Positions 1 through 64,000 of a stretch of DNA of 64,000 nt are shown here, piece by piece. The stretch is from Antedon mediterranea (Eukaryota; Animalia; Echinodermata). The notes beneath the pieces are model-generated. The model worked only from the letters and a program-made list of their open reading frames with translations, did no database searches and was not told where the DNA came from. The first letter of the stretch is position 1; every line of letters begins with the position of its first letter. The DNA lies in NCBI RefSeq assembly GCF_964355755.1, contig NC_092678.1:4170422-4234421 (forward strand). Reading direction: 5' to 3'. Position numbers and translations under genes: made by a program.

Positions 1-1346
1 ACAATGTTTGTGGTACAGTGACAGCGAGTGGTAGATCAAGACAGATGAGCGGAGCTGTACGCATCTAGCCTACAATGTTTGTGGTACAGTGACAGCGAGT
101 GGTAGATCAAGACAGATGAGCGGAGCTGTACGCATCTAGCCTACAATGTTTGTGGTACAGTGACAGCGAGTGGTAGATCAAGACAGATGAGCGGAGCTGT
201 ACGCATCTAGCCTACAATGTTTGTGGTACAGTGACAGCGAGTGGTAGATCAAGGCAGATGAGCGGAGCTGTACGCATCTAGCCTACAATGTTTGTGGTAC
301 AGTGACAGCGAGTGGTAGATCAAGGCAGATGAGCGGAGCTGTACGCATCTAGCCTACAATGTTTGTGGTACAGTGACAGCGAGTGGTAGATCAAGACAGA
401 TGAGCGGAGCTGTACGCATCTAGCCTACAATGTTTGTGGTACAGTGACAGCGAGTGGTAGATCAAGACAGATGAGCGGAGCTGTACGCATCTAGCCTACA
501 ATGTTTGTGGTACAGTGACAGCGAGTGGTAGATCAAGACAGATGAGCGGAGCTGTACGCATCTAGCCTACAATGTTTGTGGTACAGTGACAGCGAGTGGT
601 AGATCAAGACAGATGAGCGGAGCTGTACGCATCTAGCCTACAATGTTTGTGATACAGTGACAGCGAGTGGTAGATCAAGACAGATGAGCGGAGCTGTACG
701 CATCTAGCCTACAATGTTTGTGGTACAGTGACAGCGAGTGGTAGATCAAGACAGATGAGCGGAGCTGTACGCATCTAGCCTACAATGTTTGTGGTACAGT
801 GACAGCGAGTGGTAGATCAAGACAGATGAGCGGAGCTGTACGCATCTAGCCTACAATGTTTGTGGTACAGTGACAGCGAGTGGTAGATCAAGACAGATGA
901 GCGGAGCTGTACGCATCTAGCCTACAATGTTTGTGGTACAGTGACAGCGAGTGGTAGATCAAGACAGATGAGCGGAGCTGTACGCATCTAGCCTACAATG
1001 TTTGTGGTACAGTGACAGCGAGTGGTAGATCAAGACAGATGAGCGGAGCTGTACGCATCTAGCCTACAATGTTTGTGGTACAGTGACAGCGAGTGGTAGA
1101 ACAAGACAGATGAGCGGAGCTGTACGCATCTAGCCTACAATGTTTGTGGTACAGTGACAGCGAGTGGTAGATCAAGACAGATGAGCGGAGCTGTACGCAT
1201 CTAGCCTACAATGTTTGTGGTACAGTGACAGCGAGTGGTAGATCAAGACAGATGAGCGGAGCTGTACGCATCTAGCCTACAATGTTTGTGGTACAGTGAC
1301 AGCGAGTGGTAGATCAAGACAGATGAGCGGAGCTGTATGCCTCTAG
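1..1346. repeat. 71-bp tandem repeat (minisatellite), about 19 near-identical copies, runs off the window start
   Basis: Unit ACAATGTTTGTGGTACAGTGACAGCGAGTGGTAGATCAAGACAGATGAGCGGAGCTGTACGCATCTAGCCT repeats with period 71; few substitutions, no spacers. Confidence 0.97.
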
Positions 1347-1740
1347 TTATTGCCTGTTTATTAATAATTTTGTCATGTTGTAAATGTTGTATACTTGAAG
1401 TATTTATGAGTTGTTACTCGTAGTAGATACTAAATGAATAAATACTTGGACAATCTTAATTATTCATTGGTTCATTCGTTCATTTATTTCCAACCCAAGA
1501 AAAAGAATAACTAAAGGTTAGCTCAAAGGTTAAAGTTCAGAGGTCAAATGACAGGTTGTTACCTTTTAACTTTGACCTCTGAACTTTAACCTTTGACATT
1601 TAGTATTTCACAAATACTGAAACATTTTCATTACATTATATTAAAAATATATAGAGTTTCATGACAATTCTACACGACTCTATAGCTCACTATGTCGGTC
1701 GGTTGGTCGGTAAACACTAACTTGAGCAAACGACTGTTAT

Positions 1741-1869
1741 TTATGGCCCTTTAGTATTTTGAGTTGCTCTACCAAGTTGGACTTGTTTAGCATTTGATCC
1801 AAACTGGAGTGTACTAATTGACTCGCTCTGGTTCTTCTCATCTGGACTCACGTTAACAAACAAACATGC
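1741..1869 (-). CDS. Kinesin-14 last coding exon (15)
   Basis: tttgtag|GCATGT acceptor; [42 protein letters not shown]-stop. Confidence 0.92.
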   Translation of the reverse strand, partial: ACLFVNVSPDEKNQSESISTLQFGSNAKQVQLGRATQNTKGP

Positions 1870-4800
1870 CTACAAAGAAATTTAGTATACAAATAAAAAA
1901 CAAAATTGATCACATTATAGTATATTAACTCTGAAAAAAGACGAGGATATGCTTGATATGCAAACATCCTAACCATTGGACCACTTGGGCTTTCATGGTA
2001 TGTTTCAAATCCGATTGCACCCTTGGCACTACAGTAGTATCAAGAGGAAACTTTATAATATAAGTTGTAATGTTCAAACAAGTTGACATGAAAGAATCTT
2101 TTTAATATTAAAAAAATGTTTATCCTTTGATTGGCGAAGTACGTTTTTCTTTTAAATATTGTAACCCTCTAATACACAACAAGACGTAACGTCCGATAGA
2201 GGACGGCAGATAAAGAGATTAAGAAAGATCATAAAATGGAGCACATGTTGTCATAAATGTTCAGTGAGAATAAAGTCATCCAAAACCACTATATTTGATT
2301 TGTTTATATTCATTGTCGGAATCCGGAACATAACATATAGTAATCAACGATATATTATGTTATAATATCACCACACACATGTACAAGCATTACAGTCATG
2401 TTTGGTTGGGAATTAAAAGTTGTAATTTAAATTTAAAGCAACATAATATAAGTCCTATTGAAACTTTTTAATCATTTCAGGATATGCAAATCCAAATGCT
2501 CTGGATCAAAGAACTGAAACCTACACTTAATAAACAAAGCGATTCAGTCAAAGTTAAATTGTTTATTAATTAAGAAGGAGGAGCTTAATAACTTAAGTTC
2601 TTAGAATTGTAGGCCTTCTTTGTTGTTAATTAACCAATTAATTAGTATTTCCTGTCACCCTTTGGTGTTTGTTATTTTTGTATAATTCAATCACTTGATC
2701 TTGAAAATGGTTCCATGATGGTTCCGAAACGTCGATCTTTTTTGTCATTAAATTTTATTGTAAAGTTATATAGTAAGCGTCTATTAATTTGTAGTTTAAA
2801 TTTACCTTAGAATCTCCGCCCAGTGATGGTTGAAGTAGATGTGTTAATTTTGAATTTCTGTAAGGTATATGTAAAGCACCTGATTTTAAACCTGAGAAAA
2901 CCTGCAACAAAATTAATAATTACAATAGCATTAAAAGTATACTAATAACATTTATATCAATTGGTCAGATGTTTTTTAAGTAAACCTACTTACGACCTTT
3001 AAGGCTTTCATAGTTTATTAATTATATGAAAAGTTTAGTGTACTGTACCTGTCCCAGTGACGTAAGTGATTTATTAATAGCTGCAGCCTCAACTAATCTT
3101 TGTCCAGTTGCTTCTGTTTTACTTATCCTCTCTGATCCAGCCAAGTCAACCAAAGTCAAAGATCCAAAGCTGGTCGCTTTAGAGATCTTGTTTACACCCT
3201 CCGCAGTCAACATCAGCAGCAAGTGTGAACGAGAACTAAGGTTAACAAATAATAATAGTTTTTCATGATAATAAAAGCAGACAGTATCCAAAGGTATATT
3301 TGATAATCAGCAGATCTAGCTCCTCAAAATCCTTGCTGTTTATATTTATATGCAGGTAGTGGGAGCAGATCACTGTGAGGTGTTTGCATGTGACCAGTCA
3401 AATACGTCTATATATTAAGCACTTTGAAAGCCAGCGATAGATGTGAACATTAGTTAAAATATGTTGTTCCAGCTGAATAAATTTGTCAACTTTGGTTTGG
3501 TTTTTGTAAAAATATTTTCAGATACAATAGTAGTAAAAAAATAGATTTTAGATTCCATCATTGAAAGCAAACACATTGTTTTACAATATGAATGTGTATT
3601 ACCTTGTTGAATTCATTTTAGTAGATGCCACTGATCGATTCCTATCTCCTATTGCCATGACCTCAGTAATATCCCCTTCATTGCCCACTTTGAACTCTTT
3701 GAGTCCTTTCATTGTTAGCCTCTTCCCCTGCATCCTGATGTCTAGCGCTTCTTTGCTGTTCTCTGACAGTAAATCCTGTACATGCTCATTGTAAACTTCA
3801 ACCATAGAAACCTATTGAAAAGAAGTGTGTTTTATATTTATTAGAATTGTTTTCTTTGTGTATGTTTTGGTATAAACAAGGCAATTTAACAACAGGACGC
3901 TGAGCTCGGTCAGATTAAAGGTTCTCTAGTTTCCAAATTATCAGTCTTCCTCCATTAAGTGCTCGACTGATTTTTGATTGGCTTTCTCAAATATTTAGTT
4001 GGTACCAAAATAGCACCATCCATAATCCATACACTTATTGATAGCCTTGCATCAAAATGAAGCTAAACATAATTTCACTCCACAGGGAAAAAAAAGAGTT
4101 AAAATAACTGTTAAAACTGAAATATTATGTCTACAATTGATCAATTTAATTACAAAAATTAGATGCCTATTTAAAAACTTTAAACTAAAAGTACCAAAAA
4201 ACAATTAAATATCAATAAAAACGAATCAACATATGGTGTACATAGCCTAGAACTTGATGGCTTTGTTTGTTACGATAGTTGAGCTCAGCGTCCTGTTAGA
4301 TTGCCTTGGTATAAATATGTTTTTTCTTTTATATCATATCATTTTTATTTTTTTGACAAAAACCTTTTTATGGTATATAAAAAGTACAAAACAATAACAC
4401 ACAGCAAAAAAAGTTTGTATAAACAATAAAAAAATAATAAAACAAGTAAAATAATGAGGCAGCAACATTTACTAAATATTTTTAAAGTTCAATTAAAAAA
4501 TATCTGTGATATTAGTATAAATAGTTAACATATTAAGCAGAAGTTATTAAGTCTACATTATTTACATAGTTTTATTTACTTGCCAGTTTTAAGTTTTGTT
4601 TATATATTGAACAATGAGGAAAATATATTTGTTGTATTTTAGCTTATTAACTGGTATGGTCTCATGCTTTTGTGTCAGCCTTTGGCTGCAAATGTATTTT
4701 TATATGTTCGAAATAATGATACCATGATAGATATTATCTTACCTTCAGAGTGTATGATATCTTGGAACGTTCATTACACATTTTCAAGAGCTCTCTGATG

Positions 4801-7800
4801 GATCTGATATTCACGCCAGGATCTTCTGGTGTTCCCATCATTGTGTATGTTTTTCCTGCTCCTGTTTGACCATATGCCATGATGCAAATGTTATAGCCAT
4901 CTACACACGATGTTATGATTGGTAGAACCTCCGAAAATACCTAAGAAAGAATATTTTTGGTTGAATTATATAGTTGGCTATAATGGCTAAAACTATCTTC
5001 GAAACACCAAGGCATTCCCAATTATCTATCTAAAAACTAGATTTACTCCGTCACTATGACGAATTATAGGTTATATGCATTGATGTAAAAATAAATAAAA
5101 ATAATTGATTGATAAAGATATTTTGATTTTGTCACAATTTTTATTTATAATATATGAAAGATAGGATCTTGGTAGCGAAAATACAATAACTGGAATCACT
5201 GCACATCAAGCAACTGGACTAGATCAACCCGATCAAAGATCCCTCCGCATATATGTCATAAACCACCCTTGTTACATAATAGTAAAGACATAAGTTTCTC
5301 TAGATTTAATTATAAATCAGGTGTATAATTTATACACTAAGAAATAAAATTGAACAAACATTACAGATATTAAAAAGAAAATAAAGTCTTATTTTTCCTA
5401 GGTGAGACATGATATTCGTACTTTGAATGCTATAGACGCAATCACAGACCACCGAACCATGTACACAACTTAACAATATTTATCCACATTGTATGACCTA
5501 CTTGTAGTGAATATTTATCTTAGTTGGTTCCGAGCTTTCTCAGGCGTATATCCACTCGACGTACACTGCTGTCACTGAATGATAACTCATACAAAAAGTA
5601 TATTTAACTCAACTAGAACTTTTATTCCTTGTAATTCGATTAATACATCTTTCTACCACTACCAGTCAAGCCTTAATATTCTTTATCATCTTTCCGTTTA
5701 TCTACTCTGATCTTATTCTCTCTTCTTCTTAATATCTATTACATTCCACTTTTATACTGGACATGCAAATTTTAGGCTTCAGAGGAGGATAACATTTTCT
5801 CTCCAAAATTTATACGATTTTGATTGGCTAATAAAATAAGGCGGACCTGGTCTAAAGCATCCTTCTCTAAACACAGAGAATCACAACATCAATAATATGA
5901 CATTCCCCTTTTTGGGAAAAAGATTGTGTCAATTTAACATTTAAAACCATTTTACTTTAAACTATCTACTAATAACACCTCTATAATATTATTTATGCAC
6001 GGCTTAATCCATCTGCATTTCCATTTAATGATCCTTTCTTGTAAATAACTTTAAATTTATATCCTTGTAAAAACAGAGCCCATCTCATAAGTCTAACATT
6101 GGCACCCTTCATTGAGTCCGTCCATCTCAATGCCTGATGGTCAGTATGAACTTGAAATTCACAACCATACAGATAATACTTAAGTTTATTGATAGCCCAA
6201 ACAATAGAGAGGCACTCTTTTTCTGGCACAGAATATCTCTGCTCATGTACAGATAACTTTCTACTTAAGTACACAATGGGATAATCATTACCCTCACCAT
6301 CTATTTGGCTCAGCACTGCACCTATGCCATAATTTGAGGCATCGGTTTGCAATATAAACATCTTATCAAAATTTGGGGCTTTTAATACATTATCATCAGT
6401 AAGTCGTTTCTTTAAAGTTACAAAGGCATTTTCACATTGTTCATTCCACTTAACGGTATTACTTTTACTCTTTAAAGTTAAATCAATCAATGGCTTAGCA
6501 ATATCGGCATAGTTCTGTACAAATTTTCTGTAATAGCCAGTTAATCCGAGAAATGATCGGACTTGTTTCTTAGACAAAGGTCTGGGGAACTTTTCCACAG
6601 CCTCAACCTTATCAATCATGGGTCTAATTTCTCCATTACCAATCTTATGCCCCAGAAATTCTACCTGTGCATAGGCAATTTTACATTTCAAAGGCTTTGC
6701 TGTCAATCCAGCACTACTTAATCTTTCTAATACATTATTCAAATGAAAAATATGATCTTTCCAAGTTTGACTATAAATACATATGTCATCTATATATGCC
6801 TTAGCATATCCCTCAGTACCTTGTAATACCTTATCCATTAATCTTTGGAAAGTACTAGAGCTATTTTGCATACCAAATGGAAGTACATTGTAACAATACT
6901 GTCCAAATTGTGTAATAAATGCTGATTTGTCTTTGGTCTTAGGATCCAGAGGCACCTGGTAAAATCCTTTAGTTAGATCTAACGTAGTTATGTATATTGC
7001 GGATGATACCTCATCCAACATTTCGTCTATGCGAGGCATAACATAAGGGTCAAATTGTGTAGTCTTATTTAGTGATCTAAAATCTGTCACCATTCTAATT
7101 TGATTCTGGCCTTTCTTCAGGGCAATAATAGGTGCAGCATAGGCACTAACTGTAGGTTCTATTATACCCATAGCCAACATACTATCTAATTCTTCTTTCA
7201 ATTTACCCTTTAATGCTTGGGGCGTTCTATATGCCCTATGCCTTATAGGCATTTCACCATTAGTCTTAATTTCATGTGTCACTAAGTGAGTTCTACCTGG
7301 TACATCCGAGAATACATTCTGTTGGTACTTTAACAATTCTGTTAATTGTTTAGTTTGTGTATCATTTAAATTACTACTAACATTTACATCTCTCCATGTT
7401 TGTGATTGATGATAAGACAATCCTATGTCTATTTCATGACTATCTAACTCATTTTCATGGACTGTTTCATTTAAGTCTACTTCTTCTATCGACTGGACAT
7501 TTGTTACTACATAATAACCATCTTTACTTATTTCTACTTTATCATACCATCTCTTTAACATATTAACATGTAGAATTTGTTTTTCTTTTCTTCTACCTCC
7601 TATGTATATTTCATAATTTACATCATTGACCTTTTTTGTAACAGTGAAGGGGCCTTGCCATTTACTGTCTAACTTACTATTTCCTACTGGAAGGAATATC
7701 AACACTTTGTCCCCTTCTACAAATTCTCTATCAATAGCATTCTTGTTATAATTGTGGGACATAATTTCTTGTTGTTCAAGTTTGTTTACATTAGCATCTT

Positions 7801-10800
7801 TCATTAATTCCTCCATTTTTTCTCTTATGTCTAACATGTATTTGATAACATCAGTAGATGTTTCTTCATCTTCTACCCAATTACTTTTGAGTAAACTCAA
7901 GGGTCCCCTCACCTCTCTACCATAAAGCAATTTAAAAGGTGAATGGCCCGTCGCTTTACTAGGAACTTCTCTGTATGCAAACAGAAAGGGGGGTATGTAG
8001 TTATCCCAATTTTTTCTTTGCTTAACTGTAAGTGTCCTTATCATATTTTTCAATGTACCGTGAAATCTTTCAACAAGCCCATTGCTTTGGGGGTGGTACA
8101 CTGTAGTCTTTAATTGATTAATCCCCAACATACTACACATAGATTGCATAATTGAAGACATGAAATTAGTTCCTTGATCATGTACAATCTCTTCGGGTAA
8201 TCCTACTCTAGTAAAGACTTCTATTAGAGCCCTGGCTACTGTTTCAGCTCTAACATTGGGTAACGGGATAGCATCCGGATATCTCGTAGCATAGTCAATT
8301 ATAGTAAGCATATATTTGTTATTACGGCTTGTTCTAGATAAGGGTCCAACAATGTCTATCGCTATACGTTTAAATGGTGTACTTATAATCGGTAATGGTA
8401 TCAAAGTATGTTTCCTTTTACTTTTACCATTATCTACCTTTTGGCATTCCTTACAGACTTTACAATAGACTACCACATCTTTAAATATACCTGGCCAATA
8501 GAATTGGTTCAGGACCCTACTTTTAGTTTTCTCAACACCCATGTGACCTGCAAATGGCACATTATGACCTAAGTGTAATACACCCTGTCTACACTGAGTG
8601 GGTAATACAATCTGTTCCACTTGGTTATTCTTATCTTTAATACTACTCCAATTTCTCATCAATATACCTTGTCTCATAAAGAAACATACCCTATGCTGAC
8701 CTATTTCTTCTATAGGGACTACCCTGTCAAACACTCCTTTGAGTGAGTCATCATTAGTTTGCAATTTGATCAGTTCTTGTTTAGTTAGGTTCAGCTTGTG
8801 CTGTTGTTCATAAGTTTTACGTTTGACTGTTTTATCTTTAGCTTTATCCTCATTTTCGTCAAACAAATTATTCATTTCTGTTCCATTCATATCATCTAAA
8901 CACTTAGTTTTATTTACTTTGTTGTCATTTACTACTGTTTTCAACAATTGTACATTAGTTTCTTTAGGCGGCTCTTCTATCGGCTTAAAGTTACTATCTT
9001 TCCCTAACAATATCATTTCGTCTTGTATTCTAACATCATTTTCTATTCTGGCTTGCTCCCTAGTTAGGACGAACATTTCTTTAGCCATAGTTTCCCCACA
9101 ATTCTGGTCCAAATCATGACCCAATAACATGTCCCTCTGTAATCCTTCGATTACGGCTACAATCACTTTTCCTGTCACTATCTTACTTTCTATAGCTACC
9201 TCAGCTAAGGGGACGGTAATATCGCCTCCTATACCTCTTAACGTAACCCATTTTCCTGGCAAGTAACATTTGTTAGGCACTAGACTTTCCTTAACAGCTG
9301 ACTGGGTACATCCCGAGTCTCTAAGCATAGTTATATCCTGTCCTTCTAATTTTCCTGGTATTATACACTTCTCCATTTTATTTTCTACACTATCCATAAC
9401 TACTTGGGGTCTATCTGATTTTAGTCCTTCACATCTTAAGCCATCTTTCACATTCGGGCCCTTCTTAGTGTCACTAGTCTTTCCTTTTGCTACCATCTTA
9501 GGACAATCCCCTATTTTATGTCCCTTCTCCTTACAATTAAAGCATAGGCCATTAATCCATTCATTTGAAGGTTCTCTCTGTTGGAAATTTCTACCATAGT
9601 TATGGAATTTGCCTCCCCTTCCGCGATACCTATTGTATCCTTGCTGCCTAGCTCCAGGGTTATTCTGAGTCGTACCATTCTTAGGTTTACTATTTTCTTG
9701 GCCCTTATAATACGTAGGCTTATTTTCAGAATTTACGGCATTCCAATAGCCACGGCCACCTCTATTAGCTATATAATCATCGGCTATCATAGCCATATCA
9801 TAGCTCTTATTTACTTGTTTATCTCTAAGATAAAGCCTCAGATCTTCAGGCATTTTATTAAGTGCCTGTTCCATTATAATCATTTCAATAATGCCTGCAG
9901 CATCATCTTCTTTTACATTAGCACATTTCATCCAACATTTTAAATAATGGGAGAGCTCATTCAGCCATTCCCTGATGGACATATCTTTAACTCTGTTTGA
10001 ATTTCTAAATTTAAATCTGTAGGTCTCTGCGGACACATCATACTTTTCTAAGATTGCCTTCTTTAAGGTATCATAATCTACACATTCTTTTACGGTTAAG
10101 GATGCATATGCTGTCCTAGCTTTACCAGACAGTTCAGGTGCTAACCTAGCGGACCACGTATTCTTATCCCAACCTGTGGCTTCTGCCAAGTGTTCAAATG
10201 TTCTAAAATATATATCAATATCATCTGATTCCTTCAAAGTAGGAACCTTTACCTTCATTTCATCTACTATATTCCTAGCATTACTGTAGCTAGACCTATT
10301 TTCTAATTCCATCATTTTCACTCTTTCTTGTGATTCAATTTTTCTTTGCTCTATATCCATTTTCTTTTGCTCTATATCTGCTTCTAATCTTAATTGGTCT
10401 TGTTGGTATTGTAATTCTAACTTTTTGTTTTCGGCCTCGGCCTCGAACTTCATTCGAAAATATTCGAGCATCATATCTTTAGGCATACCGCCGGGTATTT
10501 CGGGCAAATCAATATCCCTAGCCATGTTATCATATATTTCATTGACTTGGTCAACCTCTTCTTGGTCAACCATATCTTCCCTAGTATCTTTGTCTGACAT
10601 AGTCTTATCTATATTTTTACCCGATCTTAAAGTTGTCATGCTAATAACAATTTTACTAATGAAATATGTAAACTTATGTATACAAAATATGTTATAAAAG
10701 TATTTGTATTACCTTGATTCCATTCAGATATGTAAAAATATGAAATCCACATAAATTTTTAAATGCAATACAATATAAGACATTAATTTACTTCAAAGTC

Positions 10801-13800
10801 ACAAACAACGTTCCAAGTTCGCTCCGTACAAAAATTTACTTTCGAAATAAAAATTAGTTTACAAAGTCAGCTTTGCAAATCTTCTCAAAATTTACTGGGC
10901 TTCCTTCTGTTACTTCAGTCTTCTTCTTTCAGACCTCGGTGAATATATACAGTATCTCCGATGAATATCCAGCAGTCTTGAGCTCAACAGTACTTCTTCT
11001 TGATCTTCGTTGTAATATCCAAACAACGCACGGTATAAAAACTGTCAGGAATCCAGATCTTCGTAACCATTTAACTTTTTGGTTACTGATTTAACAGGCC
11101 AGTAGAGTAGGCACTGTCACTTCTTCTTTTTCTTCTTCTTCTTGATACTTAAATCATGTAAACAAAAATTTTCACCGCTGCCACCATGTAGTGAATATTT
11201 ATCTTAGTTGGTTCCGAGCTTTCTCAGGCGTATATCCACTCGACGTACACTGCTGTCACTGAATGATAACTCATACAAAAAGTATATTTAACTCAACTAG
11301 AACTTTTATTCCTTGTAATTCGATTAATACATCTTTCTACCACTACCAGTCAAGCCTTAATATTCTTTATCATCTTTCCGTTTATCTACTCTGATCTTAT
11401 TCTCTCTTCTTCTTAATATCTATTACATTCCACTTTTATACTGGACATGCAAATTTTAGGCTTCAGAGGAGGATAACATTTTCTCTCCAAAATTTATACG
11501 ATTTTGATTGGCTAATAATATAAGGCGGACCTGGTCTAAAGCATCCTTCTCTAAACACAGAGAATCACAACATCAATAATATGACACTACTATACAACCC
11601 CCTGGAGAGGTGCGTCATGGGTGCATCATTTAGAAATAATTACTGACGCAGGTGTTCGTCAAAAAACTAGATGGTATGGATGGATGTTCATCACTTTACC
11701 ACCCACCATATCATAAACAACATCATGGTCATAATGCGTCAAAACGGTCACCTAGGTAAGTCACATTTTTTACGCACAGGTGCGTCATGGTATTCATAGG
11801 GTATGACGAACATGGGACAAATGATACACCTCTTCCGGGGCTTGTATAGTGGGTCATACAATTGACAAGTGCGCAATTTTAAGTTAAAAAGTGAATAAAG
11901 TATAATGAAATTGCTAAAGAAAGGTTGTAAAACAGAAATCGTGCAGAAAGAATGTGCATTAACGTTTAACCTGTAGTGTGCACGCAAAAATATGCGCACT
12001 CATGGCAATTTTTTTAACGTTTAAAATTGCCTGAAACATACTCTAATTTCATCAAAAATAAATTTTGAAAATTTTAAGCACGTGTATGCATGCGCTATGT
12101 ACGTAATTGATTTAGGTAGTGTTAGTATAAGAGGACCTACCTCTGCGTAGTGTGACATATGTGGGACAAGATAAAAGAGAGAAATTGAATACAAGATTTA
12201 AAACAAATTTTATCCACTTTCTTACCTCAGTTTGTTTCGACTCTGGAGTAAATATTTTATCAAATTTGAAGCTCATTTTCTTGCCAGCTGCGTTATTGCA
12301 CACAATATCTTGATCCGATGGAAACTTATGACAATTTTCAGTTCGTTGATCAAATCGCACGCGACAAAAAACCCGAATATTCCCTCGGAGTTCTTGTACC
12401 TGGAAATAACAAAAAGAATTTCAATGTTAAGCCAAAACAATTTAAAAATGATTATGCCAACTTTATATTTATCATCTGCGCATGTCCATGGAAGCATGAA
12501 ACCGTGTGTGGTGTTAAGTAGATGTTCTTCTTACAATTCAGTTAGATTTGATATATGAAGCACAATAATGGATAAAGGCAAGAATACTAGTTTAACCAGG
12601 CGGCAGAAATACGATCTTCTTAAGGGAACAACCAAGCATGATTCACTGCCGATAGGCATAGTCGTAGAGGATACACGTGATACAATCTCGGAAAAAAGTT
12701 TATGATTTGGAAAACAGATAAAGAATAAATAATGGGTCATACAAGGTGTTCCTGATGCAGGGGAAGTAAATAAAGTAAATAAGTTATTTAAATTTTGAAG
12801 ATGTAATCATAGATCGTGCTCATAGGACTGAGAGAAACAAATAACATTCAAAAACTATATGTAACACAACTCATTTAAAAAGTTAATAAATTTTCAAACA
12901 GTTTAAAAAAAAGTTCTCAATAGTGGTAGCTCTTTAGTTGTCTTCTATGAGTCTTAACGGTTTGGTATTATGACACGACCTGCACGTGTTTGTAATTGGT
13001 TATCATTATTAGTCACTTCAGCTGATGGGGTTAGACTTGGGTTTTTGTGAATGTCGTTTCTTTTATTGTTTTCTCCTTCATCAGTAATCAGTGCTTCAGT
13101 GGCTGGGATCTCACGAATGTGTTGTCAATTTTTTCGAAGGCGAGTTCCACTTTCGTCCTCAAGTAAATATGATCTGGGTTCTTCGGCTTTATCACATACT
13201 GTTGCTGGATTCCATTTTCCTGTGTTTGCATTTCCTACTCTTACAGGTTGTTCCACATACAAAGGTGGAAACTCATTGTTAAGTGCACGTTTGTCAAAAT
13301 ACAATTTCTGTGTCTCTTGTCGCTTCTTTAGTTGTTCGTAGATATCATCTTGTTCTGTGTTTTCAGGTTTGTTTGGATAGTTTTGGATTTCTTAATTTGC
13401 TCGTCCTAGATGTGCTGTGTGTAGTTGCTTTAATAGTATCTCTCTTTGCATGTGTGCTTGGATGATGATTCTTTGGCCCTTTAATATGAGACCATTTTCA
13501 ATTGACAGCTGATCACGGTAACTCTAATAGGAATGAAGGTCTGTTGGCACTTGTGACATGCCTTCTGGCCAACCAGTCAGAATGATTTCTTTGAGAGCTT
13601 TTAACACTGTGTCACATGAAGTATAATCGATGAGCTGTTGTAGTTTGTCTGACGAACAATATCCACTTGCATGTCTACCTTTAAGCTTGATTTTTTGGGC
13701 TTGGTAGTCTGGATAGGCCATCCGCTAACTGGTTGTCGGTTCCAGGAATGTGGACAACCTTGCAGTTGTAGCTGTTAAGCGATATCCTCTGTAGTCTAGG

Positions 13801-16800
13801 TGGTGTTGATGTTATTGGCTTGTCCATAATCATAACAAGAGGACAATGATCGGTGATCACAGTGAGAGAGCGGCCAAATAGATATGTGTGGAAACGTTTG
13901 GTTCCAAAAACAATTGCGAGGAGTTCCTTTTCAATGCATGCATATTGCTGCTCTGTTGGAGTTAAGCTTTTGCTTGCAATCTGTTTAAGTTTATTTTTTA
14001 CGTTTGGTTGTACTAACGCTGCACCGACACAACGTAGACTGGCATCACAATGTAGCTCTACTGGTTTTCTGGGATCATAGTACTGTAAAAGTGAGCTTTC
14101 TGATATTTCTTGTTTCAATGCTTTGTTATTTTGTGGTTCCCATAAAAAATGTGCATCTTTGGATAAAAGATCTCTGAGTACGTAAGTAAGTCTCTGATGA
14201 ACTTAGACAGATATGTGATGAAACCGAGAAATTGTTGCAATTCTACCCTTGATGTTGGTTCTGGCATAGGCTGTAAATCTTGTATTTTTGCAGGATCAGG
14301 TTTCATGCCTTTGTTAATGTACACGTTTCCAAAAAATTAAATTTTGTTACATTTGATTTTGCACTTTGATGAGTTGAGCACCATGCCCTTTTGTTTTTGG
14401 TCATGTTCTTGATCATTGTCCGTAAATGATTATGTCGTCTGCAATACCACATGCCACAGTTCATTTCTCAAGGATGCGATCCATCTCTAACTGGAAAATA
14501 ACCTGACTAACCGAAGAGGGAGGCGTTTAAAGCAATAGCATCCATATGGTGTAATTGCACTGACCAATAGCCAGATTTTGCATCAAGTTTGGAAAACCAA
14601 TTTGCTTTGGCAAGCTTATGGTTGATCATGTTGACCGTAGGATTCCTATGGTATGGGCGAAATAGCGCTTTGTTTAGAGGTTTGGGAACTAGACATATTC
14701 TCAAACTTCCATCTTGTTTGGTGACATATGTGAGTGAACGGACCCATGTCATGAAAACATGAATACCTGGTCTGTTCTCAAGTTGGACTTCAAGAGTTGC
14801 ATGTGTCTCAGTGCGTTTCATGCTTTGTGAATTACACCGAATGAAAATCTATCATATATTTCATATTCATCATGCTCATCCTGTGTTTCTATGGTGTCGA
14901 TGTTTTGCCTTTCATGTTGCATTCTGTTTAGTGCCGGTTTTTCTGCGTTGCTGGTTTCTGGGTTGCTGATTTCTGCATTGCTAGTTTCTGGGTTGCTGGC
15001 TTCTGGGTTTCTGGGTTTCTGGTTTCTGGGTTGCTGGTTTCTGGGTTTCTGGGTTTCTGGTTTCTGCGTTGCTGGTTTCTGGGTTGCTGGTATGGCCTTG
15101 ATTTGTTATCAGTGTTTGTAAATTTGGTGGTAATACAGTATTTGGCCCAGTGGCCTATTTTGTTACATGCTCCACAAGCGTCTTTTTGTGCTGAACAATT
15201 TTGTCTTCCATACTGATGATCTCTGCCACAATTTTTACACATAAGTTTCTCCATGGTGGCTCTGGGTTTTGGTCTTGAATATATATAATATTAACTGAGG
15301 TCTGTCTGCCCTATTTCTTATTTCTTGTGTTCTGGCAATATTCAGTGCTTGATCGAGAGTCACAGCTCAGAAGTTTTTTCTGCACCTCAGTGCTGCTGGT
15401 GCCTGTTATTAATTGTTCTAGAATCCGTTCATCAAATTCGGAATTTACTATAGGTCTAGCAGAAACTTGGCCGTCTGCTATCTGGTTGTTTGGCCTATCC
15501 ATCCTGAAGCTGCATTTTGGTGCTTGTAGGCGTAGCCTTGTTGTGAAATTCTCCACAGATTCATTACACTCTTGTTTTAATCTACCTAATTCATAACGAG
15601 ATAAAGATTTTGTTTTAATCAACTCGCCCTGATATTAAACGGTACTCATGGCGTCAACCAACACCTTTAAACCAAGCTAAATCAGATTCCTTTCTAATTT
15701 AATCAAAAGTGATAGTTCCATGAGTGGTAAAGGTTTCTGTAGAAAAATGTATTTATAAAAAAAATTCGACTCTGAAAACATTTGAAAACAAATGGGAAAA
15801 TTTATATGGTTTATTTGCTTGACTGGATACTACAATATGAAAAGTAAACACCAACATGCTTTCCGTTCGAGGCTCCTGCTTGACACAAGTTTTTCCGAGA
15901 TGTACACGATGCTTTTGATGATAGTGACCTAGTATACATTATCTATCTTGACTGTAAAAAAGCATTTGATAATGTACCGCATGAACGTCTCAAAGCTAAA
16001 CTTCAAGCAAATTGGATCAATGGAAGAATCCTAAACTGGATATCTAACTTTTTTAGCTCAGCAATGTGTAACAATGTTCTCTCTCATTCAAGCAAAAAGT
16101 AACTAGTGGTATAATTCAAGATTCATCCTTTTCCTCATATTTGTATGATTAAGCGTACTTTCTCATACATGCACCAAGATATGTTTCTTCCTCTTTATAA
16201 GACCCTTGTTAGACCGATCATGGAATTTTCAGTACAGGCTTGGTCTCCCAACTTAAAGAAAGACATCATCAAACTTGAAAAAGTGCAAAATAGAGCCACC
16301 AAGTTAGTACCAGAATTGCAAGAACTATCTGCTGACGGAAGGCTTCATAGATTAGGACTCCCTACCATGCAACAGAGAAGAGAACGTGGTGAAATGATTG
16401 AAACTTTTAAAATAGTAAATGGATTTCATGACCTGGACGCTACAACCTTCTTTTCCATCTGTCACAAACCAGGAGGCCACTCCCAAACACTATCAAAATC
16501 CAGGCTCATGATTTGTATGATTTGTTGGTTGTTTATTTATTTTGTTGAGGACTATTTTTGTTTGTTTTGTTACCACAGCTGGTGGCCTTGTGTTTTTGGA
16601 AATGAAATAAAAATTAAAAGAAAATGTTATCTTTTGTTTTGTTATTCATCTTCGATGGTCTTTTTAAAGTCATTGTGCAAAACTCACCTGATTGTAGAGA
16701 AGTTTTCTTTGAATACATTCCTTCTTGTAGAGTATCTTAAGGTCCTCCAGATCCTGATTAGTGGTGGTTCCAATACTACTCATCTGCAACAGGGCATCAC

Positions 16801-19800
16801 AAGCTTGTTTTAATAAACCACTCAAATCTAATGGCAAAAAAAGAATTAAAATCGTTTTCAGAATCTAATCTAAAACTCCTATTGAGAAAGACATGTGATA
16901 CTACTAACACCAAGAGCATGTTTTTTAACCCAAAGTGCGTCTCTTGTCAATCCAAATGACATGTCTAGTCAAACCAAATGATGTGTTACTTTAAACTAAA
17001 GGGCACATCTCTCCAACCCAAAGGGCACATCTCTCTAAACCCGAATGAAGTGTCTCGTCAAACCTGAATGGAGTGTTTCGTCAAACAGAATGGCGTGTCT
17101 AGTCAAACCAAATGGCATGTCTTATTAAACCAAATGGAATGTCTCGTCAAACTGTTTACAACTGTTTTACTGTACTGTTTATTTTTCAGCTTAAGTATTC
17201 GTATGATTTACCAGCAAAAGATGATTTGATGTCATTTTTCAGACTACGTTGAGCTTTGTCCAATGCTTTAGTCTGCTTTTCAATTTTCTTTAGCTTAGCT
17301 TCATCAATAACTGGTCCAGTTGCTACTGGGTCTTTCTAAAATAGAAAGCAATAGAGTTTAGTAACTCCTACCTACTACTCAAACCAATACCATGATTTTG
17401 ATTAAAAGAACACATTATGTTTATGCAGTCAAAAAATTATCTTATTCTGTGCCTCTTTGAATCAGAACATGGCTAGTTTAAGGTAACACTACATTGATGT
17501 AAAAACATGGCTAGTTTAAGGTAACACTACATTGATGTAAAAACATGGCTAGTTTAAGGTAACACTACATTGATGTAAAAACATGACTAGTTTAAGGTAA
17601 CACTACATTGATGTAAAAACATGGCTAGTTTAAGGTAACACTACATTGATGTAAAAACATGGCTAGTTTAAGGTAACACTACATTGATGTAAAAACATGG
17701 ATAGTTTAAGGTAACACTACATTGATGTAAAAACATGGATAGTTTAAGGTAACACTACATTGATGTAAAAACATGGCTAGTTTAAGGTAACACTACATTG
17801 ATGTAAAAACATGGCTAGTTTAAGGTAACACTACATTGATGTAAAAACATGGCTAGTTTAAGGTAACACTACATTGATGTAAAAACATGGCTAGTTTAAG
17901 GTAACACTACATTGATGTAAAAACATGGCTAGTTTAAGGTAACACTACATTGATGTAAAAACATGGCTAGTTTAAGGTAACACTACATTGATGTAAAAAC
18001 ATGGCTAGTTTAAGGTAACACTACATTGATGTAAAAACATGGCTAGTTTAAGGTAACACTACATTGATGTAAAAACATGGCTAGTTTAAGGTAACACTAC
18101 ATTGATGTAAAAACATGGCTAGTTTAAGGTAACACTACATTGATGTAAAAACATGGCTAGTTTAAGGTAACACTACATTGATGTAAAAACATGGCTAGTT
18201 TAAGGTAACACTACATTGATGTAAAAACATGGCTAGTTTAAGGTAACACTACATTGATGTAAAAACATGGCTAGTTTAAGGTAACACTACATTGATGTAA
18301 AAACATGGATAGTTTAAGGTAACACTACATTGATGTAAAAAAATGGCTAGTTTAAGGTAACACTACATTGATGCATAGAAAAAATAATATCTCTATGATT
18401 GATGTAAAAATAAATACAATATGAACCTATTGCGATTATTTTTTTTTATCTTCAAACGGTTAAAAATGTGAAACATAAAGTTGATTCTAACAATTTAAGC
18501 GGCCCACTATAAATACCAGAATGTATCACGCATGGATTGATATTTTCATAGTGTGATGTGATGCAACCACTTTGATTGATCGTGAAAGGGTAAACACAAA
18601 TGCATATTCGAAGAAAGCTACTTGCATTATTTAAACAAGCAATACTTTAATTGGACTTGTCCATCATGCGAAGCGATAAACTTAGCTAGCTCGTCACCTG
18701 TCACAGGCATTTTAAATCACACTATAGTTCATTACTTGAAAATTCTGATAGTGAAAGCTCAATAGATTTCAACTAAAAAATATCTTCAAGTCCCCAAATT
18801 AAAACTAATACTAGACGTAAGACGTTTGTACCTAAATTCTAATATACAGCTCAGTCACTGACATGCAACAAGGTGGTGTTGGAATACTTATGTCAAGTGT
18901 TTGCAAAGCGTGACATCTATTTCAAACAGGATCAACACCATGGAAGTATAAAGCTACATTCCATAGTAATCCGAAGCTTACTATAACATCTGTTTATGCT
19001 CCCACGGAGTGTGCTACACTTGCTGATAACAGCCTAGAGGACCATATCAAACAGGTCAAAACACACAACTTCCATCTGGTTGTGGGAGACTTCAATGTTA
19101 TGAGTTGGAATTGACAGCCATCTTACACACTCAGAATTTATTGACCGCCACTGTTTCTATGATACAAGTAACAGCAACGAAGAGAAACTGGTGAGCTTAT
19201 GTGAAGAACACAAACTTCGACCAGCACAGATGAAGTTTACACAGCATAGAAGCCATTAGTGGACATGGATGCATCCAGCAGGATTGACACATCAGCTGGA
19301 TCACATTCTAATAAATAGTGGTCAAACTCTTTAAGAAACTGCAGGGCTTACAACACAGTTTAATTAGACTCCGACCATCAAATCATCAGCATTTTGCTAG
19401 TGTGCAGCCTTAGAACCACCAAAGGAAAACCTCTAAAAAGGCCAAAGTTTGACTGTATAAAACTACAAACCAATGATACATCTACACCAATAACCAAGAG
19501 CTATCAACCATTCAAACAGACTGTTGCCGAGGTGGCTGAGAATGTGAAGGGCAAGCGCAAACTCTGTGGCATGCTGAGTTGGGTGTCTGACAAGATGAAG
19601 CTAAAAGAATACACCTAGTCTCCAAATCAAAGCAGTCAAGAGAACGGTGGCAGACACTCAATTCCAAATTGAATATCATCAGAATCCGAGATCATGTGGA
19701 TCCCATCTTGAGGAGTAATCAGGCTGGATTTCGCCCCGGAAGAAGTTGTTCTCAGTAGATATATATCATCAGAAGGGTAATGGGGGGTTTTCAAGACTAC

Positions 19801-22800
19801 CACCTCCCTCTTACAGTCACCTTCAATGTTCAATTTGGTGAACAGTGTGGAAGAATCAAATGGATTACAGGATGATCTGAATAAATTATTTGAATGGTCT
19901 GAGAAATGGCAACTTCCTTTCAACTTAATGAAATGTAAAATTATGCATTTTGGAAGCAGGAATAGGAAAGTTATCTATCATATGGGTACTGATCAAAGAA
20001 GAATTCCAATTCAATCAGTGGAATCAATAACAGATTTGAGAATCATACTTGATAATAAATTGTCCTTTGGATTACATGTTGCACAGAAGGCTTCTATGGC
20101 AAACAGAAAATTAGGAATGATAAAACGAACGTTTCATTATCTGGATAACTATTCTTTCATGCAGCTGTATAAAACCATAATCAGGCCGTCAATCGAGTAT
20201 TGCAGTCCTGTTTGGCAACATATATATCACAAAGAGTCAGACAAGCTTGAAAAAGTGCAACAGAGAGCAACCCGTTTGGTGCCAGGCATTAGAAGAGATA
20301 CTTATCAGGATAGATTGAAACAACTACAACTACCTACTCTTTATTTCAGAAGGCTGAGATCTGCTCTAATCCAGGTTTTTTTAAATTTGTAGTCATATTG
20401 ATAATATAGATGCTAGAAATCTGTTCACTTTTGTAGGAGAGTCCAGAACTAGAGGCCATAAATGTAAAATGAATAAAGACATATCTCATCTACGAATTAG
20501 ACAAAAGTTCTTTACTCAAAACATATGCAATGTCTGGAACAAATTACCGTCAACCGTCATAGAATCTGACTCAATCAACCAGTTCAAGTCAAGGCTGGAA
20601 AAACATTTGTCTACTTCTTTCTGCAAGTTTGCCCCCTATAGTAGACAAGATAATATATAGAAACACGTCGAGGGACACACAAGCTTCGGCTTTATAAGTC
20701 TCAACATCAAGTAAATCAAGTAAAGTAAAACCTTTATAGACTTCAAGAAGGCTTTTGATTCCATCAACAGAAAGGTTAAGTTTGCTGTGCTGCGGCATTA
20801 TGGTGGTCAATACCATAAGCATACTGTATAACAACTCTAAAAGTGCAGTAATGGTCAATGGGAAAATATCAGATCCATCCCAAGTCTCAACTGGAGTTCT
20901 TCAGGGTGACGTTTTGGCTCCATTCCTATTCATCATTTTCTGCTGACGAAGTGACACACCCTCGCCAATCCCCAGCCAAAGTGTTGAATGACTTGGATTA
21001 CTTGAATCTACTATTCCCCGTGCTCCGGCTCAGCTGACCAACAGCAGCATAAGTCCTTGGTCTCATAATCAGCGTAGCCAAGACAGAGTACATGACTTTT
21101 AATTGTCATCCTCACACAACACTCAAGGTGACTGACTTCAAGTACCTTGGCTCCAAGATGGCATCTGCTGCAAGCGACCTCAAAAGACGCAGAGCATTAG
21201 CATGGAGTGCTTTCTGGAATACTACCTGTGTGACTATCTTCCTCTATGGTTGTGAATCCGGGGTGTCGTCTCAAGACATGGAAAGCAAAATCAACTCATT
21301 TGCTACATCTTGCTACAGGATTATGTGTAGCATTAAACGAAGAGACCGTGTCTCGAACACCATTGTATAATCCATGACTAACTCTGAGCCCCTTATCAAT
21401 TGTGTAAGGAACCGCCAGCTGAGATTCCTTGGGCACATTCTCCATCAGCCAGAGGAAGAGCCTGAAAGAACATACGCTCTCTATATACCAACTAATGGCA
21501 AAAAGATGCCTGAACGTCCTCGAACATCTTATTCAACCTATGTTCAACGTGTTCTAGGGTACGATGAAGGCATGATACAAGCTGAACAAATAGCCCCACT
21601 TGCCCAAGATCGAAGTGCTTGTAAAGTCTTGTAATCGCCTGCTGCCCAGCATGAAGGATAGATAGAAACTCCAGATGTGTAAAAGACAACTAGAATCATT
21701 TAAGGAAGGCCTTACTAAATTAATTGAAAAACTTGTACCTAAAAAAATAATTAGGCGACATCAAAGACCACGATGGTTGTCTACAGAACTACTTAGGGAT
21801 TGTAGAAAGAGAGAAAGCTTACCTCACCTTCTGGCTGGTATAAGTTTACCACCTTAAAAAGTCTGTGTAAAAGGAAGTCTGTAGATCGAAACGCGAGGGG
21901 AAATGTTCGGATACAGCCAATTATAGACCAGTCTCATTAACATCAGTCTGTTGTAAATTATTAGAACACATCATAGACAGCAGCTTATGCAACACCTTGA
22001 AAAACATCAGATCCTCAATAAAAATAAGCATGCTTTTCACAAAGGCCTGTCATGACCAAAGATTTTATAGCCAAAGGCTAGATCGTCAACTCTAATGTAG
22101 ATGCATTGTTGCAGACAATTGGTCACCTACTTTTTAAATAGACAAACAATTCGGTCCCATACACCTTTGACGGGCCTACCAATGTAATGCACAACTCTAT
22201 TTCATCCACAATTTGGAACCCCGTTTGCGAGGTGGGTTTGTGAAAATGATTGGGTTTGTCCACATGATTCTATTGCATTAAGACATCCGCTCCGTTTCGA
22301 CCTGCTCTTTTGCCGACATTCAAGTTCTTAAAAGGTATTTGGTAGCATACATGGTTTTGAAAGTTTTAACGGGTTACATTTATACCAGAACAACAACAGT
22401 GTTTTCTTACAAACCAGATAATACCGTAATCACTGTATTTTAGAATACATTTTTCTTGAATTTACTTGCCAAAAAATTTTGAAGTTAATAACTGATCCGT
22501 TTATGTCTTTATAGACACAGTAAACATTGGGTTCTATGTTACGGACAAATGCAATTTGTGTGCACATATACTGTAGTGCATTGCGTAGCGGGCTAACACA
22601 ATGTCACAACACATTTCACAAGCAAATATTTTTCTAAAAGGCCCTTGTTTTTAGTCTAGGAGATCGATCTTGTCTGTGAGTGACAAACATATTCAGCCTA
22701 CGACAGACTATTGTTTATTAAGGCTATCCTAACCAACTCATGGTGCCGTGGTTATCAGAACGTCTATGAGTAAATGCCATGCGCCAGTGAGGCAAAAGGC

Positions 22801-25800
22801 ACACCACAAAAGACGACCTGACACGTAGGACTCAAGTAGAATAAGATCTTTATTCGTCAAAACCAAATATCATAACAATATAACAACCAGTGGCCATAGT
22901 GTGAGTGTCAACCCAGCTAGAGGGCGCTAGACTGGCAATGGTTTTAACTTATAACTGAATGTATGTGGCAACTGCCGTGTGTGGCCGTACTGTGCCAGAT
23001 AAATATTTATAACAAATAACAAATTTTGTTTGTTGTTGTATGGGGTTATGGACAGAGATGAGATTACATCATCTCTATTCTCATACTTACTATTTTAGTC
23101 TTCATTCGAGTAATAGGTCTGGCAGTTTGAGGGCGCTCTTGCTGTAAAGATGTGATCTTTAAGTTAGTTGTTTTAACCTCAACCTCTAAACTGGTAACTT
23201 GTTCTTCCAAAGAATTAACCTGTACAAAAATATTACAATTTCTTAAGTATCGTAATAAAAATAGATTTTATAATATTTTGAAATTAAACGATGTGGATTA
23301 GGTGACAGGAAGGGAACAAACCATATCCACTGAAAGTACAATAGACTCTTCCAATACCGGACACTCTGAAAACTAGAAACTTTCCCAAAACCAGGTTGCA
23401 AAATAATCATTAATATTAAAAACACATTCCGAATGCAAGACAGAAAACCTGACATGTTGGGTAGGCCAGCCCATGGATTAATGAATACACGGATATGCAT
23501 CAGTTTGAGATCAAAGCTTCCGTGTCTCTTGCCGACAGAGCGGTCATGTGCGTAATCTATTGTTTACTGCACATGTGCAACAACCTTTAACCTTGCTGGC
23601 TATGCTAATCAACAATTTGTGCCTGTGACATGGATGACATAACCATTAGCCAATCATGCACTACAATATAAATATAATCAAATCGATAATTAAGAAGATT
23701 CATGAAAAAAGCCATATATTTTTCATTTTACATTTCGTAGTCAGATTGTGATGAAATTAAAACTAATTGTTCACCAATATCTTGTCAATTAATCCTCGAC
23801 GCATACACGTCAATAGAACAATCAGACTGCGCATATGATTTACGTTTTGTTGTCCAAAAATATAACATTTAATTGGCCGCGGTTAGAGACATGGAGTTCA
23901 AAGAGCAGGTTTCTTTGTTTGGCAGCAGTAATTTAGTATAGACCAGCACTTTGGAAAATCGGTTGTCACCATCGGTACGTATCCACCTATTTATATATCT
24001 ATATCTATGGGTTGACTGTATACATTTCAACGCTGTTTATTCATACCTGAGCTGTCAATGTGTCATTGTCAGTCACTATCTCACGATGTCTCCTCTTTGT
24101 GGCTTCATGTTCTCTAGACTAAAACAAAAACAACATTTACATTAACAACTTTAATATTGTCAAATGATCCAGGAACATTAAAATCACTAATACAGAGGTA
24201 TTAACCATTTTGAAATCAACACTGTTACTTCCAGGAACTGTTCAGGTGGTGTTGTTGTTTTGTGCAGATGAGGAGAATTCACGGCAAGGAAATTAACGTG
24301 TCCGAGTGATCAGTGACGTGTATATTATTAAGAGTTAATACGATGTTTTACAATATAATACGAGTGTGAAGATGTTTACCGTAGTTTGAATTTACATCGG
24401 ATGTTAAGGATTTCGTAGATTTAAAGGAAATTACTGGATGGGAAGTTTGTTATTTCGTTTAACCATTATTCAATTGTTATAAACAGGTCGGGATCTTTGG
24501 AGTGTCTACTGTGATAAAAATCGCCAAAGAGAATAGGCCTACTCTGACTGATGTTATTTTGGAATTGAGTCGAATTTTAGTTCAAAGACAAGTGATTGCT
24601 ACTGTTGGATACTTATTAAACTGTTACATAGTTTTATACGTAGTTTTATTCATTTTATTTAGACTTTAATACATTCTGTCGGGGATATACAAAATCAATA
24701 ACCCCACTCCCCACATGACGACATTTACACCTAATCTAAAAAGGCAACTATTATCAGTACAGTCCTCCTTCGAATCAATATGCATTCTATTGGATGCGCA
24801 ACGCCACCACAACGCATACTAATTCTCACCTCCGAAAGACTCGTATAATCTTTGTAATATTGAGTAATATGAATGAAATATAAGACACGATTCGATGATG
24901 GTTACTACTTCTTTTGCTTTATTACTAACAACTAACTATGGTGTGCCAAACGCGACACAACTAACTATGGTGTGCCAAACACGACACTACATCCCTCCAT
25001 CTTTTACATAAAAACTAAGCAATAAACTTGAAACAATTTGGTTGTCAAGCATTGACAATCTGCGGTGTTATAGAAATGTTATTATGAGTTCAGGTTATCA
25101 AGTTTTGTAATTATCAGTGCTGATCATTATTAAAACTATCAGAGTTACGATTAACTTATGGAACATAGTCTTTGAGATAAACTGATGGCTGTCGAACTCT
25201 TTGAGGATTGCGCCTTGCATTATTTGTTGTTATGGGATGTTTTCCGGGAGAATCGTCATCTGTGAGGTAGTCGTCTTCGCTGTCTGTATTTGTGTTTGCA
25301 ACGCGATTGTTAAGAAGTTTAAAGAATGACGAGTTTCGAGTGATACCGTGCTGTCCTCGCATTGCGGTAATCATTGTTCCGTTTGTTTTAGTTACCCTGT
25401 ATGGTTTAGTTTTATATGGTGTTTTTGTTGATGTTATTATGCCGCTTTCTTTTACAAGGACCATGTCGCCAACTTCAATTTGTTTCTTTCGAGGTTTCTT
25501 TCGTCTCTCTGCGTAGTCCTTCATTTTTTATTTTTGTGCGTTATCTTTGTCCCTGACTGCATCTTGATTGATACTTGATTGTTTGATTATTTCTGGGAGT
25601 CTTACTTTGAAGGTATGTCTAAAAATCAAAGATGCTGGAGGTTTGCCTGTGGTATTGTGTGGGGTGGCTCTGTAATTTCTGAGGTATTGGTTGAGTGATT
25701 GTTTATAGTTAACACCTTCGGCCACTGCGGTTTTGTAGACCTTTTTCAAATTACGCATTACTCTTTCCACCTCTCCGTTTGCTTGCGGCCATAGTGGAGT

Positions 25801-28800
25801 TATTTTGCGGTGATGAGTGCCAAGGTACTTTGTGAATTGAGAAAACTCATGACTGTTGAATGGTGGTCCATTGTCGGTGCGAATTATACTGGGTATTCCA
25901 AAATTAGCAAATACTGTGTCTATCTTGGGAATAACTGTCTTCGCTGATGTTGATTTAACAACTTCCACTGTGATGAATCTGCTATAGTCATCGAGAATCA
26001 CTAGAAGATGCTCGCCAGTAGGGAGGTCTTTAAAGTCAATACTAATTTCCTCCCATGGTCCGTTAGGAAGTTTCGACATCTGAAGCGGTTCATTGTGGTT
26101 CTTTTCAGTCACCGTCGCTTGACATGGTATGCAGTGTTTTACTTTTGATTCGACCATGCGGTCTATTCCGGGAAACCATATTTTTTCTCGGAGGAGTTGC
26201 TTTGTCTTTACTATGCCCTGATGTCCTTCGTGGGCGATGTCTATTTAACTGTGTTTCTAAGTGCCTTGGGTATGACTATGCGGTGATCGCGTAGGAGTAT
26301 GTTGTTTTTTTGGTCGAATGTTAGCTGATTGCGAACTTTGTGCATGCACTGGAGATCGGAATGGAGGTCATCTTGAACTTGTAGAGCCTCGTGCCATTTG
26401 TTGTGACTGATGGCCTTAATGCATGTTTGTATGAGACCATCGTTTGCCGTTTCACGTCGAACTTGTTCCAGAGTAAGTTATTTAGGGATTGCGTTGTTTG
26501 TTACAAGATTGACGTGTTCTTCTGCTATGATGTCCAGTTTTGTCTTGTCGCTCATTCATTGTAAGGCTGTGTCTTGACATATAGTCAGCTGGATTTGTAT
26601 TGCCTGGTTGGTACTTCAGGGTGTAGTCGTAGGCTTGGATTTTTAATATCCATCTTACGATACGTGGTGGTGGTTTCGATGCGGGATTATTGAATAGCGT
26701 AAGAAGCGGTTTGTGATCTGTCACTACATCGAACTCGCAGCCACATAAGTACAAGTGAAAGTGTTGGATTCCCCATATGACTCCTAGTGCTTCACGCTCT
26801 ATTTGAGAGTACCTAGTTTCGACACTTGTAAGCGCGCGACTCGCGTATGCTAGCGGTTGACCGTTTTGGCTCAGTATGGCCCCGAGTCCACTTGGACTCG
26901 CGTCGGTTATGATCGTTGATTTCTTTTCTGGATCAAAGTAGGCCATGACGTGCGAGCTGGTTAGCGTTTTCTTTAGTTTGTCGAATGCCTGCTGTTCTTC
27001 TTCACCCCAGAACCATGGTGTGTTTTTGTGAGTGAGTTTTCTGAGCGGTGTTGTTATGGTAGCATAGTTTGGAATGAATCTAGCAACGTATTGTGTCACG
27101 CCTAGGAGCGATCGCGTTTGTTCTTTAGAAGTCGGTGCTGCAGCCTTTTGGAGTGAGACAATCTTTTTAGGATCTGGTGATACTCCGGTATCGCTAAATA
27201 CTGTATGTGTCCGTAGAATTCAACGCTGCGTTTGAAGAATTCGCACTTAGCTTTATTTAAGGCAAGGTTTTTATCTCTCAGTCTTTCCATACAGGCTTTG
27301 AGATTGCTTGCATGTTCGGCTTCAGTGTTACCAAACACTAGTATGTCATCACTTATATTTATGACTCCTTTTAGTCCACCTAGTGCAGACTGAATGACGT
27401 TTTGAAATTTTTCTGCTGCTGAACAAACTCCAAAGCTTAGTCGTTTATACCTGAAAAGGCCAACGTGTGTTGAGAAGACAGTAATGTATCGCGACTTTGG
27501 GGCTAGCATTATCTGATGATAGCCTGCGTTCATATCGATCTTTGAAAACATCACGGCTCCATTTAGTTTTCCGATTATGTCGTCGATTGTCGGTGTCACG
27601 TGTCTCTCTCTGCTTATTATAGCTTTGTTCGCGGCCCTCATATCAACGCAAATGCGAATTTCGTTAGGTTTCTTAGGCTTTGCTACAACAGTTATTGGTG
27701 AAATCCATGTAGTAGGTTCGTTGTCAACTGGTTCAATGATATCTAACTCCTGTAATCGTTTCAGTTCGCTTTCAACCTTCTTCCTTAAATGAAACGGTAT
27801 CCTGCGATGCGATTGAGCCACAGGTTGTATTTCAGTATTTATGTGTAGATTGCACATAGTGTCGTTAAGCTTATCCAATACCAGTAAACCTGTCTTTGTA
27901 TGTCTCGGTTATTGTGCTTTTGTTTAATACCGTTGCATCTGCGTGTTCATTCAGGTTATACGTTACTTGAATTAGGTCGAGTGCTTTCGCTGTGTTAAAA
28001 CTGAGTAGCGTTTCGACTCCTTTTTCGGCTACGCTGAATGATGCTGATATTGTGTTCGTTTTATAGGTTATGTTTGCCGTGAAAGTTCCAGCTAGGCACA
28101 GTGCTTGTCGGCTTCCATAACCGAACACCTTTGGTAGCTTTTCGGTATATAGCTGTGGTTTGTGTTGCAGGCGTTTGTATGTCGACATACTCATTATATT
28201 AATAGTTGCACCGGTATCGATAATTGCGTTGACAGTACTACCTTGAATGTTCCAGATTAACTTTGGGTTGTTTTTCAGACTCGGTACCTGTAATATGGAA
28301 TGAGTATTCATCTTCGCTTGTTGTGCTATCATTGTCATCGTTAGACATGGTGTCAATAGCATGTGCGTTGTGTTTTTGTCTACATTGTTTAGCATGATGA
28401 TTCATTTTACCACAATTGTTGCATTTTTTGCCGTATGCTGGACACGTATTTTTGCTTTTGTGAGGGTACTCACCTCCGCAGTTATGCAGATTGTTGAACT
28501 TGTGCGTGATTTTCTTGGATTGCTTTCCTGTGGTGTGTTTTGGTATTTCTGTTTACCTTTTTTGTGTGAACGCACTGTTCTCGCGTGTTGAGTTGCTTCG
28601 GAAACATCACTCGCTTTGCTTTGTTTCATTTGGAGTGGAGCTGTGGCTTGGTGGTTATGATGCTTGGCTACCAATCTAAGGGTCCTGGGTTCAAGTCCTG
28701 TCATATGTCAGGGTTTTTTTCTCATGACAATTTACAACTCCACTCCCAAAGACTTAATAATAAGTCTTTGTCTATGTAGAGCATCTTGTGTATATGTTTG

Positions 28801-31800
28801 TCTTATATGTTCTAGTGCAGTATATGGAGAGCCATCTCGATAGTGCTTTGCACTCATGGCAATCCTCAGGGTGCTGCACCGCTGTGTTGTCATGTATGTT
28901 TGCCTGAAAATTAAATAAAATAAAATAAAAAAAATTTGTTCCATCTGTTTGGATGCTGCCGTTTCTGCTCGTATTTTGGATATTGCTGTGTCTAATGTTA
29001 GATTTTCTGTACGCAGTAGGCGTTGTTTAAGGCTTGGCTTATTGATTCCTATTACGATCCTATCAAGAATGAGGCTATCTTTCAAGGTACCAAACTCGCA
29101 TGTCTCTGCTAGGCTTTTCAGCGAGGTAACAAAGGAATCAAATTTCTCACCTTCTTTTTGAATCCTGCAGTTAAAAATATATCGTTCATACGTGATATTG
29201 CGCTTCCCATCACAGAATTTCTTGAACTGTGCTAAGACTGGGCCGATCTTTGTTGTGTCCGTTTCGGCGTCCCACGTAAACGTGTTGTATGTTTCCAGGG
29301 CACGCTGTCCGATTACCGACAGGAGTGTGGCGACTCGTGTTGCCTCGGGCTTCGCGTTGACGCCTGTCGCTGTTTCGAAATTATCAAATCTTTGCGCAAA
29401 TCGACGCCAGCTTTCAGCCATGTTGCCTGAATCCATATCTAGAGGCATTGGTGCGGGTATCGTGAACGTCGCCATCGTCGTCGCCAATGTAATATTGAGT
29501 AATATGAATGAAATATAAGACACGATTCGATGATGGTTACTACTTCTTTTGCTTTATTACTAACAACTAACTATGGTGTGCCAAACGCGACACAACTAAC
29601 TATGGTGTGCCAAACACGACACTACAATCTTGATTATACTTCAGGTATAGTATACTAATCATCAATTTTTGTCCATATTTTCTTTGATCTTCAAACAGGT
29701 ATTTTTACTTTCAAACAGCAGACATGTAATTCAAACCTCAGCAGATTTAACAGTTTTTTACACGGTAACACAGACTTGATTTAAACTCCTAAAGCCTGAA
29801 TAACTAGGACGCAACGTAAGAACGTATGCGAAACATAAGCAAATCAATGACAATTGATACCTTACGATTGGTCAAATAATTGCATCACATTTACATAGTA
29901 TGACCACACCACCTCTAACTGCAGCAATACCAAGATGTAAAATGTTAACAATAGATTAATTTCAACATACCAACTCTGCAAGCTTTGTCTGCAGGATATA
30001 TATCTTATTATCTTTCTCTTTCATCAGTTTACTATTGACACCTGCAAGTCTGTCAGATGATTCCATTACTTCCGTGTCGCCAATCGTATAAAATGTAGCC
30101 ACAGTGTCATCAACATCATAGTTACTCTGACGTAAAGCAGCAATTATATCATACTTATCCTGCCAAGTTGGCACTGACTCCTACATATAAACAAAGAACC
30201 ACTGATAAAATGTTTCTACAATTCTGTCTTATTGTGATGACACCATCATTTTAAAACATTTTGCATCAAAGCACTCAGAATCTTTAGCCAGGCTTTTAGA
30301 TACAATACCATAACTCTTCTTACCTTTATCTGTAACAGAAGAGGTTTGATAAAATCTGTATGCTGTTCCCATGATACAGGCATCTTAATCCATGCCCCAG
30401 TCGCATCATCAAAGTAGCAATGAATGTTGCGCCTCTCCTACAGTTACAACAAAAAAGATCAAAAGAGATCAGCAATAGTTTACAATCTGTTGTGGACTGC
30501 ATTGAGATTTCTGCGTCTCATTGGCACGTTAGTAAACAGACCGTATAAAATAAGCCTGATTAAGACAAGGTCCCAAATCGCTGGTTGATTAATTGTTGCT
30601 GATTTACTACTTTTAAAAGGTCATGCCAAAGAATATAATTTAAATGCCACATCATATTTTTATTGTTTAAACTATTAAACTAACCCCTCCCTCCAATTTT
30701 ACATAGGCAACTAGTAGGAAAAGTATGATTAAACATCTAAACTAGGCCACTGCTAACGATGCACCTCCAAGGCTACAGTCTGTATGTTTAAACAAAAATA
30801 TGAATGGGAACCTCAAATATGTAAGTTAAGACACGTCCCCTTGTTGGGTGTTGCATGGTACCAGCTCTATCATCCACACCGGATTCAACAGTTCTAGATG
30901 AAACCTCAATATCACTCAATGGTTGGTTATGTGAAGAAAAAGGTTTGGATTGTTGAGCAAGTGGGTCAGCAGCCAGACTGCTATCTTTGATTGGTTGTCC
31001 ATCTCGTTCAAAGTGACCCTGAGAATACCAGAAGTTTGGAATTGGCTGCCATTCCTATAACACAATTTAAAACATTTAAAGTTCAAAACTTTGAAATTTA
31101 TTTAATATCTGAGCTTCTGGTAAATTTAAGATTTAAAATACAATTCACCGCTTTTTTACTTTTTCAGGAAAGTGTTCCCTTAACAGGGGTGTTCCCTGGA
31201 TAGTAGTGTCCAAATGGAGGTGTACTGTATGTTCCCGCTACATACTGTACTATAAAAATAAAAATTACCCTTTAATTTAATTAACCACATGCTTTTCTGC
31301 CGGAATAGTCTTATTTTATCAAATAGGTCAATATTTGTATACATGTTATGATTGTTGGAAAGAGTATTTGAGATAGCAAATTATTGGTTAATCTTTGACC
31401 TCACAGTATAAACAAATCAATAACCTGAGTGTCAAACGAGTCCATGTAGAACCGATAACCACCTTGGTTGATGCAAGTGTAAGTTCTACCATTTTGGTGA
31501 TAAAATGTCTCAAATGAAATGACATCATCATCCTGAAATAAAAACAATGAAATTAATTAAAATCAACAATATAATAAATTGTTTACACCTATTTATAGCT
31601 GCAATCAAAGATAAGTTTGTATCTATTCTATAAAGTTCTGTCCTGTTTTTTATCCTTCATTACTGTTTAATACTGTATTACAGACAGTAGAAAACCCTTT
31701 TTGGTAAACCGTTAGGGGACACTTGGAACATACGAGAACAGTTTATGTTTTAATGGCCAACCCTATTCTAATTCAGAAGACACCACATTAAGTGGAAATA

Positions 31801-32489
31801 GCCTCCCTGGAAATTGTTGGATCAGTCTTCTACTGTGCTAATTAACATTTGGTATAATAATAATGATTTCTTGTATATGTACAAACCTCCATGTTCTGGA
31901 TTTCCTTGGCAAGACTGTTATTTGTTCTATAAACTGTTTTATTTACAAATTGGGGCCGAAAAGCATTCACAACTCTGTGTTGCTGTTGAGTAGATTTACC
32001 AGCTCGTTGCCATGGGTTATCATAACTGTGTTGTAATGTCTGGAGACCACTGTAAAAATTATCATCAACTGCATCATTTATTGGTGGACCACTAGACTGA
32101 CGGTCACTAAATTCTGGAAGTGTTGCTCCTTGGTACTGAGTCATCTGTGAGTTTTCATTATTAGATTTCTGACCACTTTGATCCTCAGCTTCAAGAGCTA
32201 GACTTCCACAAGCTTTTGACAAACTTTCCAGCTGGTGAGTTTTTTTTACATGATCACCTGATCTCTTAAGCATTGATAACTGTTCAGGGTCATTTTCTTT
32301 TGGTCCATTTTGCTTGGATCTAAAAACAACAGATTGTCCAATGCTTGTAGTACTTTGTCGGTCTTCAACATTTGAAATTTGTATTTCTTGAAATTGTTGG
32401 TGCCTACAAGGTTTGGAATGTTGTCGCCTTGTTGGTTCGGGTTGCATTACATCAATTACATTTGATTTTCTTGAAGAACCAGTTCCCAT
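1741..32489 (-). CDS. Kinesin-14 family (KIFC3/Ncd-like, C-terminal motor) gene, 15 coding exons, about 911 aa
   Basis: Manually spliced exons, all GT-AG and phase-compatible: 31887-32489, 31425-31532, 30812-31054, 30324-30437, 29971-30180, 24047-24118, 23091-23219, 17212-17335, 16688-16827, 12226-12399, 4743-4940, 3603-3811, 3049-3235, 2806-2901, 1741-1869 (2736 nt). Kinesin-14 neck [14 protein letters not shown]-loop GQTGAGKT, switch I SSRSH, switch II DLAGSER, and [14 protein letters not shown]. Confidence 0.92.
2806..2901 (-). CDS. Kinesin-14 exon 14
   Basis: [32 protein letters not shown]; ag/gt boundaries. Confidence 0.94.
3049..3235 (-). CDS. Kinesin-14 exon 13 (switch I/II)
   Basis: [10 protein letters not shown]...[37 protein letters not shown]. 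Confidence 0.95.
3603..3811 (-). CDS. Kinesin-14 exon 12
   Basis: [15 protein letters not shown]...[12 protein letters not shown]; its phase-2 donor joins exon 13 to give NSTSSRSH. Confidence 0.95.
3877..4308. mobile_element. MITE with about 30-bp TIRs (possibly hAT-derived)
   Basis: CAAGGCAATTTAACAACAGGACGCTGAGCTC ... GAGCTCAGCGTCCTGTTAGATTGCCTTG, flanked by a (G)GTATAAA direct repeat of 7-8 bp. Confidence 0.8.
4743..4940 (-). CDS. Kinesin-14 exon 11 (P-loop)
   Basis: [36 protein letters not shown]...; not in the ORF track, read manually. Confidence 0.95.
5503..5902 (-). repeat. 3' LTR of the Gmr1-like element
   Basis: TGTAGTG...TGACA, direct repeat of 11187-11586. Confidence 0.95.
5993..10639 (-). 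CDS. Gag-Pol polyprotein: gag (SCAN-like capsid, CCHC knuckle), aspartic protease, integrase, RT, RNase H
   Basis: [14 protein letters not shown]; LRDSGC; [36 protein letters not shown]; YIDD; [24 protein letters not shown]. Confidence 0.96.
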   Translation of the reverse strand: MTTLRSGKNIDKTMSDKDTREDMVDQEEVDQVNEIYDNMARDIDLPEIPGGMPKDMMLEYFRMKFEAEAENKKLELQYQQDQLRLEADIEQKKMDIEQRKIESQERVKMMELENRSSYSNARNIVDEMKVKVPTLKESDDIDIYFRTFEHLAEATGWDKNTWSARLAPELSGKARTAYASLTVKECVDYDTLKKAILEKYDVSAETYRFKFRNSNRVKDMSIREWLNELSHYLKCWMKCANVKEDDAAGIIEMIIMEQALNKMPEDLRLYLRDKQVNKSYDMAMIADDYIANRGGRGYWNAVNSENKPTYYKGQENSKPKNGTTQNNPGARQQGYNRYRGRGGKFHNYGRNFQQREPSNEWINGLCFNCKEKGHKIGDCPKMVAKGKTSDTKKGPNVKDGLRCEGLKSDRPQVVMDSVENKMEKCIIPGKLEGQDITMLRDSGCTQSAVKESLVPNKCYLPGKWVTLRGIGGDITVPLAEVAIESKIVTGKVIVAVIEGLQRDMLLGHDLDQNCGETMAKEMFVLTREQARIENDVRIQDEMILLGKDSNFKPIEEPPKETNVQLLKTVVNDNKVNKTKCLDDMNGTEMNNLFDENEDKAKDKTVKRKTYEQQHKLNLTKQELIKLQTNDDSLKGVFDRVVPIEEIGQHRVCFFMRQGILMRNWSSIKDKNNQVEQIVLPTQCRQGVLHLGHNVPFAGHMGVEKTKSRVLNQFYWPGIFKDVVVYCKVCKECQKVDNGKSKRKHTLIPLPIISTPFKRIAIDIVGPLSRTSRNNKYMLTIIDYATRYPDAIPLPNVRAETVARALIEVFTRVGLPEEIVHDQGTNFMSSIMQSMCSMLGINQLKTTVYHPQSNGLVERFHGTLKNMIRTLTVKQRKNWDNYIPPFLFAYREVPSKATGHSPFKLLYGREVRGPLSLLKSNWVEDEETSTDVIKYMLDIREKMEELMKDANVNKLEQQEIMSHNYNKNAIDREFVEGDKVLIFLPVGNSKLDSKWQGPFTVTKKVNDVNYEIYIGGRRKEKQILHVNMLKRWYDKVEISKDGYYVVTNVQSIEEVDLNETVHENELDSHEIDIGLSYHQSQTWRDVNVSSNLNDTQTKQLTELLKYQQNVFSDVPGRTHLVTHEIKTNGEMPIRHRAYRTPQALKGKLKEELDSMLAMGIIEPTVSAYAAPIIALKKGQNQIRMVTDFRSLNKTTQFDPYVMPRIDEMLDEVSSAIYITTLDLTKGFYQVPLDPKTKDKSAFITQFGQYCYNVLPFGMQNSSSTFQRLMDKVLQGTEGYAKAYIDDICIYSQTWKDHIFHLNNVLERLSSAGLTAKPLKCKIAYAQVEFLGHKIGNGEIRPMIDKVEAVEKFPRPLSKKQVRSFLGLTGYYRKFVQNYADIAKPLIDLTLKSKSNTVKWNEQCENAFVTLKKRLTDDNVLKAPNFDKMFILQTDASNYGIGAVLSQIDGEGNDYPIVYLSRKLSVHEQRYSVPEKECLSIVWAINKLKYYLYGCEFQVHTDHQALRWTDSMKGANVRLMRWALFLQGYKFKVIYKKGSLNGNADGLSRA
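11187..11586 (-). repeat. 5' LTR of the Gmr1-like element
   Basis: Direct repeat of 5503-5902; followed on the minus strand by the PBS. Confidence 0.95.
11587..11862. mobile_element. Short TIR element (MITE) whose left TIR was split by the LTR element
   Basis: Right TIR ATGATACACCTCTTCCGGGGCTTGTATAGTGGGTCATACAAT pairs with 5488-5502 plus 11592-11618. Confidence 0.7.
12226..12399 (-). CDS. Kinesin-14 exon 10 (neck and motor start)
   Basis: [18 protein letters not shown]...[15 protein letters not shown]. Confidence 0.94.
12560..12835 (+). mobile_element. LINE ORF1 remnant (5' part of the CR1-like element that resumes at about 15640)
   Basis: Broken frames read [23 protein letters not shown], typical of LINE ORF1. 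Confidence 0.5.
12840..15630 (-). mobile_element. Degenerate Gypsy (Mag/K02A2.6-like) LTR retrotransposon internal region
   Basis: Gag [17 protein letters not shown] and [22 protein letters not shown]; [13 protein letters not shown]; RNase [30 protein letters not shown]; many frameshifts; LTRs not identified. Confidence 0.85.
15640..16510 (+). mobile_element. CR1-like LINE ORF2 (RT) remnant
   Basis: [17 protein letters not shown]; [40 protein letters not shown]. Confidence 0.85.
16688..16827 (-). CDS. Kinesin-14 exon 9 (neck coiled coil)
   Basis: [14 protein letters not shown]...[22 protein letters not shown]|gtgag. Confidence 0.9.
17212..17335 (-). CDS. Kinesin-14 exon 8 (coiled coil)
   Basis: [41 protein letters not shown]; phase 1 matches exon 9. 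Confidence 0.85.
17466..18373. repeat. 38-bp tandem repeat, about 24 copies
   Basis: Unit CATGGCTAGTTTAAGGTAACACTACATTGATGTAAAAA. Confidence 0.96.
18860..21660 (+). mobile_element. Degenerate RTE-like LINE (APE endonuclease plus RT), interrupted by a CR1 fragment
   Basis: [23 protein letters not shown]; [10 protein letters not shown]; [11 protein letters not shown]; [15 protein letters not shown]; DFKYLGS; [10 protein letters not shown]. Confidence 0.82.
19826..20726 (+). mobile_element. 5'-truncated CR1-like LINE nested in the RTE element
   Basis: [30 protein letters not shown]...[13 protein letters not shown]; 3' tail TCAAGTAAATCAAGTAAAGTAA; short ACCTT direct repeat at both junctions. 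Confidence 0.85.
21675..22060 (+). mobile_element. LINE ORF2 fragment
   Basis: [10 protein letters not shown]; [25 protein letters not shown]. Confidence 0.65.
23091..23219 (-). CDS. Kinesin-14 exon 7 (coiled coil)
   Basis: [43 protein letters not shown]|gtaagt. Confidence 0.85.
24047..24118 (-). CDS. Kinesin-14 exon 6
   Basis: ttttag|[24 protein letters not shown]|gtatga, phase 0/0. Confidence 0.8.
24250..24723 (+). repeat. Solo-LTR-like repeat related to 40835-41080
   Basis: TG..CA bounded; shares CGAGTGTGAAGATGTTTAC(C/T)GTAGTTTGAA..GGATTTC(G/A)TAGATTTA with 40992-41055; no clear TSD. Confidence 0.5.
24853..29626 (-). mobile_element. Gypsy (Mag-like) LTR retrotransposon with short identical LTRs and disrupted ORFs
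   Basis: 139-bp LTRs at 24853-24991 and 29488-29626, identical by eye; TSD ATCTT; PBS TGGCGACGAC (tRNA-Ser-like); PPT AAAAGATGGAGGGA; gag, protease IDTGA, RT ISDD, RNase [10 protein letters not shown], integrase TDNGPPFNS; frameshifts. Confidence 0.93.
28633..28934 (+). mobile_element. tRNA-derived SINE inserted in gag of the Mag-like element
   Basis: A box TGGCTTGGTGG, B box GGTTCAAGTCC, A-rich tail; 13-bp TSD TTTGTTTCATTTG / TTTGTTCCATCTG; a second 3' fragment at 39755-39903. Confidence 0.88.
29971..30180 (-). CDS. Kinesin-14 exon 5 (UBA/CUE-like helices)
   Basis: [30 protein letters not shown]...KLAEL|gtatg. Confidence 0.85.
30324..30437 (-). CDS. Kinesin-14 exon 4
   Basis: [38 protein letters not shown]|gtaaga. 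Confidence 0.82.
30812..31054 (-). CDS. Kinesin-14 exon 3
   Basis: [13 protein letters not shown]...[13 protein letters not shown]; open frame, phase 0/0, donor GAG|gttccc is weak. Confidence 0.75.
31425..31532 (-). CDS. Kinesin-14 exon 2
   Basis: tttcag|[36 protein letters not shown]|gttatt. Confidence 0.8.
31887..32489 (-). CDS. Kinesin-14 first coding exon (MGTGSS, disordered Q/S-rich)
   Basis: 201 codons from ATG to the GAG|gtttgt donor; phase 0 joins exon 2. Confidence 0.8.
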
Positions 32490-33594
32490 TTAATCTGGAT
32501 CTAGGTAAAGTCTAGGTTACAGGTATAAATAATATGTGATCATTCTTCAATTGTTCACTAGCATAAGTAAAATATCTAAAAAATAAAAACAATAATTATT
32601 AACAACTAGAATTTGTTACTTAGACGATTTATAGGCCTAGGCAATCTTTGTGATAAAAGATAATTTTACCAGTATTGAATTTTTAAAAATCCATGCAAAT
32701 GCAACATGCACAATCATACGTTAAAATCAATCCATACGACTAATGTGCAATTTGTAAATATAATTTAATAGAAAAGTGGCCCAGCTGGGTATAGATGCTA
32801 GTTAATTCGCCACATCGCCTTATACAAAGTTGCTAAATACAAAGTCAACCCATCACAATGTGGCCCCATCGCAAAGTACTTGTAGGCATAAAAGGGGAAG
32901 CCTGGCATGTATTTTCAGGTGGCACTATACCTTTGGCTGTAATTACAGTACTTCACGTTCGCACTAATAACACGTTAGCTCACCAGAGGAGGAATCTCTC
33001 ATAATTACTCCGCAGTCTACTAAGGAGATAGCTCATCATAGTAAGGGAAAGTCACTCCAGTTTACGATGATATTGGTCATGTTTAATTTTGGTCGCTATG
33101 ATAAAGTGCAGATATTAGGATCTACATTATTTTACGGGTATTATTTGGATATTATTTATTTGGTCGATGAAAATTATTCAATAAATGTTTATATATAATT
33201 TAACAGAGGCTACGTCTGTGTCTTTTATTTTATATGCCACAAACTATGTAGAATAATTGATTAATAACCATTCATTACTATAACTATTACAATGAACGTT
33301 TGGTTAAATAAGCAAGCCCAGATAAAGCAATCCCGGCACAGACATCAATCTTTATACTCATCGTCTAATTATAATAATAGACATAATTTGTAAATTGAAA
33401 AATTTATATTGTCAACATAATTTGTAATTTTTGCTGTATGAGCGTACGTTGATACTACAGTACATGTACATGTCGGTAAACTTCTAAATATAGTTCCGGT
33501 TAAATTGCCGATTCTTAATACTTTTGCCTGGAAAGTAACTACGCATTTTGGTCCCTGGATGTAACATGATACAGCCGAGATATGAACATGTAAA

Positions 33595-33608
33595 CCGCCA
33601 TCTGCTGG
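33595..33608 (-). promoter_or_regulatory. CTCF-type motif upstream of the kinesin gene
   Basis: CCAGCAGATGGCGG on the minus strand matches the CTCF core CCASYAGRKGGCRS. Confidence 0.45.
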
Positions 33609-36600
33609 GCCGAATGTTGAACTTATTCGTACAAAAGGACACCACCAGACAAGTGCGTACAGTACTTTTGTTTAGATCGCTGGCAGTAATGCATGCAGTA
33701 AAGTGTATATAGCCCTCCGACGTACATCTCAGTCATTCAAAATGGAACCAACGAAGTACGAATGATTTTAATCAGTTGTGTGTGATTTAAACACAACAGC
33801 GAATATTACTGTAAACTTCCCCACGATCACAACAGTGCACGTGTTATGGTGCCAGGATGTAACAAGTTCAGTTTATTTTGTATATAGGCCAGTGGTCTTA
33901 AAACATAAACATTTCTTAGTGTGCCAAATAAAATTTTTTTTTGACAAATCGTATTTGGTTTTCTAGACTGAAATAATGAAACATAGTAGTATATACTTGA
34001 AATTAATGGACAGTTCAAAATAAGATGAAAGACGTCCTCTATTTCTCTTTAATTAGTTTACAAGGGGCACGTTCATCCAGGGATGCAGGATTTTGTGAAG
34101 GGGGAGCCCAACGCAACTGTAGATAGTCGGCACTAACTCAGCCTCACCGTAGATGGTGGGAAATGGCACCATAAACACACACGTAATTAAAGGATTTTGT
34201 TGCCGATGATATCATTCACTCAGTATTTTGTTGTTATTGCGTTGCATTCAAGTTCAATGCGAACGTACGAAATATTAACATATATGATGATGATACACTA
34301 TACTTCATAGCCACACATACTGTAGGTAACCACGGCGTTCCATGTTTGACATACACTTTATGCTTGCTGAGTGCCAGCGATCTAAATAATAGGTAGGCAT
34401 ATGCATTTGTCTGGCGGTGTCCTTTGTACGAATCGTTCGTGCCCCAGCTCGCTGGATGAGTACAATACATGGCGTGACGTAGTTCAAGTCGGACTTGCGC
34501 GAAGAAAATAATGTAATTTGTATACGGTTGTAAATAAACATGATTTTCATTATTATATAACATATACTATTAGTTGTATATTTAATTAAGCTAATATAAA
34601 AATAGATATTTAATTCTTCAATATCTGGCCAATATAACAACTCAATGACTGTTACATTTTTTATAAACCTCGTTTAAATACCATTTATTCGGCGATTTAG
34701 CCTGCCCCTCAAGGATTAAAAAAATTGATCAAAATTTGTCTCAATCTAGCTAGTCGAGGTTGGCCTGATTTAGTCGCCGATTTAGTTGAAGTTCGGTTTA
34801 TGAATTTTAAAATGACGTAATTTTTAAAGTTTTAGCTCGAACTACGACTAAAGTCTGGTTTAAGAATACGGGCGTTATGGTAATACTAGGCCTCTAGCTT
34901 AAACTAGAATAGTAGGTAGCCTAATATAGCCTACCTAGGGGTGCCAGGCCTACCTTCATTATTAATTACTACATACAGGTAGAGGTAGCCTATAGACAGG
35001 GCCCAGCAGCAGAGCAGAGAATGAAAAAGATCTAGGCTATAGAGAGTCCTTAATAGCTTAGGCTACTTATACTGTACTTGAGTTGTTGGTTATCAATGCT
35101 ACTATTGTTGGGTAAGAGAGGTGTCATCTCTAGGCTAACCTTTTGTTCCACATACAGTGTGAACATGTCAGCTTGGGTACTGCATGGTGTAGGTATGACA
35201 ACAGGACTCAGTCATCAGCCAATAAGCTCTGTAGCTAGCAGGATTGGATCCGTTCAAGCGCGAAGTGTAGGAAGTCACAACAAAGTGAATAATTACTTTT
35301 TACCCATGCTTTTGTTCGGTGTCTAATTGTCATAGAATGACGTTCTGACATCTGATTGGTCAGTTATAAGCTGTTCCAAGTTAGCCTCGGACTGAAATAT
35401 TGCCACTGTTTAGTGAATGAAAAAGTCAAATAAATCTCAGTTTTTAGCTCATAATATCATAATAATTTTTTTCTTTGATAATTTGAATAAACACGCACCC
35501 CGCGTTTATTGTTTATGAGGGTTTTCAAGAAAGGTGGGGGGGGGGGGGGTGGGTGGTTTCATTAATTCGAGTGTGGCATAATTATCGTGAAGTGATAAAA
35601 TACATTAAAAAAAAGTTATGGATCTTCTCAATGAATTCTACTACAAATAGAAATGTCTTGTTATTAAATATTGTGTATGTGTATGCATGTGGCAGGGCCT
35701 GATTTTTGTTTTACAACCTTTCTTTAATAATATCATCATATTTGATTCACATCAACTCGAAATTGCGTTATACGAGCATGTCAAAAGTGACATGCACATG
35801 TAAGTTAAAAAAATGGTGAAAATATACTCAATTTAAAAATTAATATAGAACCCTTATTTTGCATTTCATTTGTATTCAAGTGTATGTACCATTATGTATG
35901 ATTTATTATAAAATTGAGAGAAATTAATCTGTTCAAACGAATTACTAATTTGTTAGAACGGATTATGTTCAAAAACATATACTTAAAATGGCATTAATGG
36001 GCTTTCGTAAAATCTAGATAAAAAGTAACGTATATCTTTATTATTATGTAACAAATGTGGTTTATTATAATGCAGATGGATCTTTTGGGCCTGTTTCTGC
36101 AGCAACTGCTCAAAATACGGTATAAAAATACGGTGTTTATGTTTATATCATTAGATATTAGGCTGGACTCTTAACTATACTGAAGACGAAAACAAACGTG
36201 ACTGACTCTTCGAGTTCCAGACGATACCTGTTTATTTGTAACTCTTGCGCATGCGTACAATTAACTCACGTATTTATCCTCGTCGCCAATATAAATGTTC
36301 GCTTCGCCATTTTATTTTCTATCCTTATACTCTCTAACATAGAGAGCGCTTTATTAATCCGTATATTACAGTTACTATTGAAGGGGGGTTACTATTTGGG
36401 TGTGTGTTACTATTACAAGATTTTTGGTACTTACCATTATTATGTGATGTGAGCTTATTTGGAAGATGTACATTCTGGTGTGAACCATGATGATATCCCC
36501 ATAACATGAGTGTTACCAGGTGGGCTTACTCCATACAAGTATTTGGAAATCTAAAAAACAATATTTCACATTCATATAAATACTTTAATGTAAACTTGAA

Positions 36601-36934
36601 AGGAAAACTTGTTAAGCAGAAAGGTGTTCTTTCACAAGTACAATGCAATTGATCAGCTTGTAATATTAAAAGGGCTCAATAGCCATTTATCTTAAATTAA
36701 AATACATTTATTATATCTTTATTATTCGTGTCAATAAACTATAAATAGAAACAATACTTAACATGTGACATGGCCTATCGTGTGCGGCACTTCAATAAAC
36801 ATCCGTTTGAAAATTTGCATGAAGCTTAAAAAGCAAGCCCGATTGGCTCTCGCACAAATTTAACTAGATTCAATGCATTGTTGGATATTTTATATCTACC
36901 CTGCATATACAGCTCTTTTATTTATAACGGTTTA

Positions 36935-37833
36935 GTGATCCGTACATCTTTACAGACAGTAAACGTTGGGTTCCGAGTTTCTGGCAAACGTAATTGTGTG
37001 TATATACTGTAGTGCAAGCAAATATTTTTCTACAAGGCCCTTGTTTTTAGTCCACGAGTGACAAACGTATTCAGTCTACGACAGGCTATTGTTTATTAAG
37101 GCTATCCTAATCTGGTCACTTATCGCTATGGCCTAGTTTTGAGTTCAGTGCTTTGAAGCTATAATATGCTTGCACGACTAAATTAATACTTGGTTAAAGA
37201 ATCTTTAGCCACGCTTTTAGATAACCTTCTTACCTTTATCTGTAACAGAAAAGGTTTAATGTTCCCATGATACAGACATCTTAATCCATGCCCCAGTCGC
37301 ATTATCAAAGTAGCAATGAATGTTGTGCCTCCTAAAGTTACAACAAAAAAGATCAAAAGAGATCAGCAATAGTTTACAATCTGTTGTGGACTGCATTGAG
37401 ATTTCTGCGTCTCATTGGCACGTTAGTAAACAGACCGTATAAAATAAGCCTGATTGAGACAAGGTCTCAAATTGCCGGTGGATTAATTGTTGCTGATTTA
37501 CTACTTTTAAAAGGTCATGCCATTAAGACAAGATCCATCAATCAATCAATCCATCTCGTTCAAAGTGTCCCTAAGAATACCAGAAGTGTGGAATTGCAAT
37601 TTAAAACTTTTAAAGGTTAGTGATCACAATAACACTTTTCAATGCCCACAATTAATTGAAATTAAAATTCACCACATTTTTACTTTCTCAGGAAAGTGTT
37701 TCCTTAAACAAGGGTGTTTTCTGGATAGGAGTGTTCCAATGGATGTTTTCTGTATGTTCCAGCCTGTACTCCAAAAAAAAAAAAATTGCTAAATAATAGT
37801 CTTATTTTATCAAATATTTGTTTACATGTTATG
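36935..37833 (-). pseudogene. Decayed partial duplicate of kinesin-14 genomic sequence (intron 7 piece, exon 4, part of exon 3, flanking introns)
   Basis: 36935-37112 resembles 22493-22732; 37198-37522 resembles 30278-30628; 37550-37833 resembles 30999-31350; same orientation, with deletions. Confidence 0.8.
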
Positions 37834-37996
37834 TCAAATTATATGGTTATAGCTGCTACTGCAGAAATTGGAAGGTTTTCTCTTTCCGTCACATGTTTAA
37901 GTAATGTTTTTCGTTATTGGTTACGCTCAATTAAAATAGATCATAATCGTTAAGAAGAGCTGAACAAAATTAATTATGTTGGTTATATTATATTAA

Positions 37997-38597
37997 AGCC
38001 CCATTCCCTACGTTTTTTAGATATAATTTAAGATCACAAACTATATTTAATGTAAAAATAATACTATATGGTCCTATTGCGATAACTTTTTTCGTCTTTA
38101 AACGGTTAAAAATGTGAAAAATAAATCGATTCTAATAATTATAGCGGCCCGCTATAAATCCCAAAATGCATTGCGCGCGGATTGATATTTTTGTTTTTCA
38201 CCTGTAATTCGTCCACTTTTCGATCGATCGTGAAACCAAAACAAATGGAAGACTCCTAACTAAATACCGGGTTTTCCCCAATTTGTATCACGGAGTCTGG
38301 CAAAAATAGAAAGACAATTAATGCAGCAACTATGCAACGTCAGGCTAGGTATATAGCTAGCATACGATGTTCGTACGTTATCGATGTTTACCAGCTAGGC
38401 CTACAAAACTAAGCCTAGCTAGGCTAGGCCTAAGACCGTCCACGAGAAGTCAATCGCCGCGAGCTACTTAGGTAGTGCATTGTTTCTCACTTTTTATCAT
38501 AATTTACCATAAAACGTACATTTAAGACAAGGAATGTTTTTAAAGTGATATATATATTATTTTCCAAAAAACGTCCAAAATTGCAGGGAAGGGGTCT
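37997..38597. mobile_element. Kolobok-like non-autonomous DNA transposon (TTAA TSD)
   Basis: TTAA|AGCCCCATTCCCTAC ... GCAGGGAAGGGGTCT|TTAA; near-identical copy at 51173-51798. Confidence 0.8.
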
Positions 38598-39179
38598 TTA
38601 AGCAAATTTTCTGTTCAATTGGGTTTGGTTTTCACAGGTCCATGATTCTGCTTCTTTTATTTCCGAGCTATTCCTTCATTATTAAATTGGGTACAGGTTG
38701 TTTTTTATTTACATGTTCCAAATATATCCGCCAGATATGCAAAATCCACCAAGAATTAGGAATCTTGTGGCTGCAGCTGCTATTCCAGTTGTCATCAGTG
38801 ATGATGCACCAGAGGTGCCTGCTGCACTCCACCAGAGGTCCCTGTGGGAGAGGTTAAGCACCAGTTCTATAAGAACATCACCAGCACCACCTCCACGACC
38901 AGTACCCACAAATCACCAAATCCAGTGTTTTATCCACTTGTCGATTATCCGGATTTCGTTCATTGTTTGTCCACACAAACTTCCTAGAAGAAGGGCCACT
39001 AGATAGAAACAATCTAATAAGAAGGGTGAACCTGAGGCTGCTAATCAGACTATCGTCGATGAACGACCGGTAGGATGCAACTAGCATCGAGACTGCAGCA
39101 AGAAATGTATGAGATCTGGTGCAGCCAACCTCTGCAGGTGCAGTTGAAAATGTAAACAAAACTGCTTACAAATAGAAGT

Positions 39180-40800
39180 CAAAATTTACAAATACAGATA
39201 AGGAGTCGAAAGAAAGAATAACCATTTGCCAGAAAATGTTATTTTAAGCAAAAATTGTGCAAAGCTTGATCATTTCCAACGAGAAGGCATTATTGAGCCT
39301 ATACAGTTTTCAGACTGGGCTGCACCAATAGTTCCGGTACTTAAGGCGGATAAAACTACAGTTAGGATCTGTGGTCAGTATACAAAGCCCATGAACGTGA
39401 AGCAGATGCAAGAGTACCAAGACCATGAAGGTGTCGTCGATTTCATCCTTTTGGCCGAAATCCAAGAGTTGTTCACCGCGATCCCTATCTCCACCACCAC
39501 CACCACAATTGCACTAAGTTTGATTAAATACATTAATTTACATTTAATTATTCATTGCACTTTGGTGTGGGACCTTCAAATACAAACAGGAAATGGCTGC
39601 CCAGGAGGCTCCGGTTGCTTCAGCAAGAAAACCAATATATATTATAAAGGTTTTTATTTATAAAGGTTTTATTTGTTTGGATATTTTTATTTATTATTTT
39701 GTTTCTATGGCTCCAGAAGGAAGCAACTGTCATCAGCCACGGAGTAAGCCCATAGACTTTGTTTATGCAGAGCATCTTGTGTATATGTTTGTCTTATATG
39801 TTCTAGTATCGATAGTGCTTGCACTCATGGCAATCCTCAGGGTGCTGCACCGCTGTATTGTTGTGCCTGAAAATTGAATAAAATAAAAAAAATAAAAAAT
39901 AAAGACTTGAAGCAGATGCAAATGCTACACCAAGAGTACCAAGACCATGAAGGTGTCGTCGATTTCATCCTTTTGGCCAAAATCCAAATATTGTTTACCG
40001 CTCCACGACCAGCAACTGCCCCACGGTTACCACCAGGCACCACCACATTTACCTCAAATCCGTCCACTTTTTTATTTGTTGCCTGTACCCGAACCTATTT
40101 TTTATCCTCTCATTGATTATCCTGATTATGTTCATCGTTTGCATGTTCTATATGGAATGAATTGGTACTTCCTAGAAGGATGGCACAGGCGTTTAGGGCC
40201 ACTCGATAGAAATAATCTACCTGCGGCTGCTAATCCGGCTATCGACTGGTAGGATGAAGATGGTTCAAATCATTGATTACGCACAATCTAGCCAAGCATC
40301 ATCTAGAATCCAATGTTGGGCACTGAAATTAGGTACATACAATTAACATTGCCAGGAAAACCAGAATCAATTCCACAACTTGCCAAACTATACTATTGAT
40401 GGAGTCAATGAATCAATCTCCAGTTCCACAGCAGGTTGGACGGTTAAAGATCCAATCTCGAGTTTTTACTACATTGAAATACTAATCCAAAAATCAAGAT
40501 GGATGTATTTTGTGAGGAAATAGAATTGCCAGGTAGAAAACAGTTACTACAATTAGCACTACATGAAGATCATACTGGAATTGTCAGGATGAAAAGTTTT
40601 GCTCGGGATTCGTTATGGTGGACAAAGACATCGAGGATAAATCAAAACACTGCAATACATGCCAATCTAATCAAACGTTACCACCAAAAGAACGCATGTA
40701 ATTGGGAAAAATGTTTTTACCACGCATAGTCAAAATGGCTTGAGGTAATTCTGGAAAATAAGACATTCTCTAACAGCCCCATATCACCAATCCTATTGAC
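39180..40800 (+). mobile_element. Fragmentary Gypsy (Mag-like) pol remnant interleaved with other sequence
   Basis: EGIIEPIQFSDWAAPIVPVLKADKTTVRICG (RT start); LHEDHTGIVRMKSFARDSLWW (integrase zinc finger). Confidence 0.7.
39755..39903 (+). mobile_element. 5'-truncated copy of the tRNA-SINE at 28633
   Basis: AGAGCATCTTGTGTATATGTTTGTCTTATATGTTCTAGT...GCAATCCTCAGGGTGCTGCACCGCTGT plus an A-rich tail. Confidence 0.85.
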
Positions 40801-40829
40801 GGGAGGTGAAGGGCGCCCCCTGTGGATTT

Positions 40830-43800
40830 GAGATGTTTTGTGCGGATGAGAAGAACGCACGAGAGAGGAGAGAGGAGAGATGAACACGACGAATAGAGTT
40901 AAATGGACATTTCCGAGTAATGATGTTTATATTACTTGTTAGTTAATAATTTGATGTTTAAGAGGTATAATATGACGTTGGAAATAGAATTCGAGTGTGA
41001 AGATGTTTACTGTAGTTTGAACTTACATGGATTGTAAAGGATTTCATAGATTTAGAGTAGATTACTATACGAAAAGTTTGTCACTATGACGTCACTATAC
41101 AGTTGTAAAAAGCACCCAAAACGTTCGCAGGCTACGACGTGAGCATCGAACCGTTTATGTACCACCACAAGAGGGCGTTGTTCATCGATACAGTGCGATG
41201 ACGTCACACCATGACTGGTAGCGGTAGATGGTACTGAAATTAGTTTTATCGATCATATTATTGTACCATACGATGACGTCATCACCAACACAAATGGCGC
41301 TGTTACAAATAATGTGGTTGGTAGCGGTAGTTGGTAATTTTAATCAATTAAGACATGACCATATGAATCACTCATGCGGAACAGAAGCTGAACCTTAAAT
41401 TGTTCAAAGAACACGGCATAACGCAATACCGTAAACAAACATTTGAAGAACTAACATATAGAATGACTGAATTAAGTGAATACGATACAGACATAACAGA
41501 TGTAAGTATAACTAATTATTTATTGTGTTTCTTCTTATATTAGAATTATGGCTAACCTGTTACCCGGCATTGGTCAACAAGTTCGTGCGGCTAGATGGGC
41601 CTTGTCATTGATAGCATGTACCGTAGAAGGGTGGGATAGATTAAGGCTACACGGAAATAGCATTCAAACAGCCTATAGAGCTGAAAATGGGGATCCGCAG
41701 GCTAGAAGAATCGTATGCCACCTAGGCTTCGTAGAAGGCCCAGACTACCCAGAATACATTCCGGAATTTGAACACATACACGGGTACATAGAGGAATTTA
41801 GGCGTATGACCCCAGACGGCCCTTATATACCCACATGGAATCGACGTAACAGAACACGTAACAACGTAAGAAACATCACAGCTCACATGGGGTTTGATGC
41901 GGAAGATTGCACTGTGCCTTACCTGGAACCAGTGCGTGATTTAGCCGCCTACATAATCTACATGAACAAAAATGCCAGAAACACTGCCAGACCAATACAA
42001 AACCCACCACAAGGGGGAAACCCGTTCCCTCCTGGTGCAAGAATTCCTTCTACTTCAATACCAGGTGCAGCATTAGACGCACCTGACCAAGCAAATGTTG
42101 AAGAAACTCACACTTAATTCTAATTTGTTTCCTGTACCCGAACCTGTTTTTTATCCTCTCGTTGATTATCCTGATTATGTTCATCGTTTGCATGTTCCAT
42201 ATGGATTTAATTGGTACTTCCTAGAAGGCACAGGCTTTAGGGCCACTCGATAAAGATAAATCTGCCAGTAAGGGAAGAGGTTTATGAAAGGTATGGCGAA
42301 CTTGTGGCTACTAATCCGGCTGTCATTAATCGACCGATTGGATGGCGGTGGGGTAACGAACTGGTTCAAATCATTGATTACGCACCGGTAGTCATTAGTG
42401 ATGATGATGAACCGGTGCAGATCATTGATGAAGAACCAGTTGATGATGATTAACCGGTAGTCAATATGGAGGATGAACCGGTTCTAATCACAGATGATGA
42501 TGATGAGGAGCCAGTCGTCATCAATGATGCCTGCCGCATCGGATGTGCCAGTCCACAGTCTCCGGCCATGGTGGCACCCCCGGCACTGGCAGCCACAGTT
42601 TACCAAAATAAATCCGGGAGAAAATGGGGTAACCTGGTTCAAATCATTGATTACGCACCGGTATTATGTGATTTAGCTTGATGGCATGATCTGCTATAGC
42701 TGATTTGCTCAGTTCATTTTTTGATTCACTATGTGATTGACGAGTCAAATATTGCGTAATTTATACCGCCACCTATCGACAAAATCGAATATCACGTGAC
42801 GTTTATTAGACTGATTTCTTCCATGAAGGCAATTGAATCCAGACTTGGTATTAATGTAGTTGTTCTTGACCTCGACACGGAACAACTAAATATGGTAAAG
42901 TAAAATACGAGACCACGATTAATAAGGCCATGTACATTTGAGTTAGTGTTATTCATTATTACGTTTTTCCTATCTGACTACATAAGTAAACCGCAAAGAC
43001 TCATGCGAAGCCCGTAACATGGTGGCAGCGGTGTTTTTAACTGTGCTGTGGTGGACCACATTTCTTTTAATGGATTGTTCCAAGTTAAAGCGTTTGAAAG
43101 TTATGCTAAAAGGGAAGAGTGGGAGTAATCCACTTGGGTTTGACGCATCTCCCAATGCATTGAAGGTAAGGCTCGCAACACTATGGATGCATATGCAATG
43201 AAAGCATACGAAGATTGGGCATAATGTTGACTGTTGGGCGAGATATTTTGGCATTGCATCTGATTAATGCGGCAAGTATTTCGCAATTAATTATACAGGT
43301 TTTAGAGAACATACTCAATGACATGCGCCAGCATACCTAATTATTGGCAACGCCATAAGCTAAATAATAAGCAAGTAGGCACAAAAAGTAATTAAGACCG
43401 CAGCCCTACAAGAGCAAACCACCAAGATTTGACAGACCGACTTACAACAGGCCAAGGTTTAACTCGCCTAATTATGCACCGAATCACAATGCATTTAACA
43501 GGCTGCCTATTAAAGCACATTCACAAAATCAGCCTCCTTTCAGACTAAACTTTAACGCTAGCAACCAGCAAGATCTGAATTCATTAAATAGGCCATTTAT
43601 TCCTCAACAAGCTCCCCGATTTGGCAACACACAAGGTCGGCAAAATCAAAATCAAAGAAAAAAAAAAATCGCACGATTCCTTAAAGTGCATCGCTGCAAG
43701 AAGGCCTTGGTAGTGCTGGTCTATTGGGCAATGATCTAGAAAATAAATGGGACAAACCAAAAGACATACTAGTAGTTACTAGAGCACTAACTTTGTGTAT

Positions 43801-44040
43801 TGCCCGAAATACAAGTGCAGGATTGTATTAGACAATATCTCAAACAAAATCAAATAGTTGTACCACAGGAGTACAGAGAACACATAATAAATATAGCGCA
43901 TGATAAAACTGGACACAGGATAGGATCAGCCAACATTTTTATTGGCCTGGAATATACCATCAAGTTAGATATCCTATTTAAAAGAATTATTATAGCAGGT
44001 CCATTTTCTGTTATAGAGGAATGGGAATAGATATTTGAGT
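40830..44040 (+). mobile_element. Second, decayed Gmr1-like LTR element: LTR ending at 43019, PBS, gag/PR/INT remnants
   Basis: ...CCCGTAACA|TGGTGGCAGCGGTG (same tRNA-Leu PBS, 43020-43033); LLGNDL..ILVVTRA followed directly by QIVVPQEYREHIINIAHD..GH..FYWPGI. The LTR start is approximate. Confidence 0.7.
41548..42117 (+). CDS. Putative HUH (rolling-circle Rep/NS1-like) endonuclease, no helicase domain
   Basis: Intact 189-aa ORF with correctly ordered motif-like segments: I RWALSL, II EHIHGYI, III VRDLAAYIIYMNK; Pro-rich tail. Confidence 0.6.
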   Translation: MANLLPGIGQQVRAARWALSLIACTVEGWDRLRLHGNSIQTAYRAENGDPQARRIVCHLGFVEGPDYPEYIPEFEHIHGYIEEFRRMTPDGPYIPTWNRRNRTRNNVRNITAHMGFDAEDCTVPYLEPVRDLAAYIIYMNKNARNTARPIQNPPQGGNPFPPGARIPSTSIPGAALDAPDQANVEETHT

Positions 44041-44059
44041 AAAAGTTTAAAAAAATGTC

Positions 44060-47000
44060 CACAAGAAGGTTGCAAAGGCTTCGCCTGTCTCTTATAAATC
44101 AGCTATAAAATCAGTTACAGTATAAAAAAATTAACTTAAAAAAATGTCCACAAGAAGGTTGCTGGAATCGTGATAATGATCCGTCTTGTAGTTTTGACGT
44201 ACGGCTTAAAATTAGATAATAAAAAGCCGCCGCTGCACGCAAAATTGCACCATTATTGCTTAACAAATCAAACACTAGAAACACTAATTATGAAGTAAAT
44301 TAGTATTATATTTAGACATTATAAGAAGTCCAAATACTCATAGGCCTACAATTATTTTATTCCACCTATAATTTAAAACATTTATAATTTATTTATACAT
44401 TTATTCACTTTACATGTGCACTGTCGAACCATACGCGCTCCTTAGTCACTTTCATTTTACAATCTGCAAGAAGTGGTTATGGTATTTTGGATTCATTTAT
44501 ATTTTGCTTGCGACGCACTGACTATTTCTGCGTTGTTGGGACTGTATTTTTTATAATTCATATACATTTGAAGTAGAGTACGTTTTTCTATGGTTCTTAG
44601 CACGAAACTCATTCAAAACGAGGTATTCTTTCCTGACATAGCGGGTAGCACCATTTACTGTGTAATGCAACTTCTATGAAGAGCAGAATTAATAAATAGC
44701 ATAAATAAACAAATAGAATAATGAGAGGGTTAGTTGTTTCAATCTCTATTTTGATTGGTCTTCAATCATACATGATATGCATAATGTTGCAGGTGATGTT
44801 ACGCTTCATTGATTTCCATGTCTATAAAACCACGTCGAATTAGCCCGCGCACCTCTTTCCTTATAAATCAGCTATAGGCTAAAATCATCATATAAAATTA
44901 AGTTAAACAATGTCCACAAGAAGGTTGCGAAGGCTTCGCCTGTGAGTAGCACCTTAGTTAGTAGGCTTTTCAGCTGTTTTAGTAACATGTAATTGTGTAG
45001 GCCTTTAATAACATGAGTAAATTTAATTCAGTAAGACTTCTTCTGGCCTTAGCTAGTTAGTAGGCTGTGACGGCGTGACGTGAGGCTCTTTTTTACTTAA
45101 GCTCTGGCGATACTCACATGGGACTATGATCAGGTCATGGAGGTATACCTCCATGGTCAGGTCGACCAATATCTACGGAACGGCAAAACCGCAATATGCG
45201 GTTACCGGCACAGTAATATGTAGGCTCATAATTAGTTATCCGCTTAGTAGCGGATAACTCCTTGTAATTGTCCTGTTGCTTTTTTTTTTTTTTTTGGTTA
45301 TCCGCAACTTTTGAAGTTGAGGATAACCCTTTTTTTTCATCTTCTTTATTAGTTATCCGCATTCAGCGGATAACTCCTTGTAATCGTCCTGTTACTTTTT
45401 TTTTTTTTTTGTTATCCGCACTTGGCGGATAACCCCTTGTTATTGTCAGGATCATACATGATATGCATAATGTTGCAGGTGATGTTACGCTTCATTGATT
45501 TCCATGTCTATAAAACCACGTCGAATTAGCCCGCGCACCTCTTTCCTTATAAATCATACTACATCAGTATATATCAGTTATAGGCTAAAAAAAAAAAATG
45601 TCCACAAGAAGGTTGCGAAGGCTTCGCCTGTGAGTAGCACCTTAGTTAGTAGGCTTTTCAGCTGTTTTAGTAACATGTAATTGTGTAGGCCTTTAATAAC
45701 ATGAGTAAATTTAATTCAGTAAGACTTCTTCTGGCCTTAGCTAGTTAGTAGGCTGTGACGGCGTGACGTGAGGCTCTTTTTTACTTAAGCTCTGGCGATA
45801 CTCACATGGGACTATGATCAGGTCGACCAATATCTATGGAACGGCAAAACCGCAATATGCGGTTACCGGCACAGTAATATGTAGGCTCATAATTAGTTAT
45901 CCGCTTAGTAGCGGATAACTCCTTGTGATTGTAGTGGATCAATATTTTTTTTTTTTTTTTCTGTATTATTCTTATTTCTTTCCCATTTTTTTGTGACTCG
46001 CATTTCTCTAAAATGTGTAAACATAACATTTCATAACTTTGACAACATGTGGGCATTTACGTGAAGTTGTGCACCTCCTTTTTTGAATGACGTCAGAGTT
46101 GCGCAACGTGACTTACGCACGATTTTATGATTTTTAATGATTGATCATAGCTTAAAAACCAAGCGTAATTTTTTTTTTACCCTTTATGAAAATTTAAGTC
46201 ATATCAAGAATGGCGTGTTTTACAAGAAGTTACGTGCGTACGCGCATTTAAAATTTTAAAATGCGCAAAATTAATTTCTAATCAACTTTTTACGCCATTC
46301 ATGACATTTTGCACCATTCATGACATTTTGCGCATGTCAAAATTTCCCGCGTGCGCGAACAATTTTACGCGTGCGGCGCGCACGCAGCATAAAATCTTGT
46401 TTTTTTCTATTAAATTGTGATTTTCCAGCCTTTCCTAGTCATTTTTAAAAAGATTGACATCATTTCAAATTAAAATGACGTCATACGTACACGTTGTTTT
46501 AGACCACTTGCGTGCGTTTTTATTGCAAAAGTTACAAAATATTGTCAAAATTATGCCTGTTTTGAAACTATTATAGCTCCTCAGGATCAACCGTAACCCC
46601 CGATTTTTTTAACTTAATATGTAAGCAGATATGTTGTAGATATGAATTCATGCAGAATTTTTTCCTCACGGATGTTGTGACGTCATCGTATGGCCACACG
46701 AATGTAAAAAATAGGATTTTTTTCTCTTTCGTTATTGCTCATCACATTCAATGGAGCCCATCACGCTTATCCGTTTTCCATTTTCACCCCGATTTTGATA
46801 TTGTCTAGGTCAATCAACTATCTTTCGCACGAGTTAAAAATATTTTAATTTTTATGATGTCATCATGCCTAAAAATTAAAATTACGTGTGGCATTAATTC
46901 CATCTTTACAGTAAATTTTAATCTGTTATAGCTCGTAAGAATAAAATGTGATATTTTGCTTGCGACGCACTGACTATTTCTGCGTTGTTGGGACTGTATT

Positions 47001-47645
47001 TTTTATAATTCATATACATTTGAAGTAGAGTACGTTTTTCGATGGTTCTTAGCACGAAACTCATTCAAAACGAGGTATTCCTTCCTGACATAGCGGGTAG
47101 CACCATTTACTGTGTAATGCAACTTCTATGAAGAGCAGAATTAATAAATAGCATAAATAAACAAATAGAATAATGAGGGTTGTTTCAATCTCTATTTTGA
47201 TTGGTCTTCAATCATACATGATATGCATAATGTTGCAGGTGATGTTACGCTTCATTGATTTCCATGTCTATAAAACCACGTCGAATTAGCCCGCGCACCT
47301 CTTTCCTTATAAATCATCGGTATAGGCTAAACAAATTAACAAGTTAAAGTTGAAAAAATGTCCACAAGAAGGTTGCGAAGGCTTCGCCTGTGAGTAGCAC
47401 CTTAGTTAGTAGGCTTTTCAGCTGTTTTAGTAACATGTAATTGTGTAGGCCTTTAATAACATGAGTAAATTTAATTCAGTAAGTAGTAAGTAGGCTGTGA
47501 CGGCGTGACGTGAGGCTCAAGCTTTTTGACTTAAGCTCTGGCGATACTCACATGGGAGTATGGTCAGGTCGACCAATATCTATGGAACGGCAAAACCGCA
47601 ATATGCGGTTACCAGCACAGTAATATGTAGGCTCATAATTATAAT
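44060..47645. repeat. Local triplication of a 0.45-0.75 kb segment interleaved with Helentron-like ends
   Basis: ATCATACATGATATGCATAATGTTGCAGG... block at about 44765, 45452 and 47211; 44498-44765 also recurs at 46950-47210. Confidence 0.9.
45230..46940. mobile_element. Non-autonomous element with TTATCCGC..GCGGATAA hairpin ends (Helentron/HINE-like); related copy at 49435-50780, fragment near 11980-12110
   Basis: Repeated hairpin GTTATCCGCTTAGTAGCGGATAAC plus T-tracts; internal sequence 46250-46940 resembles 49630-50300. Confidence 0.5.
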
Positions 47646-47899
47646 TTTCAATTTGACACACACACACATAATGAATCAATATTACACAAAAATTATATAG
47701 TCCGAGTTAAATGAAACTTCAAAATAAAGTTACATATCCTATAATAGATTGTCTACAAATACTAATAAATACTCATACGATATTTTGACAATCTTGATAT
47801 GTTCTTTATACACTAACGATAGGTACTTCGATCAATCAATGAACAGTTTGTATATTGATTGGTGTTTCATGAGTAGTTTTCCAGGCACATCAGAAAATA

Positions 47900-48693
47900 A
47901 AAATTTTCAAAGGGCAGTTTATCCTACCCTTACCTTCTCTCTTTTAGGTAAAGAGACAGGCGGTGTGTACGCTTTTTAGTGCTCTTTTCAGAGTATTTTT
48001 ATTTAATATTCTTACTACTAAATCCTTCTTTTTCAATTTTTATTTTGTATTTTTGCTAATCGTTGTGAGTATTGTAGCCCACTTTATTCCTTTTTATTGG
48101 CTGCATCTTGATCTAACGTTTTTGAGTTTTTATTCTTTGTTTATATACTTCCCTTAATAGTGTGAACTGACGATGATGATACACAAGCTGTTTTTCAAAT
48201 AAGGTAAGGTTTTTTGTGGATTGTCAATTATTAAGCAGGCTCCTCTAGAAAGTGTTAAAAAACCGGCAAGTCCAAGTTGTAAGCTTAGCTTTTAGTCTTT
48301 TTCATTGTTTACGGTTTAATACAGCAGGGTCTCTATAATCTTGGTTTATTTTTATACTTACATGAATTTTTGTAGTATTTTATTTTCATTTATGAGTTTC
48401 TTTTAGTTTATACATTTAATTGTTGTTTATTTTCAAGCTATTCATTGTTTTTTTTTTCATTATAGGGAGTGGTCTATACTTTAAATATTTTACCTATAAC
48501 CGCAGTGGCTGGAACATTTTTACCATTACTAATTGCTTAATGTTTAGTACTGCTGTTTTGAGAGTTTTATAAAAGAATTTTCTTTTTGTTTCTTTATTAT
48601 TTTCTTTTTAGTTTATAGTTAAAAAAATTCACTGGGTCAGATATTTTCTTTGCATGTAACATTATTTATTATTATTATTGGGACCAAGTATTC
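47900..48693 (-). rRNA. rrnS: Mitochondrial 12S rRNA pseudogene (NUMT)
   Basis: Conserved SSU motifs on the minus strand with internal deletions. Confidence 0.8.
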
Positions 48694-48764
48694 TGCATAA
48701 AGAGAGGATTTTAACCTTCTATAAAAGCATTTTCAGTGCTTTGCTTTTTTAAAGCTACTTTTGC
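48694..48764 (-). tRNA. trnF: mt tRNA-Phe(GAA) pseudogene in the NUMT
   Basis: Anticodon arm AAGCA-CTGAAAA-TGCTT on the minus strand. Confidence 0.75.
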
Positions 48765-48833
48765 CACTAGAAAATGGATTTCAACATTTATTAGAGGATC
48801 TTAAGTCCTCTGCATTTACTTTTTGCTATTTTA
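48765..48833 (-). tRNA. trnL2: mt tRNA-Leu(UUR, TAA) pseudogene in the NUMT
   Basis: Anticodon arm GAGGA-CTTAAGA-TCCTC on the minus strand. Confidence 0.75.
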
Positions 48834-48840
48834 CTTATCT

Positions 48841-48903
48841 TATCTTAGATTAAAATTGATTCTTTTTGATTGGAAGTCAAATGTTCATTAAACTAAAGTG
48901 TTC
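48841..48903 (-). tRNA. trnG: mt tRNA-Gly(TCC) pseudogene in the NUMT
   Basis: Anticodon arm TTTGA-CTTCCAA-TCAAA on the minus strand. Confidence 0.7.
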
Positions 48904-48909
48904 TTTATT

Positions 48910-51900
48910 TTATTTCAGTATTTGTTTAGAGCTAAATGATTAGTGGTCACTTAATTTCTTTCGTACTAATAAAACTCTTTTTTTCATAGATAGAAACTGA
49001 CCTGACTTGCGTCGGTCTGAACTCAGTCGCGTAGGTCGAACAGACCTACTTTTAGAGGTTTTTGCACCCCCTAAGGCACTCCGGTACAACATCGAGGTCG
49101 CAAACTCTCTTTTCAATAAGAACTCTCAAAGAGAATAATGCTGCAGCCGTTTAACTTTTGTCTTTTTTCTAGGGGCGTACCCTTTGTTTGCCGAATTCCT
49201 TTCTCTTATTTGTTTTTTTTTAATTTTCAGTGTTGAATAAAACTATTAAAAACAATTTTTTTCTTGTTAGAAATATTTTATTTTCATTCAGTTGTTTATT
49301 TTTGTTAGAATAGTTTAATTTATTTTATTCTTTTAAATATTTAATTTTAACATTATTTTATAGTTAAAAACTATTATTCTGCTTTATTCTTCATTAATTA
49401 GGTGATCTAATACTTTAACTTAGTCCTAAAAAGCTTTTCAGCGCGATCACTCATCCGTGACGTCATTTATACGCCATTTTGTGAAATCGCATTATCAATC
49501 ATATCTCTATAATTCATTATCACATATTAATGAAATTCCCTACACGTAAACTTCAGGTCAAGGGTAAAAATATCAGTAAATAAAAACGCACGCGTACATA
49601 GGTTCATGTGCGTAAAATCGCGCGTTAAAAGTTTAAAATGTGAAAAATTAATTTCTAATCAATTTTCTACGCATTTCATGTCATTTTAAGCATGTCAAAA
49701 ATTCCCACGCGCGCGCACATTTTTTCGCGCGCGGCACGCATGTAGCGTTAAAAACATATTTTTTTCACTTGATTTATGTTTTTTCAGCCCTTTTCTCGTA
49801 ATTTTACCAACAATTTCGACTTTAAATCACGTCATGCGAGCACGTCGAATTTGAGAATTTGCGCGTGTTTTTGATGAAAAAGTTAAAAAATTTGTCAAAA
49901 TTATGCCTTTTTTTAAACAGTCATATTTTCTAAACTAAACGGTGAAAGTTATTTTTATTACATATTCTGGAAGATGATGAGTTGTAGATATCGGATTATG
50001 CATCAATATGGCTAACCGGACATTGTGACGTCATTGTATGGCCACTCGAATATAAAATATTGGATTTTTGTTTCTTTCGTCATAGCTTATCGCATTTAAT
50101 AGAGCGCATATCCACTTATGCGTTTTTCATTTTGCACCTGATTTTGATATTGTCTAGGTCAATCAATTATCTTTCGAATGATTTAACATTTTAAATTTTT
50201 TTATGACGTCATCATGTTCAAAAGGGTGAATTCCTTGGGTCATTTATTTTCATCATACAGTAAATTTCAATATGTTATAGCTCCTCAGAATAAGAAGAGA
50301 TAATCATGATTAAAACGTTTTCTGGAAGCTGTTGAATTGTAGATACGAATTCATGTAAAAATGTTGCGCTTCGGATGTTGTGACGTCATATGGCCAGTTG
50401 AATTATAAAAGTCGTATTTTCATATTTTGCGTCATAGTTCATGACATTTAAAAGAGCGCGCATCCATATTATGCGTATCCCAATTTCTTCAACACATTAA
50501 TAAGTTGTTGCTCAAATAATTTCCTTCCAAAATTGCTATCTACGTATTTCATTTTGATGACATCATTTTAAAATTTGGAATAAAGGAGGGTCCCGTTATT
50601 TTCACCTATTCTGCACTGTATTTAGTATGTATGCTACACTGTATATAGATATACAGTATATACTGTACATATTGTATATGACATATAATAGGCACAATTC
50701 AGCATTATAAGCGTATAATAGGATGGCATACATCAACATTTTCCGATCGTATGTTAACGTACGTGCATGTTTTAAAAAAAATTAAAGTGACGAATTAAAT
50801 TCTAGTTATTGTTTATATTTTTGCTTTAATACTTTCCTATTGATGGCTGCTTCTAGGCCTACTATTTTTTTTAAATTTTTTTTTTCTTTGATTTTAGCTA
50901 TATTTTAGGCTTTTTCCTTTAACTAAAAAGTTTATCGCTATCGTTATTGATAACAATTTTTTTATTAACAAATAAAAACGTGAGCTAATACTCATTTAAC
51001 AGAAAACCAGCTATAACCAAGCTCGTTTCATGTCTAATGAAACCTCTTTATTTACTTTTGCAACAGTAATATAATACAATCATTTTATTGGTGTATCATT
51101 AGATCTCTTGGTTTCGGGTTTTGAAAAGTTTTTCTTTCTTGTTGTTGAACCATAATACGGTAGGAGTTTTAAAGCCCCATTCCCTACGTTTTTTAGATCT
51201 AATTTAAGATCACAAACTATATTTAATGTAAAAATAATACTATATGGTCCTATTGCGATAACTTTTTTCGTCTTTAAACGGTTAAAAATGTGAAAAATAA
51301 ATCGATTTTAATAATTATAGCGGCCCGCTATAAATCCCAAAATGCATTGCGCGCGGATTGATATTTTTGTTTTTCACCTGTAATTCGCCCACTTTTCGAT
51401 CGATCGTGAAGCAAAAACAAATGGAAGACTCCTAACTTTTCAGCGAAAATACCGGGTGTTCCCCAATTTGTATCAACGGAGTCTGGCAAAAATAGAAAGA
51501 CAATTAATGCAGCAACTATACAACGTCAGGCTAGGTATATAGCTAGCGTACGATGTTCGTACGTTACCGATGTTTACCAGCTAGGCCTACAAAACTAAGC
51601 CTAGCTAGGCTAGGCCTGAGACCGTCCACGAGAGTTCGATCGCCGCGAGCTACTTAGGTAGTGCATTGTTTCTCACTTTTTATCATAATTTACCATAAAA
51701 CGTACATTTAAGACAAGGAATGACATGGTTTAATGTTTTTAAAGTGATATATATGTATTATTTTCCAAAAAACGTCCAAAATTGCAGGGAAGGGGTCTTT
51801 AATTTCTCTTTTTAATTTTTTTTTTCATTTTTTCAATTTTTCCTTGAAGTACTTTCTTTATTCCATTGAAATTTCTAATAATTATGCTTTCTTTATTTAA

Positions 51901-52290
51901 TTTTTTGTTTTATAAAAAAATGTTTATTTTGGTTTTTTTTATTGGATTATTATTTTATTAAAAAAAAAGGAATTTAACCTTTATTATTAGATTTACAATC
52001 TATACTTAGTCTTTTTGTTAATTAAAAATAAATTGTAAAGGTATAAGAATTATTCCAGATATTCAAAACATATTTAAAATGCTTTTTATTTTGTTTTTTT
52101 ATAGTTACGTAATTTTACAATAAATAGTGATTTTTGTGGAAATTTAATCATTCTTATTTTAAAACTTATTAATCTTCTTGTTTTTATTTTCCAGAGGGAC
52201 AACATATCTTTAAAATAGTTTGCTTTTCATGGTTTTATTAATTTATTCTTTTTTCTTTTAGCTACTTTTATTGTTTATTATTAATACATT
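48910..52290 (-). rRNA. rrnL: Mitochondrial 16S rRNA pseudogene (NUMT), in three pieces
   Basis: 16Sbr-primer-like site near 49013 and other LSU motifs at 50840-51120 and 51840-51860. Confidence 0.8.
51173..51798. mobile_element. Kolobok-like MITE (second copy), inserted in the 16S NUMT
   Basis: TTAA TSD on both sides; same termini and body as 37997-38597. Confidence 0.82.
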
Positions 52291-52594
52291 TTTTTTTTTT
52301 TTTTTTTTTTTTTAAACAAAAGAAAATAAAAAACTAAAATTAATATCCTTGGACAAAATAAAAGAAACTGAAAGTAAATGTCAAATGCACAAATAAAACT
52401 AAATTTCTTAAAATGAAAATGTAAGTGAACATAAGAAAAAAACTAAAAGCAGTCATAATAAAATCATCTTCTTCATTTCATCTTCTGCATTTCATCAGCC
52501 AGGAGTATACAGCCTCAGTTGCAAAAACTTCACCATCGGAGATGTCGCTATATGATTTCATCCTTTTGGTCGAAATCCACCCAGAATAAATAAC

Positions 52595-53050
52595 AGACCA
52601 GCAAAAAAAGGGATCAAATAAATAAATACAATAAAAAAGGACCAGCAAGAGAAAAGGAATAAATAAATAAATACAATACAAAAAGGACCAGCAAAAAAAA
52701 AAGGAATAAATAAATAAATACAATACAAAAAGGACCAGCAAAAAAATGAACAAATAAATAAATACAATAAAAAAAAAGGACCAGCAAAAAAAAAGGAATA
52801 AATAAATAAATACAATACAAAAAGGACCAGCAAAAAAAATGAACAAATAAATAAATACAATACAAAAGTACCAGCAAAAAAAATGAAGGAGCAAATAAAT
52901 AAATACAATACAAAAAGGACCAGCAAAAAAATGAACAAATAAATAAATACAATAAAAAAAAGGACCAGCAAAAAAAATGAACAAATAAATAAATACAATA
53001 CAAAAGTACCAGCAAAAAAAACAAAGGAGCAAATAAATAAATAAACAAAA
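52595..53050. repeat. A-rich tandem repeat (about 45-50 bp unit GGACCAGCAAAAAAA(T)GAACAAATAAATAAATACAATACAAAAA)
   Basis: About 9 copies with variable A-tracts; explains the three spurious Phe/Leu-rich ORFs. Confidence 0.9.
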
Positions 53051-54769
53051 AAAGATCACCACCAAATTATACAAAAAAGGAACAAAAAAATCCGTCACTA
53101 AATCATAAACATAAGAAGGAACATTAAAATAAACAACAAAAAAAAGGAAAAAAAAAAGTATAAAGAAAAAAAAACCCATATGGAAATAAAAGGTACTTAG
53201 ACGTTTAGAGCCACTAGATATTTAAAAATCCAAAAAGGGATGATGATACAAAAGGTAAGTGAAACGTGAATAGAGGGAATTATTTATGAACAGAAGTCAC
53301 TACTTGAAACCATGCCTTCTCAATGCTTTATAGAAAAGCTAATCATTTCTGCCATATTTTGTCAAAATGCAAGTTGGATTGTTGTTTACTTTAGCAGAAG
53401 ATTTTTACATGGTTTGTATATGAACTACTGCATACAAAAACATAGCAGTGGGATTGGGTATTTACAATTTGTAAATTCATGGTGATGTTATCTTGGTTCA
53501 TAAATTCCCTCTATTCTTTACAAAACTAGATCAGCTGTGCAAATCACTTGTACAGATCAGCTATACAATAGCTGTACAAATTGGTTGTACAAATTGGCTG
53601 TACAGATTGGCTGTACAAATTACTGTACGTTTCTGCACAATGGGAGATGAAGTTGGCCTGCAACCGATAAAAGCAACAATAAATAAAAGAAGCAAAAAAA
53701 AAATAAAAAAAATAAAAGAGATGCACAAAGAAAAAAAGAGATTCACAAAGAAAATATAGGGATATCACTATCCATCAAAATGAAAATGGTCATGTTGACC
53801 ACAAGACAACAAGGGAGTTTAGACTATAAGGAAAAGGACCACATACTAGTTAGGCCACAGAGGAAAGGGACCACAGAAGAAATGGACCATAGACTAGTTC
53901 AGCCACAGAGGAAATGGACCACAGACTAGTTAGACCAGAGATGAATTTTATATCAGATGGTAACCAGTAACTCTGTTTCAACCAGCATTAATGCATTGGT
54001 CAAAAAACAAGGAGAGTGGAAAGGTGCGTTCAAGGTAGCTTTAACTACCACATGAAAGATGTACAATCCAGAAAAAAACATGGGGAAAGTCTACATTTAA
54101 TAATTTAAATTTTATTTTAATTAAAGGTTATCATGCATTTAGTCACAATTCTAGAAAATTAAATAAACAATCATTCATATAAATATTGTTATACTTTGAT
54201 TTTTCAATGTTGTTGAACCATACTGATGCGACCACCTGCCAGGTGGTTTTGTTTCTCTACACCTGTAAATTTGTCAATGGACGCAGAAATGTTTTTAACA
54301 TAGTACTAATCAAGGTACATAACCAAATGAGGATGTTATTTTCATTGTAAGGGAAGTGGTCTTTTTAAAGCAACTATCGAGGATAAAAAAAAACATGAGT
54401 GGCAATTTTGGTAATCTATTTATATTGAAATGGATTGAACTTTGTTTTATAAATTAATGTGACCATTTTCCATTTAATATTTCAATAAAGTGATTATTGA
54501 AATATTAAACCCTACCATTCATCATACCTTATAGATCAATGTCTTTGTCTAGGCAGATTCAAGGTTTTGAATAATTATAATGTAAATGAGGTTACAGATT
54601 AAATTTAGCAATTGAAGGCCCTGTCACTATTTTGTTATAAAGATCATTTGAGAATTGTACGAGAAGCTTTAACATTTAACCATCTGTTTGCTCATGTGCA
54701 CCATCCTTTTAACACTGACAAAAGTTCTTCATAAATTCATATCCAAAAGACAGAAGACGGTCATTCCAT

Positions 54770-55115
54770 AGTATATTACTGGTACCTTGCAGTTGATCTA
54801 CATAGCTTCCTGAATGAAAAATAAACTGGCCAACAAAGGTTTCAATCAATACCAAATGCTTTAGTTTGTTTTCCTTAGAATGACCCATCAAAAGTCTGAG
54901 CTGCTTAAATTTGACATAATCAGTATTACTGGTCCCTTTCAGTTGATCTTCACAGCTTTTTGAATGAAAAATAAACTGGCCAACAAAGGTTTCTGTCAAT
55001 ACCAAATGCTTAATAGTTCTCTTTTCCAAAGGATGTCCCAACAACCTGAGCTGCTTAAATTTCACATAATCTAGACTACTTGTACTTTGTTGATTTGCAC
55101 AGCTTTTTGAATAGA
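54770..55115. repeat. Diverged 150-bp tandem duplication (about 2.3 copies)
   Basis: TGAATGAAAAATAAACTGGCCAACAAAGGTTTC at 54811 and 54961. Confidence 0.8.
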
Positions 55116-56149
55116 ACGTCCCATCAACTGGTGCACATACTGATATTTTGCATGGTTGATTTGGTTTTTTTTAATCATAAAAATCACATTACAGTACACG
55201 TGTTACTATTTTTAACACATTAGACCAGTGTATTTAAATTTCAGTTTTTTAAGCTAAAATAGTTAGGTAGCGTATCTTCTCATCAATGTTACTCATTGCA
55301 AATCTGCGAAAAAACACAAGCGAATTGGAGTACATACAGCATCTTCTTATACATTTGAATGTACTTTAATTGTTCTTTCATATTCAACAATTTTGCTTAA
55401 AAAGTAACAGGATCTATGCACAATTAACAGATTGAGTAAAAGTTTCTCTTCTCTTTTGTACAAATTTCAAAAGATATACCGTACATTGGAAATTAGCAGA
55501 TAATAATTAAAAATTTTGAAAAGACAGGGCGAGATAATAATGATATTAACTATTACCCTCTCATATCTGCTAATTTTATAACAAGTATTAACGTAATTTT
55601 GATCTCCCCGTTTACTACATGTTTTCTTTCAAACATTCGTGAGTGCTGTTTGATAATTATACATGGACGGTTAAATACCAGGGCAATTACACGTCATGTG
55701 CATTAACAACTCAGAAGTGAAAGGGTATGGTGCCAGTAGACAACTGGATTTTTTTTGTCATATTAATGTACATATTCTATAAAACAAAGTTTAAAACCTT
55801 AGTGAAAATTACATTTACCGAGTAGGCCTTGTGATTGTGAATGCTTGCATACGAAGGAGGAGACCCTAATGTACCATATTAAATGAAATGAGAGACACCT
55901 TTTGAAATGACTAAAAAAAAATTGGAGTTGTCAGATAGCATTTATCAAATGAATCACTTGAAAAAGGAGGTTGCTTGCAGGTAAACAGTACTACGGATAT
56001 TTGTTTTGTCAAACAACATTGAAATAATCAAAGTTATAATAAATATATAGTAAATAATCACTTATTTATATTCTCTTAGAAAGTTTTTAAGGTTATTGGT
56101 CTTTCTATCGTAAATTGTATGGGGTCGGTTCAACAGATTATTTCCGGGA

Positions 56150-56400
56150 TAGTACATTAGATGTACAATAAGAAGAATGGCATTTGCTGGACACGTCTTC
56201 TGAATAAAGAAGAAATTATTTCAGATGTTCTGCTGTGGCAGCCAAAACATGGGCTTGCAAAACAAGGAAGGCCAGCACTCACAGACATTGATATACTAGA
56301 GATAGATACTGGTATGCAGAGAGAGAAACTGGCTGATAGGAAATTATGAAGGAATCTAGTCATAAAGTTAGGGTATGTTCTGGACTGGTAAGTAAGTACA
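56150..56400 (+). mobile_element. RTE-like LINE 3' end fragment
   Basis: FAGH..EEIISDVLLWQPKHG..KQGRPALT; GTAAGTAAGTA tail. Confidence 0.65.
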
Positions 56401-57997
56401 TTAGATGTTACCAAATTACCTTAACTCAGGAAAACCTCAATAGTTTTGTTTTTGTAAGAATGGACACATTGTTTTACATGAATTTATTTAGAATTGACAG
56501 TTAATAAAAAGTAAATCAAACTGACAATGAAACAAGGATGGTTTATATCGTATGATATTACAAATGGAGGCTGGGGTTAATTTATTTTTTCTCTGGTCTA
56601 AGGTCAAAACAGCAGAGAATTACAAAGAAAAAGATCATTACACATCAAGAAAGGACATGTTGTAATGTACTGTAAAGATATAAATCTTTGAATAAACAGA
56701 ACACTAACAGTAGGCCTATATGCAGCAGAACTTTTAAGGCAAGTCATCTTAGAGTCCATCACCAACAAGGAACATAGGGCATCATCCTCGAAATGAGGGA
56801 TAGCCAAGAAGAGGGAGGAGAAGGAGTACTCTATATGATTATAATATAGATATCATATACATCCAGCTATAAAGTCACCATTTGAGGAAAGATAGTGAAG
56901 TTCATAGCAGTACTAAGCAATTTCCTGCTCATTGCTATGTTTGCAACACATGTGGCCATTATGCTAATGAACTGAGACAAGCAGTATAAACAATAAAAGA
57001 TTACCATCTGATAACACTACGTTTCTGATCTAACTGTTGGAATAACTGTAGGATAGCGGAAATAGCTTTTCAATCAAATTGTATAAATGTTTTACTGTAT
57101 TTTTACAGACAATATTTTTTTAAACCACATTCAATCTATTGTTGTTCAACTGTGGTACTGTAGCAAAAAAGAGCCACAATAGGGTGGTAAAATGTCACAA
57201 ATGTGGCAGTTAATGTGTCGAATTTCACATAGAATATTAGTCAACATATTGGACATACAAATTGATATTTCAAGTGTATTATTTAGTTTTTAACATGTGT
57301 AATAATGTGTGTAAACTTGTTATAGTATTTAAGAGAATTAGAATTAAATTTAAATTATATTAAAAATATATTAAAACTATGTGATGGAATTTGTCATCTT
57401 TGATTTCTGTGATTTTCCCTGCAACACTAAAGTGGGAAGGTGGTAGAGGGCCACATCAAGAATTAGATACATAAAGCAACACTTTCGACATTAAAAACAG
57501 TATCATTTTATTTTTCTTTTGTTCGAAGAAATTTAGTTTTATTTATGCATTCAACATTTACATTTCTTCTATTTTGGCCAGTGAATTGAAGAACGAAAGA
57601 AAGTTTCAAGACCTACAATAATTTAGAAAACGAAGGTCTCAATGGTAATTGTTTCTTTTATGGACCTTTTTTAATAGTGTAGTGGGTTCATTTATTTGAG
57701 GGAGGCATTTATTTAAAGTGGGACATTTATTCAAATATATTTCACACAAATTGTAATTTAATATTTTTCTAGCAATGCTTTGCATCATTTTGTATGTTAA
57801 AATAATTATTATGTTTCTTTTTTCAAATCATTCCAGTTTTGTGATTGGTTTTTAACATTAACATTTTCCTTCTTTATAAATTTTAATAGGAGAATTATAG
57901 TTTGTGTATTATACATTTCTGAGAACAAAAAATGTAAATTTTCAAAACCAATTTCTCACACAAGTTAACTAACTTGTGTGAAAGGCTAAGCAACAAT

Positions 57998-58360
57998 CAA
58001 CAAGGCCATATAGATGGCTGCAGTCGCGTGCTCATTAGTGTTTACCGACCGACCGACCAACCTACCAACTGACCGAAATTACTGAACATGTTTAAAAATG
58101 TTGAAATGTTTAAAAACATTTATATTTTTTTAATTTACACGTGCGTAGCCTGTCACTTTTGACGTGCCCGTATAAACATAACCACATCGATTCCTGGCCA
58201 TAAGGAATATATTGTGAAAAATTGACTTAGCTAGATTAAACTGATATCAAGATAAGGTCAGAAAGCGATAAAACGCATAGAGATACCGGACCGACAGACA
58301 GACCGACAGACCGACCGACCGACATAGTGAACTATAGAGTTGCGTCCACGCGACTAATAA
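57998..58360. mobile_element. HINE/DINE-1-like non-autonomous element (GACC/GACA microsatellite, terminal hairpin); inverted fragments at about 1670-1712 and 62278-62355
   Basis: AACAAGGCC..AGTCGCGTG..(CCGA)n..(GACA/GACC)n..CATAGTGAACTATAGAGTTGCGTCCACGCGACTAA. Confidence 0.6.
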
Positions 58361-60484
58361 GCGTGTGAAAATGAAACATCGAAATTCAGTTTGATTTGCC
58401 TGAGCCTACGATCCCTGGACTGCTCCAACAGAGCAGTAAATCTTCAACAAATAAAATATTCTCTCCATCCAAGGAAATGGAACTTTTCTTTACAGGTACC
58501 TTCAAGCATATATTATGCCTAGAAAATAAATTGTTTACCCTACAGACTTCTATGGTTTGAGGTTTTTTAAGTGCAAACTTTGTTAGAATGTCTCTGCCAT
58601 TGGGTCACAGAATAAATGAGCCTTTTGAACAGCATATTGTTCTGGAATCCGGATTAAATCTGGATTAAACAAGATAAAGGTGAGTCAGTGTCCGCGCATT
58701 CATTACTAGGTACAAACTTTAACTCTAACTATATGGAACTAACAGATGGAACGGCTGCAAAAATTGCACTGAAAAAGGGTGAAAGAACCATCATTTTATA
58801 TGATACTATTAAAGTAAAACATGTTCAAGCTGTTTTGAAAACGTACCCTATTGCTCATCATATTTTAAGGATAATTTTTTCACTACAAGCAGCAACCAAG
58901 GTTCCAAAGTGTCCATAAATGGAACGGGAGTATACCGACTAGAACATCTGGTGGGTATTCAAAATTAAAGAAGATTCAGAGGTAATAATTTATGTAAGGC
59001 CAGATATGTTGCAAGGGCCTAGGATAGAGCAAGGACGAAGGCATCGACTATATGCAACTTTTATTTTCATGCCCCAAAGATACTAACAAGATATATTGCA
59101 CAGGCAGAGGGTTTTGAGATCCCAGAAATGGGAATAAATTAGTGTACCGGTTAAATAAATCCATATGTGGCCTCAAACACTCCAGGAGAACAAAATGCAC
59201 TGTAAAACACCAAATGGTTTTAACCAATCAAGAAAAATATAGTTAAAATATGAGTAGAAGACACAGCCAGTAGTGACACAACCTTGATAAATATGTTTAA
59301 GGGTCATTCTTTAGTAAGTGTCTAATTTCAGGTTTATAAAAAATTGATTTTTAAAACTTATTTTTTTTATTTTAAAGTTTATTCGGATAAATGAACATAT
59401 ATTACACTACATGGCAAGCTTATGTTTAGTATATATTTCATCTGTATTTTAAAAAAACATGGTTCAAGTATGCAGTCTAATCTGTTACTTAGGGAATAAA
59501 CAAGACTGGAAAAGAAAAACAAAATTGTGTTGGTGAGGAAAAAAACTGTATACAGTAGTATCGAAGAATTGATAATAGAAATAATTTAATTCCATATTCC
59601 ATCGGACAAACGGATGCACCGCCGATTTTACTACCAGAAATAAAAAATAAAGCAAAAGAAAAACACAAAGTAGAGGACTTTCTTTTTGCGGAGAAAGGAA
59701 ATATAGAATGCAAAGCGGGACGTATTGCTGAAAATAAGAACGATAGCTTAATAACTTGTGTACAAGCTAAAGACAAGAAAGGGGCTTGGATCTGCCCAGT
59801 GTGTCAACGGATCCCTAGCATTCTTTCAACATAGAAATAATTTAATAATTCCAAACCTGTTATCTTTTCCATATTTATATAATAGTATGATGCTATATGT
59901 CCCAAATCATTTACTATTTCAAAAACCAATGGTCCTGTTTTTGCTGTCAGAAATATACCATATGCAGGAATCGAAAGAGAAACTGAAGTTTTTAAGACAA
60001 TCTCAAACAAATGGAATTAAGGCAGAATTCAAGATGGACTTGTTCTCAAAACAAGTTAACAATAACCAGAAATAAGGAATGATAGTTGATACTTTCAACT
60101 TCAGACAAATGAGCCTTTGAACAGCACATTGTGCTGGATTAAACAAGATTCAGGTGTGTTCACCTTCGTTCAATAAAAAAAGGAAAAGAAAAAAAAAGAA
60201 ATACCTCTACTCATTACAGTTTGTTTGACCCTTTTTGTTTTCATCATGTGTTCTGTTTGTGTGGGTATGTCTTGTTTGACTTTTTGGAATTTATCAGCAT
60301 TTTTTTATAGACACTTTTAAATGTTTTAATCTCATAATTTATTTGTAAATTGAAACAAATGTTTCTTATTGTTATTCTGATTTTGAAAGAAATAAATTTT
60401 TGCTTGAATTGAATTGAATTCTTTTATAAAAGTTATAAAATTTTACACTGGATACTATGGAACGCCTCCTCCAATGGCATGATG

Positions 60485-60738
60485 TTTGGTGTGTACTGCA
60501 TGATGATTAGTGTGTACTGCATGATGATTAGTGTGTACTGCATGACGATTGGTGTGTACTGCATGACGATTGGTGTGTACTGCATGACCATTGGTGTGTA
60601 CTGCATGACCATTGGTGTGTACTGCATGACCATTGGTGTGTACTGCATGACCATTGGTGTGTACTGCATGACCATTGGTGTGTACTGCATGACCATTGCC
60701 GGGTGTGTACTGCATGACCATTGGTGTGTACTGCATGA
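60485..60738. repeat. 21-bp tandem repeat, about 12 copies
   Basis: Unit TGGTGTGTACTGCATGACCAT. Confidence 0.93.
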
Positions 60739-61214
60739 TAAATGTGAACTGAAGGCAGAGGAGGTGTTCCATACGATACCACTACTGCAAATGTCATTTG
60801 AGATAATACAGGCACAAACAAAGGAAATGTCAAATGCCCAGGAAGAGTCAGTAGATGCCGTAGGCCTATATAGATTTCAAGGAAGTAAAGGTAAACAAAC
60901 ACGTACAATTGCACAACAAATGTAGCTTATGTGGCAGAAAGAACCATCAAAGAGAACAGTGTTGGCTTAAAAGAGAAAACGTGCAACAACTGGGGTAAAG
61001 TGGGACAAGGTGTATGTGGTAATAAATATGGACTTTGAACTGGAGATCAGCTGTGACACCGATCCCAAACAATGTAAATGTGATGTTCTGTTAGAACCTA
61101 CCAGTAAACAATGTTTTATAGTTTCAAGAGGGGAAAGTAAACCTAAATGCTTGCCTTAGTTGTATGTTATCTACATTAATAATAACAACAACCCAGGTTT
61201 GTATGAAATTAGCC

Positions 61215-61530
61215 AAAAAAATTGATAAAAAATAATAAAATTATGCTAGGTGGCAGCACAAAATTATGCCAGATTATGCCAGGCACAGACAAAATAGTAC
61301 AAAAACAATGTGTCTGAGGGTATTCAGGTTTTCGACTAGGTAAATTATGCTAGATTGAGTACAAATTATGCTAGTTTTTTAGAAAATATGCTAGATATGC
61401 TAAATCGTGGTATCTATGCTGTCGAATTGGGTTTTCAAATTATGCTAGATTTTCAAAAATTATGCCTAGCATAAATGCTAGATGCCAGATGGGGCAAAAT
61501 TATGCTAGATTTGGCCACTATGCCACAGGT
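61215..61530. mobile_element. DNA-transposon end with reiterated AATTATGCTAG motifs
   Basis: About 10 dispersed (AA)TTATGC(T/C)AG motifs, typical of subterminal transposase-binding repeats; TIR/TSD not resolved. Confidence 0.4.
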
Positions 61531-62751
61531 GGACCAAGAACTAATCCAGTTGCTAAGCCTCGAAGAGACAATTTTTTCCACATTTAGTTTATTTTGGTCC
61601 TAAAAGAGGAATAGTAACGGGTATTTAATGGCTCTGCTTCTTTCACTTCATGAAATATTTTAAAATCTTGAAACGGAAATTGATAAACTATATCAAAAAC
61701 AAAACCGAATTGCTGTAGTGTTACGATGATGTTCAAATTCGATCAAAAGTATGCCGAACAAGGTGAAAAAAAACACTAACATTTTTCTTAGGGCTAGAAA
61801 AGCGTAAGACATACAGTAAAATCAATCATAGCCTTATTGATAAACAAGGAAACAAAATTATACTGTTGTAGATAGGATAATTGAAGAACAAGTATTTCAT
61901 TATAAGGATCTTTATAAATGTGTTTGAAATGAGAATTTTAACAATGATTATGATAAAGTTATTGAAAACTTAGTATTCCCATGCTACATCGCACACGCCA
62001 ATATTGATTATAAAGCTTTTATTTGTTTGCATATTTTAGTGTTTATTATTCTGTTTCTATTTTTTTTAGGCTTCAGGAAGAAGCTGAGCATTTCATCAGC
62101 CAAGGAGTGTAGGCCCCTGAAATGGACAAGTTTTTATATAAGATTTATGTTACTAAAATATTGCTCGTTTAATGATGAATCTTCAATTCCAGAGTAAGAA
62201 TTAAAAATAGGATTTAGCATGGGGTATCACTAAAGATGGTGAAATTTCCCTTTTATTTATTCATGATACTGTAAGATTTTTAGTCGGTCGGTCTGTCTGT
62301 CGGTCCGGTATCACTATGCATTGTAGCACGCGACTTAATGGCTGTTGGCCTTGTTACTATAAAGAAACATGTATAAATGCCACAATGTGTATCAAAATTG
62401 CTGATTAGTCTACTAGGCCTCTTTAAGATTAATTATTATAATGCAACAAAATAATCAAATATTTCATTCTTGTACAATACAAGGTTTAAAAGTAAACATA
62501 CTGTATATATGCAGAGACAAATAATGGCACAATTGGTGCTCATATGGATAGATGAAGCATTTAGTTTGAAAGCAGAAGAAGTCTATCTGTATATATATTT
62601 ATGAAAGCCTAGACTACGACAATTAAAAGCGGCAATTCTTTGTAAAACTAAAAGTCCTTTATTGTAAATAGCATTCATGTATAATTTAAATGTTCGACGA
62701 TAACTCTATACTGTAATAATTTTTTATAATTTTAAAAGTATTTTAACATTA

Positions 62752-63028
62752 GCCTATTAACCGTATTTTATCATTGGCCTATTAACTGAATTTTATCATT
62801 GGCCTATTAACTGTATTTTGTCATTGGCCTATTAACTGTATTTTATCATTGGCCTATTAACTGTATTTTATCATTGGCCTATTAACTGTATTTTATCATT
62901 GGCCTATTAACTGTATTTTATCATTGGCCTATTAACTGTATTTTATCATTGGCCTATTAACTGTATTTTATCATTGGCCTATTAACTGTATTTTATCATT
63001 GGCCTATTAACTGTATTTTATCATTGGC
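62752..63028. repeat. 25-bp tandem repeat, about 11 copies
   Basis: Unit GGCCTATTAACTGTATTTTATCATT. Confidence 0.95.
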
Positions 63029-64000
63029 ATCTCCAACGTTGATGGACGCTCATGAAGCCTTAAATGTGATACAATGGGTCGCATGGGTACAGTATCCACG
63101 ATATAAATTATTTTTATTATTCGTACATTGACTGTACATATAACATACAGTATGTTAATGATAAACTCATTTATGCAATGCAGGTTCCGAAGATCTATTC
63201 CATTTCCTTTTTTTACATTTCTGGTGATCATAGCATTTGTGTAATTTTATGTAATTTTCTTTACAGTTTTATTGTCATAATTATGCAAATCAAAAGGAAT
63301 TTCCATTTAAGTGGACTAATAAAATGTCTTGAATATGTAAAAATACCTTCTTAAAATATTTGGGATGGGGGCGGGGATGGGGGAAGAACATTACCTTGTG
63401 AATACATGCTGTATATACTTTATATGTTTAAATTTACTGTTATATTTAGTTTATTCATGGTTTTATGACATAAAATTTGTATTATTGAGAGACAATATCG
63501 TAATAAGACAATTAATCAATATGTAGGCTAGGCCTAAGTGATAATTTTCATTGCTTTACAACAGCTGGGTCAGGCTTGAATTATTCTTTTGCATTGTAGC
63601 ATAGGAATGTAGTATAACAATGTCGTAATACACATTTTGTGATATCAGCCTTGTGACTTAATTTATAAATGAGTTGAAATTCACAACTGTAGAGGGCTGT
63701 GTTTTTGGTGTTGGATCTTGTGATTGGAAGAATAATATTTATAATGGCATATTCTGTAGAAAAAGCTATTTCCATTCATCCACAATGTCTAGGCATATGC
63801 CTCCATTTTGTATATAGGCCTATACAAGGAAGCCTAGAAAAGCATGCAAAAAAATGCATGCACAAGAAAAGGAAAAGAAATTAGAGAGGAGAGTGTGCAT
63901 CTCAAAAAAATAAATACAAAATAAATAAACAAAATTAAACAAAATTTACCATGTTGCTTCATATCGAACTGGTGGCCGACTCCTTCTCCCGGATCTAGTT

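What the first reader, a model, noticed from the sequence alone, without database searches (positions are those of the whole stretch)
41081..42733. Virus-like cassette encoding a helicase-less HUH (Rep/NS1-like) endonuclease, sitting in an LTR
Seen: an intact 189-aa ORF (41548-42117) in otherwise decayed sequence. It has RWALSL ... LGFVEG ... EHIHGYI ... VRDLAAYIIYMNK, the order and spacing of rolling-circle motifs I, II (HUH) and III (YxxK), and no Walker A/SF3 helicase follows. LTR-like sequence stops at about 41080 and appears to resume near 42800, ending at the PBS at 43020. TCACTATG occurs at 41081 and 42726. Known: CRESS-DNA virus Reps and parvoviral NS1 carry this nuclease, usually fused to an SF3 helicase; replitrons are helicase-less HUH transposons with short terminal direct repeats. 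Inference: this is an endogenised ssDNA-virus segment or an animal replitron-like element. It is the best candidate here for an undescribed system.
Basis: partly seen in the sequence, partly recalled or inferred. Interest (0 to 1): 0.8.

Follow-up and report, generated by a model that had tools for sequence, protein, structure and literature searches.

The report
Helicase-less rolling-circle nuclease gene, animal
An animal genome holds a real protein-coding gene, conserved by selection and with no database relatives, whose product is predicted to be a DNA-nicking rolling-circle enzyme without the usual helicase; it likely belongs to a small undescribed mobile element lodged among retrotransposon debris, but its fold, ends and mobility are untested.

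Summary
The 189-codon ORF (41548-42117) is real. A gap-free, 90%-identical copy in a second organism differs mostly at silent sites (11 of 13 listed changes synonymous, about a quarter expected). It has no relative in the protein collections searched. No Walker A follows. The 'inside one LTR, bounded by TCACTATG' reading is unsupported: the left repeat is cut at 41081 but is not seen to resume, and the 8-mer repeat is chance-level (p about 0.12). Best reading: a decayed copy of a low-copy, nuclease-only rolling-circle element (0.4); a viral fragment is next (0.25). It is not a Replitron by the tests made. The scan found no look-alike DNA earlier; helicase-less HUH-like genes were noted in other animal genomes, relationship untested.

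The parts
41548..42117 (+). 189-aa ORF, predicted Y1 HUH (Rep-like) nuclease domain (about residues 15-143) followed by a Pro/Gly-rich tail; possibly only the 5' part of a longer gene
41590..41613 (+). motif I candidate (ARWALSLI), weak on its own (2.0 bits)
41770..41793 (+). motif II candidate (EHIHGYIE; His76, His78), carries most of the signal (13.9 bits); Glu63 upstream is a candidate third metal ligand (inferred)
41944..41970 (+). motif III candidate (AAYIIYMNK; Tyr138, Lys141); the change at the Tyr138 codon in organism B is synonymous
41082..41340 (+). upstream non-coding module: three TGACGTCA palindromes (41087, 41199, 41274; CRE-type by recalled consensus), a CTCF-like site (41165; recalled consensus, only match on the window's + strand), a 17-nt direct repeat (41216, 41319); cores 41139-41185 and 41306-41338 recur in other contigs of organisms A and B with different neighbours
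41367..41543 (+). 58-codon open frame without a start codon, ending in splice-acceptor-like sequence (branch-like 41510, pyrimidine tract, AG at 41542-41543) four bases before the ATG; a 95%-identical stretch (41391-41593) exists in organism B; coding status not shown
42077..42253 (+). downstream coding block X (PEPVFYPLVDYPD...), in another frame, open across the ORF's stop codon; no family match
42241..42681 (+). continuation of module X: acidic repeats with five hydrophobic-then-acidic motifs resembling SUMO-interacting motifs (label from recalled knowledge); broken in this copy by a frame change near 42230-42253 and a stop at 42451-42453
40065..40284 (+). second, internally deleted copy of module X, preceded by a different Pro-rich open frame and followed by Gypsy pol debris
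38915..39077 (+). third, more diverged copy of module X, preceded by a SIM-like motif and a Pro-rich stretch, followed by a reverse-transcriptase-like fragment (identified by eye)
40807..41081 (+). multicopy repeat, LTR-like (purine tract 40801-40806, then TG, after an integrase fragment), cut at 41081; second copy near 24256-24450
42743..42811 (.). short piece of an unrelated high-copy repeat just downstream of module X
   Evidence: depth bin and loose ends
43018..44030 (+). LTR end (CA), PBS-like 12-mer (43020-43031) and a deleted Gypsy gag-to-integrase relic

Best explanation
This is likely a decayed copy of a small, low-copy mobile DNA element whose gene is predicted to encode a single-tyrosine HUH nuclease that would nick and rejoin single-stranded DNA using host helicases or replication forks instead of its own helicase. 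Shown: the gene is coding and was conserved by selection, it has no helicase motif nearby, and related pieces sit at other loci in two organisms. Inferred: His76, His78 and Glu63 bind the metal, Tyr138 forms the covalent DNA link; the upstream module is the promoter and perhaps the binding site; the downstream module X, with SUMO-binding-like repeats, is an accessory protein or the C-terminal half of the same protein and would recruit or counter host SUMO-dependent silencing. This copy landed in, or was recombined into, a nest of Gypsy fragments, cutting an LTR-like repeat at 41081.
For: Coding and selected: organism-B contig covers 41663-42094 with 45 differences and no gap; 11 of the 13 listed ORF differences are synonymous against 24-28% expected, p 7e-6 to 4e-5, and this holds in the Pro-rich tail (codons 148-166), so the tail, not a helicase, followed the nuclease in the working gene. 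HUH: matrices from CRESS-like loci alone place motifs I, II, III in order, 19.2 bits, 0 of 5000 shuffles, best of 49 open frames of the window. Independent lineages: organism B matches the neighbouring gag relic and flank at 97.5-99% (three pieces) but its ORF copy at 90%, nearly all silent, so that copy is likely a paralogue far older than the split of the hosts. Several loci: the upstream cores occur in further contigs with other neighbours in A and B, and module X has several versions in both. The ORF lies on one 1101-base contig at the lower of the two single-locus depth levels in runs X1 and X2, which fits one copy on one chromosome set (depth is only a rough guide).
Against: No termini, target-site signature or empty site were shown; the proposed 8-bp repeat is chance-level and five stretches at the putative ends fold no better than shuffles (z 0.6 to -1.2). 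The full CRESS profile gives -0.9 bits, reached by 101 of 2000 shuffles, and hhalign 5%; natural Reps score 62-85 bits on the motif chain against 19 here, and motif spacing is 59 and 62 residues against medians of 39 and 38. Both low-confidence models put motif II in a helix. Only 13 of the ORF differences were displayed (of 21 in X6 and 45 in X7); rows for the His76/His78 region were not shown. All three pieces of module X are followed on the same strand by Gypsy sequence, which a self-mobile element does not predict. Between the two closest X copies only 1 of 6 changed codons is synonymous.
Confidence: 0.4

Rival explanations
1. A fragment of an unknown single-stranded DNA virus (or its satellite) that was endogenised several times. 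The ORF would be a nuclease-only product like mastrevirus RepA (recalled), with the helicase on a lost exon or gene; module X would be a viral early protein. Joining to Gypsy pieces would come from template switching during reverse transcription.
For: Old silent divergence between copies at unrelated loci is what repeated endogenisation gives. CRE-rich upstream module and a splice-acceptor-like site just before the ATG recall densovirus NS promoters (recalled). Same-strand Gypsy neighbours for all three X pieces. Precedent: cressvirus fragments joined to retrotransposon-like sequence in sea anemones (10.1101/2024.03.25.586562, passages); densovirus EVEs in sea stars (PMC7737747, passages).
Against: No Walker A in 41548-44500, whereas essentially all sea-star densovirus EVEs kept the helicase motifs (PMC7737747; those were found by homology, so this is partly a search bias). 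No capsid-like frame was recognised. No nonanucleotide TAGTATTAC near the element and no stable hairpin. Selection continues through the Pro-rich tail.
Confidence: 0.25
2. A HUH-fold passenger gene that does not move itself: cargo of a Gypsy or Polinton element, or a small host gene family, in which the domain binds DNA and the SUMO-binding-like repeats recruit silencing factors.
For: Consistent same-strand adjacency to Gypsy debris; position between a purine tract/TG start and a CA/PBS end. Earlier scan notes describe non-mobile HUH-fold domains in other animals (untested leads).
Against: Typical copies of the left repeat continue differently after 41081, and the Gypsy families left and right have different depth profiles in A and B, so the gene is not a standard part of either. 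The candidate catalytic Tyr and Lys are present, and the change at the Tyr codon in B is silent.
Confidence: 0.2
3. The protein is not HUH at all: it is a HEPN ribonuclease (RNITAH at residues 108-113 as the R-x4-H motif) or another orphan, and the HUH motifs are coincidence.
For: The ESM Atlas feature search ranks HEPN clusters highest among named ones (0.84-0.87). No profile or structure search gave HUH support.
Against: Those scores are below 0.9 with 94-123 of 256 shared features, which the tool classes as a lead only. RNxxAH arises in 407 of 100,000 shuffles and R[NHD]xxxH in 1627 of 20,000, much more often than the HUH chain (0 of 5000). Both models contain three beta strands, whereas HEPN is all-helical (recalled).
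Confidence: 0.15

Closest known systems
Replitrons (Craig 2023, PMC10288648; read: abstract, introduction, first results sections, section 8, passages on termini)
   Same: Eukaryotic, single catalytic Tyr in YxxK, no helicase, low copy number, small size, candidate Glu upstream of motif II.
   Different: Replitrons have motif I SUTU, mostly HUQ, GYxxK, a conserved ~90-aa helical second domain, short terminal direct repeats, and were reported from green plants and algae, stramenopiles, cryptophytes and haptophytes. Here: ALSL, HIH, IYMNK, a Pro-rich tail and an acidic module, no shown termini, animal host.
CRESS-DNA virus Rep (Viral_Rep PF02407, Gemini_AL1 PF00799)
   Same: Order and character of motifs I, II, III.
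   Different: No SF3 helicase, no capsid, no nonanucleotide hairpin; motif spacing about 20 residues wider in both intervals; profile match not significant.
Parvoviral and densoviral NS1/Rep nuclease, and densovirus EVEs of sea stars (PMC7737747, passages)
   Same: True HUH pair; His-to-Tyr distance of about 60 residues is like AAV Rep (recalled); CRE-rich promoter and acceptor just before the start (recalled for densoviruses).
   Different: No helicase, capsid or terminal hairpins; no Pfam match.
Helitrons (RepHel)
   Same: Animal HUH transposons.
   Different: Helitrons have two catalytic Tyr and a fused SF1B helicase (PMC10288648); neither is present.

Membership tests
HUH Rep superfamily (Y1) | Motifs I, II (HUH), III (YxxK) in order | tested here: met
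   untuned matrices, 0 of 5000 shuffles; patterns written after seeing the ORF, 0 of 100,000
HUH Rep superfamily (Y1) | Detectable profile similarity to a known Rep family | tested here: inconclusive
   own profile of 100 circo-like Reps: -0.9 bits, 101 of 2000 shuffles; that set is narrow, chosen by one motif
HUH Rep superfamily (Y1) | Five-stranded sheet with His pair and Tyr together | tested here: inconclusive
   single-sequence models, mean pLDDT 41 and 47
HUH Rep superfamily (Y1) | Conservation of the catalytic residues among homologues | tested here: inconclusive
   Tyr138 codon change is silent and no change is listed at Lys141 in one homologue; His rows not displayed
HUH Rep superfamily (Y1) | Metal-dependent ssDNA nicking with a phosphotyrosine adduct | not testable with these tools
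   needs an assay
Replitrons | Motif signatures SUTU, HUQ (general), GYxxK | tested here: not met
   ALSL, HIH, IYMNK against PMC10288648
Replitrons | Conserved ~90-aa four-helix domain right after the Rep domain | tested here: not met
   a Pro/Gly-rich stretch of about 45 residues follows, under selection
Replitrons | No helicase | tested here: met
Replitrons | Short direct repeats at shared termini of several copies | tested here: inconclusive
   TCACTATG pair is chance-level; no second full copy to align
Replitrons | Sequence similarity to Replitron transposases | not tested
CRESS-DNA viruses / parvoviruses | SF3 helicase fused to the nuclease | tested here: not met
   no Walker A in six frames of 41548-44500; a lost exon cannot be excluded
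CRESS-DNA viruses / parvoviruses | Capsid gene and origin hairpin | tested here: inconclusive
   none recognised but the locus is decayed
Helitrons | Y2 motif and SF1B helicase | tested here: not met
HEPN ribonucleases | R-x4-H motif | tested here: met
   RNITAH at 108-113, but common by chance
HEPN ribonucleases | Family-level similarity and all-helical fold | tested here: inconclusive
   Atlas scores under 0.9; low-confidence models with strands
Gypsy LTR (as host of the cassette) | Left and right flanks are the two halves of one LTR | tested here: inconclusive
   left repeat cut at 41081; its known continuation does not align to 42700-43030; a longer LTR with an internal replacement is not excluded

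The most novel reading that the evidence does not exclude
A new group of animal DNA transposons, independent of Helitrons and Replitrons, whose transposase is a single-tyrosine HUH nuclease with no helicase and which carries a tail of SUMO-binding repeats to engage or disarm the host's SUMO-dependent transposon silencing.
Probability: 0.25. Interest if true: 0.85.

Novelty: new variant of a known kind. Interest (0 to 1): 0.55.

Why it matters
In the Replitron paper (PMC10288648) the HUH transposons of eukaryotes are Helitrons and Replitrons, and Replitrons were not reported from animals. A selected, helicase-less HUH gene in an animal, unlike anything in the protein collections searched, would be either a further independent HUH transposon group or the trace of an unknown ssDNA virus lineage of marine invertebrates. 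The nuclease domain is small (about 130 residues) and directly assayable, and small HUH domains are used as protein-DNA tags. The pairing with SUMO-binding-like repeats offers a testable link between a mobile element and host silencing. The value is limited for now because fold, ends and movement are unproven.

Tried and rejected
Homologue searches: none at E 0.01 among proteins of 103-331 residues or 332-2000 residues; 2 hits among 1.84 billion representatives, both internal-repeat proteins and rejected; no Pfam, PHROGs, NCBIfam or PADLOC family for the ORF; no PDB sequence; nothing meaningful in plasmids (6 records, E 1-4) or phages (1 record, E 8); nothing in viral contigs. The 8 metagenome and 7 genome loci are all one bacterial gene, GlnD, sharing a 9-residue word by chance. 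Module X: no homologue or family. Structure searches with the low-confidence models listed no HUH protein; this excludes nothing. No Rfam match in 38500-44500, no tRNA in the window. Sequencing runs: no RNA holder listed. Holes in cover, which prove nothing: run X5 over the ORF, organism B over 41594-41662 and no near-identical ORF copy in B, run X10 entirely. TCACTATG as terminal repeat and resumption of the left LTR were rejected. A 42-base intron at 41502-41543 was considered; the branch-like site lies only 8 bases after the donor, so only the acceptor is kept as a lead. A weak match between the ORF's motif III region and 38866-38918 was not pursued. Troyka retrotransposons (PMC12440569, part 1 of 5 read) are unrelated. 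Literature searches listed no description of a helicase-less HUH element in an animal genome; the library lacks most subscription papers and Repbase.

Full report
Setting. The window is repeat-rich animal-type DNA (GC about 0.35) with an intact Gypsy element at 5993-10639 and much retrotransposon debris. No whole genome is held. An earlier, unreviewed scan note calls the genome a feather star; I did not test this.

The ORF is real. The ATG frame 41548-42117 encodes 189 residues; a frame this long arose in 1 of 2000 shuffles of the surrounding 6 kb. Public runs of three coded organisms hold parts of the region. In organism B one contig covers 41663-42094 with 45 differences and no gap (run X7) and another covers 41874-42094 with 21 differences (run X6); both runs come from one study. 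The table showed 13 differences inside the ORF, chosen by the tool for support, not for type; 11 are synonymous where 24-28% would be expected (p 7e-6 to 4e-5). They include the Tyr138 codon and five silent changes in the Pro-rich tail (codons 148-166). Rows for the histidine region were among 29 not shown.

What the protein is. No homologue or family was found (details under Tried and rejected). To test the HUH reading I fetched 133 viral loci by a motif II pattern, kept 106 nuclease domains and 100 after removing near-duplicates. A full profile of these does not recognise the ORF (-0.9 bits; 101 of 2000 shuffles as good; hhalign 5%). Most of the score is motif II (13.9), and the Reps themselves score 62-85. 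The spacing (59 and 62 residues) is wider than in the set (medians 39 and 38). The only lysine of the protein lies in YxxK. Single-sequence folding gave mean pLDDT 41 and 47 with motif II in a helix and is not informative. The ESM Atlas leans weakly to HEPN (0.84-0.87), and RNITAH fits the HEPN motif, but such a motif is far more common in shuffles. I put HUH at about 0.8. No Walker A lies in any frame of 41548-44500.

A second coding module (X) starts in another frame that is open from 42077 across the ORF's stop. Its first block occurs three times in the window (38916, 40076, 42125). Against the most diverged copy, 7 of 10 and 5 of 10 changed codons are synonymous in the PEPVFYPL frame; between the two closest copies only 1 of 6 is. 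It continues into acidic repeats with five hydrophobic-acidic motifs that look like SUMO-interacting motifs (label recalled). This copy of X is broken by a frame change near 42230-42253 and a stop at 42451-42453. In all three places block X follows a Pro-rich stretch, and the organism-B contig leaves the window's sequence at 42094, before the ORF's stop. The 189 codons may therefore be the front of a longer gene that is broken near 42095-42117 in this copy; this is left open. Upstream, 41082-41340 holds three TGACGTCA palindromes of the window's ten, a CTCF-like site and a 17-base direct repeat, and its cores recur in further contigs of A and B with different neighbours. An acceptor-like site ends four bases before the ATG.

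Boundaries and copy state. The left repeat (about 40807-41081, after an integrase fragment and a purine tract) is truly cut at 41081, but its known continuation does not align to 42700-43030, and a piece of a different high-copy repeat lies at 42743-42811. The PBS-like 12-mer and gag relic are at 43020 onward. Depth profiles differ on the two sides: in X1 the left repeat is about 14 times and the gag about 21 times the depth of the ORF contig while 42850 is about 2.6 times; in X6 the integrase fragment is about 200 times and the gag about 2 times single-locus depth (depth is a rough guide only). So the flanks likely come from different families, and 'inside one LTR' is not supported, though a long LTR with an internal replacement is not excluded. 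TCACTATG occurs six times in the window and a match of this kind has p about 0.12. No stable hairpin was found in five stretches at the putative ends. The ORF lies on one contig (41052-42152, no differences) at depth 146 in X1 and 30 in X2, the lower of two levels seen for unique contigs (146-159 and 238-266 in X1), which fits one copy on one chromosome set. Organism B matches the gag relic and right flank at 97.5-99% but the ORF at 90%, so its ORF copy is likely a paralogue from a lineage that diverged, under selection, long before the hosts.

Mechanism. The most likely reading (0.4) is a low-copy element that moves by single-strand nicking and joining with a Y1 HUH enzyme, relying on host unwinding as proposed for IS200/IS605 and Replitrons (PMC10288648, passages), with module X as an accessory or C-terminal part that engages SUMO. 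Shown: coding, selection, absence of a helicase motif, related pieces at other loci. Inferred: fold, catalysis, mobility, SUMO binding. Rivals: repeated endogenisation of an unknown ssDNA virus (0.25), for which anemone cressvirus-retrotransposon chimeras (10.1101/2024.03.25.586562, passages) and sea-star densovirus EVEs (PMC7737747, passages) are precedents, although the latter keep the helicase; a non-mobile passenger or host gene (0.2); a non-HUH protein (0.15).

Comparison and novelty. It works like a Replitron if the best reading holds, but it fails the Replitron motif signatures and second domain, and Replitrons were reported only outside animals (PMC10288648: parts 1-2 of 7, section 8 and passages read; its supplementary protein sets were not opened and could bear on relatedness). 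It lacks the helicase of CRESS, parvoviral and Helitron enzymes. Ten literature searches listed no description of such an element in animals; PMC11296320 (passages) and PMC12440569 (part 1 of 5) were not relevant. The scan's own notes hold no look-alike sequence, but list other helicase-less HUH-like genes in other animal genomes, whose relation to this one I could not test. Verdict: a real orphan gene, probably a new variant of HUH element, with unproven fold and ends; interest 0.55.

Noticed in passing
window 38686-44030: A 5-kb same-strand mosaic of short, internally deleted Gypsy pieces (RT-like 39240-39390, integrase zinc finger 40478-40729, gag to integrase 43055-44030) alternating with module X pieces; resembles template-switch chimeras or a piRNA-cluster-like nest.
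   Followed up: partly
window 39409-39479 and 39931-40001: A 71-base piece present twice (93% alike); organism-B contigs join it to parts of module X (joints 39062-39441 and 39469-42354), so it may be an internal part of that gene. 26 bases of it also match 52554-52579.
   Followed up: partly
window 5503-11486 (minus strand): Intact Gypsy element: LTR copies 100% identical over 300 bases, single 1548-aa ORF with SCAN-like gag and the integrase placed before RT-RNase H (Pfam), a Gmr1-like domain order (label recalled); likely very recent.
   Followed up: no
window 24853-29626 (minus strand): Second Gypsy element with identical 139-base LTRs and an apparent 5-base target duplication, but with frameshifted gag-pol.
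   Followed up: no
window 37993-38601 and 51169-51802: Two 94%-identical copies of a ~620-base non-coding repeat containing a short palindromic cluster near 38395-38415; possibly a non-autonomous DNA transposon.
   Followed up: no
window 44047-47700: Cluster of partial direct repeats with short palindromes (GTTATCCGC...GCGGATAAC) repeated at 45226-45433 and 45895-45928; could be nested rolling-circle-type non-autonomous elements.
   Followed up: no
window 1-1436, 17314-18525, 60435-60728, 62657-63078: Tandem arrays with units of 71, 38, 21 and 25 bases, the first two about 99% homogeneous.
   Followed up: no
window 31842-32489 (minus strand): 215-codon ORF starting with a myristoylation-like MGTGSS, no Pfam match; possibly an exon of a host gene.
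   Followed up: partly
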